NCBI GenBank assembly: GCA_028282385.1
Contig: JANQIB010000098.1
Span: 4,502 to 68,501 of the forward strand
Source of the DNA: Alphaproteobacteria bacterium
GTDB lineage: Bacteria > Pseudomonadota > Alphaproteobacteria > Micavibrionales > Micavibrionaceae
Length of the DNA: 64,000 nt
Direction: 5' to 3'
Positions within the stretch are counted from its first letter, which is position 1, and each line of letters begins with the position of its first letter. The notes beneath the pieces are model-generated. The model had not been told where the DNA came from and did no database searches. It saw only the letters and a program-made list of their open reading frames with translations. Shown in pieces: positions 1 through 64,000 of the stretch. Made by a program: the position numbers and the translations under genes.

Positions 1-2548
1 TACGGTGGATTGTCAGGGTTACATCCTGATGCGGTTTCATTCCTGCTTCAACTCCGGTTAAATCGAATGTTTCCTCACCAGTCAGTCCAAGGCTTTCACG
101 GCTGACCCCATCTTTAAAGACCAATGGCAAAACACCCATCCCGACAAGGTTAGAACGGTGGATCCGCTCAAAGCTCTCAGCGATAACCGCTTTCACACCC
201 AAAAGGTTTGTTCCTTTGGCTGCCCAGTCGCGGGAAGAACCCGTGCCGTATTCTTTTCCGCCGATAACGATAAGTGGCGTTCCTTCGGCCTGGTACTTCA
301 TCGAGGCGTCGTAAATCGGCATTTCTTCACCGCTCGGTACATGGACCGTATAACCGCCCTCTTTTCCATCCAGCATCAGATTTTTAATCCGGATATTGGC
401 AAAAGTTCCGCGCATCATCACTTCGTGGTTTCCGCGGCGAGAGCCGTAAGAGTTAAAGTTAACAACATCAACTCCGTTATCCAGAAGATACTTTCCTGCC
501 GGGCTGTCTTTTTTAATCGCACCGGCTGGAGAGATATGGTCAGTGGTCACACTATCACCAAGCAGCGCGAGAGCATGCGCGCCTTTAATATCTTTAACCT
601 CGCCAACCTCATGACCCATGCCGCTAAAGTAAGGCGGGTTTTGAACATAGGTCGAAGAGCTTTGCCAGCCATATGTTTCACCAGACGCATCACCGGCAAT
701 AGCCTGCCATTCAGACGTTCCGTCAAAGACGTTCGCATAGCGTGTTTCAAACATCTCACGCGTCAGGCAGGATTCGACTGTTTTTTGAATTTCCTCGTTG
801 CTCGGCCAGATATCTTTCAAAAAGACATCATTACCGTCCTGATCCTGACCAATCGGATCGTTGTATAGGTCAACTTTCATTGAACCTGCAATCGCATAAG
901 CTACGACTAACGGTGGAGAGGCCAGATAATTGGCTTTGACATGCGGGCTAATCCGGCCTTCAAAATTCCGGTTTCCGGACAGAACGCCGGAAACTGTTAA
1001 ATCACCTTCTTCAATTGCTTTTGCAATCGGTCCCGGCAACGGACCGGAATTTCCGATACAGGTTGTACATCCATAACCGACAAGGTTAAAACCAAGCGCA
1101 TCCAGGTCATCCTGCAAATCTGCTTTTTCAAGATAATCGGTAACGACCTGAGAGCCCGGCGCTAAAGACGTCTTCACCCAGGGCTTCACATTCAGACCTT
1201 TGGCCCGTGCATTTCGTGCAACAAGTCCTGCGGCCACCATGACAGATGGATTGGACGTATTCGTACAGGATGTAATTGCTGCAATCGTCACATGACCATC
1301 TGTCAGTTCATAATCTTCACCGTCTACCGAAATGGACTTGCCGCTCAGATCCAGTTTTGAAAACTCTTCAGCCGCCTTAGAAAGAAGGATACGATCCTGC
1401 GGACGTTTCGGTCCGGCCAGAGACGGTTCTACATCCCCAAGATCAAGCGAAAGTGTATCGGTAAAGCTTGGCTCATGACCAGACTCGCGCCACATGCCCT
1501 GCTCTTTGGCGTAAGCCTCAACAAGCTTAACACGCGCTTCATCACGACCTGTGAAACGCAGATAGCGCAGTGTTTCTTCATCAATCGGGAAGAAGCCACA
1601 CGTTGCGCCATATTCCGGTGCCATATTAGCAATCGTTGCACGGTCTGCCAGAGACATGGCATCAAGCCCATCACCGTAAAATTCAACAAATTTTCCAACA
1701 ACACCACGCTCACGCAGCATCTGCGTGACTGTTAGAACAACATCGGTTGCGGTTGTTCCTTCTTTTGGTTTACCGGTTAATTTGAATCCAATCACTTCAG
1801 GAATCAGCATCGAAATTGGCTGGCCAAGCATTGCCGCTTCGGCTTCAATTCCGCCAACACCCCAACCGAGAACAGCCAGACCATTGACCATTGTTGTATG
1901 TGAATCCGTCCCGACAAGTGTATCTGGGTAAGCTACCATCTTACCGTTCTGATCTTTTTCACACCAGATCGTTTGCGCCAGATATTCCAGATTAACCTGG
2001 TGGCAAATCCCGGTGCCCGGCGGGACCACGCGGAAATTATCAAATGCATCCTGACCCCAGCGCAGGAAGGCATAACGTTCCCCGTTACGCTCAAACTCTT
2101 TTTCAACATTTTGCTGAAAAGCACGCGGACTACCAAATTCATCCACCATCACAGAATGGTCAATCACAAGATCAACCGCACTTAGTGGATTAATCTTCTG
2201 CGCATCGCCGCCAAGATTTTTCATCGCTTCACGCATCGCGGCCAGATCAACCACAGCCGGCACACCGGTAAAGTCCTGCATTAAAACCCGCGCCGGACGG
2301 TAAGCAATTTCCCGGTCTGATTTTTTCTCTTTAAGCCAAGCTGCAGCCGCTTTGACATCATCGACACTCACCGAGCGATCATCTTCATAACGCAACAGGT
2401 TTTCCAGCAGCACCTTAAGTGTAAATGGAAGCCTAGAAAGATCCCCAAGTTCTTTTTCTGCTTCTTTCAGGCTGAAATAGTCGTATTCCTGACCGTTTAC
2501 AGTCAGCGTCTTACGGGTTTTCAGGCAGTCATGTCCGGTGCGTGTCAT
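1..2548 (-). CDS. acnA: aconitate hydratase (AcnA type); the 3' end runs off the window start
   Basis: Absent from the ORF track because there is no stop inside the window. Hand translation of the minus strand from the ATG at 2548-2546 gives [57 protein letters not shown]...[27 protein letters not shown], a typical aconitase N-terminus. An AGAGGA Shine-Dalgarno lies just upstream. The + strand ORFs here (158..868 and others) are antisense shadows. Confidence 0.9.
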
Positions 2549-2816
2549 GGCAAATAATCCTCTGGAATAAAATGGAGGGCGAATACCCTTGTTGAATAAC
2601 ACTATATCATGCGCCGGAAGGGATGAAAAAGTGGTTAATACATACAAATAAGGACCAAAAAATCTTTAAAAATCAGATCGATACTCATTTTTAAAGTTAT
2701 GACAAAATTGCCCATATTTCCGCCATAATCCTTTGGCATAGTTAAATTATAGAGATTACGACCGGGCCCTTCGTTTCCAGCCGGTACAAATACGCCGTAA
2801 TACTCCGCTCTTTAAT

Positions 2817-2851
2817 TAAAAACCGCTACCAGAACCGGTAGCGGTTTTTTT
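2817..2851 (-). terminator. rho-independent terminator (bidirectional shape) downstream of 2859..3521
   Basis: aaaaaccgctacc-agaacc-ggtagcggttttttt: a perfect GC-rich stem with an A-run on one side and a T-run on the other. Confidence 0.8.
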
Positions 2852-2858
2852 ATCACCT

Positions 2859-3521
2859 CTAAGGACACTGGTTGGAAACACGCCTATATTCCTCGGCAGT
2901 ATCAATACTTTGTTGAAGCTCACGGCGCTCTGCTGTCATTTGGTCAGTATTAGATGTCACAACCTTATCTAATTCGGCCTGAACCCTCTTTTGAACATCA
3001 TCCAGTTTTGACAGAGGAACCGGGCCAAAAGTTGATCCTATTTCGATGAGTTTTGCTTTAAGCTGTTCCCGGATAATCGCGGCGTATTTTGCCGCAACAT
3101 CCGCATCAACTTTTACATGTTTTTTTTCGTGCTCCACGATCGCTTTATGCTCACATGTTCCTTTTTTAAATTCCCTGGCAACATAAATTGTCGGATTAAC
3201 GTGAACAATCACATCAATCGTATCAATATGAACACACCCCTTCCCTGCATGCGCATATTTTTCGTGCATCATCCGCACCCGGCTTTCAACCCGGATTTCC
3301 CCGCTCATCAAACCGCCAATCTTTGCATCATGCCCCGGACCATAGGGAGACACCGTATCAATCTCGAACGTCTGAAGTTCTTCTTTATATTTTGAATAAT
3401 CATATTGGACAACGCTGCGCATCGGCTGAACCAGCACTTTAGGCGCAGCCTTGACGCGGCAGCTCACATCCATGGAAGCCAGCTGCAAAAGACCAGCTAC
3501 TGCGATATCCAGCCCAAACAT
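2859..3521 (-). CDS. secreted hypothetical protein with an HExxH motif (DUF922-like putative Zn-peptidase)
   Basis: 220-aa ORF with a hydrophobic N-terminus and HEKKH within CEHKAIVEHEKKHVKV. The family assignment is from memory only. Confidence 0.4.
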   Translation of the reverse strand: MFGLDIAVAGLLQLASMDVSCRVKAAPKVLVQPMRSVVQYDYSKYKEELQTFEIDTVSPYGPGHDAKIGGLMSGEIRVESRVRMMHEKYAHAGKGCVHIDTIDVIVHVNPTIYVAREFKKGTCEHKAIVEHEKKHVKVDADVAAKYAAIIREQLKAKLIEIGSTFGPVPLSKLDDVQKRVQAELDKVVTSNTDQMTAERRELQQSIDTAEEYRRVSNQCP

Positions 3522-3584
3522 GTGTCTTTTTGAGGCCTCCTCTTGAGATTTGCCACGCTATCCTATAGTAAGAATAGCATAATT

Positions 3585-3887
3585 ATGAAAGGATTTTCGC
3601 CGATGCTTGCCTCTCTTGGCCAATTATTAGTCTTTTTGCTGGATGTCTTTTTCTGGATTATCATTATCCAGGTCGTGCTGAGCTGGCTGATCGCCTTTGA
3701 CGTCATCAATATCAAAAACCCGCAGGCCCGTAATCTTGTTGCCCTGATCGAAAAAGCAACCAACCCGATCTATGCGCCGCTACGCCGTTTTATCCCACCC
3801 ATTGCCGGAATTGATATCACACCAATTATCGTGATTTTTGCAATTAAAATCCTGCAGGGGCTTATTATCAGTAACCTGATTTATTAA
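3585..3887 (+). CDS. yggT: YggT family membrane protein
   Basis: LLDVFFWIIIIQVVLSWLIAFDVIN...NPIYAPLRRFIPPIAGIDITPIIVIFAI is the typical YggT pattern. The ORF opens at 3543 (TTG). I prefer the ATG at 3585; 3603 is also possible. Confidence 0.8.
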   Translation: MKGFSPMLASLGQLLVFLLDVFFWIIIIQVVLSWLIAFDVINIKNPQARNLVALIEKATNPIYAPLRRFIPPIAGIDITPIIVIFAIKILQGLIISNLIY

Positions 3888-3898
3888 CGGGCACAAGA

Positions 3899-4753
3899 AT
3901 GACCACAACACAAATCATAGACGGGAAAGCTATCGCTGCCGCGCTGCGCGCAGAGATCAAAACCGAAGCTGAGCAATTGACGAAAGGCGGAACGCAGCCC
4001 TGTTTCGCCGTTATTTTGGTCGGCGACGACCCGGCCAGTAAAGTCTACGTGAAAAGTAAAATCAAAGCGTGTCGCGAAGCCGGCATTGAAAGCTATGAAA
4101 AACGCCTGCCGGAAGAAAGCACTGCAGAAGAAATCTGTCACGTCATCAAAAATCTGAACATGAACCCAAAAGTTCACGGCATTTTATTGCAACTTCCTTT
4201 ACCGGATCATTTAAAAGGTGATCAGGAAGATTTGGTGCAGATGATCGACCCGGCCAAGGATGTGGATGGACTAACCATTACGAATGCCGGAAAATTATTT
4301 CTCGGCGTTGAAGGGGGGCATGTCCCGTGTACACCGCAAGGCTCATTGATGTTGATTAAATCTGTCAAAGAAGATTTAACGGGCTTAAATGCCGTTGTGA
4401 TTGGCCGGTCCAACCTGTTTGGCAAACCGATGGCCCAGCTCCTCCTGAAAGAAAATTGCACGGTTACGACAGCGCATTCGAAAACCAAAGACTTGCCTGC
4501 CGTCTGTGCGCAGGCCGATATCCTGATTGCCGCCGTTGGCCGCGAAAAGATGGTCAAAGGGGACTGGATCAAACCGGGCGCAATTGTCATTGATGTCGGG
4601 ATCAACCGGATGGAAAATGGCAGGCTCTGCGGTGATGTGGATTTTGAAGACGCGCAGGGGATCGCCGCGCACATCTCGCCTGTCCCCGGCGGCGTCGGCC
4701 CGATGACCATTGCGTGTCTATTAAAGAATACGGTGAAAGCAGCAAAAGGGTAG
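3899..4753 (+). CDS. folD: bifunctional methylenetetrahydrofolate dehydrogenase/cyclohydrolase
   Basis: 284 aa. IIDGKAIA...FAVILVGDDPASKVYVKSK...ILLQLPLP...VVIGRSNLFGKPMA...PVPGGVGPMT are FolD hallmarks. Confidence 0.95.
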   Translation: MTTTQIIDGKAIAAALRAEIKTEAEQLTKGGTQPCFAVILVGDDPASKVYVKSKIKACREAGIESYEKRLPEESTAEEICHVIKNLNMNPKVHGILLQLPLPDHLKGDQEDLVQMIDPAKDVDGLTITNAGKLFLGVEGGHVPCTPQGSLMLIKSVKEDLTGLNAVVIGRSNLFGKPMAQLLLKENCTVTTAHSKTKDLPAVCAQADILIAAVGREKMVKGDWIKPGAIVIDVGINRMENGRLCGDVDFEDAQGIAAHISPVPGGVGPMTIACLLKNTVKAAKG

Positions 4754-4755
4754 CG

Positions 4756-6189
4756 TTATTCGCCCTGCGCCTTCGTGTACCCGGCTTCGCCGTCAAAGCT
4801 GTATAGATTTTCGGTGCCCGTAAAATCAAGCCCAGCTTCATGAAGTTTTGAGAGTTGTGCGGCGATCTGAGTGTGCGTTGCCGTATCACCAATCATCCGC
4901 AAACGCCAACTATCAGAACAGAATGTTTCCGGTGCGCCGTCAGGCCAAACCTTAACGCCGCGGTTGGAAATAATTTTCAGTGTTAACCCGTCTGCGAGAT
5001 TGTCATTAATGATTGCGGCCAGGTCATCGGGCGCACCTTCCCAATCGACAAAGACGTCAACACCGTCGAGAACCTTTTTCTGCGTGACGCGCTCGCGCAC
5101 CGGCGGCAATTTCAATGCGCCGCCGCCTGATCCGTAATCCCGAACAGGTAGTTTTTCAGGCTTTTCGCCCATACGCTCAATCACCGCTTTGGCAAATTCA
5201 TCCGTGCCGACATTGCGCGCGCTTATGCCATCTTTATAAAGATCGCCTGTGTGAATACCATCCTCAATCGTTTTGAGCCAGGCATTATGAACCTTGCCCG
5301 CCACATCATTCTGACCGATATGCACCAGCATCATTACCGCGCCGAGCAGTAAACCTGACGGATTGGCAATCCCCTGCCCGGCAATATCGGGCGCTGTGCC
5401 GTGCATCGCTTCAAACATCGCGCCGTGATCTCCAATATTAGCTGAAATCCCAAGCCCGACAGAGCCGGTCACTTCGGCGGCAATATCGGAAATAATATCG
5501 CCGTAGAGATTTTCCGTGACCACCACGTCAAAATCACCGGGCCGCGCGGCGATGCGCGCCGCACCGATATCAATAATGTAACGTTCTTTTTCAATGTCCG
5601 GATAATCTTCGCCGATTTCCTGAAAGACCTGATAGAACAGCCCGTCCGCCACCTTCATAATATTGTCTTTAATCATGCAGGTGACTTTTTTGCGGTTATT
5701 GGCCTTCGCATATTCAAAGGCATAACGGATAATCCGTTCCGACCCCGGACGAGAAATGACTTTTAAAGCGGTCCGCACATCCTGCGTATTGCGGTATTCG
5801 ATTCCCGCGTAAAGATCTTCTTCATTTTCCCGTACGACAACCATATCCATATCCGGAAACAGGGAATCTACATATGGCGCGTAAGCCACGCATGGGCGGA
5901 CATTGGCATAAAAGCCCATTGTTTTGCGAACAGTTACATTCAGGCTTTTAAAACCACCGCCCATGGGAGTAAAAATTGGCGCCTTTAAAAAGACTTTGGT
6001 TTTGCGCAAAGAAGCCCAGCTGGAATCTTCAATTCCGGTCATCACCCCGCGCTCATACACTTTTTCGCCGATCTCGATTTCTTCCGTATCGAGCTGCGCA
6101 CCACCTGCTTCAAGAATTTGCAGCGTCGCATCCATGATTTCCGGGCCGATCCCGTCGCCCCGTGCAATTGTAATAGGTGTCTTTGTCAT
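4756..6189 (-). CDS. icd: isocitrate dehydrogenase, long (~475 aa) alphaproteobacterial form
   Basis: 477 aa. ITIARGDGIGPEIM, NLYGDIISD and HGTAPDIAG belong to the isocitrate/isopropylmalate dehydrogenase fold, followed by a C-terminal extension of about 100 aa. Confidence 0.9.
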   Translation of the reverse strand: MTKTPITIARGDGIGPEIMDATLQILEAGGAQLDTEEIEIGEKVYERGVMTGIEDSSWASLRKTKVFLKAPIFTPMGGGFKSLNVTVRKTMGFYANVRPCVAYAPYVDSLFPDMDMVVVRENEEDLYAGIEYRNTQDVRTALKVISRPGSERIIRYAFEYAKANNRKKVTCMIKDNIMKVADGLFYQVFQEIGEDYPDIEKERYIIDIGAARIAARPGDFDVVVTENLYGDIISDIAAEVTGSVGLGISANIGDHGAMFEAMHGTAPDIAGQGIANPSGLLLGAVMMLVHIGQNDVAGKVHNAWLKTIEDGIHTGDLYKDGISARNVGTDEFAKAVIERMGEKPEKLPVRDYGSGGGALKLPPVRERVTQKKVLDGVDVFVDWEGAPDDLAAIINDNLADGLTLKIISNRGVKVWPDGAPETFCSDSWRLRMIGDTATHTQIAAQLSKLHEAGLDFTGTENLYSFDGEAGYTKAQGE

Positions 6190-6191
6190 AT

Positions 6192-7475
6192 CTAAGCCTG
6201 TGCTTGTTGAGTGGTTTGCTGTGGCAATGGACCAAATCTTAATAACAGAAATGCCAGAACGGCAGATGCTATTGATCCTACCAGAACACCGAGTCTGACG
6301 CTAGCCTGCATCTCAACCCCCTCAAAGGCCAGCCCGCCGATAAAGAGCGACATGGTAAAGCCGACCCCACACAACAGCGAAACCGCATAAAGCTGAACCC
6401 AGTTTGTCCCTTCGGGTTTTGGCGACAACCCGGTTACAATCGTAAGCCAGAGAATACCAAACACCCCGATCTGTTTACCCACAAACAGACCTGCAGCAAT
6501 CCCGAGCGTGACAGGCTCAAGCAGAGAATTCCACCCCATCCCGTCAAACGGAACGCCCGCATTGGCAAAACCGAAAATCGGTAAAATCATGAAGGCCACC
6601 CACGGGTGGAGGCCATGTTCCAGGTGTTTCACAGGTGAATATTCATGGTTGGTTTTACAGCGCATCGGGATCATCAGCGCTATAATAACGCCGGCCAAAG
6701 TGGCATGTACGCCGGATTTCAGTACAGCTACCCAGAGAATAATACCTAAAAGAATATAGGGCGCGGTATTTGAAACCCCCCTGCGATTTAAAAGGAATAA
6801 TCCAAGGAACGGGATAAGCGCAAACAGCAAGGCACTCACCTCAAGATAATCAGAATAGAAAATCGCGATGATTAAAATCGCGCCGATATCATCAATAATG
6901 GCGATCGCGGTTAGAAGAATTTTAAGAGAAACGGGCGCACGGCTTCCTACCAGAGCCAAAATGCCAAGCGCAAAGGCAATATCAGTCGCCGCCGGAATGG
7001 CCCAGCCACCAAGAAGTTCAGGCGTATCCATATTGATGTAGTAATAAATCGCCGCCGGTACAGCCATTCCGCCAATAGCCGCCAAAGCTGGCAGAAGAGC
7101 TTTTTTGGGGGTCGACAGTTCCCCTTCCAGAACCTCACGTTTGATCTCCAGACCGACCAGGAAAAAGAAGACGGCCATCATCCCGTCATTGATCCAGAGC
7201 AGGATGGATTTATGAATTTCGGTATCCAGCGCACCGATATCTGAAAAACCGATCCGGAAATCGACTTCATTGAAAATATAATTATAAAGGCCAAACGCTG
7301 GAGAATTCGCGATAATCAGCGCCAACGCAGAGGCAAAGACCAGAACAAGTCCACCTGCCGCTTCCAGCCGGAAGAATTCCAAAGTCATATCGACCAGCTT
7401 TTTCGGCTGAGCCGCTATGTTTACAGCTGTTTCAACAGTATTTTCAGATTTTTTTGAGACTACATCAGTGTTCAT
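6192..7475 (-). CDS. nhaA: Na+/H+ antiporter NhaA
   Basis: Polytopic membrane protein with FFLLVGLEIKRE-like (FFFLVGLEIKREV) and AIIDDIGAI motifs. The ORF extends to 7574. The internal ATG at 7475 (MNTDVVSK) avoids overlap with the divergent gene. Confidence 0.9.
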   Translation of the reverse strand: MNTDVVSKKSENTVETAVNIAAQPKKLVDMTLEFFRLEAAGGLVLVFASALALIIANSPAFGLYNYIFNEVDFRIGFSDIGALDTEIHKSILLWINDGMMAVFFFLVGLEIKREVLEGELSTPKKALLPALAAIGGMAVPAAIYYYINMDTPELLGGWAIPAATDIAFALGILALVGSRAPVSLKILLTAIAIIDDIGAILIIAIFYSDYLEVSALLFALIPFLGLFLLNRRGVSNTAPYILLGIILWVAVLKSGVHATLAGVIIALMIPMRCKTNHEYSPVKHLEHGLHPWVAFMILPIFGFANAGVPFDGMGWNSLLEPVTLGIAAGLFVGKQIGVFGILWLTIVTGLSPKPEGTNWVQLYAVSLLCGVGFTMSLFIGGLAFEGVEMQASVRLGVLVGSIASAVLAFLLLRFGPLPQQTTQQAQA

Positions 7476-7562
7476 AGGCGATCTTTTTCGGATAGTAAGA
7501 CTATAGAATTTTATATAGTATATCTGAAAAAGTGATCTACCAAAACGGCTTTTGACATCCTG

Positions 7563-8444
7563 ATGAAATCTCATTCAACCCTTTTCCTGATCGGCCTGAT
7601 ATTGCTGGGCTGGAGCAGTTATTCGATGGCTGACACGCTCTCGAAATACCTGTCCGCAAGCTACACGATCCCGCAAATCCTGATGTCCACCAGCTTTCTT
7701 GGATCAATTTTTGCCGGAAGCTGGATTTTTCTCAAAAAAGGTTTCAGGGGTTTCATAACGCCAAAACTAAAATGGCATGTGATGAGGGGCTTCATCATTG
7801 TGATTATCTCTTATAGTATCGTTCACGCTTTTTCCCTTGCGCCCATGGCAGATGTATATGGCATTACATTTACATCTCCTTTTATCACCCTGATTCTGAT
7901 TTATTTTATTTTAAAGGAAAAGATTGGATTTCACAGATGGCTGGCCGTGTTTATAGGATTCACAGGCGCCTTCATTCTAGCGGGACCGCAATTTGAAACT
8001 TTGAGCATAGGCCTTATCTATGCCGCTATCTCATCTTTTTTTATAGCTGTCACAACAATCATCATCCGAAAAATCGGCAAGGAGGAATATCTCCCTTTAT
8101 ATCCGTTCTTTCCCCTCATATGCATTTTCTTGTTTAACGCACCGATGGCAGTACCTCACTTTATTATGCCTCAGGGCCTCGATATCCTTTTATTTTTAAT
8201 TCATGCCTGTGTCGTCATGGGCGGTCTTTTAATGGTGACCTATGCGATCGCCCATATTGAAGAAACAGCTATTCTCTCTCCGTTTATTTATATTCAGATC
8301 GTCTGGGGAACCGTATTCGGCATTTTCCTGTTCGGTGATATCCCAACTTGGACAACAATTTTGGGGCTCATCCTGATTATCGGTGCAGGACTCTATTCAA
8401 TCTGGCGCGAGCATGTTCACTACAAAGAAGATCACTCATTATAA
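7563..8444 (+). CDS. EamA/DMT family transporter
   Basis: 293 aa with about 10 predicted TM helices arranged as two EamA-like halves. Confidence 0.75.
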   Translation: MKSHSTLFLIGLILLGWSSYSMADTLSKYLSASYTIPQILMSTSFLGSIFAGSWIFLKKGFRGFITPKLKWHVMRGFIIVIISYSIVHAFSLAPMADVYGITFTSPFITLILIYFILKEKIGFHRWLAVFIGFTGAFILAGPQFETLSIGLIYAAISSFFIAVTTIIIRKIGKEEYLPLYPFFPLICIFLFNAPMAVPHFIMPQGLDILLFLIHACVVMGGLLMVTYAIAHIEETAILSPFIYIQIVWGTVFGIFLFGDIPTWTTILGLILIIGAGLYSIWREHVHYKEDHSL

Positions 8445-9007
8445 CCGGGCCGCGCCATTGTTACATTTGACATTTTTGTTCCATGTGGAACATGTTCTTC
8501 TTCAATCAAATAAGACTTTTTAAATAATTTTTTATCTTCACTACGCTTGTAAACATATATTCCAAGAACCGACAACCCGACTGCCCAGATTGCAGACAGG
8601 GAAGACATGCCCTGTAAAACCGAAGCTGCTTTATCTGTTTCAAAGATAACAACGTAAGCCAGTCCGAACATCTGCGCCGCCCAGGTAAAAGCCATAAGAT
8701 AGCCGAATGTTGGACGCATCCGCCGTACATAAGGATCGTTGGAGGCGACTTCAGCGCGCAAAGACTGATTAACCTCAGCAATACCCGCCTGACGTTCTTT
8801 CATCGCCAGCTCAGCCATCGCTTCCGCATGACGGTTCGCTTCGGCCATTTGCTCATTAGAAATCAACCCGCCCGCCAGCGCCGCATCAAGTTCGCCAAGC
8901 GCGCGGGCCGCACTTTGCGCCGCCGGATGATCAATTTTTCCAATGGAACGGCCGATAATATCAATAATAATCGGCAGGCCGACTTTTGCTAAAATAGATT
9001 CCAGCAT
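8432..9007 (-). CDS. 3-TM holin of the GTA-release type (DUF3154 / GTA_holin_3TM-like)
   Basis: 191 aa. N-terminal LPIIIDIIG, a helical middle, then AEVASNDPYVRRMRPTFGYLMAFTW followed by hydrophobic helices. It lies next to the endolysin. The stop overlaps the convergent eamA-like gene by 13 nt. Confidence 0.6.
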   Translation of the reverse strand: MLESILAKVGLPIIIDIIGRSIGKIDHPAAQSAARALGELDAALAGGLISNEQMAEANRHAEAMAELAMKERQAGIAEVNQSLRAEVASNDPYVRRMRPTFGYLMAFTWAAQMFGLAYVVIFETDKAASVLQGMSSLSAIWAVGLSVLGIYVYKRSEDKKLFKKSYLIEEEHVPHGTKMSNVTMARPGYNE

Positions 9008-9009
9008 GT

Positions 9010-9501
9010 TTATGCCTCCACTAACTTATAAAAAATATGCCGCCCAATAATTATGACCGGCTCTTCGCCTTCCGCCCAGTAAGGTGAAACATAATCCGCA
9101 TGATAATGCGTTGCCCCTTTTGTCCGGTCAGGTAGAACGTTATTGACGGCGCGCCGGGAAATTCGCTGGCAGGTTACAAATTTCTTATCCTGCTCCGTAA
9201 CCGCAATAAGCTTGCGGTAATTCGGATCAGATCTGTTCCAGCAGGAAAACTGATAAGGTTTCTGGCATACGCTAATAATGTCATTCCCCCACCAATATTT
9301 TCCACCGCGCGCCTGTGCAACGCGCACACGATTCAGCACGACACTGGCAACTGCTTCCATACCCTCCAGGCTTTCCGCGCGCGCCTCTCCCCAGATTGTC
9401 CGGGCAAGCACATCTACCGCAAGCTCATTATAAAAAGAGACAGACTCTACTTCATCCGCTTCTTCTTTCGTGAAGAGCGGTTTTAAAAACCGTATAACCA
9501 T
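9010..9501 (-). CDS. cell wall hydrolase, SleB/Hydrolase_2 family (endolysin)
   Basis: LARTIWGEARAESLEGMEAVASVVLNRV...CQKPYQFSCWN is the SleB-type signature. Confidence 0.8.
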   Translation of the reverse strand: MVIRFLKPLFTKEEADEVESVSFYNELAVDVLARTIWGEARAESLEGMEAVASVVLNRVRVAQARGGKYWWGNDIISVCQKPYQFSCWNRSDPNYRKLIAVTEQDKKFVTCQRISRRAVNNVLPDRTKGATHYHADYVSPYWAEGEEPVIIIGRHIFYKLVEA

Positions 9502-9511
9502 TTAAATTTTC

Positions 9512-9835
9512 CTATTCCTGTTTAGATCGTAGCGCTTCTGCTTTCAGCGCGGTTTGGTCAAGTTTTGTTTCAATTCGTAAAAGATGCGTTACAATCCGTT
9601 CTTCCAGATCCCTGACATCTGTCACGGATGCATAACTTTTTGCGACCTCCAGTTTAAACGCATAAAGCGCTTCGCGTAGCTGCGAACACCGCAGTTCAAG
9701 ATTATCATGCAGTATGCCGATTGATTTTCCAGACTCCTGACGCCCCTTCCAGATCAGCCAGAACAGCGCAGACATGGCCGGTAAATCAACCGCCGTAATC
9801 CACCAGATTAATCCGCTATCAAGTAGTGTATTCAT
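9512..9835 (-). CDS. N-terminally membrane-anchored coiled-coil protein (possible i-spanin or lysis accessory)
   Basis: 107 aa. A TM segment (LIWWITAVDLPAMSALFWLIW) is followed by heptad-like helices. It sits between terminase and endolysin. Confidence 0.35.
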   Translation of the reverse strand: MNTLLDSGLIWWITAVDLPAMSALFWLIWKGRQESGKSIGILHDNLELRCSQLREALYAFKLEVAKSYASVTDVRDLEERIVTHLLRIETKLDQTALKAEALRSKQE

Positions 9836-9849
9836 TCATAAATTTCCTT

Positions 9850-11340
9850 TTAGACTTCAAATTCCGTTTTAGCTGAGTGCATTTGTCCGCCGCCTTGCCA
9901 CTGAAGACGGTCCGTGTGATAACTTCGCTGAACACGCACAGATTGCTGGGACAGGGCACCAGCAACCGCATCAAGCCCATCATCCTTCTGCCCTTTAAGA
10001 CCAGGGCGCCAATCCTGCATTTCAGTTATAAAGGGCGTTTTGTAGACACGTTCATGTACATGCAGCGCGCGCGCAGCGAGCACCGCATCAAAACCTTCTA
10101 AAATACGCAAATCTTTTGCCCGTGATGAATTGACCTCTGTAACTGCGCACGGGACTTTTTGCTCTGCCATCTGCGTACGCAAAATGGCCGGCAAAAACTT
10201 TCCAATGCCGTTTGTTTCTACGGTAACCGAGGGAATAAAATGCTCCCGCGCAATTCGTGCCACCTGCATGGACTGACTTACCGCTTCTTCTTCAGCCAAA
10301 GCCGGATCGTGCCGTAAATAAACCAGATCATGTAAATAATACTGCCCGACTTCATCACAAAAAATCACAGCCAGAACGGACGCATCTCCTTTTGCGCTTC
10401 CAAAAGAAGGATCCCACCAGGCCGAACAAGACACGAGACGCCGCCCTTCCAAACGAAGCTGCAATGTCTGCTGACTTTCTGAGGATTGCAGCTGCGATCC
10501 GTAACGCCTGAGTAAATTCGGATCCAGGCGGCTTTCACTCACATTGAGCGGCTCCAACAACATTTGTGAGGCAAATTTTTGCGGACCTGTCTGCGTTTTT
10601 ATCTGCTTAATATCTTGAAGTGTAAATTTCTCAGGCCAGCTACTTTCTCCATCCTGATCAATCAGGGGGATAACAAGGCGCTTATAATCTTTTAAAAAAA
10701 TGTCTTCTATTCCAAGTTCCGGCTTTGGTGCATCAAGATAAATAGACTCCCATGTATGAGGTGTACCTAAATAAATCTGTACGCCGCCCGGAACAAGAAT
10801 ATAAGATGTCTCTTCAAGCCGTTCTCTAAGATCTTGCCGCTTCTCCGGAGTCTCGCATGTATTAGGAACCTCAACATCATCACAAATGATAATATCGGCC
10901 CGAAGTCCTGTAATATTGGAATGAATACCGCGCGCAATCACCGAAGGGTCACGCTGGACCTGCCCCCGCTTAACGGTCAGACGATCTGCCGCCCACTCCT
11001 CCTTTTTCTTCGGAATGAGAGGCTTCGTTAAAGGATGTGTCTGGATGATCTTGCGAATATTGCGGACCATCTTGGACGCCAGCGTCTGTTCGGCCGCTAA
11101 CACCAGGATACGCAAATCCGGATCCCTGTAGAGCAGCCATGCCGAGAACAGAGTGGTGAGCGACGACTTGCCGCTTCCGCGAAAGGCCTTCAGCAGTAGC
11201 CGCGTCTCTCCATGCGCCCAACACACTTCGAACCAGCGCGCGATTCTGAAGTGAATCAGGGGTGTTGAATAATTTTGTGTCCTGTTCCATAGCGCTAAGA
11301 ATACTCCAAAATCGACTTCTTTTGTAGTGTTTTTATCCAT
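9850..11340 (-). CDS. phage terminase large subunit
   Basis: 496 aa. Walker A is FRGSGKSS and Walker B is ADIIICDDVE, with a C-terminal RNaseH-like nuclease region (AWWDPSFGSAKGDASVLAV). Confidence 0.85.
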   Translation of the reverse strand: MDKNTTKEVDFGVFLALWNRTQNYSTPLIHFRIARWFEVCWAHGETRLLLKAFRGSGKSSLTTLFSAWLLYRDPDLRILVLAAEQTLASKMVRNIRKIIQTHPLTKPLIPKKKEEWAADRLTVKRGQVQRDPSVIARGIHSNITGLRADIIICDDVEVPNTCETPEKRQDLRERLEETSYILVPGGVQIYLGTPHTWESIYLDAPKPELGIEDIFLKDYKRLVIPLIDQDGESSWPEKFTLQDIKQIKTQTGPQKFASQMLLEPLNVSESRLDPNLLRRYGSQLQSSESQQTLQLRLEGRRLVSCSAWWDPSFGSAKGDASVLAVIFCDEVGQYYLHDLVYLRHDPALAEEEAVSQSMQVARIAREHFIPSVTVETNGIGKFLPAILRTQMAEQKVPCAVTEVNSSRAKDLRILEGFDAVLAARALHVHERVYKTPFITEMQDWRPGLKGQKDDGLDAVAGALSQQSVRVQRSYHTDRLQWQGGGQMHSAKTEFEV

Positions 11341-11348
11341 ATTAGAAA

Positions 11349-11657
11349 CTAATAATCTTTCTCTGTGCCAAGCGTTTTCATAGCGCCATCATATTCCTGC
11401 CTTGCTTCTGACAAACTTGCTTTGAGCAGCATATTATCTTCCATGCTTTCAAGGTTTTCATATTCAGCCAGCTTCAATAATAATTCGAGATGAGCTAAAG
11501 CTGCCCGGCAGGCTTTATGATGCTCACCAAACTCTTTAGACTCATTTGGAGCGATTTGACCTGAAAAATTCCGGTAAGAATTTACCGCTCTTGAAATTGC
11601 AACCGGTAAAAAGGTTGCAATTTTCCTGCGCTCCTGCGCATCAATCCGATCATCCAT
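11349..11657 (-). CDS. hypothetical protein in the small-terminase position
   Basis: 102-aa helical ORF immediately upstream of the large terminase, as T7 gene 18 is. Assigned by position only. Confidence 0.3.
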   Translation of the reverse strand: MDDRIDAQERRKIATFLPVAISRAVNSYRNFSGQIAPNESKEFGEHHKACRAALAHLELLLKLAEYENLESMEDNMLLKASLSEARQEYDGAMKTLGTEKDY

Positions 11658-11667
11658 ACTGAAAGCC

Positions 11668-13692
11668 TTAATTATGTTTTGAGACGATGTACCAGGCAGC
11701 CCCGTTAGACACGACTGTAATCGCGCTATACTGGCTGGATAATGGCTGAGCAGAATTATCCGGACCTGTTCCGCCCTGCTCCGTCACTGTTACAGCGTTG
11801 GCAGAACTATCTGTTTTCTTGATCGTGATCGTCCGGCCAATTGCTTCTGCTGCATTCGCTGGCGGAAGTTGTGCCGTGACAACGCCGCCAAAGGATGAAA
11901 TCAGATACGTATCGACTGCCATATCAATATTGTATGTTCCGGTTCCTTCAAAAAATCGGGTGTTGCCGGGTGCCCGGTTTGAAGAGATAACAAACCATTC
12001 CGCGCCATTTGAAATCATCTGGACAAAATCATTTTCTGCGCCCAGGTAATAGCTACGCCCATCCGGTCCGCTTCCACCTGTTTCACCAATCGTAATCACA
12101 TTCGCAGAACTATCGATTTTTTTAACCACCATCATCATGCCTTGCGCATCAGATGCGTTTGGCAAATTCACTGTAAGAGCGCCGCCAAAAGATGAAATCA
12201 AATGCACAGAATGAGATTCATCAAGATTTAACGTTCCGGAAGTGTCCGCGTATTCCGTATCATAGCGCTGCACTGTTGCGTTGATATCTGTGACAGTTGT
12301 CTGTTGAAAACGGTTCTTATACGGATAACCTGCATTATAGGCGGTATATTCCCCGCCGGAAAGATCCCAGATTGCCGATCCGTCCGATGCAGAAAGTAAA
12401 TTATAAATCGCTGTTTCAATCGATCCGCTTTCAAGTTTTACATTCGGCACACCGTTATTGGATTCTGCGTAAGGATTCACCAGCAATGTCTTATTTGATC
12501 CTGCGCCAATGATAAAGCACCCTTGCGCCGTCCCTTTGACATTGGCCTCACAATCAATAAAAGCATTATTGAATGAGCCATGCTCAACATAAAACCCGGC
12601 ACCCGTGATATCTGCGCCCAGAGAATAAACCCGGCAGGCATGAAACTTGTTCGCATTGGGTGTATCTCCAGCCCCGCTTTTAGCCAGGTGAAATCCATGT
12701 GTATTCGGCTGCACCACTAAAACACGGTTAAAGTTATTCCAGTAACAGGGCTTGGCCGTATCCGTATACCCGTCCAGCTTCACTCCAACATTGGCCTGCC
12801 AGATTGTGACATCGACAATAGAAGTCTGGACACAAGGACGATCTTTCCCGTACAGCAAAATCCCATTATCGCTGTTTTCTATTCTAAGGTTAGAGATAGA
12901 GGCATAATCCGCCGGCACTTCAATTGCGTTAAAGCTGTTATCCTGGCAGGAAAGAACAGAAGTTTGGCCGGCCCCGAACAAAGTTTGACGCTCCCCGACC
13001 GTGATTGTCCCGGTGATAAAATAACTACCAGGCGGAATATAGACGCTGTCATGCGCTGTTAAAGCCTGCTGGATCGCCAGCGTATCATCGGTTAGTCCGT
13101 CACCTTTTGCACCAAAATCTTTGACTGACACGAAATCAGAAAATTTATCGCTTGAGGTTCGCGTGACCGCACCCGTACCGGAGGCTGTATAATCCGGCGA
13201 TGCCATCGATCCTTCCAGAGACACTGCAACCGGGTCACCATCACCATCAAATCCCAGCGCTTTATTCGCGCGTTGCGTGCGATCTGGCAGCACCGTTTCT
13301 CCCGGCGTTTCATAATCGCTATAGCGCAGCATCGGTGAAAGATCCCGATCTACCTGCTGAAGACCTGCTGTCAGATAGTCCAGTTCCGTATTTATAGCCG
13401 CGGCAGAGAAACCTCCACCTTCAAGAAAGTCTGTTAGCCGCTCAAACGGCAGTCGGCGCTCAAGCGTAAGAACGATACCGCTTGATGGCGCAATATCAAA
13501 AGTGACAGTTCCGCCAGATGTTTCTCCAACATCAGAAATATCGTAACCACTTGTCTGCAATGCGCCATCAAAATAAATTTTTAAATCTTCACTGGCAAAA
13601 ATTGAAAAAGGGTAAGTAAAAACGGTTTGTGAACCATTGGCAACGTAGCGCACAAGCGGTTCTACCGCCGGCACCTTAACATGCTCAGTCAT
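11668..13692 (-). CDS. tail fiber/tailspike with a pectate-lyase-like beta-helix and a duplicated C-terminal module
   Basis: 674 aa. The N-terminus (RYVANGSQTVFTYPFSIF..DLKIYFDG) is typical of phage fibers. VKDFGAKGDGLTDDTLAIQQAL is the Pectate_lyase_3 motif. Two C-terminal repeats of about 80 aa follow. Confidence 0.8.
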   Translation of the reverse strand: MTEHVKVPAVEPLVRYVANGSQTVFTYPFSIFASEDLKIYFDGALQTSGYDISDVGETSGGTVTFDIAPSSGIVLTLERRLPFERLTDFLEGGGFSAAAINTELDYLTAGLQQVDRDLSPMLRYSDYETPGETVLPDRTQRANKALGFDGDGDPVAVSLEGSMASPDYTASGTGAVTRTSSDKFSDFVSVKDFGAKGDGLTDDTLAIQQALTAHDSVYIPPGSYFITGTITVGERQTLFGAGQTSVLSCQDNSFNAIEVPADYASISNLRIENSDNGILLYGKDRPCVQTSIVDVTIWQANVGVKLDGYTDTAKPCYWNNFNRVLVVQPNTHGFHLAKSGAGDTPNANKFHACRVYSLGADITGAGFYVEHGSFNNAFIDCEANVKGTAQGCFIIGAGSNKTLLVNPYAESNNGVPNVKLESGSIETAIYNLLSASDGSAIWDLSGGEYTAYNAGYPYKNRFQQTTVTDINATVQRYDTEYADTSGTLNLDESHSVHLISSFGGALTVNLPNASDAQGMMMVVKKIDSSANVITIGETGGSGPDGRSYYLGAENDFVQMISNGAEWFVISSNRAPGNTRFFEGTGTYNIDMAVDTYLISSFGGVVTAQLPPANAAEAIGRTITIKKTDSSANAVTVTEQGGTGPDNSAQPLSSQYSAITVVSNGAAWYIVSKHN
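11671..12216 (-). repeat. intragenic tandem duplication (two modules of about 80 aa) at the tailspike C-terminus
   Basis: HLISSFGGALTVNLPNASDAQGMMMVVKKIDSSANVITIGETGGSGPDG...NGAEWFVISSN compared with YLISSFGGVVTAQLPPANAAEAIGRTITIKKTDSSANAVTVTEQGGTGPDN...NGAAWYIVSKHN. Confidence 0.85.
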
Positions 13693-13715
13693 AATGATCT
13701 CCTCTATAATATAAG

Positions 13716-14255
13716 TTATAACAGGCTAATAATGGAATTCGCGTTTCCTAAAAGCCCTTGCGCAAAGGAATTTGCATTTGAAACATTGCTCAGTTTTTGA
13801 CGCTCTTTTAGTTGTGTTTGCTGTAAAACATTCAGACGTTTACGCTGGGCCAGGTCAGTATCCAGGGCGTTGAGACGCAAGTTATCAAGCGCTTCACGCT
13901 CCTGCCTCTCCTCTTCTGATTCTTCAAACAAACCAAGCAAAACCGCCTGGGCTGAACCACCCGCATTTGTATCAATACCGCTTGCTCCAAATTTTGCGCG
14001 CTGACGTGCTGTTGCCCGCTTTAATGCATCACGACGTTCTTTTTCCGCCGATTCTGATTCAAGCTTGATTTTTTCACGTTCAAGCGCTGCGTTTTCTTTA
14101 GCTACACGCAACTCCGCCTGTTGTTTTTGTTGAAGCTCTTTAAGCGCAAGATCTTGCGCCTCACTCTGATCATTATACCCACTCACCGTATCAACAAGTC
14201 CTGACACAATGCTAAGCCCCTGTATCACCGGGGCGATACCACTCAAACCGGCCAT
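13716..14255 (-). CDS. coiled-coil virion protein candidate (internal/ejection protein position)
   Basis: 179 aa. A Gly/hydrophobic N-terminus is followed by a long charged coiled coil. It sits between tubular B and the tailspike. Confidence 0.35.
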   Translation of the reverse strand: MAGLSGIAPVIQGLSIVSGLVDTVSGYNDQSEAQDLALKELQQKQQAELRVAKENAALEREKIKLESESAEKERRDALKRATARQRAKFGASGIDTNAGGSAQAVLLGLFEESEEERQEREALDNLRLNALDTDLAQRKRLNVLQQTQLKERQKLSNVSNANSFAQGLLGNANSIISLL

Positions 14256-14277
14256 ATCAATCTCCTTTGATTTACAA

Positions 14278-16176
14278 TTAGTCGTTAAATTTAATTTCCG
14301 CAGTCACGGATAAAAGCGTGAAAGGGTAAGGGATGCTCTGCTCGATTTCCCAAAGAGCATCGACACCGTTTTTCTGCCAGCCAAGTGAACGAACAGCAAT
14401 ATCCCCACTGATTACCGGCGGCGGCGCATCCAGAATTTCATCTTCACCAAAATCTTTCAGCGCGATATCCTGAAGCCCTCTTCCCGTATCAAGGCGTAAA
14501 GCCTGCGTTTCCTTCAAACGGAAAATCGCTTCGATCAATCTGAGCTTAATACCAAATCCGCCTTCTCCAGCAGATGTTGGCGGCAAAGGTTTAATCTTGT
14601 GCGTATAAGACAGGCCGATTTCAACTTTCAAAGCAGGCTCTGATAAAATCACTGCACCTGAAGAAACAGCTTGATCATCCTGAACAATATCATCTGCGAT
14701 GATAGAAACAGTTTGCCCTTCAAGATGATCTAAGCCGGACCATGTTGCAGTTGCCGTTCCAACCTCTCCCGTTAAAGCCGAGTCTAAAGTAAGAGCATCA
14801 TCAAATAGCTCAATCATGTAAGAGCCATCTCGCTCTACTAGAAGATAAACATCATCTCCAACCACAGAAACCGATTTCACATTTCCCTGTGTTTCATGAA
14901 GAGTCCAGGCTGCGACCTGCTCCGCCCGATAAACAGTGAGTGTTGCAAATTTTCCATCTTCCCGAACAATAAAGAGAAGCCGGCGCGTTGCATCAAAATC
15001 CTGATCCACCGGATCAATAATAATGTGCCGGGAAAGCAAAGCCAGATCTGTCGCCTGATAAGCTTGTTCAATATCGGTATAAAGAAATTCACGAATTTCA
15101 TTCTTATTCCGGGCAACAAACAAAGTTGCACCATCGACCGTTACCGGCGGTATATAGCGGTCAATCACAGATCCAACACGTGTCTGTCGATTAAGCTGAA
15201 CCGTTTCCGGAGTTAGAGGATCTCCAGTAACCATCCATTCCGCACCAGAGGTAAAAACCTGCAAGTGACGGCCGGAAAAAATACCCCGGATCGCGTTGAC
15301 CTGATCAGACAAAATCGCAAATTCAATAGATTCATCATCCAACCCCTCGCCAATATCAAAATTGAAGAGATCTCCAGATTTTGAAAACCAAAGCCGGTTC
15401 GGAAGATCACGAGAACCTCCAATCACCAGCCTATCCTGGTGAAAGGCAACCGAAACCGGATAACCGCGCACCGGGCTAAAGGCCTGCTCCTGCCAGTCAA
15501 TCGTTGCATCCGTTGAGAGCAAATCTTCAATCGTTGTGACTGTCACAACAGTCGGTGAATCATAACTTGTAATTTCAACTTCTTTTCCTCCAACGCGCAG
15601 ACGGGTTCCCGCATGCAGCGGATCAAAACTATCTGCAGATGCCGTCAGTGTAATTGACCCTGTGGTGCCACTTGGCGTTAAGGTTACCGTGCTTTCTGCA
15701 AATTTATAATAAGGCTGATAGACGATATTCTTATCCGTAAAAAAATCCCAATCCAGAAGGGAAAATGTTCCCCCGCTATCACGGATCAGTCTTTTCGGCG
15801 CATAATCAGGATGTGTCATCAAAAGCGTATCGGCGCTCTGTGTCCAGGCAACCTGACTGATTGTACTCGCCGGCCATGGACTTGAAAGCGTACTTACCTT
15901 AACACCGGAAGCATAAATATCAATTTGGCTGTCCGTTAGCACAAGCAGATAAGTTTGCTGTGTGTTGAATTCAAAAGCGATTAAACGCCCGTCCCCGGCC
16001 GCCGTATCGATATAAGAGAGCCCTGCGCGGCGGGTTACACCGCCGGTTGGAAAGATAAAAAGGTTGCGCAATTCCTGCGCACCGTTTTCATAGGCGCGGA
16101 GATCACCCCGCCCCAAAAGCTCGGGTGAAACCTCCCCGGCGGTAAAATTGGTTTTAACTTGCCTGATCCGTGTCAT
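14278..16176 (-). CDS. tail tubular protein B-like (nozzle)
   Basis: 632 aa. The N-terminus (VKTNFTAGEVSPELLGRGDLRAYENGA) parallels the T7 gp12 N-terminal pattern, and the gene follows the tubular A gene. Confidence 0.55.
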   Translation of the reverse strand: MTRIRQVKTNFTAGEVSPELLGRGDLRAYENGAQELRNLFIFPTGGVTRRAGLSYIDTAAGDGRLIAFEFNTQQTYLLVLTDSQIDIYASGVKVSTLSSPWPASTISQVAWTQSADTLLMTHPDYAPKRLIRDSGGTFSLLDWDFFTDKNIVYQPYYKFAESTVTLTPSGTTGSITLTASADSFDPLHAGTRLRVGGKEVEITSYDSPTVVTVTTIEDLLSTDATIDWQEQAFSPVRGYPVSVAFHQDRLVIGGSRDLPNRLWFSKSGDLFNFDIGEGLDDESIEFAILSDQVNAIRGIFSGRHLQVFTSGAEWMVTGDPLTPETVQLNRQTRVGSVIDRYIPPVTVDGATLFVARNKNEIREFLYTDIEQAYQATDLALLSRHIIIDPVDQDFDATRRLLFIVREDGKFATLTVYRAEQVAAWTLHETQGNVKSVSVVGDDVYLLVERDGSYMIELFDDALTLDSALTGEVGTATATWSGLDHLEGQTVSIIADDIVQDDQAVSSGAVILSEPALKVEIGLSYTHKIKPLPPTSAGEGGFGIKLRLIEAIFRLKETQALRLDTGRGLQDIALKDFGEDEILDAPPPVISGDIAVRSLGWQKNGVDALWEIEQSIPYPFTLLSVTAEIKFND

Positions 16177-16195
16177 ATTTACTCCTTTTCACACA

Positions 16196-16222
16196 TAAAA
16201 AAACCGCCCTCAAAGGGGCGGC
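16196..16222 (-). terminator. rho-independent terminator after 16247..16654
   Basis: On the minus strand: ccgcccc-tttg-agggcgg followed by TTTTTTAT. Confidence 0.75.
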
Positions 16223-16246
16223 TTAACAAAAATAATTTTTTTATAC

Positions 16247-16654
16247 TTATTTTTCACGCTCAATAGCTTTATCGGCCTGCTCAAAGGTCGCAATGAACAA
16301 ATCTTTAAAATAAATTTTCAAATCTGCGACAATATCTGATTGAACATCTTCGACTGTACTATCTGGACTAGAATTATGCTCATACTTGTTTTGATAGACT
16401 TCTTCGGCATACCTACGAATATATTGATCGCATTCTTTTATGGAATATTTTAGAGACCGGTTTAAAAGCACATCACGGTCTACAATCTTCGCTAGATTGT
16501 CTGACATAAAATCAACGGCTTTTTCTTCTACACACAATAACGATTTCTGCCTATAACCAGTCATATAAATAAGATCAGGGCGCAAAATATGAATAAGCGC
16601 CATTGTGTAGATAAACAAAAAAATCATAAATATTGAAATGGATTTTTTATTCAT
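16247..16654 (-). CDS. small N-terminally anchored protein, partner of the 180-aa PG-binding protein (immunity-like candidate)
   Basis: 135 aa. The TM segment is ISIFMIFLFIYTMALIHIL. The start overlaps the upstream stop (ATGA-type coupling at 16651-16654). The region is AT-rich by eye. Confidence 0.4.
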   Translation of the reverse strand: MNKKSISIFMIFLFIYTMALIHILRPDLIYMTGYRQKSLLCVEEKAVDFMSDNLAKIVDRDVLLNRSLKYSIKECDQYIRRYAEEVYQNKYEHNSSPDSTVEDVQSDIVADLKIYFKDLFIATFEQADKAIEREK

Positions 16655-17193
16655 ATAACACCATCATCATTTTCTCTCTGATGTTTAATAATTTCTTCCA
16701 TAATCTTAAATTGAGGATTCAATTTTCCCCCACTTTTTAAGAAGTCAAAAATCTTCTTATGGTCTTTTAGTTGCTCTATAAGATCTTTGACTTTTTCATT
16801 ATCTTTTAGATTATCCATTGTTTCCTTTAGAGAATCAAAGAAATTATCATCCTTACCAAAATCCGGCTTTCTTTCCGGCAAAGGCGGTTTCGATGGCTTC
16901 TTTGGTGGAATGGGGGGAAGTTCAGATTCAGGTGTATCATCGCTTTGAGTTTGTTTTAACACTGTATTCAAAGCAACTTCTGTTTCCCCGCCGGGGTTCA
17001 TAATCCGGTCCGGTTTAAGATCATTGTCATACTGAAAAGCTAAAATCGCATCGTCGAGCTCCCGGTCGATAATCCCGTTTTCAACCGGGCGGTTATAATA
17101 GCCGGCCTTCGAAAAAGCCCGCTTTGCCTGCAATACGTCTTCATCATCATTCTCCAGGTTATTTCCGACAGGGCGGTTTATTTTAAAACGCAT
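16651..17193 (-). CDS. peptidoglycan-binding-module protein with a PPLPERKPDF junction and a short variable C-terminal domain
   Basis: 180 aa. PVGNNLENDDEDV...GYYNRP..GIIDRELDDAILAFQYDNDLKPDRIMNPGGETE is PG_binding_1-like and paralogous to modules in 21466..23475. Confidence 0.6.
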   Translation of the reverse strand: MRFKINRPVGNNLENDDEDVLQAKRAFSKAGYYNRPVENGIIDRELDDAILAFQYDNDLKPDRIMNPGGETEVALNTVLKQTQSDDTPESELPPIPPKKPSKPPLPERKPDFGKDDNFFDSLKETMDNLKDNEKVKDLIEQLKDHKKIFDFLKSGGKLNPQFKIMEEIIKHQRENDDGVI

Positions 17194-17195
17194 TC

Positions 17196-17765
17196 CTACC
17201 CCCTCACATCAATCAACGTAAAGTTTTCAAGCCTGTTCGGACTATCCTGCTGCGCATCAACCTGACGCGCGGCGGCAAATTCCTTTTCAGCCATCCGGGT
17301 TAGCGTTTCAGCGCGTGATGTGCTTTCGGTAACCGGAATACAAAACTCGGCTGCCAAACGGGCTATCAAAGCCGTATCAAAGAACGGTGGAAACTCTTCC
17401 TCCTGAGGCTGATAAATATAAGTTAAAATAACTTCATCCGCATTAGCATGCAGCTGTCCTTGTAAAATACGGTAATGAAGCCCACGCCCTTTACCGCCAT
17501 TGCCGGCAGAAATGGCACGTAGAAAATCACTCGGCAGTTGAAAAGCGTTTTGATAATCTGCAAGCGGACTCTCGCTCAGCTTGTTTAACTCCACCTGCCC
17601 TGTTGCAAATGTCCAGGGATAAGCCGATAACAAAGCATCGCGCGCAGGCGCATAAAGAATCGAAGCAATTTCTGATTCTGCTGTGCCGTCATCAAATGAA
17701 CTAATCGGGGCGGCGCCAAGACGCACAAGCGCACGGCTGCAAAGCCCAACATCGTTGAGTGCCAT
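17196..17765 (-). CDS. tail tubular protein A-like (adaptor)
   Basis: 189 aa. MALNDVGLCSRALVRLGAAPISSFDDGTAESEIA...YPWTF parallels the T7 gp11 N-terminal pattern. Confidence 0.6.
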   Translation of the reverse strand: MALNDVGLCSRALVRLGAAPISSFDDGTAESEIASILYAPARDALLSAYPWTFATGQVELNKLSESPLADYQNAFQLPSDFLRAISAGNGGKGRGLHYRILQGQLHANADEVILTYIYQPQEEEFPPFFDTALIARLAAEFCIPVTESTSRAETLTRMAEKEFAAARQVDAQQDSPNRLENFTLIDVRG

Positions 17766-17789
17766 ATTTTTTCTCCTGTTGTTAATGAA

Positions 17790-17822
17790 TAAAAAAAGCG
17801 GCCTTATGGCCGCTTAAAAAAT
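17790..17822 (-). terminator. rho-independent terminator after 17839..18243
   Basis: aagcggcc-ttat-ggccgctt flanked by A and T runs. Confidence 0.8.
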
Positions 17823-17838
17823 ATTGGTTTCAAATTTA

Positions 17839-18243
17839 TTACGCTGCCAGCAAGGGTTCGTAACGTGGAGCGTTTTGCATTGAAGTTCCAAGGTTATAGT
17901 TTCCTGATCCCTCTCCTGCATGAGCTCGACGAAAATCCGTCATCATAAAATCTGCAACTTTAATCTGCGTAGTTTGCAAGTTTTGTGAATGCTCTTCTTT
18001 CACTTTTTCATTAGAATTAAGCATGTCATATACTGCCCATGCCTGTATTTCAGTGCCCCTAAAGACTGCTCCCTGAGGCGTATAAATAACATTCAAAATG
18101 CCGTGACGAGCAAAAGCTTCAGAAAGCTTTTCTGTTGGTTCTCTTTCTTCTTCAAAAGAAATATCTTCCGGACGCACACTGGCAGGAAACCCGCCGCTAT
18201 GCGGAATTGAATAATAACCCGTCTGCAATGCCTGCACAGACAT
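17839..18243 (-). CDS. hypothetical protein (moron-like, bracketed by terminators)
   Basis: 134-aa ORF with no recognisable motif. Confidence 0.4.
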   Translation of the reverse strand: MSVQALQTGYYSIPHSGGFPASVRPEDISFEEEREPTEKLSEAFARHGILNVIYTPQGAVFRGTEIQAWAVYDMLNSNEKVKEEHSQNLQTTQIKVADFMMTDFRRAHAGEGSGNYNLGTSMQNAPRYEPLLAA

Positions 18244-18329
18244 GAATATTTCACACCCTTTTTGTTTTTAGTTGATGATTTTCTAAAATATCAGCATTAC
18301 TAAAGACAAATTTACTTTCTAAACACTTG

Positions 18330-18381
18330 TTAAATAAAAGAAATTTCCGCCCTGACCCAACAGGGCCAAAAGGCGGAAATC
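18330..18381 (-). terminator. rho-independent terminator downstream of the capsid gene plus 79-aa gene
   Basis: On the minus strand: atttccgcc...ggcggaaat stem followed by TTCTTTTATTT. Confidence 0.65.
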
Positions 18382-18494
18382 CCGGTTAATACAAAACGGA
18401 CGCTTTCTCAAACGCGCCCAAAGACTGCTTTAGGGGGGTTCGTGAAGGGGAGGAAAAGTAGAACACTCACCTAAACAGTCCGCACACCCAACGA

Positions 18495-18734
18495 TTAGGC
18501 GTACACCGCAATCGTCACTGCGCCGCTTGTAATATCGGTCACAATATAAAATTTTGTGGCCGGCGTGCCGTCTGTATCAACATTCGCAATGATGAGGTCG
18601 TTGACATTCATCATATCGGCTGCGTTATCAAAGTAGTTAGCTGTGGTGACAGCATCATCAGCTGTTGTGTAATGCCACAGCGTAAAGTTGTTCGCATAAG
18701 CGAGCACACTTAAATCAGAAAGTTTTAAAGCCAT
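18495..18734 (-). CDS. small protein following the capsid gene (possible head decoration or minor capsid protein)
   Basis: 79-aa ORF starting 30 nt after the capsid stop. Assigned by position only. Confidence 0.35.
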   Translation of the reverse strand: MALKLSDLSVLAYANNFTLWHYTTADDAVTTANYFDNAADMMNVNDLIIANVDTDGTPATKFYIVTDITSGAVTIAVYA

Positions 18735-18764
18735 TGCTTATCTCCTTTTATGTTAGCTGTGGTT

Positions 18765-19607
18765 TTAAACAGGGGTTTCGTCACAATCGATAACGACAAT
18801 TCCTGTATCATCGACAAGAGCAGCGCCCTGACTCATCATATTGTTGACGAAATGCGCCGCACGATCTCCATGCCAGGTTACATCTGTTTGAACATCAGAA
18901 CCTGACGCATGGCCGATAGCCGTTTTGTGATAATAGAAACAGGAACGCACACCACCAGCATCTACCGGAAGTCCGGAATGCGGGATCCAGATCGTTCCAA
19001 GCCACATCTTGGCCTGTGTGATACTTGAATATGGAAGCTCCGTATTGCCAATATAGTCAGCATTGACGAACTCTTCGATTTGCAGCAAATCGCTCCATTG
19101 TTTCCAGCCGACGACTGCAAAACGCTGACCGTCATCCGGAACATCGGTATCCCCGAAAATTTCAAATGCTTCGAGGACTTTATCTTTCGTCAGACCAGTA
19201 TTCGCATCGGCAATTGTATTCGTAGACGCCGTTGCAAGCGCATCAATAACCAACTCATCGGTTTTACGGCCCAGCGCATGTGCACCGGCAGACGCAATCA
19301 CCTGACGTTCGTCATGGTTAATTTTCAGCTCATCCATTTTATCAACCCAGTCACCGGCATAAAAATCTTCAAGCAGACATTCAATGCTGGAGTGAGCCAG
19401 GTTCATCACAGGAACCATTCCGTGTGTTGACTTGGTCGAAGCCGTTCCCTTACCGACTTTTTGGAAAGTCGTTGAGGCGCCTTTAACATTGCCGACAGTA
19501 CGCACAGTGTTCCTAAGCTTGGACCCCTGGCGTTGATAGGCTTCGTGCACTTCGCGCTCGAACTGCTTGACGAAGGCCTGATCAATAGTGACAGACATAT
19601 TCTTCAC
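18765..19607 (-). CDS. major capsid protein (T7 gp10-like, short form)
   Basis: 280 aa. FVKQFEREVHEAYQRQGSKLRNTVRTVGNVKGASTTFQKVGKGTA mirrors the gp10 pattern F..EV..A....L...VR...G...F...G...A. The late YYHKTAIGHASG resembles FMHRSAVG. Confidence 0.7.
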   Translation of the reverse strand: MKNMSVTIDQAFVKQFEREVHEAYQRQGSKLRNTVRTVGNVKGASTTFQKVGKGTASTKSTHGMVPVMNLAHSSIECLLEDFYAGDWVDKMDELKINHDERQVIASAGAHALGRKTDELVIDALATASTNTIADANTGLTKDKVLEAFEIFGDTDVPDDGQRFAVVGWKQWSDLLQIEEFVNADYIGNTELPYSSITQAKMWLGTIWIPHSGLPVDAGGVRSCFYYHKTAIGHASGSDVQTDVTWHGDRAAHFVNNMMSQGAALVDDTGIVVIDCDETPV

Positions 19608-19926
19608 CTTTCGTAAAAGTTAAAATTTAGAGAAGTTCAGTTGCACGGGACTTTGGGTTGGCAGCCAGCAAATGCGACCGGCCCGTCACGGCAAACAGGT
19701 CTGCCCACAGGCGGCAATCATCTCAAAGAAGAGAAAAACCGTTTTCTGATCAGCAGATATAAATAGGGAAAAACCGCTACGTCGGCGGAATGGCAGAAGC
19801 CAAAAAGACGCAGTTATGGCGTTGATAACTCTACTTATAGGAATAATTTCTTATTTTGTCAAGAAATAAATTGCATTTTTTGCAAAAATCTTTATATATA
19901 TACATAATTAAAGATGGAGAGAGAAA

Positions 19927-20313
19927 ATGTTTACATCCCTCGCACGCGTCCTGAAAACAAGGGACTTTGAAAATCAGGCATCGAACCGTCGCATCGCGCC
20001 CCGGCGTGAGGTCGACCAGTGCGTTGGCATGATTGAGGGCAAAAACTATCCGGTCGAAAACTGGAGCGATACGGGCATACTCTTTGCCGGTAACGATAAA
20101 CTCTTTTCAATCGGAGAACCAAAATCCATCGACCTGAAATTTAAACTTGCCGAAAAAGTGATTACAGTTTCGCACCGGGGTAAGATCGTCCGCAAAGCCA
20201 AAAATAAATTTGCGATCGAATTTGAACCTCTCACCCGTGATATTCAAAACAAATTTCAACAAATCGTCGACGATTTCGTCACCCAGGAATTTGCCGACTC
20301 TCAGATGGTTTAG
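19927..20313 (+). CDS. PilZ domain protein (c-di-GMP receptor candidate)
   Basis: 128 aa. RRIAPRRE fits the RxxxR motif and NWSDTG fits the D/NxSxxG motif with appropriate spacing. It is on the opposite strand to the phage genes and has an AT-rich upstream region. Confidence 0.7.
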   Translation: MFTSLARVLKTRDFENQASNRRIAPRREVDQCVGMIEGKNYPVENWSDTGILFAGNDKLFSIGEPKSIDLKFKLAEKVITVSHRGKIVRKAKNKFAIEFEPLTRDIQNKFQQIVDDFVTQEFADSQMV

Positions 20314-20536
20314 TTTCCTCTCTAATCATCCGTCCCGTGGCATCGAAGATTGGTTTTTCTTTTGGAAGAGGCGGCGTGTCTTCGCTTTCCTCAAACGCGA
20401 AAGTGCCGTTTGAAGTAAAGACGGAGTTGCTTTCACTGCGCTCAACCCTGCCCGTTTCGGCAGGACTATTGGCATCAGCTTGTTGTTTTGCCTTTAACGT
20501 TTCAAGCGCCCCAGCACCAGATGCCCCGGTCTTGTT
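20279..20536 (-). pseudogene. orphan fragment of the 669-aa gene (central region through PPLPKEKPIFDATGRMIR), without a start codon
   Basis: Hand translation gives NKTGASGAGALETLKAKQQADANSPAETGRVERSESNSVFTSNGTFAFEESEDTPPLPKEKPIFDATGRMIREETKPSESRQIPG*. It is preceded by an in-frame TAA and has no ATG. Confidence 0.8.
20322..20512. repeat. direct repeat copy A (191 bp, 8 mismatches versus copy B)
   Basis: Aligned by eye against 22160..22350. There are no indels and the offset is 1838 bp. Confidence 0.9.
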
Positions 20537-20566
20537 TTATACCTAATTATTACTTATTCTACATTT

Positions 20567-21007
20567 ATGTTCAGAATAATTTTTATTGCTCTTGTGTTTT
20601 TTTCTTCTGCTACGCAAGCTGCAGAAGATTTCTGGGACAAACCGCCACACCCTAACGGGTGGTATGGTTATGATGAAACACTCCCTGATCTGCTGAACAT
20701 CAAAGGCTTAACCTACCATGAGGCAAGGCCCATTATCATTGGTGCCGGCTGGGAACCATTGCAAACTCTTCAGGAGGGCACACATGATTACGAACAAGGT
20801 ATAACCCTGTCCGGAGATGGCCCAAAGTTTTGGAACAAAAGTTATTATGAACTGCAAACATGCACTGGATCAGGTATGGCATACTGTGCTTTTCTTTTCC
20901 AAAACAAAAATGGCGACCGGCTTCGTATCGTAACTAAATATGAAGAGCATGAAGAATATTCATCTTTTGCTAAAGTCGCAGGCTACAGATTTATGCCCCA
21001 AGACTAA
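20567..21007 (+). CDS. secreted hypothetical protein
   Basis: 146 aa with the signal peptide MFRIIFIALVFFSSATQAAE. The gene is AT-rich and on the opposite strand. Confidence 0.5.
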   Translation: MFRIIFIALVFFSSATQAAEDFWDKPPHPNGWYGYDETLPDLLNIKGLTYHEARPIIIGAGWEPLQTLQEGTHDYEQGITLSGDGPKFWNKSYYELQTCTGSGMAYCAFLFQNKNGDRLRIVTKYEEHEEYSSFAKVAGYRFMPQD

Positions 21008-21204
21008 TTTTTCTCCAGAAAATCCTTTAAAGTTTTGAAATCAGTCAGCGCTTTATTGTTTAAAACGCCATCATAACGACTTTTATTTGAAGCATCTGGT
21101 GGAAGTGATGCCCATTCACTGGCTAATTCTTCTATCAATTTTTTCGTGCTGATTTTACCGGATTTATATTTATCAAACCCTCTGTATTCCAAAAGCCTAT
21201 ACAC
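21004..21204 (-). CDS. small ORF resembling the C-terminal part of a lambda-R-type (GH104) lytic transglycosylase; probably a gene remnant
   Basis: LASEWASLPPDASNKSRYDG..NKALTDFKTLKDFLE compared with lambda R CSNIWASLPGAGYGQFEHKADSLIAKFKEAGG. The N-terminal catalytic part is absent. Confidence 0.3.
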   Translation of the reverse strand: MYRLLEYRGFDKYKSGKISTKKLIEELASEWASLPPDASNKSRYDGVLNNKALTDFKTLKDFLEKN

Positions 21205-21252
21205 TTCATATCTTTGATAAAAAAGACAGCCTAAAAATCAGCGGTACACTTT

Positions 21253-21453
21253 CTAGTAAGCTAAAAACAATCCCACAACTATTGCTAAAACCATAAGGCT
21301 CAGAATACATCCGGTAAAGGCTCCTAGAAAAACACCTCGCCAAACAGGTTCCTGTTTCCTTGCAAAAGAAACACAACCGACTAACGCCCCTACAACCATC
21401 AAGAAGAAGAGAAAGAAAGCCGTTAACATTTCAATATCAAAAGAGCCATCCAT
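21253..21453 (-). CDS. two-TM small membrane protein directly downstream of the 669-aa gene (immunity-like candidate)
   Basis: 66 aa with two hydrophobic helices (FFLFFLMVVGALVGCVSF and GAFTGCILSLMVLAIVVGLFLAY). The gap after the upstream stop is 12 nt. Confidence 0.45.
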   Translation of the reverse strand: MDGSFDIEMLTAFFLFFLMVVGALVGCVSFARKQEPVWRGVFLGAFTGCILSLMVLAIVVGLFLAY

Positions 21454-21465
21454 ATTCTGAAACCC

Positions 21466-23475
21466 TTATTTGTTTTCTTCAGCATCCTCCCATGTTAGTC
21501 TTGGATTTACAAGCTCGCCTCCTTTGATCTGGACAGTACCTGTCACTTTTTGTTGCCATTGAGAGTTTATATCAAAACTTTTTGCGCGCCCTTCTTTTTC
21601 AAGAATGGTGGCCCCTCCTCCTCCACTTTGCAAAGGGTCAAAATTGTATTTATCTGTCCATTGATGAGTGACCGTACCATCAATCAAAATAGTATTTCCT
21701 TTTCTTTTTACTTTAAAGTCACCTCCAGACTTAACAGAACTTGTTCCTGTTGCCAAAGCTTCATCCAAATCCCCCTTCAAAAGATGACTTCTGGATAGAT
21801 CTGCATTACGAATCATCGTTTTAATTGGAAAATTTCCAACTTTATAATCCCAATTATCTTTCACTTCCATTACTTCATCCTCTTTCATATTTAACAATTT
21901 AGAGCCTATACCTTTCTTGTCTGTGAAAGATTTTGTGAATCTATCTCGGTTAACTCTTTCTCCATTACGCACAAAAAGCTTTTCACGAACCTGATCTCGA
22001 CTAAGCGCCTTATCTTCTCCTGATCCGTCTAAAAAATGCTCCAGATTATCTGCCGCTTCATTTAAACCTTTTTTATGTCCTTGATCTACATATTCTCTAT
22101 AAACATTTTCAATTGTGTCCAAATATTTTTCTTTATCGTAGCCTCCAAGCTCCTCCTTCCTAATCATCCTTCCCGTAGCATCGAAGATTGGTTTTTCCTT
22201 TGGAAGAGGCGGCGTGTCTTCGCTTTTCTCAAACGCGAAAGTGCTGTTTGACGTGAAGACGGAGTTGCTTTCACTGCGCTCAACCCTGCCCGTTTCGGCA
22301 AGACTATTGGCATCAGCTTGTTGTTTTGCCTTTAACGTTTCAAGCGCCCCGGACGGTCCGCCCGTTTCACCGCCGCCGTCAAACAGGCCAGACGCCGCAC
22401 TGCCCAAACTCCCGGCCAGCCCCTGCGCCGCCTGTGCCCCCGATGCAACGGCAGGCAGGATTTCATTGATTTTGGTCAGCACATCACCGTCGCTCTCCAG
22501 AGCGTCTTTCGTATTAAAGAAAGCCTGCGTGCCGCTTAAGGCCTGGGATGCAATCCCGGCAATCGGCCCGCCAACCGCGCTCAATCCCATCGAAACAACA
22601 GGCGCAAAGGCGTTAATCTTATCCGCTGTTGAACCTTCACCTTTAACGGCATCGATAACACCTTTAACAAAAGACGCAGCTTGAGCAAAAGCTTGCTGTG
22701 TTTTTTCCTCGCCTTGCAGGCGCATAACATTTTTTATAGCTTCAATACCCTGCTCCGTCTCACCGCCCGGGTGAACCAGTCCATCCTCTTTCAGACCCAG
22801 TTGACGTTGAATATTCTTAATAGCATCGCTCGTTTCCCGGTCAAGAAAGCCTGTCGGGTCACTGAGTTTATCTTTTGGCAAAAGTCCAAACTCTCCCAGC
22901 CTGCCCTGAAGGCCGATCACATCACGCTTGCCATTTTCAAGGTTATTTCCAACAGGACCTAAAAGTATGGGTTCCCTGACATTTATCAGGATATCGTCAT
23001 CTTCTTCAAAACCATTTTCCGGCTCACGTGGGAGATAACCGTTTTCTAAAATACGATCATACCAACCAGTAATACCTTCATCCAAATCATCATCTTGTTT
23101 TTCCATGGTGCGCAACGGTGGTGGTTTATCCGTATCAAGCATAATTGAATGATGTGGCTCATCGAATTGTGTAGATTCGTCTGCCTCAAGTGTCTGCATT
23201 GTCTCCCCATCTGGCTTGATGATCCCGTCAACTTTCAAGCCCTTATCTTTTTGATATTGTTTGATACCATCGAACAGTGCTTCGTCCGTATAGGGCGTGA
23301 TGCCGTAATCGGGGAGATCGTAATAACCGCGCGAGCGTAAAGCGTCTTTAATTTTCAAAACATCTCTACCGCGCGCCGCGCTATTGGAAGAAATAATATT
23401 ACTTATTCTTAACATTGAAAAAAACCTCTTAAAAAAATCCCCCGCGCAGGGAATGCGCGAGGGGAAGTTGCTCAT
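21466..23475 (-). CDS. modular protein: two peptidoglycan-binding modules, a Gly/Ala-rich region, a PPLPKEKPIF junction and a ~230-aa C-terminal domain of unknown function
   Basis: 669-aa ORF. An AAGAGG Shine-Dalgarno favours the internal ATG at 23415 (649 aa). The PG_binding_1-like segments are GRDVLKIKDALRSRGYYDLPDYGI..ALFDGIKQYQKDKGLKVDGIIKPDGET and PVGNNLENGKRDVIGLQGRLGEFG...SDAIKNIQRQLGLKEDGLVHPGGETE. Confidence 0.65.
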   Translation of the reverse strand: MSNFPSRIPCAGDFFKRFFSMLRISNIISSNSAARGRDVLKIKDALRSRGYYDLPDYGITPYTDEALFDGIKQYQKDKGLKVDGIIKPDGETMQTLEADESTQFDEPHHSIMLDTDKPPPLRTMEKQDDDLDEGITGWYDRILENGYLPREPENGFEEDDDILINVREPILLGPVGNNLENGKRDVIGLQGRLGEFGLLPKDKLSDPTGFLDRETSDAIKNIQRQLGLKEDGLVHPGGETEQGIEAIKNVMRLQGEEKTQQAFAQAASFVKGVIDAVKGEGSTADKINAFAPVVSMGLSAVGGPIAGIASQALSGTQAFFNTKDALESDGDVLTKINEILPAVASGAQAAQGLAGSLGSAASGLFDGGGETGGPSGALETLKAKQQADANSLAETGRVERSESNSVFTSNSTFAFEKSEDTPPLPKEKPIFDATGRMIRKEELGGYDKEKYLDTIENVYREYVDQGHKKGLNEAADNLEHFLDGSGEDKALSRDQVREKLFVRNGERVNRDRFTKSFTDKKGIGSKLLNMKEDEVMEVKDNWDYKVGNFPIKTMIRNADLSRSHLLKGDLDEALATGTSSVKSGGDFKVKRKGNTILIDGTVTHQWTDKYNFDPLQSGGGGATILEKEGRAKSFDINSQWQQKVTGTVQIKGGELVNPRLTWEDAEENK
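22160..22350. repeat. direct repeat copy B (inside the 669-aa gene, codons ~375-439)
   Basis: See copy A at 20322..20512. Confidence 0.9.
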
Positions 23476-23480
23476 GAAAA

Positions 23481-24116
23481 TTAACTATAGAGTTTCTGGA
23501 AGCCTTCTGTGACCTTGGCAATGAAAGACGGATCTTTATCTCTCCAGTAACGCGGATCGCGCATCATCGATTGCAAGTCGAGCTCGGCGCCGTCTGGGCC
23601 ACTTTCGCCTTTAGAAGTCTCTAGACCAGGCTCCTCACCCTTCATCATATTATGAAGTGCGAGTATGCCCTCAAAGGAGCTGGCCAACGTATCGAGGACA
23701 TCCTCAGGCAGTTGTTTTTGACCAAAGGCTAAAAGCTGCCGTGACATTTCAGCCCATTTTTCGGGCCCACCAAAATGGTTGACAAGTTTTTCAATTTCCC
23801 GGTCAGCTTCGTAATCGGAAGCCATTTGAACAATCATCGGCACCATTTTTTCTGCTGCCAAATCGTAGATAAACTGCACTTGATCTTGGGTAAATCCTTT
23901 CTGATGAAGCCGTTCATTCAACTCCTCATCAGCATCAAACAGACCGTGCTTACAATCCACACAATATTCTTTGGCGCTTTTGGGAGGCCGGGGCTGACGT
24001 GAAAATCTCTGTTCAAGTTCGTTATAAGATTTTACAAGGTTATCAAGATTTACATTACCTGTTTCCGGATCTTTAAACTTTTCCGGAACAGAAGTTTCTA
24101 AAAGTGTTTCAGTCAT
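23481..24116 (-). CDS. capsid assembly scaffolding protein
   Basis: 211 aa. VPEKFKDPETGNVNLDNLVKSYNELE is the typical podovirus scaffold N-terminus. The protein is acidic and helical and lies downstream of the portal gene. Confidence 0.65.
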   Translation of the reverse strand: MTETLLETSVPEKFKDPETGNVNLDNLVKSYNELEQRFSRQPRPPKSAKEYCVDCKHGLFDADEELNERLHQKGFTQDQVQFIYDLAAEKMVPMIVQMASDYEADREIEKLVNHFGGPEKWAEMSRQLLAFGQKQLPEDVLDTLASSFEGILALHNMMKGEEPGLETSKGESGPDGAELDLQSMMRDPRYWRDKDPSFIAKVTEGFQKLYS

Positions 24117-24146
24117 TATTTTCTCCTTTGATTGAAATATTAAAAT

Positions 24147-24428
24147 TTATGAATTCCGGCCACGGTCAATCATGCGCATGATGGTAGCAACCAAGGTACG
24201 CTGCCCTTCGGAAAAACGAATTTGTTCATCCGGCGTTGAGCCGCCCTGAGCGCGCTGAAATGTTATCACCTGGAGCCAGGCCAGTGCTTTTTTGCCATCT
24301 TCCGTAGAAAAGGTTCGGGTCAAAATCCGTTCGATTTCTTTTTGCTCAAGGCGTGACACATGAGCCGTATAGGTAAGCCCCTTTACGGCTTCTGATAAAT
24401 CTGATCTTCGCTTATGAAATAGTCTCAT
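24147..24428 (-). CDS. small conserved phage protein following the portal gene
   Basis: 93 aa. The start overlaps the portal stop by 17 nt. It has a FSTEDGKKALAWL...EGQRTLVATIMRMI pattern. Confidence 0.4.
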   Translation of the reverse strand: MRLFHKRRSDLSEAVKGLTYTAHVSRLEQKEIERILTRTFSTEDGKKALAWLQVITFQRAQGGSTPDEQIRFSEGQRTLVATIMRMIDRGRNS

Positions 24429-25944
24429 TTTGCACCTCCTGTGTTGGTATAATTTCGGATAGAGGAATTTCTTTTTGAATTAAATCACTTGGTACACCCA
24501 GCGCCTCTCCAAGAAATTGGGCCGCCCTTGGCATATTGACGCTCAGAGCTGCTTGAGGCCCCATAGCAATCACTGATTCAATCCATGTGAGAGTATTTTG
24601 AACGGATCGTTGCCCTTGAGCACGAGCAAGCGGCGAACGATAATCCAGAACAACATAACGGCCATCAAGCGCAATGTCAGGAATTTCACCGCGCCTTTTC
24701 AGAATATTGAAAGCTCTTTTCACAAGCGGCGTTAAAAGCTCTGATTGTAAGCGGCCATAAGTCGCTCCCAAGATCAGCGCCATTTCGGCTGAACGCTCAA
24801 GCACTTCAGTTGCCGTCATACGCCGGTCGTTCATTTGGCCTAACTTATCAGCCAATAAAGCATGGCGAATCCGGCTACGCAGATCATTCAGAACAAGTTC
24901 GGATACATCAAAACGCGCCGGCATTTCCAAAGGCTTCAACCCTTGTGAACCCACGGCTTTGGGAATAATAGCTCCCGGAACCAGTTCAATATTTGCTGGA
25001 TTCAAAACCCCGTCATCATCAGCCTGCCAAATTCCTGTTACAGAAATTGAAGCATTTTTAAGAATAAGTTCAACAACCTTATTGGCTGTCTTGATATCTG
25101 GTAAAGCTTTCATCACTGGAGAACGTCCGTAGATCTCTCCCGGCGATTTCATCCAGCGAAAAGAAATTGCCGGATTATCACCAAATCGGCCTTGTGCTAA
25201 AAGCGCATTCTGGCCCCCCTCAAAAAGAAGCGCAGTATAATTATATACGCCTTCTTCTGGCAGAATAAATTCTAGAACCTTAAAGCGTGATTGCGTATCT
25301 TTTTCACCACTACCTATTATTGACGGCGAAATAACGGCAAAAGGATAGCGTGATTTTATTTGTGTTAGCGTGAGTTCGATTTCACGGAATATCGTATCAA
25401 GAAACCCATTTTCGCCTTCTTCTAAAACAGCATTTTGCAGTGGAACAGCCGAAAATTTAAAGGCAGATAAAGATCCTGGCTCCGCCTCTTCAAACATAAG
25501 TGTTGCGGTTCCGCCAACAACAAGATCCAGGAAACATTGGTGCAGCTCAACGCTAAAATTTGAATGATCAAAATGATCTTGAATAATCTTAGCACTCTCT
25601 TCCAGGACTGGCGCCAGCTTTTCAGCTTCCGCCGGAGACAGATCAGGTCCTGGCTTAAAACCAAACCATTGTGTCCAGGGAGGTGTTAAATTACCCAGTA
25701 AACTTGCTGCAAGCTGATCAACCGCATCCAGCGCCGTACCATCATAAAGTTTGTCTGTACGCTTTCCGCCTATAACAGATGACCCAATAAAATCACCGCG
25801 CTGGGGCAGAGCATAGTCGTAGCATTCCTGCCAGTGTGTTTTCCAAGTGTTATGGCGCTCTCGTGATTTATTATAACGTTCTATTAAATCACTATAATCT
25901 TTCAAATTGTCCTGGCGGTGTTGCTCTAAATTAACATTATTCAT
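24412..25944 (-). CDS. portal (head-to-tail connector, T7 gp8-like)
   Basis: 510 aa, positioned upstream of the scaffold gene. The N-terminal helical YNKSRERHNTWKTHWQECYDYALPQR pattern is typical of podovirus connectors. Confidence 0.7.
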   Translation of the reverse strand: MNNVNLEQHRQDNLKDYSDLIERYNKSRERHNTWKTHWQECYDYALPQRGDFIGSSVIGGKRTDKLYDGTALDAVDQLAASLLGNLTPPWTQWFGFKPGPDLSPAEAEKLAPVLEESAKIIQDHFDHSNFSVELHQCFLDLVVGGTATLMFEEAEPGSLSAFKFSAVPLQNAVLEEGENGFLDTIFREIELTLTQIKSRYPFAVISPSIIGSGEKDTQSRFKVLEFILPEEGVYNYTALLFEGGQNALLAQGRFGDNPAISFRWMKSPGEIYGRSPVMKALPDIKTANKVVELILKNASISVTGIWQADDDGVLNPANIELVPGAIIPKAVGSQGLKPLEMPARFDVSELVLNDLRSRIRHALLADKLGQMNDRRMTATEVLERSAEMALILGATYGRLQSELLTPLVKRAFNILKRRGEIPDIALDGRYVVLDYRSPLARAQGQRSVQNTLTWIESVIAMGPQAALSVNMPRAAQFLGEALGVPSDLIQKEIPLSEIIPTQEVQNETIS

Positions 25945-25948
25945 ATTT

Positions 25949-26224
25949 TTACTCTCCTAATAAACTTTTTCGTGATGGCGCCTCATCCGATAACCCAAGC
26001 ACCCCCCTAAACCCGCTTAAAATTGTTCCAATACGGCTACGGTCACGCCTTAAAAGATTCTGCGTTCGGTTTTCAGATTTTTGTTCATCAGTTAAAACTG
26101 TCGTATCTTCAGCTTCACTTGAAGTATTTGAAGATTCTACCGTTGTCTCTGTTGATGTATTTTGCGGCACATAAACTATTTGAGGCTGCGTAGGGGCCCG
26201 CGGGGTTATGCTTCTACTTCCCAT
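25949..26224 (-). CDS. small Ser/Thr-rich phage protein
   Basis: 91 aa. The C-terminal RRDRSRIGTILSGFRGVLG...KSLLGE resembles the RRGR.STILT motif of small podovirus virion proteins. Confidence 0.35.
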   Translation of the reverse strand: MGSRSITPRAPTQPQIVYVPQNTSTETTVESSNTSSEAEDTTVLTDEQKSENRTQNLLRRDRSRIGTILSGFRGVLGLSDEAPSRKSLLGE

Positions 26225-26235
26225 TTTTTTTCTCC

Positions 26236-26655
26236 TTATACTGTTTCGAATTGAAATGATTTCACCTGTTTAAGGTGTTTATAGAGCTGCCAAGGCGTAT
26301 AAATCAGGCGCTTATGAACGCCTATCAAACGTTTTACAGCCTCAACGCACGTAAAAATCATAAACGGCGCAGGCTTTTTTAGATCTCTGCAGATCGGTGT
26401 TGAAAGGACTGTTTGGCCTTGTTGCTCAAGCCAGCCCGGTAAATCAAAGTTGATCGGCACATGATGATGGATTGCCACTTCAGTCAGATGAGATAAAGGA
26501 TCTATACTCGCCCAACGCTTTCCATCATTCAGCAATACATAGCAATGGCGAAATCCGGGTTTTAAAATCTTAAGCCAGCCAATATCTGTCCGTCCGCTAA
26601 AGACAACCCAGGCCTTCTGGTTCAACAAAAACTTATCAGAATAATCATCACTCAT
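26236..26655 (-). CDS. hypothetical protein (second gene of the cluster)
   Basis: The ORF opens at 26712. The ATG at 26655 (MSDDYSDKF) overlaps the upstream stop (TATGAGTGA), which indicates translational coupling. Confidence 0.45.
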   Translation of the reverse strand: MSDDYSDKFLLNQKAWVVFSGRTDIGWLKILKPGFRHCYVLLNDGKRWASIDPLSHLTEVAIHHHVPINFDLPGWLEQQGQTVLSTPICRDLKKPAPFMIFTCVEAVKRLIGVHKRLIYTPWQLYKHLKQVKSFQFETV

Positions 26656-27136
26656 AACAAGCTCCATAAATATGTGATGAATTCTGAGCCTGATCGTAAA
26701 TAACCGCACCATGAATCCAATATTTGTTAGGATTAGGAGCTGTTAGTTTTTTAAAACGCACGATTTTTTTTTGAATAAGCATTGGCTCCAGCCGTTCGAA
26801 TGCTTCTTCCCAGAGCTTATGTGCCCTGACCTCTTTGCTTCGATTAGGATCAGGCGCCATCTGCCGCCGGCCATAATGGCGAAGAACCAGGAGGTGATCC
26901 ATGCTCAACCGCCTGGATCTATAAAGCCGGTTAAGGATATTCAAAATATCACCGGGCTCACATGGCCGGGGAGTAGCACTCAGGCCACTTACAAACCTGG
27001 CTCCATCGACTCGCGCCTGCTGCGCTGTTATGAACCAAAACCATGCCTCTAACGCATTTTCAAATGGCACAGATTCCTGGTTCACGCATGATTTTGGGAT
27101 ATATTTGCTCTTATCACTCATTTCTACATATTCCAA
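26648..27136 (-). CDS. hypothetical protein (first gene of the cluster)
   Basis: 162-aa ORF next to the divergent control region. I could not assign a family. Confidence 0.45.
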   Translation of the reverse strand: MEYVEMSDKSKYIPKSCVNQESVPFENALEAWFWFITAQQARVDGARFVSGLSATPRPCEPGDILNILNRLYRSRRLSMDHLLVLRHYGRRQMAPDPNRSKEVRAHKLWEEAFERLEPMLIQKKIVRFKKLTAPNPNKYWIHGAVIYDQAQNSSHIYGACYE

Positions 27137-27143
27137 TTTTTAG

Positions 27144-27174
27144 CAAAAGCAGGATTTATGTTCTGCTTTTGTTC
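27144..27174. promoter_or_regulatory. candidate operator: GTTC-N7-GTTC (alphaproteobacterial SOS-box form) overlapping a 9-bp inverted repeat
   Basis: GTTC at 27160-27163, tgctttt, then GTTC at 27171-27174. The inverted repeat is CAAAAGCAG (27144-27152) and CTGCTTTTG (27163-27171). The site lies 24-38 nt upstream of the first cluster gene and about 85 nt upstream of the divergent repressor. Confidence 0.5.
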
Positions 27175-27258
27175 TATTTATGGGGCAACTTCACGCCCAT
27201 GTCAAGGAATTTTTTCCTAATGCTGTAAGAGACGTAGGATGATATACCTACAGACATT

Positions 27259-27906
27259 ATGCTAACACACGAAAATATCTGGACTGCAATTGACCGTTTA
27301 GCGGCAAGCTTTGGGTATTCTGCCTCCGGTCTTGCAAAACAGGCAGGACTTGACCCCACCTCTTTTAACAAAAGTAAACGAATAAGCCCTGAAGGCAAAC
27401 CCAGATGGCCTTCTACAGAAAGTATATCGCGTATTCTAACTGCCACAGGCGCAACGATGAATGATTTCATAGCACTCATCGATTCTGACGCCAGTACTCA
27501 TTCAAATAAAGCGGAACAAACCCTTCCGCTTATTCATTTTACACAGACCAAACAAAAAGAAGTTTTTGATAAAAACGGAAACCCAACCGGAGATTTATGG
27601 GACCATGTACAATTCCCGGATATGGAGATGAATAAGACTAATATTTTTGCCATTGAAGTAAGTGGTAATTCACTGATGCCGCTATACCGGAACGGAGATA
27701 TTCTGATCGTTTCTCCAAACGCCCCTATCCGTCGCGGTGACCGTATTGTGATAAGAAACGCAAAAGGAGTTCTCTCTGTTCAGGAGGTGCTTAAAAAGCA
27801 AGCCCGGAAACTTGATCTAAAATCTGTTTGCGCAAAGAAAAAAACCATATCATACACATCAAAAGATATTGACTGGACCGCACGCATTCTCTGGGTTAGT
27901 CAATAA
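27259..27906 (+). CDS. HTH plus S24 (LexA/CI-like) peptidase-domain repressor
   Basis: 215 aa. The N-terminus is IWTAIDRLAASFGYSASGLAKQAGLDPTSFNKSKR (HTH). The C-terminus is IFAIEVSGNSLMPLYRNGDILIVSP...GDRIVIR....VQEVLKK (S24 Ser/Lys pattern). Confidence 0.8.
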   Translation: MLTHENIWTAIDRLAASFGYSASGLAKQAGLDPTSFNKSKRISPEGKPRWPSTESISRILTATGATMNDFIALIDSDASTHSNKAEQTLPLIHFTQTKQKEVFDKNGNPTGDLWDHVQFPDMEMNKTNIFAIEVSGNSLMPLYRNGDILIVSPNAPIRRGDRIVIRNAKGVLSVQEVLKKQARKLDLKSVCAKKKTISYTSKDIDWTARILWVSQ

Positions 27907-27925
27907 TGCGAACAGAGAAAGAAAA

Positions 27926-28591
27926 ATGACATCAAAAGAGATAGCAAAACAGTCTGCAAAAATTTTACTTGATACAAAATCGGTCTTATTCAATGCAGAT
28001 GAACCCTTCACCTATACTTCAGGTGCAATAGGTCCTGTTTATGTTGATTGCCGCCGGCTTATTTCCTTTCCCAAAGAAAGAGATGCGCTGATGAGCTTTG
28101 CTGAAAGCCTGCTTAAAGATCTGCCTATCGACTTTGTTGCGGGCGGGGAAACTGCCGGTATTCCTTATGCTGCTTTCTTAGCAGAACGGATGAATAAAGC
28201 TATGCTTTATATTCGTAAAAAACCTAAGGGGTTTGGCCGCATGGCACAGATTGAAGGTTACTTCGAAGAAGGATCAAATCCCAATGTGCTTCTGGTTGAA
28301 GATCTTCAGCGTGATGGTGGCAGTAAGGTTCCTTTTGTTGAGGCTTTACGAGACGCGGGAGCGAACGTAGAACATTCTTTTGTTGTTTTTCATTATGGAA
28401 CGTTCCCCAAAAGTGAGGAACGCATGAAAGAGTTGGGCCTCAATCTTCACACTTTAGCAACCTGGTGGGATGTTCTGGATATTGCAAAAGAAGAAGATTA
28501 CTTCGACACTAAAACAATTGAATCGGTTGAATTCTTTTTAAAAGAACCTGATGCATGGGCCGCTCAAAACGCAGACAAAGCTCATGGTTAA
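27926..28591 (+). CDS. pyrE: orotate phosphoribosyltransferase
   Basis: The PRPP motif is VLLVEDLQRDGGSK and GGETAGIPYAAFLA is present. The ORF opens earlier (27869), but MTSKEIAK at 27926 fits. Confidence 0.85.
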   Translation: MTSKEIAKQSAKILLDTKSVLFNADEPFTYTSGAIGPVYVDCRRLISFPKERDALMSFAESLLKDLPIDFVAGGETAGIPYAAFLAERMNKAMLYIRKKPKGFGRMAQIEGYFEEGSNPNVLLVEDLQRDGGSKVPFVEALRDAGANVEHSFVVFHYGTFPKSEERMKELGLNLHTLATWWDVLDIAKEEDYFDTKTIESVEFFLKEPDAWAAQNADKAHG

Positions 28592-29345
28592 AATTAGTTT
28601 TTTTGCATCAGGCACACCGGAAGCTCAGACTGCGCTTGAAGATCTAACGTCCCTATACAAAAACACACCCGTTGAAGAATCTGACATAATTGTTGTTATA
28701 GGGGGTGACGGGACGATGCTTGAAACCCTTCACAAAACAAACGCACACGGAAAACCTGTCTATGGTATGAATTGCGGCTCTGTTGGGTTTTTAATGAATC
28801 CCTATAGCCTTCAAAATTTACCCGAACGGCTTGATAAAGCAGGTAAGGTTACAATTTATCCGCTACGTATGAATGTTACAGACAAAAACGGTAAAAAACA
28901 CGAAGCGATTGCCTTTAATGAAGTTTCGTTACTGCGTGAAACGCGGCAGGCTGCAAAACTAAAAATCAGCGTTGATAATACAGTTCGTATCCCTGAGCTT
29001 ATTTGTGATGGGGCTCTTTTATCGACACCTGCAGGAAGCACCGCCTATAACCTTTCTGCACGCGGTCCGATCTTACCCTTAAGTGCAAATGTCCTTGCTT
29101 TAACTCCGATCAGTGCTTTCCGCCCGCGCCGCTGGCACGGCGCACTGTTGCCCCGTCATGTCACGGTGCGTTTTGATATTCTTGAAGATGAGAAAAGACC
29201 CGTCAGCGCCACCGCCGATTTCACCGAAATCCGCGACGTTAAAACAGTAGAGATCCGGCAATCCCGTAGTATTGCCAGCACGCTGCTTTTCAACCCCGAT
29301 CATCACCTTGAAGACCGGATTTTAAACGAACAATTTACGAACTAA
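28584..29345 (+). CDS. nadK: NAD kinase
   Basis: DIIVVIGGDGTML, NCGSVGFL and STPAGSTAYNLSARGPI are present. The ATG at 28584 overlaps the pyrE stop. Confidence 0.9.
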   Translation: MVKISFFASGTPEAQTALEDLTSLYKNTPVEESDIIVVIGGDGTMLETLHKTNAHGKPVYGMNCGSVGFLMNPYSLQNLPERLDKAGKVTIYPLRMNVTDKNGKKHEAIAFNEVSLLRETRQAAKLKISVDNTVRIPELICDGALLSTPAGSTAYNLSARGPILPLSANVLALTPISAFRPRRWHGALLPRHVTVRFDILEDEKRPVSATADFTEIRDVKTVEIRQSRSIASTLLFNPDHHLEDRILNEQFTN

Positions 29346-29402
29346 CTATTGACATAATTTTTAACTTCTTGTACTTTTCACTTTTTTGTAAAGGAAAATA
29401 CA

Positions 29403-29615
29403 ATGGGACGAACAGCAGATGAGCGCCTAACCAGAATAGAAATAAGATCATTGGCCGAACAGCCATTTGGTTGGGCGTCGTCAGATTTAGATGAAATAGA
29501 GAAGCTAGAAGAAGAAGCCAACACAATGGCACAAGAAGAACACATGTCACTTGAAGAGGCTATAAGAATTCTTACAGGACAAACCAAACTACCCTACGGT
29601 TCTCCGAAACGTTAA
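29403..29615 (+). CDS. small acidic hypothetical protein
   Basis: 70-aa ORF with an AAAGGAAAA Shine-Dalgarno-like sequence upstream. Its 3' end overlaps the convergent purC stop. No family was recognised. Confidence 0.3.
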
Positions 29616-30472
29616 GCCTTCCGCGGTTTCGATGGTGGTTGGGAAACGGCCCTGCGACGACGCTCCTTTGCCAGTTCATTTTCGATTTCATCCAGCCCGG
29701 CAGCAAGTTGTTCATCAATATTTCCACCCTGGATAATCCCGCCTTCGGGTACAAGTCCCAGCCGCTTTGCGATTTCCTGATACCCCTCAACAAGGTCGCC
29801 AAGATCCTGTCGAAAACGATCTTTATCCAACTTCTCCCCTGTTTTGGAATCCCACAGACGGCAATTATCTGGAGAAACCTCATCGGCAAGCACAATATAA
29901 AGCTCATCATATTCTCCCCATAGGCGGCCAAATTCTAATTTGAAGTCAGCCAGCGTCAGACCAATCCCGGAAAACAACCCCGACATGTAATCATTCACCC
30001 GGTAAGTCAGACCAACAATCTCCTCCAGCTCAAACGGATCTGCCCAACCAAATGTCAGAATATGATTTTCTGAAACAATAGGATCATTAAGCTCGTCTTT
30101 TTTGTAATAAAACTCGACAAGAGGCTGTGGAAAATAAGTTCCTTCTTTAACCCCCAATCTTTCACATATCGAACCGGCAGCAATATTTCTGACAACCACC
30201 TCTAATGGAATAATTTCAACCTGACGGACAAGCTGCTCTCTCATATTCAGAGAACGTATAAAATGAGTAGGTATTCCCATCCCCTCAAGTTTTGTCATAA
30301 TATGAGATGAGATGCGGTTATTCAGCACCCCCTTACCCGAAATAACCGCTTTTTTCTTTGCATTAAAAGCGGTGGCATCATCCTTGAAATACTGGACAAC
30401 AGTTCCCGGTTCCGGCCCTTCATAGATAATTTTAGCCTTCCCCTCATATAATTGCTTGCGTCTGCCGTTCAT
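29612..30472 (-). CDS. purC: phosphoribosylaminoimidazole-succinocarboxamide synthase
   Basis: [12 protein letters not shown]...VRNIAAGS...[13 protein letters not shown]. It carries a basic C-terminal tail of about 30 aa. Confidence 0.9.
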
Positions 30473-30581
30473 TGAAATATCCAATCTGTTTGATTATATC
30501 TTCCATATAACAATGGATTTCAAAGAATTCAAATGATACAAACAAAATAGAGACAAAAGACTATGGGAAAGGACCTTCTGA

Positions 30582-30914
30582 ATGAGCTCTCTTGACGACC
30601 GTAAATCTGCTTTTGAAAATAAATATGCCCACGATCAGGAACTCATATTCCGTGTAGAAGCAAGGGCCTGTAAGCTTTTTGGCCTCTGGCTGGCCGGCGA
30701 AATGGGACTGAGCGGCGCAGAAGCTGAAAGTTATGCCAAAACCGTTGTGACGGCTAATCTTGATGAGCCAGGATTTGACGATGTTGTGCGTGCCGTCCGG
30801 CCTGATATTGACAAAAAAGGGCTTGAGATTTCAGATCACCTGATCAATTCACAGCTTGAAAAGTTTATGGCGGATGCAAAACAACAGATCATGGAAGAAG
30901 ACGAAGCAGCATAA
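30582..30914 (+). CDS. DUF1476 / F1-ATPase inhibitor zeta subunit family
   Basis: FENKYAHDQELIFRVEARACKLFGLWLAGEMGLSG..AESYAK is the family pattern in alphaproteobacteria. Confidence 0.8.
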   Translation: MSSLDDRKSAFENKYAHDQELIFRVEARACKLFGLWLAGEMGLSGAEAESYAKTVVTANLDEPGFDDVVRAVRPDIDKKGLEISDHLINSQLEKFMADAKQQIMEEDEAA

Positions 30915-30924
30915 GGCAACCCAC

Positions 30925-31164
30925 ATGGCAATGGACGCACAAACGATCAAGAATATGATATTAGACGGCATTCCCGATGCCGAAGTAAAAATTGAAGATT
31001 TGCGAGGAGACGGCGATCACTACGCCGCTCATATCATTTCTCCTTCATTTGAAGGTTTAAACCGTGTCCAGCAACACCAAATGGTCTATCAGGCACTGCA
31101 AGGGAAAATGGGAAACGAGCTTCATGCCCTTGCCATTCAAACATCTGCCCCTACTCAAAGTTAA
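30925..31164 (+). CDS. bolA: BolA family protein
   Basis: EDLRGDGDHYAAHIISPSFEGLNRVQQHQMVYQAL....IHALAIQT. The start was chosen at MAMDAQT. Confidence 0.85.
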   Translation: MAMDAQTIKNMILDGIPDAEVKIEDLRGDGDHYAAHIISPSFEGLNRVQQHQMVYQALQGKMGNELHALAIQTSAPTQS

Positions 31165-31210
31165 TTTTATCAGGGTAATTTAAGTAATTTTTAAGTGAAA
31201 GGACGTCCTA

Positions 31211-31546
31211 GTGGAAAATATTATCTTCGACCAAATCCAAAAAGAGATAAATGAAAATGATGTTGTTCTTTATATGAAAGGAACAGCAGTCTTCCCTCAA
31301 TGCGGTTTTTCAGCAGCGGTTGTGCAAATTCTTTCGCAGATGGGGACCCCTTTCAAAGATGTAAACGTTCTTGATGATTCTACAATCCGCCAAGGCATTA
31401 AAGACTTCACGAATTGGCCCACAATCCCACAGCTATACGTCAAAGGAGAATTTGTTGGAGGCTGTGATATTATTCGTGAAATGTATGAGAACGGCGAACT
31501 CCAAGAATTATTTACTCAAAAGGGAATTCAATCAGCAGCAGCTTAA
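31211..31546 (+). CDS. grxD: monothiol glutaredoxin (Grx4/GrxD)
   Basis: VVLYMKGTAVFPQCGFSAAVVQIL and TIPQLYVKGEFVGGCDI, with a CGFS active site. Confidence 0.95.
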   Translation: MENIIFDQIQKEINENDVVLYMKGTAVFPQCGFSAAVVQILSQMGTPFKDVNVLDDSTIRQGIKDFTNWPTIPQLYVKGEFVGGCDIIREMYENGELQELFTQKGIQSAAA

Positions 31547-31550
31547 ACTC

Positions 31551-32681
31551 CTACATTCTAGGTAACTTTGCATCCCTGTGAACATTGCAACACTGAATTA
31601 AGCCAAAACTTATCAAAATTGCCAACATTGAGGTCCCGCCGTAAGATACCAATGGCAAAGGCGCCCCGACAACAGGGATCAGCCCCATCACCATCGCAAT
31701 ATTTATAAAAACATAGAGGGAATAATTAACTGTTAATCCCAAAGCCATGAGTGACCCAAAAGCGTGCCTGCATTTTAAAGAAATCCGAATCCCATAGTAA
31801 AAAATCAAACCTGCAATCAACAGTAAAAACACCCCTCCTATCAGCCCCCATTCTTCAGCCCAAAGTGTAAAAATAAAATCTGTCTGTTTTTCTGGTAAAA
31901 AATTAAGCCTGCTCTGCGTTCCATCTAAAAAACCTTTCCCTTCAACACCTCCTGAACCCAAAGCAATTTTAGATTGTATAATATGATACCCCGAACCTAA
32001 CGGATCAGATTCAGGATTTAAAAATGTTAAAACTCTCTGCTTTTGATAATCATGCATAAACATCCAGCCTATAGGGGCCGCTGCAGCCGCTATCCCTCCT
32101 GCTATAATAAAGTAAAGAATTGGAGCGCCTGCTAAAAAAACCATAATAATACCGGCCATAATAATCATTAAGGATGTTCCAAGATCGGGTTGTAACAAAA
32201 CAAGGGAAACCGGTGCCAATATCAAAATAGCGGCCGGCAATAAAAAACGAAAAGACGCCATATCATCACGTGTTGCTGCATGAAAATATTTTGCCAGCGC
32301 CAACACAACTGCAATTTTCATTAATTCTGAGGGTTGAAGCTGTATAAAACCAAGATTAATCCACCGCTGCGCCCCCATACCAACCTGCCCCATGATCTCA
32401 ACGATAACCAAGAGAAACAAACCGATAAAATAAATAGGATAAGCAAGTTTATACCACCAACGAATGTCAACCATTGCCACGATGAGTAAAGCAACCAGGC
32501 CAATCAAAAATCTGGTTAATTGCCTTGAGGCCCATGGATCCATATTTCCACCACCAGCAGAATAAAGAGCAGAAAATCCTATACATGCCATCACCACGGT
32601 TAGCACAATAAAAGTCCAATTGAGATGTGTAAGCTTATAGATAATACTGCTCTCGTCTTGAAGCTTAATCCCGTTTGCCAT
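31551..32681 (-). CDS. rodA: SEDS peptidoglycan glycosyltransferase RodA
   Basis: 376 aa. QPSELMKI, PDLGT, TDFIF and PLPLVSYGGTSM are present. Confidence 0.9.
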   Translation of the reverse strand: MANGIKLQDESSIIYKLTHLNWTFIVLTVVMACIGFSALYSAGGGNMDPWASRQLTRFLIGLVALLIVAMVDIRWWYKLAYPIYFIGLFLLVIVEIMGQVGMGAQRWINLGFIQLQPSELMKIAVVLALAKYFHAATRDDMASFRFLLPAAILILAPVSLVLLQPDLGTSLMIIMAGIIMVFLAGAPILYFIIAGGIAAAAAPIGWMFMHDYQKQRVLTFLNPESDPLGSGYHIIQSKIALGSGGVEGKGFLDGTQSRLNFLPEKQTDFIFTLWAEEWGLIGGVFLLLIAGLIFYYGIRISLKCRHAFGSLMALGLTVNYSLYVFINIAMVMGLIPVVGAPLPLVSYGGTSMLAILISFGLIQCCNVHRDAKLPRM

Positions 32682-32685
32682 CTTT

Positions 32686-34587
32686 TTATCCCCCTATCAT
32701 CCCGGGCTTCCTGCGTGGAAGCTCTTCTATACCGTTACCCTCATTGGGATCTTTTAATGGCTCAGTTCCCGGATCGCGTTTTTGTGCCATTATCAGCAAA
32801 TCTTTTGCAATGGGCGCAGCAGCCGTTGATCCACCTCCACCGTGTTCAACAACAACAGCGCAAACATAACGCGGATTATCCACGGGAGCATATCCAACAA
32901 ACAAAGCATGATGACGAAATTGCCAGGCCAAATCTTCATTCCTGATTCCTGCTGCACGCTCTTGCTTGGTAATTCTTTTAACCTGCGCAGTTCCAGTTTT
33001 GCCCCCCATAGCCATAATTGAATCTTCAATTCTAGAACTATAAGCAGTTCCCTTTTTGATATTTACAACTTGATACATACCTTTTTTGATCAAATCCAAA
33101 TGCGCCTGATTAAGCTCAAGCTTAGGCCATGACGTATCTAATCCTGAGTTAGTCCCAACAAACCCTGTAACCCATGGCTTCACAGCATATCCCCCATTCA
33201 CTAAGCGACAAGTCATTGTTGCAAGTTGCAGTGGCGTTGTCAGAATATACCCTTGTCCGATACTTGCGACAATTGTTTCACCTGGTTGCCATTTTTGACC
33301 AAAGCGGCCACGCTTCCAGTCTTTATCTGGCATCAATCCAGGCTTTTCTTCGGATAACTCAAAACCTAAACGTTCCCCTAGTCCCAACCTGTGAGCCATG
33401 TCAGCAATACGGTCTATACCAATATCAGTGGCTATTTTATAAAAATAAGTGTCACAGGATTGGGCAAGAGCGCTTTCCAAATTGACAATTCCATGCCCTC
33501 CCCTTTTCCAGCAATGAAACCTGTCGCTTCCTAAATCATAGTGACCTGGACAATTGAAAGCAGAACGCGACGTTATAATACCCGCCTCTAGTCCTGCTAA
33601 AGCCGTTACCATTTTAAAAGTTGATCCTGGCGGGTATTGTCCTGCAATCGATTTATTCGTCAGAGGAAACGCAGGGTCATTCAAAAGCTCCTCCCATCGC
33701 TCAGCACTTATGCCGGATGTAAATTCATTTGGGTCAAAACTAGGATAAGAATTAAGAGCATAAACAGCTCCCGTTCTGGCATCCATAATAACGGATGATG
33801 CACTACGCGTTGTCGATAATCTTTGCTGCGCATAAAGCTGCAATTCAGCATCAATGGTGAGTACAATACGTTTTCCGGTCATACTTTTTTTATTTTTAAG
33901 CTCCCTGACTTCTCGTCCAATAACATTTACTTCCATCTCCGCACGGCCAGCTTCTCCCCGCAGATTTTTATCATAAGCCTTTTCAATACCGGTTTTTCCT
34001 ATTCTAAAGCCTGGGAGAGTTAACATCTTATCCTGGTCTATTTCTGATTCATTAACCGCGCCCACATATCCAACAATATGTGCAGTTGCTTCCTTAAAAG
34101 GATAATTTCTTATTTCACCAACATCCGTACCAACGCCCGGAAGATCTGTAATATTTACCTCAACTTTAGAAATATCCTCCCAAGATAAATTGTCTCTAAC
34201 TTCTACAGGCAAAAAAGACGCTGACTTTTTTGCCACTTGTAAAACATGCTTAATATCTTTTTGATTTAATTCAATAATTTTTGATAGCTTCTTTAGGCTA
34301 TCTTCAAGACCATCCGTCTGCTCAGGTATTATCAAAACTCTAAAATTTTGATTATTAACCGCAAACGGCACACCAAAACGATCAACAATTTCTCCGCGAG
34401 AAGGCGCAACCATTTTAACGTTAATTCTGTTTTTTTCGGCAAGTGTTTTATATCTTGTTCCTTGAGCTACCTGAAGCCAGGCCAAACGACCGGCCAAAAC
34501 ACCGAGCAACAAGCCCTGCCCTGCGCCTATTATAAAAGCACGCCGGGTAAAACTCTTTCCACGGTCATTTTCTTTCTCCATAGCCAT
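32686..34587 (-). CDS. mrdA: penicillin-binding protein 2
   Basis: 633 aa. PPGSTFK (SxxK), the SxN region and KTGTAQ are present. It lies between mreD and rodA. Confidence 0.9.
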   Translation of the reverse strand: MAMEKENDRGKSFTRRAFIIGAGQGLLLGVLAGRLAWLQVAQGTRYKTLAEKNRINVKMVAPSRGEIVDRFGVPFAVNNQNFRVLIIPEQTDGLEDSLKKLSKIIELNQKDIKHVLQVAKKSASFLPVEVRDNLSWEDISKVEVNITDLPGVGTDVGEIRNYPFKEATAHIVGYVGAVNESEIDQDKMLTLPGFRIGKTGIEKAYDKNLRGEAGRAEMEVNVIGREVRELKNKKSMTGKRIVLTIDAELQLYAQQRLSTTRSASSVIMDARTGAVYALNSYPSFDPNEFTSGISAERWEELLNDPAFPLTNKSIAGQYPPGSTFKMVTALAGLEAGIITSRSAFNCPGHYDLGSDRFHCWKRGGHGIVNLESALAQSCDTYFYKIATDIGIDRIADMAHRLGLGERLGFELSEEKPGLMPDKDWKRGRFGQKWQPGETIVASIGQGYILTTPLQLATMTCRLVNGGYAVKPWVTGFVGTNSGLDTSWPKLELNQAHLDLIKKGMYQVVNIKKGTAYSSRIEDSIMAMGGKTGTAQVKRITKQERAAGIRNEDLAWQFRHHALFVGYAPVDNPRYVCAVVVEHGGGGSTAAAPIAKDLLIMAQKRDPGTEPLKDPNEGNGIEELPRRKPGMIGG

Positions 34588-34636
34588 CAGGTTACCCTAA
34601 AGATTTAAGTGTATAAACCATCAATCAAAACACCGC

Positions 34637-35155
34637 TCAGGCATGCACAGGTAATATTTTATGCACACCAAGAAGCAAGAAGGTAACAAGAGGAAAAACA
34701 AAAATTGATGTGAGCGCAGAAAGTAAAGCTGATGAAAAAGGTAGGACGCTCAATGTTAAAAGACTAACAATGCTCCACTTAAAAATAATGACGCCAAAAA
34801 CAGCAACCATAAAACCTATCCATAATCCTATAAAAGACTGCCCAACCAAGAAGAGTCTTTGTCTTTGTACCAACCATTGAAGAAGAAGAAGAGCGGCCGC
34901 ATTTAAACCTATTGGCAACCCAGAAACGATATCAATGATCAGACCCAATATAAAAACAAAAAGAGGGCTTATCAGAGTAGGTCTATAAACTGCCCAGTAA
35001 TATACAAGCATCATAAAAAATTCAGGCCTGACAGAAGAAGCATAAGGCAAAGAAAAACTCATAAGGGATAAGATTAAAAAAAATCCGGTAACGCTTTGAG
35101 CCAGCATCAACCTAAACAGTAAAATTATATTCTCAGGGAGGAAACGCTCACGCAT
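34637..35155 (-). CDS. mreD: rod shape-determining protein MreD
   Basis: 172-aa polytopic membrane protein downstream of mreC. Confidence 0.75.
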   Translation of the reverse strand: MRERFLPENIILLFRLMLAQSVTGFFLILSLMSFSLPYASSVRPEFFMMLVYYWAVYRPTLISPLFVFILGLIIDIVSGLPIGLNAAALLLLQWLVQRQRLFLVGQSFIGLWIGFMVAVFGVIIFKWSIVSLLTLSVLPFSSALLSALTSIFVFPLVTFLLLGVHKILPVHA

Positions 35156-35170
35156 CTTTTAGTTAAATCT

Positions 35171-36052
35171 TTATTTAATTTGACCACGCAGCAAATTTGG
35201 ATCAGTTTTAGCATTTAAGACACGAACATGAGTGATACGGTTAATATCGGCGTGTAGCTGTACTTTATATTCATTTCCCTTGCCTTGTTGAACAATCCCA
35301 ACAGCCAAACCAGGAGGAAAAATTCCGCCATGCCCGGAGGTAATGATCCGCATCCCTTTTTCTACTGCCGTGTCAGGCGGCAAGTGTTTTAGAACAGGAT
35401 AGTCTGTGTTATTTCCTGCAAGAATAGCGCGCTGCCTGCTACCCTCAATCATAACGGGAACCCGGGAGTTAAAATCAGTTAACAGTAAAACTCTTGAAGC
35501 ATTATTTCCCACTTCAACCACACGCCCAATAAGCCCATCCCCGGATATAACAGCCTGGCTTTTTTCAACACCATTCTCATGACCTGCTTCTGTAAGAACA
35601 CTTTTAACATAGGCATTTCCACTATCGGCTATGATACGCGTCGAGATATATTCGTGGTGAGGCTCTACCTTCAAATTTAACAGTTCTTTTAAAGACTGGT
35701 TTTCAGACTGCATAACCAACGCTGCCTGATACCATTCCCGTAATCGTGTATTCTCAGCCTGCAACTTTGCATTCTCTGCACGCAATTCAGCCATCCCCGA
35801 AACATTTCCAACAAAATCCACAGCAGCATAAAAAGGTCCGGTAAATGTTGTAATAATCGGTGAGATACTATCTGTGACCTGCATTCGGAAACCACTTAGG
35901 CCTCCTGACTGGATTGATGAAAAGACAATAAAAATAAGAGAGACGGCAAGCAAAGCAAAAGGCGCACCTATTGCAGCTACAATTTGTTGGGCAGCTACAC
36001 CGGAAAATATTTTTGATTTACCACGACGCTTCAAAATTCTCTCTTGGGGCAT
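35171..36052 (-). CDS. mreC: rod shape-determining protein MreC
   Basis: 293 aa. An N-terminal TM is followed by the coiled coil ENAKLQAENTRLREW and beta domains with GIFPPGLAVG. Confidence 0.85.
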   Translation of the reverse strand: MPQERILKRRGKSKIFSGVAAQQIVAAIGAPFALLAVSLIFIVFSSIQSGGLSGFRMQVTDSISPIITTFTGPFYAAVDFVGNVSGMAELRAENAKLQAENTRLREWYQAALVMQSENQSLKELLNLKVEPHHEYISTRIIADSGNAYVKSVLTEAGHENGVEKSQAVISGDGLIGRVVEVGNNASRVLLLTDFNSRVPVMIEGSRQRAILAGNNTDYPVLKHLPPDTAVEKGMRIITSGHGGIFPPGLAVGIVQQGKGNEYKVQLHADINRITHVRVLNAKTDPNLLRGQIK

Positions 36053-36125
36053 CAGATGAAACGGACACTTCTAAAGAAAGGTACAGGAAATACGGAAACC
36101 CCGCAATGCTTGCCTTTGAGTTATC

Positions 36126-37175
<1,050 letters not shown>

Positions 37176-37291
37176 CTACGATTACAATATTATATGCCTA
37201 GATCTTCGCTGATCTATAGCAAAGAACAAAAACCTTCGCATTAAGAGATTTACGGTTCTCCACGCTTAATACAAATCCTGTCTGTATGCAG

Positions 37292-37319
37292 CAAAAAACC
37301 CGCCTCTAAAAGCGGGTTT
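37292..37319 (-). terminator. rho-independent terminator after rpmJ
   Basis: On the minus strand: aacccgc-ttttagag-gcgggtt followed by TTTTTT. Confidence 0.8.
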
Positions 37320-37346
37320 CCATTCAGACAAGCTAATAAAATTCCC

Positions 37347-37472
37347 TTAACCTTGGCGAGCCTTGAAACGCTTGTTGGTTTTATTAATCACATAAACGCG
37401 GCCACGGCGACGTATGACGCGGCAATTACGGTCACGTTTTTTCAATGTCTTCAAAGAGTTAGAAACCTTCAT
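37347..37472 (-). CDS. rpmJ: 50S ribosomal protein L36
   Basis: Too short for the ORF track. Hand translation gives [41 protein letters not shown]. Confidence 0.9.
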
Positions 37473-37555
37473 CGGGGTCTTCCTTACTTAAAAATTCAAA
37501 TTCCGGGCGGAAAATACACGCCCAAAGGGTAATTTGTCAAGCTTTCCGGAGCTAT

Positions 37556-37981
37556 TTAGCTAAGAACTACCCCGCCACTATAGATAACAACTATAATGAC
37601 ATAAGCAAGATGCGTTAAATTATGAGCTTCCTGATCTGCTCCCATCGCCCACCAAAAGTAGGTATCTTTAGGCATCCAGCCCATTTTACGGGTCAACACT
37701 CCCTTTGTTCTGTCAATGAAGCTGTGAAGAATAAAATCAGCCAAACCCAGCCAAATCAGCCCTGGAGCAAAGACAAGCATAATAAGGCAAGTTGCAATCG
37801 CATGGATTGCTGTATGAGTAAATAAAGCTTTATAACCTTCTTTACCCGGGGCGCTTTTGCTTAAAGCCATCCATTCTGTTTGTAGAATAAAATCACAAAT
37901 CAGCTGTTTAAGCCGGAAAGCAAGGTATAAAAAAATGATCGAAACAGGGGTCATAGCTATACTGAGTATGGCGTTATTCAC
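37556..37981 (-). CDS. DUF3307-like membrane protein
   Basis: 141 aa with 4 hydrophobic segments. The motifs are LICDFILQTEWMALSK and HSFIDRTKG. Confidence 0.5.
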   Translation of the reverse strand: MNNAILSIAMTPVSIIFLYLAFRLKQLICDFILQTEWMALSKSAPGKEGYKALFTHTAIHAIATCLIMLVFAPGLIWLGLADFILHSFIDRTKGVLTRKMGWMPKDTYFWWAMGADQEAHNLTHLAYVIIVVIYSGGVVLS

Positions 37982-38108
37982 TCAATATTCCAAGAAAATT
38001 TCCAAGGACTGATCTAGAGAGGTTGTTGATTTTCAATCGAAACAGCCTCACAATTAACTTTCTGATAAATGTTCTTTGCTATGTCTTAATATCTAAAGTC
38101 AAAATTCT

Positions 38109-39347
38109 ATGGGAGCTATGGAAACAGTACAAACATATAAAAGCTATAAGTCTGGCGACATTATTATGACGCAAGGCGAGCAAGGTGATTGTGCTTACCT
38201 GATCGAAGAGGGCCAGGTTGAAATTTTAATTGAAAAAAGTGATGGTTCAATCGAACGTCTTGCCACACGCGGACCAGGCACTGTGATCGGCGAAATGGCA
38301 ATTGTTGACGACGCACCAAGGGTTGCCACAGTCCAGGCCGTCGAAGATTGTAAACTTCTTGAGATTTCCAGGGAAGACTTTAACCGCAGGCTGGATAGCG
38401 CTGATCCGGTCATTAAGATGATTGCACAAATCATTCTGACGAGATACCGGGACATGCTTGTCAGAGCTTCTATTTTTAATGATCCTGATAGCGTTCCCAC
38501 ACCGGAAGATCTTGAACGGAAAGTTGTTCAACAAAATAATGCCGGTGAAATGATTAAAATGGCCAATGACTTTAAAATCGCCATTGAAAGCAATCAGCTC
38601 CAACTTCACTACCAGCCAATTATAGACTTTGAGACAACTGAACTAAAGGGATTTGAGGCCTTAATGCGGTGGAAACACCCCGAACAAGGCATGATCCCCC
38701 CCGGTGTCTTTATCCCCGTTGCCGAAGATAGCGGATTAATTGTACAGGCCAGCCGGTGGGCATTGCGTGAAGCTTGTCAGGCCCTGAACCGTATTCAGGG
38801 ACAAACAGGCTATGATTTTGATTTAACGATGAGCGTAAATTTCTCAAGCACTGATTTTGCCGATGAAAATTTTCTTGAGCAGGTTTATCTGATTTTAAGT
38901 GAAACAGATATTGAACCAAATCGTATCAACCTTGAAATCACAGAACGATTACTCATGACACAACCTGATAATGCAAAAGAAACCCTATCAATGTGCCGGC
39001 AAGCAGGTTTGGGGATTTCAATTGATGATTTCGGCACAGGATATTCATCTCTCAGCTATCTTCATTATTACCCGATTGACACATTGAAAGTTGATCAAAC
39101 ATTTGTCCGAAATATGCGCGCCGATGACAGTGCCCGTGAGCTGGTAAAATCAATCATCGCCCTGGGCAAAAACATGCAAATGAAGACAATTGCCGAAGGC
39201 GTTGAAGATCTGGAAGATGCTCAAATCCTGAAGGAAATGGGCTGCGATCAATCACAGGGTTATTATTTTTCAAGACCTCTGCCTGAACATGAAATCGTCG
39301 ATTTTGTCAGAGACTGGGACATCAACCCCCTTAAAAGCTCCTTTTAA
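38109..39347 (+). CDS. cyclic-nucleotide-binding domain plus EAL domain protein (predicted c-di-GMP phosphodiesterase)
   Basis: The CAP_ED-like part is GDCAYLIEEGQVEI...GEMAIVDDAPRVATV. The EAL set is GFEALMRW, NFS, LEITER, DDFGTGYSSLSYL, KVDQTFV, EGVED and QGYYFSRP. Confidence 0.85.
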   Translation: MGAMETVQTYKSYKSGDIIMTQGEQGDCAYLIEEGQVEILIEKSDGSIERLATRGPGTVIGEMAIVDDAPRVATVQAVEDCKLLEISREDFNRRLDSADPVIKMIAQIILTRYRDMLVRASIFNDPDSVPTPEDLERKVVQQNNAGEMIKMANDFKIAIESNQLQLHYQPIIDFETTELKGFEALMRWKHPEQGMIPPGVFIPVAEDSGLIVQASRWALREACQALNRIQGQTGYDFDLTMSVNFSSTDFADENFLEQVYLILSETDIEPNRINLEITERLLMTQPDNAKETLSMCRQAGLGISIDDFGTGYSSLSYLHYYPIDTLKVDQTFVRNMRADDSARELVKSIIALGKNMQMKTIAEGVEDLEDAQILKEMGCDQSQGYYFSRPLPEHEIVDFVRDWDINPLKSSF

Positions 39348-39471
39348 CTAAAATTTTAGACGTTTTTTAAGCCCCTTTAAGCTTTGCTCTCTATAATTGA
39401 TAAGATAGGGAGAGTTATTGAATAGGCTAAATTTAACCTATTGATTGTAAACAATAATAAGGGTTTGGAAT

Positions 39472-42400
39472 ATGGCGCGCATTGTGGATGGACTGGGTTC
39501 TGGAAGCTCATCAGGAAATACAAATCATGAAATTATTGCGGTTGACGGTGCGGAAATAATTTCCGTACCCGGCAGCGAATTCACTGGCGATGCACAGATG
39601 ACCCGTGAAGGTCACGATCTTATTCTTGAAGCTCCAAATGGCAAAATTATTGTAATCGAAGGATATTTTTTAGCCGAGCCTGCTCCTGTTATCCAGGCTG
39701 CAGATGGAAGCGCTTTAACGCCTCAACTTATAGAGTCTTTCACGAAATCTCCCATGCAATTCGCGCAAACAGGCTCAATGGTCGATGAAAGCCCGGTCGG
39801 CGCAATCGAGGAAGTAAAAGGTGATGCCGTTATCATCCGCGCTGATGGAACACAAGAGCCTGCCACAATCGGAACGCCGGTGTATCAGGGCGATATTGTT
39901 GAAACGTCAAAAAGCGGCGCTGTAAATATTGTCTTTTTAGATGAAACAAGCATGGCCATCAGTGAAGATGCCCGCTTTGCCGTCAATGAATATACATTCG
40001 ATCCTGCGAGTGAAAGCGGTACGACAAACTTTTCCGTCCTGCGCGGCGTCTTTGTTTTCACAAGCGGTTTGATTGGACGGGATGATCCTGATGATGTCGA
40101 AATCGAAACACCTGTCGGATCAATCGGTATTCGTGGAACAATCATTGCTGGAAACATTAAACCCGGCGGTGAAACGGAAATTTCCGTTCTTGAAGGGGCT
40201 ATCGTTGTCCGGAACGGTTTTGGCGAAAAAACGCTCTCTACACAATTTGAAGCTATCAAGATTAGCGGCTTTGATCAGCCGATGTCAGACAGCTTTGTGA
40301 TGAGTGCAAATGATATCGGAAATAAATTCGGTGCGGTCAGAGATGTTGCGCCTACATTGTTCAGCGCCGTAAATGATAGTGCCAAAGAACCAGGCAATAA
40401 TACGCCACAGGAAAATAATAAGACAGATCCGGAAGCGCAAGGTGAACAAGAAGGTGAAGGCAAAGCCCCTGAATCCGGAGAATCTAAAAATCCGGCTGAT
40501 ATAAATATGCAGGACAATAAAGAAGCCGGTAATGTAAACCAGCCAGTAGATCCAGCTGCTCCTGAAGGAGAGGCTCCACCTGTCCCACCGCCTACAACAG
40601 ATCCAATTTTGCAAACTGGTTGGGAAACTCCAGAATTCGATAACTCAAAAACAAATGGTGACGGCCTACCCTCTCACTTACCAAGCAATGATGCTTTAGG
40701 AACAGGCTTTGAAGCCCGTCCGGCAGAACCCATTGATGTAAAGCCCCCCCAGAACACTGAAGGTGAAGAAACAAATACAGATGAGGTTCTTCCTCCACCA
40801 CCCGACACAACCAACAACAACACAGTTGACACAACCCTCTACATTAACGCACCGAATGCCGCGCGCGGCGTGAGTGTCATTATTGATGATATCGGCAACC
40901 ATATTGGTTTTGATCTCGCAGCGCTTGGTGATCTCAATAATGACGGTTTTGCCGATTTCATGTTTACAAATAATACGACAAATGCCGCACAAAATCACAG
41001 CTATGTCGTTTATGGAGCTGGAGCTGGAGGCCCTTCCGGCCTCGTTCCCAATCTGGTTGATAATACAATCGCAGCCTTGAATGATATCGACGCAGATCCA
41101 GGAGAAATCGGCGTATTAGGTAATAACACATCAAATGCTAATTTCTCTCACACGTTAGTGGCCGGGATTGGTGATTTCGATGGTGACGGGGTTGAAGACT
41201 ATGTGATTACTCAAAAAAATAATAACAGCGGCACAGCGGGAACGGGAGATGCGGCAATCGTCAGCGGAGCGTCTGGCAATTCTAGCACCTTCGTAGGCTT
41301 AACAGGTGGTGATCTCTTCGGCGCCTCCGTTGCTGGTGTTGGCGATATCAATAATGACGGTTATGACGATGTTCTGATCGGCGCGCCGGGCGCAGATGGT
41401 GCCTTTACGGATGGTGGGAAAGCCTATCTCGTCTATGGTGGGCAAAACCCGCTTGGAACAAATATTTCGGAAACATCTCTGATGAGCGCTACAGGCCTGA
41501 CCTTCGAAGGCGGTGCAAATAATGAGAATTTCGGCGCAGCTGTCACCGGGCTGGGTGATTTTGACGGCGACGGCGGAAGAGATTTTGCCATCGGCGCACC
41601 GGACGGAAACCGTGTCAATGTCCATCTGGATAGCGGCATTATCGATATTCACCACATGACAGCCGGATATAATTTCGGCAGCGAGCTTAGTGGCTTGGGT
41701 GATATAAATGGAGATGGCTTATCTGATATGGTCATTGCTAGCGCTACTGTTCAGAATGAAGCCTATTTTGTTTCCGGGGGAAGTACTTCTATTTCAGATA
41801 TTGACGCTGCAACAGCTAATGCCAATGTCTTTAAAATCAACACAGGACCGCACAATATCCTTGGCGCCGGCGCTATCGGGGACTGGAACGGGGATGGCTT
41901 TGATGATTTTGCACTGGCTGTTTCAAGTGGAGCCGATGCAAATGTGTATGTTCTCTACGGAAAGCAGAATATTTTTGCAAATGACACAATAGATCTGAGC
42001 TTCCTAAACAACCCGCAAAATGCTTTTAAAATGGTTTATCAGGGCGGGAATGCTCTTCATTTCACAATAGAAGGCCTGGGCGATATCGACAGCGACGGAT
42101 TTGATGATCTGGGTATCGGTATTGAAAATTTCAATGAACCAAACAGCACAGGTACTGTAAATGACGGAAAAGTTATTGTGGTTGAAGGGAGAGATGCAAC
42201 AGACTCTGTCCTTGAAGGCAGCAATACATCTGCAAATAACCTGACAGCAAATGCTAATAATCAGAGTATCGTCGGCGGCAAATTCAATGACTATGTTCAT
42301 GATGGTGGCAATTCTGGTCTAAGTGTAAAAGGAGCTGCAGGAGATGATGTTGTCGAAATCACAAATACAAATTTCCGTTCAATAGATGGTGGATTTGGCC

Positions 42401-42795
42401 ATGATACAATCCTGCTGGGCGCAAATGGTCTGGACTTTGGCAATATTGAATTTGAAAAAATCAGCTCTGTCGAAAAACTGGAAATGACACAGGCAGGGCA
42501 AACAGTTCGCCTAACCCTCGAAAATATCTTTAATCTTCTCGAAACAGCCGAAGGTCACGAACTTAAGATCGATGCAAACGGATTTGGCGGCACGACATTA
42601 GTTTTGGATATTGACGGTGACGGCACAGATGATGTTGCTGGAAATCCAAATACAGCAGCTGAATTAAGTACAGCCATAAACAGTGTCGGCCACGCCTCTT
42701 CGGTCAATGGCTCACCGCCAACAGGCTATGTCCAGTTTGATATAGGAAACAATACTCTATATATCGATGCAAACATCGCAGTTGACGCACAATAA
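39472..42795 (+). CDS. large type I secretion substrate: N-terminal module, FecR-like domain, acidic/Pro-rich linker, seven FG-GAP repeats, RTX-like C-terminal secretion region
   Basis: 1107 aa. The FecR-like part is VKGDAVIIRADGTQEPATIGTPVYQGDIVETSKSGAVNIVF...IGIRGT...VLEGAIVV. Seven GD(L/F/I/W)(N/D)xDGxxD(F/Y/V/M/L) motifs are present. GGFGHDTILLG and the ending NNTLYIDANIAVDAQ fit a T1SS C-terminal target. There is no N-terminal signal peptide. Confidence 0.75.
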   Translation: MARIVDGLGSGSSSGNTNHEIIAVDGAEIISVPGSEFTGDAQMTREGHDLILEAPNGKIIVIEGYFLAEPAPVIQAADGSALTPQLIESFTKSPMQFAQTGSMVDESPVGAIEEVKGDAVIIRADGTQEPATIGTPVYQGDIVETSKSGAVNIVFLDETSMAISEDARFAVNEYTFDPASESGTTNFSVLRGVFVFTSGLIGRDDPDDVEIETPVGSIGIRGTIIAGNIKPGGETEISVLEGAIVVRNGFGEKTLSTQFEAIKISGFDQPMSDSFVMSANDIGNKFGAVRDVAPTLFSAVNDSAKEPGNNTPQENNKTDPEAQGEQEGEGKAPESGESKNPADINMQDNKEAGNVNQPVDPAAPEGEAPPVPPPTTDPILQTGWETPEFDNSKTNGDGLPSHLPSNDALGTGFEARPAEPIDVKPPQNTEGEETNTDEVLPPPPDTTNNNTVDTTLYINAPNAARGVSVIIDDIGNHIGFDLAALGDLNNDGFADFMFTNNTTNAAQNHSYVVYGAGAGGPSGLVPNLVDNTIAALNDIDADPGEIGVLGNNTSNANFSHTLVAGIGDFDGDGVEDYVITQKNNNSGTAGTGDAAIVSGASGNSSTFVGLTGGDLFGASVAGVGDINNDGYDDVLIGAPGADGAFTDGGKAYLVYGGQNPLGTNISETSLMSATGLTFEGGANNENFGAAVTGLGDFDGDGGRDFAIGAPDGNRVNVHLDSGIIDIHHMTAGYNFGSELSGLGDINGDGLSDMVIASATVQNEAYFVSGGSTSISDIDAATANANVFKINTGPHNILGAGAIGDWNGDGFDDFALAVSSGADANVYVLYGKQNIFANDTIDLSFLNNPQNAFKMVYQGGNALHFTIEGLGDIDSDGFDDLGIGIENFNEPNSTGTVNDGKVIVVEGRDATDSVLEGSNTSANNLTANANNQSIVGGKFNDYVHDGGNSGLSVKGAAGDDVVEITNTNFRSIDGGFGHDTILLGANGLDFGNIEFEKISSVEKLEMTQAGQTVRLTLENIFNLLETAEGHELKIDANGFGGTTLVLDIDGDGTDDVAGNPNTAAELSTAINSVGHASSVNGSPPTGYVQFDIGNNTLYIDANIAVDAQ

Positions 42796-42800
42796 TTTAA

Positions 42801-45059
42801 CTACTTTGTTTTAGCTTCAAAAACCCCGTCCCAGTCATCAGGTGGCGGGGTTTTCAAATAATCTCCAATCCGTCCTGAAAACAGATCATAATAACCTTGC
42901 AGCATGTCACCAGCTAATTCACGTGCCTCTTTCAAATCCTGGGCAGCACAGTCAAAATCACCAGCCCGATAAGCTGCCAGCATGCCCTCATGCGCTGTTT
43001 TCCACTTTAAATAGGAAGGGTCTTTCGCATATATTTCATTGCCAAGCAGCGTATAAATTCTGGCCGGCTGTTCTTTTCCTTTAACCTTGATCAGATCCAG
43101 TTCCAGAAAAGCCAGATCTTTTGCAGCTTTAACTGTCTCTTCGCCAACTAGTACCTGAACACCATAAGCTTTCGTTTGCCCTTCCAAGCGGGAGGCCAAA
43201 TTTACAGCATCCCCAAGGGCCGAATAGGCAAAACGCTGACGGGATCCCATATTTCCAACACTACACGGGCCGGTATTAATTCCAATACCCGCGTTTAAAA
43301 GAACAGCATTTTGGCCTGTCTCTTGCGCTTTCTTTTTTATGGCCTCATTAATCGGCACCAAAGCCTCATTCATGCGCAGCGCACTTAGACAAGCATTGCG
43401 GGCATGATGAGAATCCTCAAGTGGTGCATTCCAAAACGCCATCATGGCATCACCCATATATTTATCAATCGTTCCCCTGTTTTCCATGACCAAGTCAGAC
43501 ATAGGCGTTAGAAAATCATTCATCAGCTGAATAAGCTCTTCAGGACTTAAACTTTCTGAAATCGTTGTAAAACTCCTTATATCGGTAAACATCACCGTTA
43601 AATCACGAACTTCACCACCCAGTTTCAATTTGTCCGGGTTATTTTCCAGTTCTTCCATAAAGTCAGGAGAAATATAAAGCCCGAAAGCCTCCCGCACCTG
43701 TTTTCGCTCAGATTCAATTCTAAGATAACTCAACAAGGACGAAACCAGAAAAAGAGCAGAAAGAGAAATGCTGGGATAAACAGGATCAAGCAATAATCCC
43801 ATTTGAGTATAAAAATTCCAGGACCCGAAAAACATCCCTCCCATCATCAGAAGGGCAAAGAAACCAAGCCAGATCACACTGACAAACGGGGCCAGTAAAA
43901 TAATCAATAAACCTGCGCCGGCGATAATCAACGCCTCGACACCGACAATCAAATCCGGGCGTTGTAAAAATTTACCTTGTAAGATTTGTTCAACAACATT
44001 GACGTGAACCTCAACCCCCGGAACAAAAATGTCCAGAGGTGTTGACCGTATATCCCGTAAACCTTCTGCGCTCGTCCCAACAAAAACAATCTTGTCTTGG
44101 ATTTTATCCCGCACCTCTTTTCTTGCACTTTCATCATAAAGCTTCCAGGCTGGGATATATTCATCGTCAGAAATATGGCGATAATACACCCAGAGTTTTG
44201 AATTTCTTTCGACAGGGATTTCATACTCGGATAAAGAAATAAGATAATCCGTATCGAAAATTTTCTTATTTTTTCTCTGCTTAACCAGAAAACGCGCCTT
44301 TGGATCCACATGAACACGCAGCGCTTCAATTCCTAACATCGGATAAAGAGTCGAATTATATTCTTCAGTATTCTCCGGCGGAAACTTAACAAGAAGTGAG
44401 ACTTCACGAATAAGACCGTCAATATCGGGCGTTGCCATAAAGCTTCCATTTCCAGCTGCAGCTTGTGAAAACTCAGGAAGATTAGTTGCCACCCCAGGTG
44501 CTGCAAAAGAATATTCTTCAAAAGGTGTTTTATCCTTAAGCAAAAAAGTTGGCTTAACGTTTTGATATGGCGCCCTTAAAGTTTCTCCCGGTTTTGCGCG
44601 GGTAAATCCTGTGACAACATTACCAGCGTCCCTGATAGACTCTGCAAAAAGCTGATCGTGTGCAGGAAGCGCCAAAAGACTATTTTTTATTTCTTCAAAA
44701 TTATTAACTTCACGAAAGTGATGAACAACGCTTTCAGGAGATGTTCTGTCCTTTTCTGCAAAGACAACATCAAATGCAATAGAGCTGGCGCCCATTTCTG
44801 CCAATTCGTCTACCATTTGGGCCATAACATTTCTGGGCCATGGAAACTGACCCATTTTTTTTAACGATTCCTCATCAATATCTATGATAACGATCTGATC
44901 ACTCTTTTCTCTGGGATAGAGCTGATTGAATGTATCAAATGTTACATATTGAAGACGCTTTCTTAGCTCAGAATCAGAACCACTAAAAACAACGCAGGCA
45001 ACCAAAAGTACGAGTAATATAAGAAAATGGAACCAGCGATTTACCAGAATATTAGTCAT
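42801..45059 (-). CDS. CHASE2 sensor domain plus class III adenylate/guanylate cyclase
   Basis: 752 aa. An N-terminal TM and periplasmic CHASE2-like region (IVIIDIDEESL..FPWPR) are followed by 3 TM helices, then LTVMFTDIRSFTTISE, GDAMMAFWNAP, IGINTGPCSVGNMGS and YSALGDAVNLASRLEG. Confidence 0.85.
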   Translation of the reverse strand: MTNILVNRWFHFLILLVLLVACVVFSGSDSELRKRLQYVTFDTFNQLYPREKSDQIVIIDIDEESLKKMGQFPWPRNVMAQMVDELAEMGASSIAFDVVFAEKDRTSPESVVHHFREVNNFEEIKNSLLALPAHDQLFAESIRDAGNVVTGFTRAKPGETLRAPYQNVKPTFLLKDKTPFEEYSFAAPGVATNLPEFSQAAAGNGSFMATPDIDGLIREVSLLVKFPPENTEEYNSTLYPMLGIEALRVHVDPKARFLVKQRKNKKIFDTDYLISLSEYEIPVERNSKLWVYYRHISDDEYIPAWKLYDESARKEVRDKIQDKIVFVGTSAEGLRDIRSTPLDIFVPGVEVHVNVVEQILQGKFLQRPDLIVGVEALIIAGAGLLIILLAPFVSVIWLGFFALLMMGGMFFGSWNFYTQMGLLLDPVYPSISLSALFLVSSLLSYLRIESERKQVREAFGLYISPDFMEELENNPDKLKLGGEVRDLTVMFTDIRSFTTISESLSPEELIQLMNDFLTPMSDLVMENRGTIDKYMGDAMMAFWNAPLEDSHHARNACLSALRMNEALVPINEAIKKKAQETGQNAVLLNAGIGINTGPCSVGNMGSRQRFAYSALGDAVNLASRLEGQTKAYGVQVLVGEETVKAAKDLAFLELDLIKVKGKEQPARIYTLLGNEIYAKDPSYLKWKTAHEGMLAAYRAGDFDCAAQDLKEARELAGDMLQGYYDLFSGRIGDYLKTPPPDDWDGVFEAKTK

Positions 45060-45065
45060 GAGATA

Positions 45066-46382
45066 TTAGCGCTCCGTAAAAGCCCTGTCACGCGCGCGTA
45101 AAATCGGTTTAAGCAAATATTCTAAAATTGTCCGTTTACCCGTTATAACTTCCGTTTCGGCAACCATGCCCGGTGTTATCGGCATTTTATTTTTCTCATT
45201 GCCCATATAATTCTTATCGCTACGCACTTCTATTTCAAAAAAGATATTCCCTTCCCGATCTGTCACGCTATTTGCCCCGATGCGCGTAAGTTTGCCCTCC
45301 AAAGACCCATAACGCTGCGGATCGTAAGCTGTAATTTTAACTTTTACATCTTGGCCAGTCCGCAAAAAACCAATTTCATGGGGCGCAACCTTTGCCATTA
45401 TTTTTAACTCATCATCCAAAGGAACAATTTCAACAAGCCTCATTGCCGGCTCAACAACCCCACCCTTCGTTTTGAGCATGATTTTATTGACAACACCGCG
45501 AACCGGACTACGTAATTCTGTTCTGAAAACACGGTCTCCAATCGCTGTGAGGCTTTCTTCAAGCTGGCTGATCTGTGTTTCAACCTCATTCAATTCTCCC
45601 AGCGCCTGAGATTTAAACTTTGTTTCTCTGTCTTCACGTTCTTTTTTGGCGCCGCGCAGTTCTGCTTCTAAAGCACCTCTTCTTTGAACAGCTTCACTGA
45701 TTTGCCCGGATACATCATTCACTTCCCGGCGCAATCGTATTTCTTCCAGCTCAGGAACGGCACGCTTTCTCACCATCTCGGCAGTTATCTTAAGCTCTTT
45801 TTGCAAGGAAGAACGATTGCTGGACAATCTTGAGATTTTGGCTCTTACCTCAGCCAATTCAGATTGAGCACGGCTGATATTATTATCCAAAATAGACATC
45901 GCGTTTTTAAGTTCCTGCTGCCGTGATCTATATAAATTTTCTTCGTTCCGCGCAATCTCAGGCGCATTTTCTTTTATGTTTTCCGGCAATACGAAGTCGG
46001 ATCCATTTGCTTCCGCTTCCAGCCTGACGCGCTTGGCTTTTAAAGCATAGCTACGCGCTTCTGTTCCACGCTCTTCAGAGGCAAACGCAACGTCACTGAT
46101 CCGCATTAGAATCTGATCTTTTTCGACAATCTCGCCTTCCTGAACATTGAGCTCTGCAAGAATCCCCCCCTCTAAACTTTGAACAATCTGGATCTCACTT
46201 GTCGGCACAACCTGCCCCATGCCGCGCGTAATTTGCTCAACTTTGGAAAACCCTGCCCAGACAAAAAAGAAAACAACAAGCGCCAGAACGGAAAACAACA
46301 TCAGAAGAGACGCCAGCGAAGGTTTCAGGTTCGCCGCTGCCTCCAATTCATTCATAAAATCTGTGTCTTTTCTGTTTTGCAT
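45066..46382 (-). CDS. HlyD-family type I secretion membrane fusion protein
   Basis: 438 aa with an N-terminal TM, a long coiled coil and a C-terminal beta-barrel, ending ITGKRTILEYLLKPI. Confidence 0.85.
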   Translation of the reverse strand: MQNRKDTDFMNELEAAANLKPSLASLLMLFSVLALVVFFFVWAGFSKVEQITRGMGQVVPTSEIQIVQSLEGGILAELNVQEGEIVEKDQILMRISDVAFASEERGTEARSYALKAKRVRLEAEANGSDFVLPENIKENAPEIARNEENLYRSRQQELKNAMSILDNNISRAQSELAEVRAKISRLSSNRSSLQKELKITAEMVRKRAVPELEEIRLRREVNDVSGQISEAVQRRGALEAELRGAKKEREDRETKFKSQALGELNEVETQISQLEESLTAIGDRVFRTELRSPVRGVVNKIMLKTKGGVVEPAMRLVEIVPLDDELKIMAKVAPHEIGFLRTGQDVKVKITAYDPQRYGSLEGKLTRIGANSVTDREGNIFFEIEVRSDKNYMGNEKNKMPITPGMVAETEVITGKRTILEYLLKPILRARDRAFTER

Positions 46383-48520
46383 TACGTGTCTTTTGGAACT
46401 TCAATCCCTTGCTTGCTTAGCGCTTTTAAAACCTCATCGCGTTTCCCGTCTAAAACCACTCTTCCCTGATCCATTAAAATCAGGCGCTCAACTAGCGGTA
46501 AAAGCTGAAAACGATGTGTAATAAGGATAAGTGTTTTGCCCTTAGTTTGGTCAAAAAGATGTTTTGTAAAAGCCGTTTCAGCCTGTACATCCATCGCATT
46601 TGTCGGTTCATCACAAATATAGATTGAGGGATCCAGCAGCATTGCCCGCGCGAGCGCGATAGATTGCCGCTGCCCGCCGCTTAAACCTTCGCCGCGCTCA
46701 CCCACCGGAGCATCATACCCCATAGGATGCTGGGAAATAAAATCATGAACGCCAGATAGTCTTGATACTCGTAATACATCCTCTTCACTGGCATGTGGCA
46801 TACTGGCGGTAATATTGTCACGGACCGTCCCGCTAAATAAAACAACATCCTGGGAGATATAGCCTGTATTGCGCCTTAGATCGGCCGGGTCAATTTGTTT
46901 ATAATCCGTTTCATCATATAAAACGGTTCCCTCTTCAGGCTCATAAAGCCCAACCATCAACCTGGCAAGTGTACTTTTCCCTGAGCCAATCCTGCCGATT
47001 ACACCGATTTTTTCTCCCGGACCAATAGAAAAGCTGACATGATCTAAAACTTTGCGGCCTGCATTTGGATAAGAAAAAGACACATTTTTAAACGCGATCT
47101 GTCCCTTTAGGTCAGGACGATGAAGAAACTGTATTTCCGCCGGGCGCTCAACAGGCTGTGCCATAATTCCGTTTAATGTTTTTAAAGCAGACTTTGCACC
47201 ATGATACCGACTCATCAAGTTTGCCACCTGGCCGATTGGGGCTATGGCCCGACTTCCAAGCATAACGCAAGCAATGAGTCCGCCCATGGTCAGATTTTGA
47301 TCTTTAACAAGATACATGCCTGTTAAAACAACCAGGATTGAGGCAATTTGCTGTAGAAAAGTTGCCGCATTCACACCCAACGCAGATATAAAACGTGATT
47401 TCTGTCCATAAGCCGCGTTCTCACCAATATATTGCCCATAGCGAGCACGGAGCTTTCCTTCCGCTCCAATTGCTTTTAAAGTTTCTAAACCGGAGATTGT
47501 TTCAACCAACAAACCGTGTTTTGCTTCGGAAGATTTTGTTGCTTTACGAACAACGGATTTTAAAGGGGCTTGAAGCATGACGCCGATCGCAAAAACAATT
47601 ACAATCAAACAAAATAGAAGCAATGCAATGGATCCGCCAATGAGCCAAATGATAAACAAAAAGAAAAGAGCAAATGGAAGATCGACAATCGCCGTTAATG
47701 TTGCCGAAGTATAAAAATCCCTGACCGTATCGAACTCCCGCAGCATGTTTGCAAAAGCGCCACTTGAAGCCGGACGAAAAGCCAACCTCATATTTAAAAG
47801 TTGATCATAAATCCGCCGCGCCGCAATCACATCTGCCTTGCGACCGGCAAGGTCGATAAAATATCCACGCAGTGTGCGCATTAAAAAATCAAAAGAAAAT
47901 ACCGTTAAAGCACCAACTCCTAAAACCCAACCGGTTTCCAGCGCATTGTTGGGAATAACGCGGTCATACACATTCATAATAAAAATCGGGCTGGTCAAAG
48001 CAAACAGATTGATGAGCACAGAGGCTATCGCCACATTCCTATAAAGTGGTTTTGATTGCAAAACAGGACCCCAGAACCAATGCTGACCGGCCTCTTGATT
48101 CTCTTCATTTGTTTTTCCTGAGAAATCAGCGCGTGGATGAACCAATATACAATAACCGTCATATCGACTCTGCAGATCAGTTAAGGATAAAGAGCTTTTC
48201 TGCTGCCCTTCCGGAGACCAGATAATTGCTTCACCCTCGCTTTGCTCCAGAAGAACACAGGCTTCATTTCCCTTTAAAATTAAAACAGCCGGCAAAACTG
48301 CATTCTGAAGTTTTTTTATATTCTCACGATGGGTTATCTTGCTTTTAAGACCTATTTTATCAGCCGCTTCACAAAATAGGTTTGGTCCCATATTTTTTTC
48401 ATCATACGGCAAACCTGCTGTTAATGATGGCGCAGAACGAGCCTTCCCGTAATGACCCGTAAGGAAGACAAGGCATTCTAGTAATGGGTCTCCTTGATGC
48501 TTGTCTGTTGAATCGTTCAT
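46382..48520 (-). CDS. type I secretion ABC transporter (permease/ATPase) with an N-terminal C39-like domain
   Basis: 712 aa. Walker A is GRIGSGKST, the signature is LSGGQRQ and Walker B is IYICDEPT. The N-terminal ~130 aa are C39-like. The start and stop overlap the neighbouring genes. Confidence 0.85.
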   Translation of the reverse strand: MNDSTDKHQGDPLLECLVFLTGHYGKARSAPSLTAGLPYDEKNMGPNLFCEAADKIGLKSKITHRENIKKLQNAVLPAVLILKGNEACVLLEQSEGEAIIWSPEGQQKSSLSLTDLQSRYDGYCILVHPRADFSGKTNEENQEAGQHWFWGPVLQSKPLYRNVAIASVLINLFALTSPIFIMNVYDRVIPNNALETGWVLGVGALTVFSFDFLMRTLRGYFIDLAGRKADVIAARRIYDQLLNMRLAFRPASSGAFANMLREFDTVRDFYTSATLTAIVDLPFALFFLFIIWLIGGSIALLLFCLIVIVFAIGVMLQAPLKSVVRKATKSSEAKHGLLVETISGLETLKAIGAEGKLRARYGQYIGENAAYGQKSRFISALGVNAATFLQQIASILVVLTGMYLVKDQNLTMGGLIACVMLGSRAIAPIGQVANLMSRYHGAKSALKTLNGIMAQPVERPAEIQFLHRPDLKGQIAFKNVSFSYPNAGRKVLDHVSFSIGPGEKIGVIGRIGSGKSTLARLMVGLYEPEEGTVLYDETDYKQIDPADLRRNTGYISQDVVLFSGTVRDNITASMPHASEEDVLRVSRLSGVHDFISQHPMGYDAPVGERGEGLSGGQRQSIALARAMLLDPSIYICDEPTNAMDVQAETAFTKHLFDQTKGKTLILITHRFQLLPLVERLILMDQGRVVLDGKRDEVLKALSKQGIEVPKDT

Positions 48521-50103
48521 TATTCTCCCAGATCAGGATAAACCCGCTCATCACTAATCGGATCGAGTTTCTCTTCTTTTATTTCGATATCAGGCACAGG
48601 CTCCGGTGTCTGATTAACCTCATCTGGATCAACTTCAGAAGGACTGTCTACTGCCTTCGGAGTTGGGGCAACGAGCCCTTTGAAAACGCCTTCCCGAATA
48701 ACTTTATCGTCAATCTGTTTAGGAGGGAAAGGTTCTGATTCAACTTCTTCATAGATCTGTTTTTCTTCCATTGTAGACACAATCTCTGCAGGCACATCAG
48801 ATACCAGCGCTTGTTGCAAACGCCCGGCGCTTGCCAGCGCTGCATATTCCGTCAGGAACAAGGTGTATTCTGCGTTTAAATTTGCAAGACGAGCCCCAAA
48901 AAGCTGGTTGTCCGCCTGCATTAATTGCAAAAGCCTGATACGCGCACCTTCAAACTGTGCCTCATAAGACTCAAATAAGTTTTTTGTAATTTTTTCACGT
49001 TTTTCAGAAATCGCTTTTTGTTTCCTGGCTGTATTCAAAGCCTGATAGGATAAGGCAATATCACGTTCAACCTGACGCAATGTCTCCTGATGTTTGGCCA
49101 GCTTTTCCGAATGCTGTGCTTTCACTTTGCGAACACGCGCAAAATCACCGCCGCCCGTTGCAAAATCCCAACTCAGACGAAGTAAAGCACGCGCATCCTC
49201 AAGTTCTCCACCAATCTCTTCTTTTTGATCACGCTGCTGGTAAGAAAGTTCACCATCCAGATCAGGGAGTATAACACCCTGCTCTGCATCAACATCATAG
49301 CCTGCGGCTTCAATTTCTTTTAGGCTGGAAAGAATGGAGGGATGATTTGTTTTTGCAAAATCATTTGCCTCATCAGCCGTTGGAAATAAAAGCGGGCTGC
49401 TTGCTTTTGGTTTTTCAAGCCGGCTTTCCGGCATCCGGCCAACAATCTCTTTATAAGTGGCGAGCGCTGCTTCGGCCTGCCCCTGGGTCTGCGCCAGTGT
49501 TTCATCCAAAAGCAAATTAATGTTCCGAGCCTGGGCAGCCTCAACTTCATCGGCAGCACCTTCATCAACAAGAAGTTCAATACGGTCTAAATAATCTGAT
49601 AATTTGGATTTGTATGCTTTTACCTTTTCAACCGTTTCCTGAGCTTGCAGAACGCCAATATAAGCCTGCACAGCTTTTAAGGCGATATTCTCCCGGGCAT
49701 CAGCGACACTTAAATTCGCCGCCTCCATCCGCGCATTAGCCGCGTCAACGCGGTTAAATGTTTCCATGCCATCAAAGATTGGCTGCGTTAAAGATGCATT
49801 TCCTTCCCAAAGCCAGGAATAAGCTTCACCGCGATCTGTCGTTAACCCCCGGCTTGTACTGTTATCGGCAAACATACGGCCGCCGGTGATAGACGTACTC
49901 AGCGCAGGAAAAAAATCTGAACGTGCTTCCGCCCTGCCTTCCATCGCCGTTATCTCGGCAGCACGGGCCGCCTCGATTGTCGGATGATTATGAATTGCCA
50001 TCTGGACAGCCTCATGTAAGGTCTCTGCCTGCGCAGAAACAGATATTGCTGTCAGGCATAAAGACAGACCACCCAGAAAGAGTTTATTTCGGACATTAAA
50101 CAT
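48520..50103 (-). CDS. TolC-family outer membrane channel
   Basis: 527 aa with a signal peptide and two TolC repeats (LHEAVQMAIHNHPTIEAARA...), plus an acidic C-terminal extension. Confidence 0.8.
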   Translation of the reverse strand: MFNVRNKLFLGGLSLCLTAISVSAQAETLHEAVQMAIHNHPTIEAARAAEITAMEGRAEARSDFFPALSTSITGGRMFADNSTSRGLTTDRGEAYSWLWEGNASLTQPIFDGMETFNRVDAANARMEAANLSVADARENIALKAVQAYIGVLQAQETVEKVKAYKSKLSDYLDRIELLVDEGAADEVEAAQARNINLLLDETLAQTQGQAEAALATYKEIVGRMPESRLEKPKASSPLLFPTADEANDFAKTNHPSILSSLKEIEAAGYDVDAEQGVILPDLDGELSYQQRDQKEEIGGELEDARALLRLSWDFATGGGDFARVRKVKAQHSEKLAKHQETLRQVERDIALSYQALNTARKQKAISEKREKITKNLFESYEAQFEGARIRLLQLMQADNQLFGARLANLNAEYTLFLTEYAALASAGRLQQALVSDVPAEIVSTMEEKQIYEEVESEPFPPKQIDDKVIREGVFKGLVAPTPKAVDSPSEVDPDEVNQTPEPVPDIEIKEEKLDPISDERVYPDLGE

Positions 50104-50302
50104 AAGATGTTTGCCGCCAGGATAAGATTAAAAACGGAAGCATACTCGACCCCTTTGAATTTAAAGCTTTATCTGGTTCTATGCAAGAAGCCTGCCGCTT
50201 AAATAGCGGAATATTATAGATAACTATGATCCACACTCTTCACAAACTCTTGAATTTCAGGCAGTGTCTGCTAACTCATTAAGAAACAAAAAATATATAG
50301 GA

Positions 50303-51496
50303 ATGACGATTGTGGGTTTTACCATATCTATCTTAAAAGAAACCGCCCCTTACGAAGAGCGTGTTGCCGCAACGCCGGAAACGGTTAAAAAATTCGTTGC
50401 GATGGGTGCCAAAGCGCTTGTGGAAAAGGGAGCAGGCATAAAAGCCTCTATACCTGATGATGAATATGAAAAAGCAGGCGCGGAAATTTCTGAAACCGTC
50501 AAAGACACCGCCGATATTATTCTCTGTGTCCAGGCAAATACCGATACTTTAGAAGGAATGAAAACAGGATCTATTCTCATTGGACAGCTCGCACCGTATA
50601 ACAATGAGGATTTAATCAAAACCGCAGCGGATAAAAATATAACTGCTTTTTCTATGGAACTTGTGCCGCGCATTACCCGCGCTCAGGCAATGGATGTTCT
50701 GTCTTCTCAATCTAATCTGGCTGGGTATAAAGCTGTTCTTGATGCAGCTGAACACTATGGCAAGTCCTTTCCGATGATGATGACGGCTGCGGGAACAGTT
50801 CCACCAGCGAAAGTCTTTGTGATGGGCGCAGGCGTTGCCGGTCTGCAGGCTATCGCAACAGCCAAGCGCCTTGGCGCAATTGTTTCTGCAACCGATGTCC
50901 GCCCTGCCGCGAAAGAACAGGTTCAATCTTTAGGCGCAAGCTTTGTTGCTGTTGAAGATGATGAGTTTAAAGAAGCTGAAACAGCAGGTGGCTATGCCAA
51001 AGAAATGTCTGATGACTATAAGAAAAAGCAGGCTGCTCTCATTGAAGAAACGATCGCTAAACAGGATATTGTAATTACGACTGCTCTGATCCCCGGACGC
51101 CCGGCACCTAAACTGGTGACCGAAGCCATGGTCAAATCGATGAAACCGGGATCTGTCATTGTTGATCTTGCTGCGCCTACAGGCGGTAACTGTGAACTGA
51201 CAAAAGCAGATGAAATTGTTGAACAGCATGCCGTAACCATTATAGGTCATAGCAATACGGCTAGCCGCCTTGCAGCGTCCGCTTCTGCTCTGTACGCCAA
51301 AAATCTGCTGAACTTAATTGGGCTTATTATCGATACAGATTCCAAAGACATTAAAATTGACTGGGATGATGATATTATTAAAGGCATTGCCTTAACCAGA
51401 GATGGGAAAATTATTCATCCTGGTTTTGGCGGGCCAAAAGAAGCGCCAGAGAAAAAGCCCGAAGAGAAAAAAGACAATGATAAGGATGCAGCCTGA
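50303..51496 (+). CDS. pntA: NAD(P) transhydrogenase subunit alpha part 1
   Basis: [42 protein letters not shown] and [11 protein letters not shown] are present. The ORF opens at 50264 and I prefer MTIVGF at 50303. Confidence 0.9.
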
Positions 51497-51918
51497 TGGA
51501 AGAAAAAACAGATCCAACCCTGACAGATAAAGCTGTCGACATTGCCAATCAGGCCCGCGAACTGGCCGATGAAGCTGCGGCTCTTGCCGTTCAGTCAAGC
51601 CAGACAGCCCTTGACGCTGCAAACAGCCATGATGCCTCCTTCTTTTTAAGCGGCTTAACCGTTTTTGTTCTTGCCTGCTTTGTTGGCTATTACGTTGTCT
51701 GGCGCGTGACTCCCGCTCTGCACTCCCCGCTGATGGGCATCACAAACGCGATCTCTTCCGTCATCATTGTCGGCGCACTCATCGCGGCCGGACCGGCAGA
51801 AATGAACTTTTCAAAACTGATGGGCTTTCTGGCTGTCATTTTAGCCTCTATCAATATTTTCGGCGGCTTTATTGTTACACGCCGTATGCTCTCAATGTTT
51901 AAGAAGAAAGGCGCGTAG
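51496..51918 (+). CDS. NAD(P) transhydrogenase subunit alpha part 2 (membrane)
   Basis: 140 aa. [18 protein letters not shown] and the TM helices are present. The ATGA overlaps pntAA. Confidence 0.85.
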
Positions 51919-51921
51919 ATT

Positions 51922-53310
51922 ATGGATGGATTAGCAACACTGGCTTATCTGGTTTCTGCCGTCTGCTTTATTATGGCACTGCGCGGCCTATCACACCCTG
52001 AAAGCGCGCGCGGCGGATTAATTTACGGCGCTTCAGGTATGGTTCTTGCAATCGGAACCACAATCCTGATCGCAACGCAGTCCTGGCTTTTAATCGTTTT
52101 AGGAATCGCAATTGGCGGATCTATCGGGACGGTCATTGCACAAAAAATTCAGATGACAGCGCTGCCACAGCTCGTGGCAGCCTTTCACTCTCTCGTTGGT
52201 TTGGCAGCTGTCCTGGTTGCTGCTGCTGCCTTCTACAACCCCGAAGCCTACGGGATTGGCGTTAAGGGCGACATTGCCATTGGCAGCCTGATTGAAATGG
52301 CTTTGGGCGCTGCCATTGGGGCGGTCACTTTTACCGGATCCATTATTGCCTGGGGGAAACTACAAGGCACAATTTCCGGAAAACCTATTACTTTTCCTCA
52401 GCAGCACACATTTAATGCCGCGCTTGGCGGTCTTCTGATCTTTCTGATCTTCATGCTTTGTACGACTGAAGCCTCGTTCTTTTTCTGGACAGTGGTTCTA
52501 CTGGCTTTCGCCCTGGGTGTTTTGATGATTATTCCAATTGGCGGCGCCGATATGCCGGTGATTGTATCCATGCTGAACTCCTATTCAGGCTGGGCCGCGG
52601 CCGGGATTGGCTTTACCCTTCAAAACGACTTGCTTATCATCACAGGCGCGCTTGTTGGCTCTTCGGGGGCCATCCTTTCCTATATCATGTGTAAAGGGAT
52701 GAACCGCTCTTTCATTAGCGTTATTCTCGGCGGCTTCGGCGGCGAACAAGCCGCAGGTGGCAGCGCAGATCACGGGGACCGGAACGCGAATATCGGCGCA
52801 GCAGAAGATGCCTCTTTCATTATGAAGAATGCCTCCAAAGTCATTATCGTGCCCGGCTACGGCATGGCGGTTGCACAAGCTCAGCATGCCTTGCGTGAAA
52901 TGGCTGATCAACTCAAAGCCGAAGGCGTAGAAGTTAAATATGCCATTCATCCCGTTGCCGGACGGATGCCGGGCCATATGAATGTCCTGCTGGCTGAAGC
53001 CAATGTTCCCTATGATGAAGTCTTTGAACTGGAAGACATTAACCGTGATTTTGGACAGGCTGATGTTGCCTATGTGATTGGAGCCAATGACACAACCAAC
53101 CCGGCCGCTAAAAATGATAGCTCATCTCCAATTTACGGCATGCCGGTTCTGGATGTTGAAAAAGCCAAGACAGTCTTCTTTATTAAACGCTCCCTTGGTT
53201 CAGGTTATGCCGGAATTGATAACCCTCTCTTTTATGCCGACAACACTTATATGCTTTTAGGTGATGCCAAAAAAGTTACGGAAGATGTTGTCAAAGCGAT
53301 GGAAGAATAG
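51922..53310 (+). CDS. pntB: NAD(P) transhydrogenase subunit beta
   Basis: 462 aa. VPGYGMAVAQAQH, HPVAGRMPGHMNVLLAEA and GANDTTNPAA are present. Confidence 0.95.
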   Translation: MDGLATLAYLVSAVCFIMALRGLSHPESARGGLIYGASGMVLAIGTTILIATQSWLLIVLGIAIGGSIGTVIAQKIQMTALPQLVAAFHSLVGLAAVLVAAAAFYNPEAYGIGVKGDIAIGSLIEMALGAAIGAVTFTGSIIAWGKLQGTISGKPITFPQQHTFNAALGGLLIFLIFMLCTTEASFFFWTVVLLAFALGVLMIIPIGGADMPVIVSMLNSYSGWAAAGIGFTLQNDLLIITGALVGSSGAILSYIMCKGMNRSFISVILGGFGGEQAAGGSADHGDRNANIGAAEDASFIMKNASKVIIVPGYGMAVAQAQHALREMADQLKAEGVEVKYAIHPVAGRMPGHMNVLLAEANVPYDEVFELEDINRDFGQADVAYVIGANDTTNPAAKNDSSSPIYGMPVLDVEKAKTVFFIKRSLGSGYAGIDNPLFYADNTYMLLGDAKKVTEDVVKAMEE

Positions 53311-53312
53311 TT

Positions 53313-54263
53313 TTGAATCTGCCTGATCTTGAGCCCCGCTTTCTACCGCCTGAAGGTTGGGCCGAAGATTTTTTTGAAAACCCTGACAGCAAACACAAAA
53401 TTCGCTACGGCTTTGTAAAACACGAAACTCCTCTAGGAACAGTTGTTCTTTTGGGCGGTCTGAGCGAATTTGCAGAAAAATATTTTGAAACAATCCATGA
53501 TCTGATAGATCGTAAATTATCCGTCTTTACAATGGACTGGGCTTACCAGGGATTATCTACAAGGACCCACAAAAATATCCAGCGACGCCACAGTGACGGG
53601 TATGAGCAGGATATTTCTGATTTACACTTTTTTATAAATAACTATGTTCAGCCGCAATCGAAAGATTTACCCCTCATTCTCGTCGGGCATTCTATGGGAG
53701 GGCATATTGGTATCCGCTATCTTATGATGCATCCCGGCATTTTTAAAACCGCGGCCTTTTCTGCACCCATGCTGGGCATCAAACAAATCCAGCTCTTTGA
53801 AATAGGAATAAAAATACTTCTTATTCTTCTCAAACCTTTTAAAGATCGTTATGTTCCGGGTGGATCAGACTGGCATGAAAAAATGCGGAAAAGCGACGGA
53901 AGCGATATCTTTTCCTCTGACCCGCTCAGAGATCAAATCCACAATGCCTGGTGCCTTCATAACCCCAATCTGCAAGTTGGCAGTCCTACCCTGGGCTGGC
54001 TGTGGGAAAGCATGAATTCTATCCGGGCGCTTGACCGGAATGTTTTATCAAAAATACAAATACCGGCCTTATTAACCGCAGCAGGAGAAGATCAAATCGT
54101 TGTCAACCAGGCAATACAAGATGCTGCCACAAATATTCCTAACGCAGAATACCTCGAAATTCAGGGCGCTCACCACGAAATTCTCATGGAACAAGATCAA
54201 TATCGCATGCAGTTTTTTAAAGCCTTTGACGATCTCTTAAAACAGGCTAAAATCACTCCGTAA
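53313..54263 (+). CDS. alpha/beta hydrolase (lysophospholipase-like)
   Basis: 316 aa with the nucleophile elbow GHSMGG and a TTG start as in the ORF track. Confidence 0.7.
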   Translation: MNLPDLEPRFLPPEGWAEDFFENPDSKHKIRYGFVKHETPLGTVVLLGGLSEFAEKYFETIHDLIDRKLSVFTMDWAYQGLSTRTHKNIQRRHSDGYEQDISDLHFFINNYVQPQSKDLPLILVGHSMGGHIGIRYLMMHPGIFKTAAFSAPMLGIKQIQLFEIGIKILLILLKPFKDRYVPGGSDWHEKMRKSDGSDIFSSDPLRDQIHNAWCLHNPNLQVGSPTLGWLWESMNSIRALDRNVLSKIQIPALLTAAGEDQIVVNQAIQDAATNIPNAEYLEIQGAHHEILMEQDQYRMQFFKAFDDLLKQAKITP

Positions 54264-54281
54264 TTTAAGAAAGGCGCTCCA

Positions 54282-58248
<3,967 letters not shown>

Positions 58249-58265
58249 CTTCGGGCCGCCTTTTT

Positions 58266-59120
58266 CTAATCCGGTTTAAAGAGCGAGTCGACTGTCTTAT
58301 CGACAAATGAACGGTCGTCAAGAATCTGGCGCCGACTCTCTGCATCCAGAATTTTATAACTATCGTCGTACCACTCGGACCCAGGGTAGTTATGCCCCAG
58401 AACGGCAGCAATACGTGTCGCTTCTGTTTTTAAGCCCAGCGTTAAATAGGCTTCGATAAGACGGTGCAGCGCTTCCGGGATATGGGTTGTTGTCTGGTAA
58501 TCCCTAACAACCGCGCGAAAACGATTGATCGCCGCATTAATCTGCCCGCGGTTGAGATAATAGCGCCCAATCTCCATTTCCTTTCCGGCCAGGTGGTCCA
58601 GCGTCAGGTCTTTTTTAAGCTGGGCATCCCGCGAATACTGGCTTTCAGGAAAGCGCAGGATCAGGGTATTCAAAGCTTCCAGCGCATGCTGCGTCATCGC
58701 CTGATCGCGTGCCACATCAGAGATCTGCTCATAATAACAAAGCGCCTTCAGGTAATACGCATAATCAATATCTTCATTCCCCGGATGCAACTCAATAAAA
58801 CGGTCTAAAGCCAGGATGGCTTCATCATAACGATCATCCTGATAAGATGCATAAGCCGACATCAATTGGGATTTTGTCGCCCATTTGGAATAAGGATGCT
58901 GGCGCTCAACCTCTTCAAATTTATGTGTCGCCACTCTATAGTCTTTGGCCTCAAGCGCATCAGCTGCCTGATTATAGAGGACTTCAACAGGTGTGGTTTC
59001 GGAAGACTTCTTTTCAGCCTCCATCGCCTCTTCTTTGTCAGAAGAAGAGCACGCTGTCAGCAGGATCAGGCTCGTTGTCAAAACCAGGGTAAAAGCTTTT
59101 AAAACCATGCCTTTAGACAT
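58266..59120 (-). CDS. bamD: outer membrane protein assembly factor BamD
   Basis: 284 aa with a lipobox-like LLTACSS and TPR-like repeats (YYLKALCYYEQ, GRYYLNRGQINAAINRF). Confidence 0.85.
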   Translation of the reverse strand: MSKGMVLKAFTLVLTTSLILLTACSSSDKEEAMEAEKKSSETTPVEVLYNQAADALEAKDYRVATHKFEEVERQHPYSKWATKSQLMSAYASYQDDRYDEAILALDRFIELHPGNEDIDYAYYLKALCYYEQISDVARDQAMTQHALEALNTLILRFPESQYSRDAQLKKDLTLDHLAGKEMEIGRYYLNRGQINAAINRFRAVVRDYQTTTHIPEALHRLIEAYLTLGLKTEATRIAAVLGHNYPGSEWYDDSYKILDAESRRQILDDRSFVDKTVDSLFKPD

Positions 59121-59149
59121 AGCGCGTCAGCACCAAAATGGAAAGGGGT

Positions 59150-60073
59150 TTAAGCAGCAAAGGCGCTGTCTTTGTGGATTTGGGGATAAATCGCCCGGCC
59201 CGTTTCATCAAGATCAACATAATAATCAACGACTTCCCACGCCTCGGGATCGGCAAATAAAACCTTCAAAATCCGGTTATTCAGCTCATGCCCGGCCTTA
59301 ACACCATGGTAATGCCCTAAAACAGGACCACCTGCCAAAGCCAGGTCACCAACAGCATCCAGGACCTTGTGACGGATAAATTCATCTGTGCAGCGAAGCC
59401 CTTCTTCATTGATGACGCTGTCATCGGCTAAAACAATCGCATTGTCCAAAGATCCGCCAAGCGCCAGACCGGCGGCCCGCATGGCTTCAACATCTTTCAG
59501 AAAACCGAATGTCCGGCAATCGGACACATCATGTTTGAAATTTGCGCCAATCAAAGACAAAGAATAATCCTGAACACCAATATCCGGGTGATCATAATCT
59601 ATCCGGCCGCTATAAACCGGCATTGGTGAAGGAGAAAGACGGACAAATTTATCGCCGTCCTGATAACTCACTTCTTTAAGAACACGAATGGCGCGGCGCG
59701 GCGCAGATTGAGAAACAGCACCAGCCTCTTCAATGGCGTCGACAAAGAGACGAGCGCTGCCATCCATAATCGGCACCTCGGGCGCATCAACTTCGATCAG
59801 GGCATTATCAATCCCGCACCCCCGAAGAGCAGACATCAGATGCTCAATTGTCCCGACAGTTGCGCCAGTTTCATTCCCGATCACCGTACAAAGCTGTGTA
59901 TCGACAACATGGTCCCAACTTGCCGGAATAACATTATCCTGATCTGCAAGATCAACACGCTTAAAGACAATCCCATGGTCCACATCCGCAGGATGGATCG
60001 CCAGACGAACCGTTTTCCCGCTATGCAGGCCGGTTCCGGAAAGATGAATAGATGTCTCAAGTGTGTGTTGCAT
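59150..60073 (-). CDS. lpxC: UDP-3-O-acyl-N-acetylglucosamine deacetylase
   Basis: GTGLHSGK, TIEHLMSAL, IPIMDGSA and FIRHKVLDAVGDLAL are present. The start was chosen at MQHTLE (60073). Confidence 0.95.
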   Translation of the reverse strand: MQHTLETSIHLSGTGLHSGKTVRLAIHPADVDHGIVFKRVDLADQDNVIPASWDHVVDTQLCTVIGNETGATVGTIEHLMSALRGCGIDNALIEVDAPEVPIMDGSARLFVDAIEEAGAVSQSAPRRAIRVLKEVSYQDGDKFVRLSPSPMPVYSGRIDYDHPDIGVQDYSLSLIGANFKHDVSDCRTFGFLKDVEAMRAAGLALGGSLDNAIVLADDSVINEEGLRCTDEFIRHKVLDAVGDLALAGGPVLGHYHGVKAGHELNNRILKVLFADPEAWEVVDYYVDLDETGRAIYPQIHKDSAFAA

Positions 60074-60168
60074 AAGTCCTCTTTTTCTCACCCTAATATA
60101 TGGGAGCGCGCAAAAGCTTCTCAAATCACGCTTTGCAACGCTGTGTTACATTTATAAGGCGTTGATAT

Positions 60169-60202
60169 AAAAAAAAAAGAGGGCCAGCTTAGCTGGCCCT
60201 TA
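60169..60202 (-). terminator. rho-independent terminator after ftsZ
   Basis: On the minus strand: gggccagc-taa-gctggccc followed by a run of about 10 T. Confidence 0.85.
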
Positions 60203-60258
60203 GAAATCAGATTTTACTCTGGAGGACACCCGCAGGAACGCGGGATTCGTTTACTACC

Positions 60259-64000: not shown

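Follow-up and report, generated by a model that had tools for sequence, protein, structure and literature searches.

A conserved LexA-type direct repeat and candidate HTH-S24 operators in the control region of a podovirus-type particle/lysis gene cluster

The divergent locus and its phage-derived genes

The window (the whole 64-kb stretch of DNA that was analysed) contains two divergent transcription units whose features are collected in table 1. Rightward lies a gene for an HTH-S24 regulator, which begins with the ATG at 27259 on the plus strand and is followed by pyrE, the NAD kinase gene, purC, the gene for the alphaproteobacterial ATPase zeta subunit, bolA, a glutaredoxin gene and the rodA/mre genes. 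Leftward lies a long cluster of phage-type genes, the first of which we call g1. An earlier note on this DNA gave the spacer between them as 122 bp, with g1 starting on the minus strand at 27136. The start of the S24 gene stands, but although the minus-strand open reading frame does have a possible TTG start at 27136, alignment shows that its homologues open with the residues M-S-D-K, so the ATG at 27121 is the likelier g1 start and the spacer is therefore 137 nt. The divergent arrangement itself, which the same note had pointed out, is a lasting one: g1 is present in 65 of the 80 related loci described below, and in 62 of the 80 it diverges from the S24 gene and lies less than 900 nt away. 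No tRNA gene was found in the 64-kb window.

Table 1. Features of the divergent control region and of the gene units that it separates
Feature	Position	Strand	Remarks
Rest of podovirus-type particle/lysis cluster	8432-26224	-	Interrupted by two plus-strand genes at 19927-21007
O3, TAGGAA-taat-TTCTTA	19838-19853		Spans the spacer of a minus-strand promoter inside the cluster, ahead of the capsid gene
g2, 139 aa	26236-26655	-	Invariant His, Cys and Asp; family and fold unrecognised
g1, 157 aa, first gene of cluster operon	26648-27121	-	Helical; 733 homologues, all unnamed
Perfect 9-bp inverted repeat	27144-27171		Possible hairpin in g1 leader; lineage-specific
Candidate LexA-type operator, direct repeat GTTCtgcttttGTTC	27160-27174	GAAC-N7-GAAC on cluster-gene strand	From sequence, matrix score and conservation
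-10-like hexamer CATAAA	27177-27182	-	17 nt after the -35; putative
-35 hexamer TTGACA (TGTCAA on plus strand), leftward cluster promoter	27200-27205	-	Inferred from conservation of gtcaag
O1, AAGGAA-tttt-TTCCTA, 16-bp palindrome	27204-27219		11/12 match to TAGGAA-N4-TTCCTA; candidate HTH-S24 operator
O2, TAGGAT-gata-TACCTA, 16-bp palindrome	27235-27250		10/12 match; 8 nt upstream of S24 start codon
HTH-S24 (CI/LexA-like) regulator, 215 aa	27259-27906	+	Pfam Peptidase_S24, PHROG

The first two genes of the cluster have no recognisable relatives of known function. The g1 protein matches no family in Pfam, PHROGs or NCBIfam and has no homologue among 50,697 phage records, and its AlphaFold2 model (pLDDT 74.5) gave no Foldseek match with E <0.2 in the PDB or BFVD. 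The model of the g2 protein (pLDDT 81) likewise has no significant match in the PDB; it bears some resemblance to 3kw0, but at E = 1.3 this is not evidence that g2 is a cysteine peptidase. The genes behind g1 and g2, on the other hand, are readily recognised. They encode a 91-aa open reading frame, the portal protein (Head-tail_con, E = 8e-144), a Bbp19-like protein, a T7-type scaffold, a 669-aa peptidoglycan-binding protein, the capsid protein (Phage_capsid_2, E = 7.5e-81), tail tube proteins A and B, a T7 gp14-like protein, a fibre, the large terminase subunit, a cell-wall hydrolase and a holin of the Pfam family GTA_holin_3TM. The genes at 8432-27121 include no integrase and no replication module, only structural, packaging and lysis genes.

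A single scan of species-representative genomes for the S24 family returned 80 loci. Most are in Micavibrio-like metagenome-assembled genomes; the others are in Rhodospirillales (including Magnetospirillum sulfuroxidans J10 and Caenispirillum bisanense), some Hyphomicrobiales and one Acetobacteraceae metagenome-assembled genome, and the synteny of the cluster is also found in metagenome contigs. Among the complete or nearly complete Micavibrio-like genomes with the cluster are GCA_028289285.1, CP066681.1, OZ244161.1 and that of M. aeruginosavorus ARL-13; M. aeruginosavorus and M. sulfuroxidans are carriers that can be cultured. Across these loci the capsid proteins are 66-95% and the portal proteins 54-82% identical to those of the window. 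Isolated phages reach at most 37% identity, the best portal matches being the 31-37% identical proteins of Pelagibacter podophages. We considered and rejected an inducible prophage, given that there is no integrase or replication module and that 62 of the 80 species-level genomes share one chromosomal context. The cluster looks like a vertically kept podovirus-type (gene transfer agent-like) element, and we found no description in the literature of a podovirus-type gene transfer agent (GTA) in the Micavibrio or Rhodospirillales lineages.

The direct repeat, the leftward promoter and the inverted repeat

The spacer contains the direct repeat GTTC (27160-27163), tgctttt (27164-27170), GTTC (27171-27174), and re-reading of the sequence showed that the earlier note had placed it exactly. 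It had also called such a motif unlikely to occur by chance in about 120 bp, and this is true of the spacer, where a perfect GTTC-N7-GTTC arose in 568 of 200,000 shuffles (0.28%), but not of the bare pattern across the 64-kb window, where two perfect matches were observed versus 1.53 expected, so that the pattern is not rare genome-wide. The other match (29328-29342) falls in the final codons of nadK, and only one of 46 orthologues retains it; because it is coding and so poorly kept we judged it a chance match, rejected it as an operator and used it as an internal control for what such a match looks like.

The box in the spacer behaves quite differently. It is found upstream of the orthologous g1 in about 56 of the 65 cluster-bearing species-level genomes. 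In 51 of the 65 the 160 nt upstream of g1 contain a perfect box in the same orientation as in the window, and in three Rhodospirillales genomes they contain one in the opposite orientation; in two more (L059 and L060) boxes lie at the edge of the estimated g1 start, and about nine genomes have no perfect box. In the Rhodospirillales loci L077, L082 and L084 the repeat is inverted and the spacers are unrelated, and only the two GTTC tetramers and their 7-nt spacing have been kept. Where insertions have parted the cluster from the S24 gene (L049, L050 and L075), the box and the -35 hexamer remain with g1, and at the 15 loci that have no adjacent cluster no box is present within 300 nt upstream of the S24 gene. 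Such a pattern of conservation marks GTTC-N7-GTTC as a genuine regulatory element that has been kept at the promoter of the particle/lysis cluster.

That promoter was recognised from its own conservation. When 54 unique spacers were aligned on the box, the next conserved blocks were a -10-like block (the moderately conserved t.aTt.atg that lies beside the box) and then gtcaag, the complement of CTTGAC, which is conserved in nearly all orthologous spacers. Of 52 unique spacers, 40 have 27 nt between the end of the box and GTCAA, and 10 have 26 nt. Read on the strand of the cluster genes, the order is TTGACA, 17 nt, CATAAA, 2 nt and GAAC-N7-GAAC. CATAAA matches TATAAT at four of its six positions and has no final T, and for that reason a strict sigma-70 scan called no promoter in the interval 26900-27500. 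We infer a leftward promoter and a transcription start ahead of g1 from these blocks; since the box begins 3 nt beyond the -10 hexamer, it would cover the transcription start.

Interlocked with the box is the perfect 9-bp inverted repeat, with arms CAAAAGCAG (27144-27152) and CTGCTTTTG (27163-27171) and 10 nt between them, again exactly where the earlier note had put it. Taken singly it is not a trivial feature: a perfect 9-bp inverted repeat with a loop of 3-20 nt turned up in just 1.05% of shuffled spacers, and the repeat of the window folds with -10.6 kcal/mol (z = -2.6), a value reached by 3 of 200 shuffles. A function acquired in this one lineage, for instance as a hairpin in the leader that would stabilise the mRNA of g1 or compete with the binding of LexA, would account for these figures, and in L049, which has a window-like variant of the box, the box spacer is likewise drawn into a short hairpin. 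We think such a function improbable all the same, for L001 and L002, the closest relatives, do not have the repeat, only two of 65 unique orthologous spacers contain any perfect inverted repeat of 9 bp, and fifty orthologous g1 leaders have a median folding z of about 0. On these grounds a conserved hairpin or operator was rejected too. The inverted repeat was flagged as terminator-like on the plus strand, but 0.7 such sites are expected by chance and no gene lies upstream on that strand; on the g1 mRNA strand the stem is followed by CUAAAAAUU rather than by a U-run, and the terminator was rejected as well. The proposal that the repeat is the site of the local repressor or a functional 5' UTR hairpin thus finds no backing in what is a lineage-specific, unconserved feature, and because it is unconserved the repeat is probably incidental or of recent local origin.

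The HTH-S24 regulator and its candidate operators

The 215-aa protein has a C-terminal Peptidase_S24 domain (Pfam, E = 3.3e-12) and an N-terminal match to an Xre-like helix-turn-helix (E = 9.4e-4, which is below the Pfam cut-off), and it corresponds to a PHROG transcriptional repressor (E = 2.1e-11). Its family is large, with 7,964 proteins at E ≤1e-5, mostly 55-66% identical and about 215 aa long. We aligned the window's protein with E. coli LexA and 84 relatives and inspected the residues on which self-cleavage depends. The catalytic Ser is kept in 83 of 85 sequences, among them that of the window (Ser138). The catalytic Lys is kept in 81 of 85, but position 175 of the window's protein, which is aligned to K156 of E. 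coli LexA, is Gln. The Ala-Gly of the linker (GFAQAG) is kept in 78 of 85, and here the window has Thr-Lys (IHFTQTKQ). Self-cleavage of this particular protein is unlikely because both the catalytic Lys and the Ala-Gly site have been lost, and induction through autocleavage of the local protein, which had been put forward as one route by which the cluster might respond to DNA damage, does not agree with its sequence. In most of its relatives self-cleavage is plausible.

The DNA around the S24 gene has an element of its own, the palindrome TAGGAA-N4-TTCCTA. Only three sites in the window match it at 10 or more of 12 positions, and all three (O1, O2 and O3) are in control regions of the cluster. 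O1 overlaps the -35 hexamer of the cluster promoter by 2 nt. The promoter whose spacer is filled by O3 is a near-consensus one on the minus strand, TTGACA (19862-19857), 17 nt and TATAAG (19839-19834), and O3 is conserved in most Micavibrio-like loci. In the orthologous loci the sites lie at fixed offsets from the S24 start, O1 at -51 to -55 (in most loci) and O2 at -15 to -24; the palindrome is 29-fold enriched over background, and a subset of genomes has a further copy inside the spacer of the g1 promoter. It also persists in most S24 loci that have no cluster; an operator through which the S24 protein regulates its own gene would be expected to stay with that gene in just this way, whether the cluster is there or not. 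From this linkage and from the palindromic form of the sites, the HTH-S24 protein more likely binds the TAGGAA-N4-TTCCTA palindromes, which the earlier note had missed, than the inverted repeat.

The binder of the direct repeat and a model of control

The direct repeat GTTCN7GTTC is the published SOS box of Caulobacter, bound by LexA, and is also found in related bacteria (PMC9578287; for Caulobacter see also PMC12700426). We built a weight matrix from 32 Caulobacter LexA boxes in promoters that have LexA ChIP-seq peaks (PMC12700426, S6 table). The window's box scores 18.93 bits and ranks first among about 128,000 positions on both strands, the matrix being that of Caulobacter and the host's own box possibly different; the Caulobacter boxes themselves have a median score of 17.57 bits. 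The 7-nt spacer, which was not used in finding the sites, is also informative: taken alone, that of the window scores among the highest 3.2% when set against random spacers with intergenic composition, and the median spacer score of 24 unique cluster boxes is 3.10 versus -0.04 for 23 other GTTC-N7-GTTC sequences in the same DNA (Mann-Whitney p = 3e-4). The preference for T-rich spacers could come partly from AT-rich intergenic DNA, despite the composition-matched control.

The likeness to the SOS operator of Caulobacter crescentus extends to details. The core and spacing are identical; boxes under Caulobacter ChIP-seq peaks, such as GTTCTTGTTATGTTC and GTTCCACTTTTGTTC, share with the window's box a T-rich spacer and a T ahead of the second GTTC; and the 38 nt between this box and the downstream coding sequence fall within the 0-107 nt listed for Caulobacter. 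There the target is a repair gene, whereas the box predicted here stands at the promoter of a cluster of phage-derived structural and lysis genes, in a Micavibrio-like host whose LexA regulon is undescribed. A tblastn search with E. coli LexA and RecA as queries found neither lexA nor recA in the window or in the 84 loci, recN (56599-58248) has no box upstream and only a weak site within the gene, and we found no description of a Micavibrio LexA in the literature. The suggestion that the box has the form of an alphaproteobacterial LexA operator is nonetheless well matched by the exact repeat, the fit to the Caulobacter matrix and the conservation in orthologous promoters, and host LexA is its most likely binder.

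Two other readings of the repeat must be weighed against binding by LexA. The box could be bound by a factor dedicated to the cluster (the HTH-S24 protein or the product of g1 or g2) that acts as a repressor or feedback regulator. Such a factor would explain why the box travels with the cluster and is missing from S24 loci that have none, and S24-type dimers are able to read direct repeats, as alphaproteobacterial LexA does (PMC9578287). Neither lexA nor recA, whose promoters could tie the motif to LexA, lies in the window or the 84 loci, and several genomes have more than one box around the cluster genes: L077 has an extra box ahead of the portal gene and another directly behind the S24 gene, L074 has one upstream of a cluster-related gene, and L058 and L062 have a second box. 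These extra boxes, present in few genomes, keep the idea of a dedicated binder alive. Against it, the motif fits the ChIP-backed Caulobacter LexA matrix down to its spacer preferences, what has been kept ahead of the S24 gene, whether or not the cluster is there, is another element, the palindrome, and the g1 and g2 proteins have no recognisable DNA-binding fold; we regard a dedicated binder as unlikely.

Much less probable still, and in our opinion barely credible, is that the GTTC repeat is a core-promoter, initial-transcribed-region or RNA leader element that acts through promoter strength, mRNA stability or translation. The repeat does stand in fixed register with the -35 hexamer and would be the first transcribed nucleotides of the g1 leader. 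But the repeat of the Rhodospirillales is inverted, in L077 at the same 26 nt from the -35 hexamer, which a promoter or RNA element bound to one strand would not readily explain; an inversion that keeps only the tetramers and their spacing fits an occluding operator instead. In addition, the orthologous leaders have no conserved folding, and no Rfam family matches anywhere in the 64-kb window.

We return to LexA, and consider it probable that the spacer is a dual control region, under LexA and the HTH-S24 protein, of a chromosomally fixed, phage-derived particle/lysis cluster. In the model that we propose, the leftward promoter (-35 at 27205-27200 and -10-like hexamer at 27182-27177) would drive g1, g2 and probably the genes behind them, and LexA on GTTC-N7-GTTC would block initiation there until DNA damage brings about RecA-stimulated cleavage of LexA. 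The HTH-S24 protein would act at O1, which abuts the -35 hexamer of the cluster and is within the promoter region of the S24 gene itself, at O2, just before its own start codon, and at O3 in the internal promoter on the capsid side. In most relatives an S24 protein that has the Ser, the Lys and the Ala-Gly could be cleaved after damage as well; in this genome the damage signal would enter through LexA alone, because the S24 repressor appears non-cleavable. It may be that a product of the LexA-controlled g1/g2 operon acts on the local repressor; such an antirepressor role is speculation, since the g1 and g2 proteins could be assigned to no family or fold.

A wider interpretation, which we offer tentatively and hold to be somewhat short of an even chance, is that the box is the SOS input of an undescribed family of domesticated podovirus-type particles (a GTA unrelated to that of Rhodobacter capsulatus, RcGTA, or a killing particle) that has descended vertically across Micavibrio-like bacteria and Rhodospirillales. 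Such a family would be governed by a LexA operator together with a CI-like repressor that uses TAGGAA-N4-TTCCTA, and in some lineages, this one included, the repressor would be non-cleavable and released by way of g1/g2. Phage-derived elements gated by LexA are well known, and the operator introduces no new principle; what is new is the setting, a podovirus-type cluster of head, tail and lysis genes whose chromosomal position is shared by dozens of species-level genomes. Should it produce particles, the cluster would represent an independent domestication with a simple switch (one LexA box and three palindromic operators) whose repressor exists in both cleavable and naturally non-cleavable forms. 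In that case it would also give an experimental handle on how hosts couple gene-transfer or killing particles to DNA damage, and would supply a defined operator for a large uncharacterised alphaproteobacterial family of HTH-S24 proteins (>7,900 members).

The control region resembles the immunity regions of lambdoid phages in several respects. A divergent HTH-S24 repressor gene lies beside the genes that it presumably controls, the repeated 16-bp palindromes flank the repressor's promoter region and abut the opposing promoter, and most members of the S24 family keep the Ser, Lys and Ala-Gly, as does CI. On the other hand, the window has no cro-like gene, integrase or replication module, its repressor family is also found without the cluster, the promoter on its lytic side has an additional LexA box of the host type, and, unlike CI, the window's copy of the repressor has lost the cleavage residues.

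The combination of a host LexA site with an element-encoded repressor that jointly gate a phage-derived killing or particle module is familiar from LexA-gated prophages and bacteriocins such as coliphage 186 (tum), CTXphi (RstR and LexA) and the pyocins (PrtR/PrtN). In phage 186 the LexA-controlled Tum relieves a non-cleavable repressor, and the putatively LexA-controlled early operon of the window could, speculatively, do the same. Homologues of Tum, PrtN and RstR were not found.

Among GTAs, those of Rhodobacter capsulatus and Dinoroseobacter shibae have been tied, by report or prediction, to the SOS regulator (PMC6473078), and large RcGTA clusters have been reported to be lacking in Rhodospirillales and Micavibrio (PMC5721377). 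Like RcGTA, the window's cluster is a chromosomally fixed module of head, tail and lysis genes with no replication or integration genes, and it carries a holin of the GTA_holin_3TM family. RcGTA, however, is siphovirus-like whereas the present cluster is of podovirus type (T7/BPP-1/HTVC010P-like), and RcGTA is controlled through CtrA and GafA whereas here control apparently passes through a direct operator on the cluster promoter and a CI-like repressor.

Candidate regulatory sites around the particle cluster and elsewhere in the window

Some of the related genomes carry additional perfect GTTC-N7-GTTC boxes around the particle cluster; these are found in L077 (Magnetospirillum sulfuroxidans J10; positions 5028, 5897 and 6654) and in the related loci L084 (3425) and L074 (9321), and they lie upstream of the portal gene, directly after the stop codon of the S24 regulator gene, and in front of a PG-binding gene that is displaced. 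They may be additional LexA sites or a sign of another binder. The third-ranking match to the LexA matrix in the window, TTTCCAATATTGTTC (13.07 bits), falls in the first codons of recN; there is no box upstream of recN, and the gap between it and the preceding bamD-like gene is only 17 nt. The second perfect GTTC-N7-GTTC in the window lies where the NAD kinase gene ends, in its last codons; one of 46 orthologues keeps this match, which was rejected as chance.

A further gene group encodes a cNMP-binding EAL phosphodiesterase, a 1107-amino acid adhesin-like protein and a CHASE2 adenylate/guanylate cyclase, together with a type I secretion system (HlyD, ABC transporter and TolC-like proteins). 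This group has no relation to the SOS-box finding.

Features of the window discussed in this part
Feature	Position	Strand or remark
Podovirus-type head, tail and lysis cluster (18.7 kb)	8432-27121	minus
Capsid leader	19608-19833	internal promoter to capsid start
Conserved block CGTTTTCTGATCAGCAGA	19741-19758	in capsid leader
O3, third TAGGAA-N4-TTCCTA palindrome	19838-19853	within near-consensus minus-strand promoter (19834-19863)
PilZ-domain gene (c-di-GMP-binding type)	19927-20313	embedded in cluster; divergent from O3 promoter
g2, conserved 139-aa protein	26236-26655	
S24 regulator gene	27259-27906	plus
Second GTTC-N7-GTTC	29328-29342	minus
ATPase zeta subunit gene	30582-30914	
Gene group with type I secretion system	38109-50103	
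recN	56599-58248	
TTTCCAATATTGTTC	58215-58229	minus

The S24 regulator, g2 and the capsid leader

The S24 protein encoded in the window has lost both the catalytic lysine and the Ala-Gly cleavage site. Comparably degenerate copies are present in about 8–10 of the 85 relatives (L008, L019, L021, L065 and L075 among them), which suggests that non-cleavable S24 repressors arose by repeated conversion.

The product of g2, the second gene of the cluster, has six invariant residues (His37, Cys38, Asp44, Asp52, His64 and Cys103). Its structure model is confident (pLDDT 81) and has no significant fold match; a possible likeness of the modelled protein to a cysteine peptidase is a weak lead.

The internal promoter that holds O3, a candidate S24 operator, precedes the capsid gene by about 230 nt, and the divergent PilZ-domain gene hints at a c-di-GMP input. 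The long capsid leader has the conserved CGTTTTCTGATCAGCAGA block in common with the related locus L001 (2173-2390 there); this block matched no Rfam family.

Hosts and nature of the cluster

NCBI taxonomy places Micavibrio under Bdellovibrionota, and MAG labels such as "Pseudobdellovibrionaceae" (in the titles of the related genomes L009, L016, L018, L052, L069 and L071) should be read in light of this filing. The window contains an alphaproteobacterial ATPase zeta subunit gene, and Micavibrio is treated as alphaproteobacterial in the GTA literature.

The cluster adjoins the S24 gene, in the same place and orientation, in 62–65 of 80 species-level genomes (Micavibrio-like and Rhodospirillales), and it contains no integrase or replication genes. 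Its capsid and portal proteins are far more highly conserved among these hosts than they are relative to any isolated phage, and the cluster as a whole appears to be a domesticated (GTA-like) element that has not been described before.

Follow-up and report, generated by a model that had tools for sequence, protein, structure and literature searches.

Analysis of this DNA brings out a new genomic link, that of CHASE2 sensors with proteins carrying FecR-like domains. The block of six genes in which the two meet stands about an even chance of being a module of Micavibrio-like bacteria, complete in itself, that unites an adhesin with second-messenger signalling, with the head of the tethered adhesin acting on CHASE2. 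The block occupies positions 38109-50103 of the window, that is, of the entire 64,000-nt stretch of Alphaproteobacteria bacterium GCA_028282385.1 that was analyzed. Within the window, ORF calling together with Pfam and NCBIfam searches recovered all six genes, with exactly the coordinates given in the preliminary description, and all the domains attributed to them there (Table 1). The gene junctions, read off the sequence, are likewise as described: tolC/ABC and ABC/hlyD are TAATG overlaps, and the ATG of the cyclase gene is located 6 nt past the hlyD stop codon. The cyclase gene is the final gene of the T1SS operon (tolC-ABC-hlyD-cyclase), and its stop codon and that of the adhesin gene are convergent, 5 nt apart. 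A scan of positions 37000-51000 yielded 27 promoter-like sites (24 expected from shuffled sequence) and 26 terminator-like sites (16 expected), and with counts this near the shuffled expectation, usable operon boundaries were not obtained.

Table 1. Features of the adhesin and second-messenger block, in coordinates of the window
Feature	Coordinates	Strand	Length and basis
Bd1971-type cAMP-sensing c-di-GMP phosphodiesterase (predicted)	38109..39347	+	412 aa; Pfam, Bd1971 alignment, residues
Retained T1SS adhesin P0002 (predicted)	39472..42795	+	1107 aa; FecR + FG-GAP, fold model
Anchoring domain, residues 19-90	39526..39741	+	beta domain, AF2 pLDDT >90, Foldseek 5ix9
FecR/PupR-like periplasmic signalling domain, residues 110-265	39799..40266	+	Pfam FecR, Foldseek
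Disordered linker, Pro/Asn/Glu-rich, residues 301-470	40372..40881	+	pLDDT, composition
Seven-blade FG-GAP (integrin-alpha-like) beta-propeller, residues 471-900	40882..42171	+	Pfam, motifs, pLDDT
Degenerate RTX-like repeats + C-terminal domain, residues 901-1107	42172..42792	+	sequence, family conservation
CHASE2-gated class IIIb adenylate cyclase (predicted)	42801..45059	-	752 aa; Pfam, residues
HlyD-family T1SS periplasmic adaptor	45066..46382	-	TIGR01843, 370 bits
LssB/LapB-subclass ABC transporter with N-terminal C39-like domain	46382..48520	-	TIGR03375, Peptidase_C39
TolC/OEP outer-membrane channel	48520..50103	-	PF02321, TIGR01844

The 1107-aa protein appears to be a type I secretion adhesin of the LapA/MpIBP type, with retention predicted from its sequence and fold model. 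Foldseek comparison of the AF2 model matches the N-terminal domain to the ‘cell surface anchoring domain' of MpIBP (5ix9; TM(target) 0.77, rmsd 0.9 Å, 29% identity), the template on which the LapA retention module has been modelled (bioRxiv 10.1101/198937). This domain type is the LapA-type retention domain, also known as the BapA prefix-like domain; the NCBIfam models for the BapA prefix (NF033677) and the LapA retention module (NF033682; 32 bits, compared with the cut-off of 50) match the adhesin weakly. The FecR domain is detected by Pfam above the cut-off (PF04773; 43.3 bits, cut-off 24), and in the Foldseek comparison this region matches the C-terminal cell-surface signalling domain of PupR (6ovk_R, E 2e-5) and, in addition, 4m0n (E 2.5e-4). 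It is also the best-conserved part of the adhesin, with the mean identity of 67% among homologs, compared with 42% for the propeller and 22% for the linker. The pLDDT is below 50 over residues 287-452, so that ∼165 residues are predicted to be disordered, which in the model is long enough to thread the TolC channel. The propeller matches Pfam FG-GAP and FG-GAP_3, contains seven invariant G-D-x-(D/N)-x-D-G motifs and is modelled with pLDDT of 80-94; its loops are of the DxDxDG type. The C-terminal region, presumed to be the T1SS secretion signal, carries a single GGxGxD motif (residue 973) along with a few degenerate repeats, and the Pfam RTX model (HemolysinCabind) has no match anywhere in the protein; the C-terminal domain is kept in the family, and a homologous C-terminus is present in a 2846-aa paralog (L098). 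The same head, with ∼50% identity, is joined to other passenger domains in paralogs and is found on ORFs of 1000-6900 aa in at least 102 of the 301 alphaproteobacterial genomes.

The adhesin resembles MpIBP of Marinomonas primoryensis and LapA of Pseudomonas fluorescens in having an N-terminal anchoring domain of the 5ix9 fold, then a flexible stretch, a large region for binding outside the cell, a presumed C-terminal secretion region and a link to c-di-GMP, but differs from these in the extra FecR-like head domain and the lack of a dialanine cleavage site. With the FecR/PupR anti-sigma regulators of TonB-dependent signalling (PDB 6OVK), the likeness consists in the FecR domain, scoring above the cut-off and matching in fold. 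Because no hydrophobic segment was found by sequence scan and no anti-sigma domain by Pfam and NCBIfam searches, the 1107-aa protein, as judged from these searches, only shares the FecR domain and is not a member of that regulator family. Unlike those regulators, it has no transmembrane helix, no TonB-dependent transducer is encoded at the locus, and the FecR domain is part of a secreted adhesin, with the CHASE2 sensor as its likely partner.

The cyclase combines a CHASE2 domain (PF05226; 183.5 bits, E 7e-54) with a Guanylate_cyc domain (PF00211; 84.6 bits, E 8.5e-24), in the order of a TM segment (residues 10-28), periplasmic CHASE2 (19-386), a TM bundle (∼371-450) and the cyclase domain (485-671). 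The metal-binding (D493/D537), adenine-specifying (K533/S613) and transition-state (N620/R624) residues are all intact; in the alignments, Glu stands in place of K533 in chain 2w01_A, taken to be a guanylate cyclase, and the counterpart of S613 in P. aeruginosa CyaB (3r5g) is Thr. The predicted product of the CHASE2 enzyme is cAMP, and the enzyme has the Lys/Ser(Thr) pair typical of adenylate cyclases of class IIIb. No other gene for a class III cyclase (PF00211) was found in the genome, a provisional result given the genome completeness of 90.6%, and this sole cyclase gene lies 3.5 kb from a cNMP receptor gene, that of the cNMP-EAL protein. The only other cNMP_binding gene detected in the genome codes for a 181-aa stand-alone protein on contig C78, in which cNMP_binding is the sole Pfam domain.

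In the cNMP-EAL protein, Pfam delineates cNMP_binding (residues 11-95, E 8.5e-24) and EAL (residues 153-390, E 3.4e-74) domains, and the catalytic set of the latter is complete (Q169, E183-A-L, N244, E276/E279, D306-D307, K327, E362/E365, Q383), in accord with the preliminary description. The R-x-A-T phosphate-binding cassette presumably resembles that of PKA. The Bd1971 structures 6HQ5 and 6HQ4 are full-length matches (phmmer against PDB; residues 16-392 pair with residues 9-388 of 6hq5_A at E 3.3e-70), and the protein shares the length and two-domain architecture of Bd1971 (PDB 6HQ2-6HQ7), the EAL catalytic residues and, in the cNMP site, the Glu-Met, the phosphate-binding Arg and the base-capping Arg. 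Four of the six residues with which Bd1971 contacts cAMP (E58/M59, R67/S68, R108, N113; PMC12750041) are kept (E62/M63, R71, R112), and two are changed, S68 to V72 and N113 to Leu. In Bdellovibrio bacteriovorus, cAMP turns on the EAL activity of Bd1971 (Cadby et al. 2019; PMC6717892), and a Micavibrio homolog is already listed in the same work. Given the full-length homology, stimulation of the phosphodiesterase by cAMP is predicted for the cNMP-EAL protein, and the cAMP-to-EAL step is already known biology; what differs is that the gene is fixed here in the neighborhood of a CHASE2 cyclase and a T1SS adhesin, an arrangement absent from the discussion in PMC6717892. Among the 120 matches listed in the homolog search, only Micavibrio-type orthologs, with at least 60% identity, were present. 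The first half of the originally suggested relay, from the cyclase through a cyclic nucleotide to the EAL enzyme, is supported by the Bd1971 homology (E 3e-70), by the Lys/Ser pair of the cyclase and by the presence in the genome of a sole PF00211 gene and of two cNMP-binding proteins, of which the EAL protein is one.

The tolC-ABC-hlyD genes encode a type I secretion system of the LapB/LssB type: the ABC protein scores 897.6 bits against TIGR03375 (cut-off 693.1), with a weak Peptidase_C39 match (28.7 bits) in which, by visual inspection only, the catalytic Cys/His seem to be lost. The LssB/LapB-class ABC transporter with a C39-like domain is shared with the Lap system of P. fluorescens (LapA, LapBCE, LapD, LapG), whereas the CHASE2 adenylate cyclase within the secretion operon, the predicted cAMP-gated EAL enzyme next to the adhesin and the lack of LapD and LapG at the locus are not. 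The block had been described as being without LapD or LapG, and indeed neither gene was found in the 64-kb window. For LapG, this is true of the window only: two Peptidase_C93 (LapG-like) genes reside on other contigs, with NF045674 scores of 105 and 80 bits, short of the cut-off of 320. One of these proteases, unlike LapG, is fused to a c-di-GMP-binding MshEN module (NF053729, 48.5 bits, cut-off 38; G000:C91:9048-10007) rather than partnered with LapD, so that a c-di-GMP-responsive release protease is predicted to exist in this genome. The LapD N-terminal domain (PF16448) had no match in the genome, but all control genomes were equally silent, so that the absence of LapD is not proven; the only other EAL protein of the genome, a 727-aa GGDEF-EAL protein, is below the LapD model cut-off.

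Gene order across the block is identical in 29 of 80 Micavibrio-type loci retrieved, hence in at least 29 genomes of this type, and also in L014, L016, L017, L020 and L021 (adhesin identity 37-47%); further loci are cut by contig ends, yet agree with this order, whereas in one Micavibrio-type locus (L077) the EAL and adhesin genes are present but the operon is missing downstream of them. The flanking housekeeping genes mreB, mreC, PBP2 and pntA are as constant in position as the cluster itself, so that conservation within the order, on its own, proves little. The preliminary description had referred to the block as an island; horizontal acquisition was rejected because the GC content (0.42-0.48) is like that of the neighborhood and the same core-genome site, from mreBCD to pntAB, is occupied throughout the order. 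In a mirror-tree comparison of 20 loci, a weak test in which the pairs are not independent, the FecR head had its highest partial correlations with the cyclase domain (0.47), EAL (0.37) and CHASE2 (0.23), and values near zero with the T1SS parts.

Evidence of broader scope comes from the survey of 301 alphaproteobacterial genomes, 129 of which encode CHASE2. A FecR-like ORF lies within 10 kb of at least 43 of the 149 listed CHASE2 genes and within 500 bp of at least 22, compared with a chance expectation of ∼1% by a rough estimate, and FecR-CHASE2 neighborhoods are found in at least 37 of 100 genomes. The functional linkage predicted for the block is supported by the recurrence, in independent alphaproteobacterial families, of CHASE2 cyclase genes together with those for a T1SS and a FecR-headed adhesin: in G188, the genes for TolC, a head-bearing adhesin, ABC and HlyD are followed by a CHASE2 cyclase gene 4 nt past hlyD; in G185, TolC, ABC, HlyD and CHASE2 cyclase genes are convergent with that of a 3417-aa head/FG-GAP adhesin; and G043 and G008 are further independent repeats. 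For many adhesins with this head, namely, the class B paralogs and those of G253, G222 and G098, the neighborhood lacks a CHASE2 gene.

There are precedents for the pairing. In the ‘BiofilmReg' operon of Burkholderia contaminans (response regulator, LysM-FecR, CHASE2 histidine kinase; PMC5192318), the gene for a FecR-domain periplasmic protein adjoins that of a biofilm-controlling CHASE2 sensor, with the difference that the output is a two-component kinase and there is no T1SS or adhesin. In Sinorhizobium meliloti, also an alphaproteobacterium, the CHASE2-gated class III adenylate cyclases CyaD1, CyaD2 and CyaK have a functional connection with cell-cell (host) contact and with an envelope protein that contains a FecR domain, in a cascade that includes Clr and SMc02177/SMc02178 (PMC5498481). 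There, however, the cAMP receptor is the transcription factor Clr rather than an EAL enzyme, and the FecR protein is small, Sec-exported and a cAMP output: smc02177 is induced by cAMP/Clr and is dispensable for plant-signal perception by the CHASE2 cyclases (PMC5498481). It follows that FecR partners may be outputs, or dispensable.

The periplasmic domains of FecR/PupR proteins take the signal from an outer-membrane protein via protein-protein contact, and for CHASE2 sensors, to our knowledge, no ligands have been described. In the mechanism proposed here, the N-terminal anchoring domain should halt export, so that the adhesin would stay threaded through TolC by the ∼165-residue linker, with the FG-GAP propeller outside the cell and the anchoring and FecR/PupR-like domains in the periplasm. 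The FecR-like head of the tethered adhesin would touch the periplasmic CHASE2, and the presence, load or loss of the adhesin, for example, upon contact with prey or a surface, would set the cyclase activity; cAMP would then activate the EAL enzyme and c-di-GMP would fall, with the response carried out by c-di-GMP receptors elsewhere, the MshEN-LapG-like protease on another contig being a candidate. The sign of the CHASE2 response is left unpredicted by this mechanism. The adhesin is placed on the input side of the cyclase because of the strong genomic pairing of FecR with CHASE2 and the LapA/MpIBP-type anchoring domain ahead of FecR; its periplasmic head may talk to CHASE2, making the adhesin an input and not only an output, with gene neighborhood pointing to the contact. 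The relay in the preliminary description made no use of the FecR domain. More tentatively, and with a probability well short of even, the tethered adhesin could itself be the sensor, with the FecR-like head as the physiological ligand of CHASE2, such that the propeller, on touching prey or a surface, would act mechanically, via the protein threaded through TolC, on the synthesis of cAMP and the hydrolysis of c-di-GMP; in general, FecR-like proteins would then be cognate inputs of CHASE2.

It is rather doubtful that the adhesin is instead an output, such that CHASE2 would sense a small-molecule or envelope cue, and cAMP, acting through the EAL enzyme and lower c-di-GMP, would control adhesin display or release via the MshEN-LapG-like protease or another route. 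The cyclase-to-EAL logic of this scheme is identical to that of the preferred explanation, the MshEN-LapG-like fusion is present, a LapG-like gene (41% identical) in G300 is located next to a T1SS and a head-bearing RTX protein with PAAG followed by poly-Gly, and the FecR-domain protein of S. meliloti is a cAMP output (PMC5498481). The cleavage sites, however, do not fit: the scan for the LapG motif (T/A/P/S)AA(G/V) found none in residues 1-500 of the adhesin, which bears out the earlier report that (T/P)AAG is missing, and the dialanine motif is not conserved in the family or in its class B paralogs: within residues 1-500, it is detected in 4 of the 25 aligned members, at differing positions, and it is present in 4 of 27 paralogs, in all cases sporadic and unaligned. 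TAAG and PAAG sites of canonical appearance belong to another adhesin, of 2473 aa, which is encoded next to a second T1SS on contig C58 and whose N-terminus has no retention-module match in NCBIfam. Control of the surface display of the 1107-aa protein by c-di-GMP, the last step of the original relay, is not supported, and the frequent flanking of CHASE2 by FecR-like genes, as well as the placement of the cyclase within the secretion operon, would be left unexplained.

Gating of the secretion machine or of substrate expression by cAMP from the operon cyclase, with the EAL enzyme as a side branch, is improbable. A cluster that would suit such a role exists in G008, where a cNMP_binding-HlyD fusion, a C39-type ABC and a CHASE2 cyclase are encoded together with two small cNMP-binding proteins; furthermore, both cNMP proteins of the present genome, including the 181-aa one, weakly match TIGR03896, an NCBIfam family of cNMP-binding proteins tied to bacteriocin-type transport. 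In the window, however, Pfam detects no cNMP-binding domain in HlyD or ABC, the gene that every class A locus keeps beside the adhesin gene is that of the cNMP-EAL protein and not of a cNMP-transport protein, and neither of the two cNMP_binding genes found in the genome codes for a CRP-type regulator with an HTH domain. Slightly less probable still is inherited synteny without functional coupling, whereby an adhesin/T1SS locus and two signalling genes would merely sit between mreBCD and pntAB. The equal conservation of the housekeeping flanks is compatible with this, but translational coupling places the cyclase inside the T1SS operon, the combination recurs with other flanks in G188, G185, G043 and G008, the FecR-CHASE2 neighborhood signal is class-wide, and the sole cyclase and a cNMP receptor are close together.

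The recurrent FecR-like neighbor provides a concrete protein-protein hypothesis for a common sensor domain. If the head of the adhesin signals to the cyclase, attachment would be converted into a second-messenger change via a T1SS adhesin part of which always stays in its channel; Bd1971-type enzymes would have a physiological supply of cAMP, and Lap-like adhesin systems would be extended beyond the LapD/LapG scheme. Micavibrio, an obligate predator, attaches to its prey to feed, and in these bacteria, if the proposal is true, the module could belong to the switch from attack to attachment.

The block of six genes delimited in the preliminary description proved exact in all its ORF coordinates, with the domains as assigned by Pfam and NCBIfam. 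The junctions, read directly off the sequence, agree with that description: overlaps, here read as TAATG, join tolC to the ABC transporter gene and the latter to hlyD, and 6 nt separate the hlyD stop codon from the ATG of the cyclase gene. The same reading gives 5 nt between the converging stop codons of the adhesin and cyclase genes. Housekeeping genes border the block at both ends (PBP2-mreDCB with a DUF3307 gene at one, pntAB at the other), and its GC content equals that of the neighboring DNA, so that the possibility of an acquired island was dropped.

Positions of the six genes of the block (window coordinates) and of related loci. G000 is the genome that holds the window, the other G numbers are alphaproteobacterial genomes, C numbers are contigs and L numbers are fetched loci; the head is the N-terminal region of the adhesin.
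Gene or feature	Position	Strand	Assignment
cNMP_binding and EAL	38109-39347	+	Pfam/NCBIfam
FecR and FG-GAP, 1107-aa adhesin	39472-42795	+	Pfam/NCBIfam
CHASE2 and class III cyclase domain	42801-45059	-	Pfam/NCBIfam
HlyD	45066-46382	-	TIGR01843
LssB/LapB-class ABC transporter with weak C39-like domain	46382-48520	-	TIGR03375, 898 bits, cut-off 693
TolC	48520-50103	-	Pfam/NCBIfam
Stand-alone cNMP-binding protein, 181 aa	G000:C78:11440-11985 (L103:5440-5985)		
Three-part protein, 319 aa	G000:C91:9048-10007 (L003:9048-10007)		NF053729 (MshEN), 48.5 bits, cut-off 38
Second T1SS (TolC, ABC, HlyD, no cyclase) with adjacent 2473-aa adhesin	G000:C58, about 16350-29340 (L102 covers 6001-26000)		
LapG-like gene between T1SS (ABC, HlyD) and 867-aa protein	G300:C4 (L147:6762-11064)		
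cNMP_binding-HlyD fusion	G008:C4 (L155:5357-7087)	-	
GGDEF(weak)-EAL protein, 669 aa	G098 (L153:8171-10180)		
Head-bearing protein, class B example	L068:9992-12505		

Residues 1-310 of the 1107-aa protein were modeled with AlphaFold2 from 40 aligned sequences (mean pLDDT 85.9) as two beta domains. In Foldseek comparisons with the PDB, the first (residues 19-90) matches, at 29% identity and with TM 0.77 on the target and rmsd 0.9 A, a structure from MpIBP, the ice-binding adhesin of Marinomonas: 5ix9, its ‘cell surface anchoring domain'. This structure was the template on which the LapA retention module was modeled, a module that halts type I secretion, with LapA staying threaded in the TolC-like pore (bioRxiv 10.1101/198937). 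The second (residues 110-265) matches the C-terminal cell-surface signaling domain of PupR, a FecR-family regulator (6ovk, E 2e-5), as well as the Parabacteroides anti-sigma protein 4m0n. In the full-length model, these domains are followed by a disordered linker rich in Pro, Asn and Glu (residues 287-452, pLDDT below 50), a confidently modeled propeller (residues about 460-905), in which seven invariant G-D-x-(D/N)-x-D-G loops represent seven FG-GAP blades, and a beta-rich C-terminal region with degenerate RTX-like repeats. Together, these features mark the protein, as modeled, as a retained adhesin that shares the anchoring fold with LapA and MpIBP but has a FecR-like domain added in the head. 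Within the adhesin family, the FecR region shows the highest mean identity (67%), ahead of the propeller (42%) and the linker (22%).

Homologs of this protein were found in Micavibrio and in related MAGs labeled ‘Rhodospirillales' or ‘Alphaproteobacteria'. In five loci (L014, L016, L017, L020 and L021), exact protein look-up recovered the six genes in the order and orientation of the window, with adhesins 43-47% identical to the window protein. In the genome scan, the complete set of six, in order, is present at 29 of the 80 loci; about a dozen others end at contig breaks and are consistent as far as they are readable, and at one (L077) the EAL and adhesin genes are there but the downstream operon is missing.

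The EAL protein retains the complete set of catalytic residues, as the preliminary description had it, and its best match among solved structures, by full-length sequence alignment, is Bd1971 of Bdellovibrio bacteriovorus (residues 16 to 392 aligned, E 3e-70). Bd1971 is an EAL phosphodiesterase in which cAMP on the N-terminal domain holds the active conformation and the loss of which raises cellular c-di-GMP; a Micavibrio aeruginosavorus protein is listed among its full-length homologs, and an operon, secretion and CHASE2 all go unmentioned in that paper (PMC6717892). Four of the six cAMP-contact residues of Bd1971 named in PMC12750041 are kept in the window protein (E62, M63, R71 and R112) and two differ. 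The match supports the earlier idea of a ‘cNMP-gated EAL', a prediction from sequence that is well founded yet represents already known biology.

The cyclase possesses the metal-binding aspartates D493 and D537 and the transition-state residues N620 and R624. Its specificity positions are K533, which aligns with Glu of PDB chain 2w01_A, labeled adenylate cyclase in the PDB, which we take to be a guanylate cyclase despite this label, and S613, which aligns with Thr of the P. aeruginosa adenylate cyclase CyaB (3r5g); the predicted product is cAMP. The assembly (1.77 Mb in 159 contigs, 90.6% complete, the window lying on C67) contains no other PF00211 gene, two genes with cNMP-binding domains, namely that of the EAL protein, 3.5 kb from the cyclase, and one on C78, six GGDEF genes and two EAL genes. 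Given one PF00211 gene and two genes each with cNMP-binding and EAL domains, the connection from the cyclase to the EAL protein is probably close to one-to-one, as far as PF00211 cyclases in an incomplete assembly are concerned. The C78 protein, in which no effector or DNA-binding domain was detected, is a possible second cAMP receptor.

The claim that LapG is lacking stands for the block but not for the genome, where two Peptidase_C93 genes are located on other contigs, with no adhesin or LapD-like gene next to either. In the protein encoded on C91, a tandem pair of MshEN-type c-di-GMP-binding motifs and a single hydrophobic segment are joined to a LapG-like C93 domain that has Cys, His and Asp; the protein could do the work of LapD and LapG in one polypeptide. 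Its gene adjoins a histidine kinase gene and two genes for response regulators. The T1SS on C58 (ABC transporter, 43% identity) lies beside the gene of a 2473-aa adhesin with cadherin/Big_9/DUF5801 domains, in which an acidic segment after the N-terminal domain contains TAAG (residue 242) and PAAG (residue 272); this adhesin is probably cut by the LapG-like proteases and is a better candidate substrate than the 1107-aa protein. In the unrelated genome G300, the LapG-like gene product is 41% identical to the C91 protein, and the neighboring 867-aa protein is a FecR-headed RTX protein with PAAG at residue 376, right after the head, and then poly-Gly; judging by this arrangement, the head appears to serve as a LapG-controlled, cleavable retention module in other lineages. 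In the Micavibrio adhesin family, no conserved dialanine LapG cleavage site is seen in the 1107-aa protein, as already observed, or in its relatives.

The head, made up of the anchoring and FecR-like domains, is modular. Among the Micavibrio-type paralogs, the heads are ~50% identical and the passengers differ, including an uncharacterized 800-950-aa region and, in larger forms, cadherin or LamG domains. Such paralogs occupy a different place on the chromosome and have no T1SS of their own. In these class B loci (L058-L101), the site is conserved, and the genes for 800-1000-aa head-bearing proteins, some larger, lie upstream of four convergent genes (~490, 510, 130 and 700 aa). In a sample of 301 alphaproteobacterial genomes, roughly one or two per family, the head profile has matches in 102, many of them complete heads carried by open frames 1000-6900 aa long. 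The flanks of 20 head genes were fetched; T1SS ABC/HlyD genes lie beside seven of these and a CHASE2 cyclase gene beside four. G188 has the order TolC, 1856-aa head adhesin, ABC, HlyD and, 4 nt after hlyD, a CHASE2-Sel1-cyclase gene; G185 has the arrangement of the window, with TolC, ABC, HlyD and CHASE2 cyclase genes running towards the gene of a 3417-aa head/FG-GAP adhesin in convergent orientation; and in G043 the head protein is divergent from a CHASE2 cyclase. The series TolC, head protein, ABC, HlyD in G008 is accompanied, within 10 kb, by a cluster in which the cNMP_binding-HlyD fusion is grouped with a C39-type ABC transporter, a CHASE2 cyclase and a pair of small cNMP-binding proteins. 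In G098, the gene of the 669-aa protein, a possible LapD-like receptor, immediately precedes that of a 1278-aa head-bearing protein, much as the EAL gene precedes the adhesin gene in the window.

The housekeeping flanks are conserved as strongly as the block itself, so that synteny within the order alone is no proof of functional linkage. When the listed CHASE2 matches were crossed with the listed head/FecR matches from the same 301 genomes, at least 43 of the 149 listed CHASE2 genes had a FecR-like ORF within 10 kb, and at least 22 within 500 bp, the chance expectation being, by a rough estimate, about 1% per gene; among the matches listed, paired genes were found in at least 37 of 100 genomes, and at least 26 FecR-like partner ORFs were 800 aa or longer. 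The same pairing as in the block is seen in the S. meliloti CHASE2-cyclase/Clr cascade, which includes the FecR-domain protein SMc02177 (PMC5498481), and in a Burkholderia biofilm operon, where the neighbor of a LysM-FecR protein is a CHASE2 histidine kinase (PMC5192318). That the synteny arose by coincidence ranks last among the explanations considered and is very improbable.

The evidence shows or strongly implies that the retained adhesin is the export substrate of a LapB-type T1SS, that the T1SS operon ends in the sole detected class III cyclase of the genome, predicted to make cAMP, and that the gene neighboring the adhesin encodes a cAMP-activated c-di-GMP phosphodiesterase of the Bd1971 type. 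In anti-sigma systems, FecR domains receive the signal of an outer-membrane protein by direct contact. In the model ranked first, the head would remain periplasmic, as in LapA and MpIBP, and its FecR-like domain would touch the CHASE2 domain, so that cAMP and then, via the EAL enzyme, c-di-GMP would be set by whether the adhesin is present, loaded or lost, with the MshEN-LapG protease and other receptors as the outputs. We give this whole chain, from the adhesin head to the cyclase and the EAL enzyme, an even chance; against it speak, above all, S. meliloti smc02177, which is cAMP-induced and dispensable for plant-signal perception (PMC5498481), and also the many head-bearing adhesins without a nearby CHASE2 gene. 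The relay of the preliminary description, in which CHASE2 would act through cNMP, the EAL enzyme and c-di-GMP on surface display, builds on the same gated enzyme and takes the adhesin as the output; it ranks second and appears rather unlikely. Control of the secretion machine itself by cAMP is less probable still; the G008 cluster looks like a case in which a cyclic nucleotide directly gates secretion.

Neither the cNMP-EAL enzyme nor retained T1SS adhesins are new; in the literature searched, no description was found of a CHASE2 cyclase within a T1SS operon, of a FecR-like domain in an adhesin retention head or of a class-wide FecR-CHASE2 neighborhood. The finding gives a testable, potentially general hypothesis on what CHASE2 domains sense.
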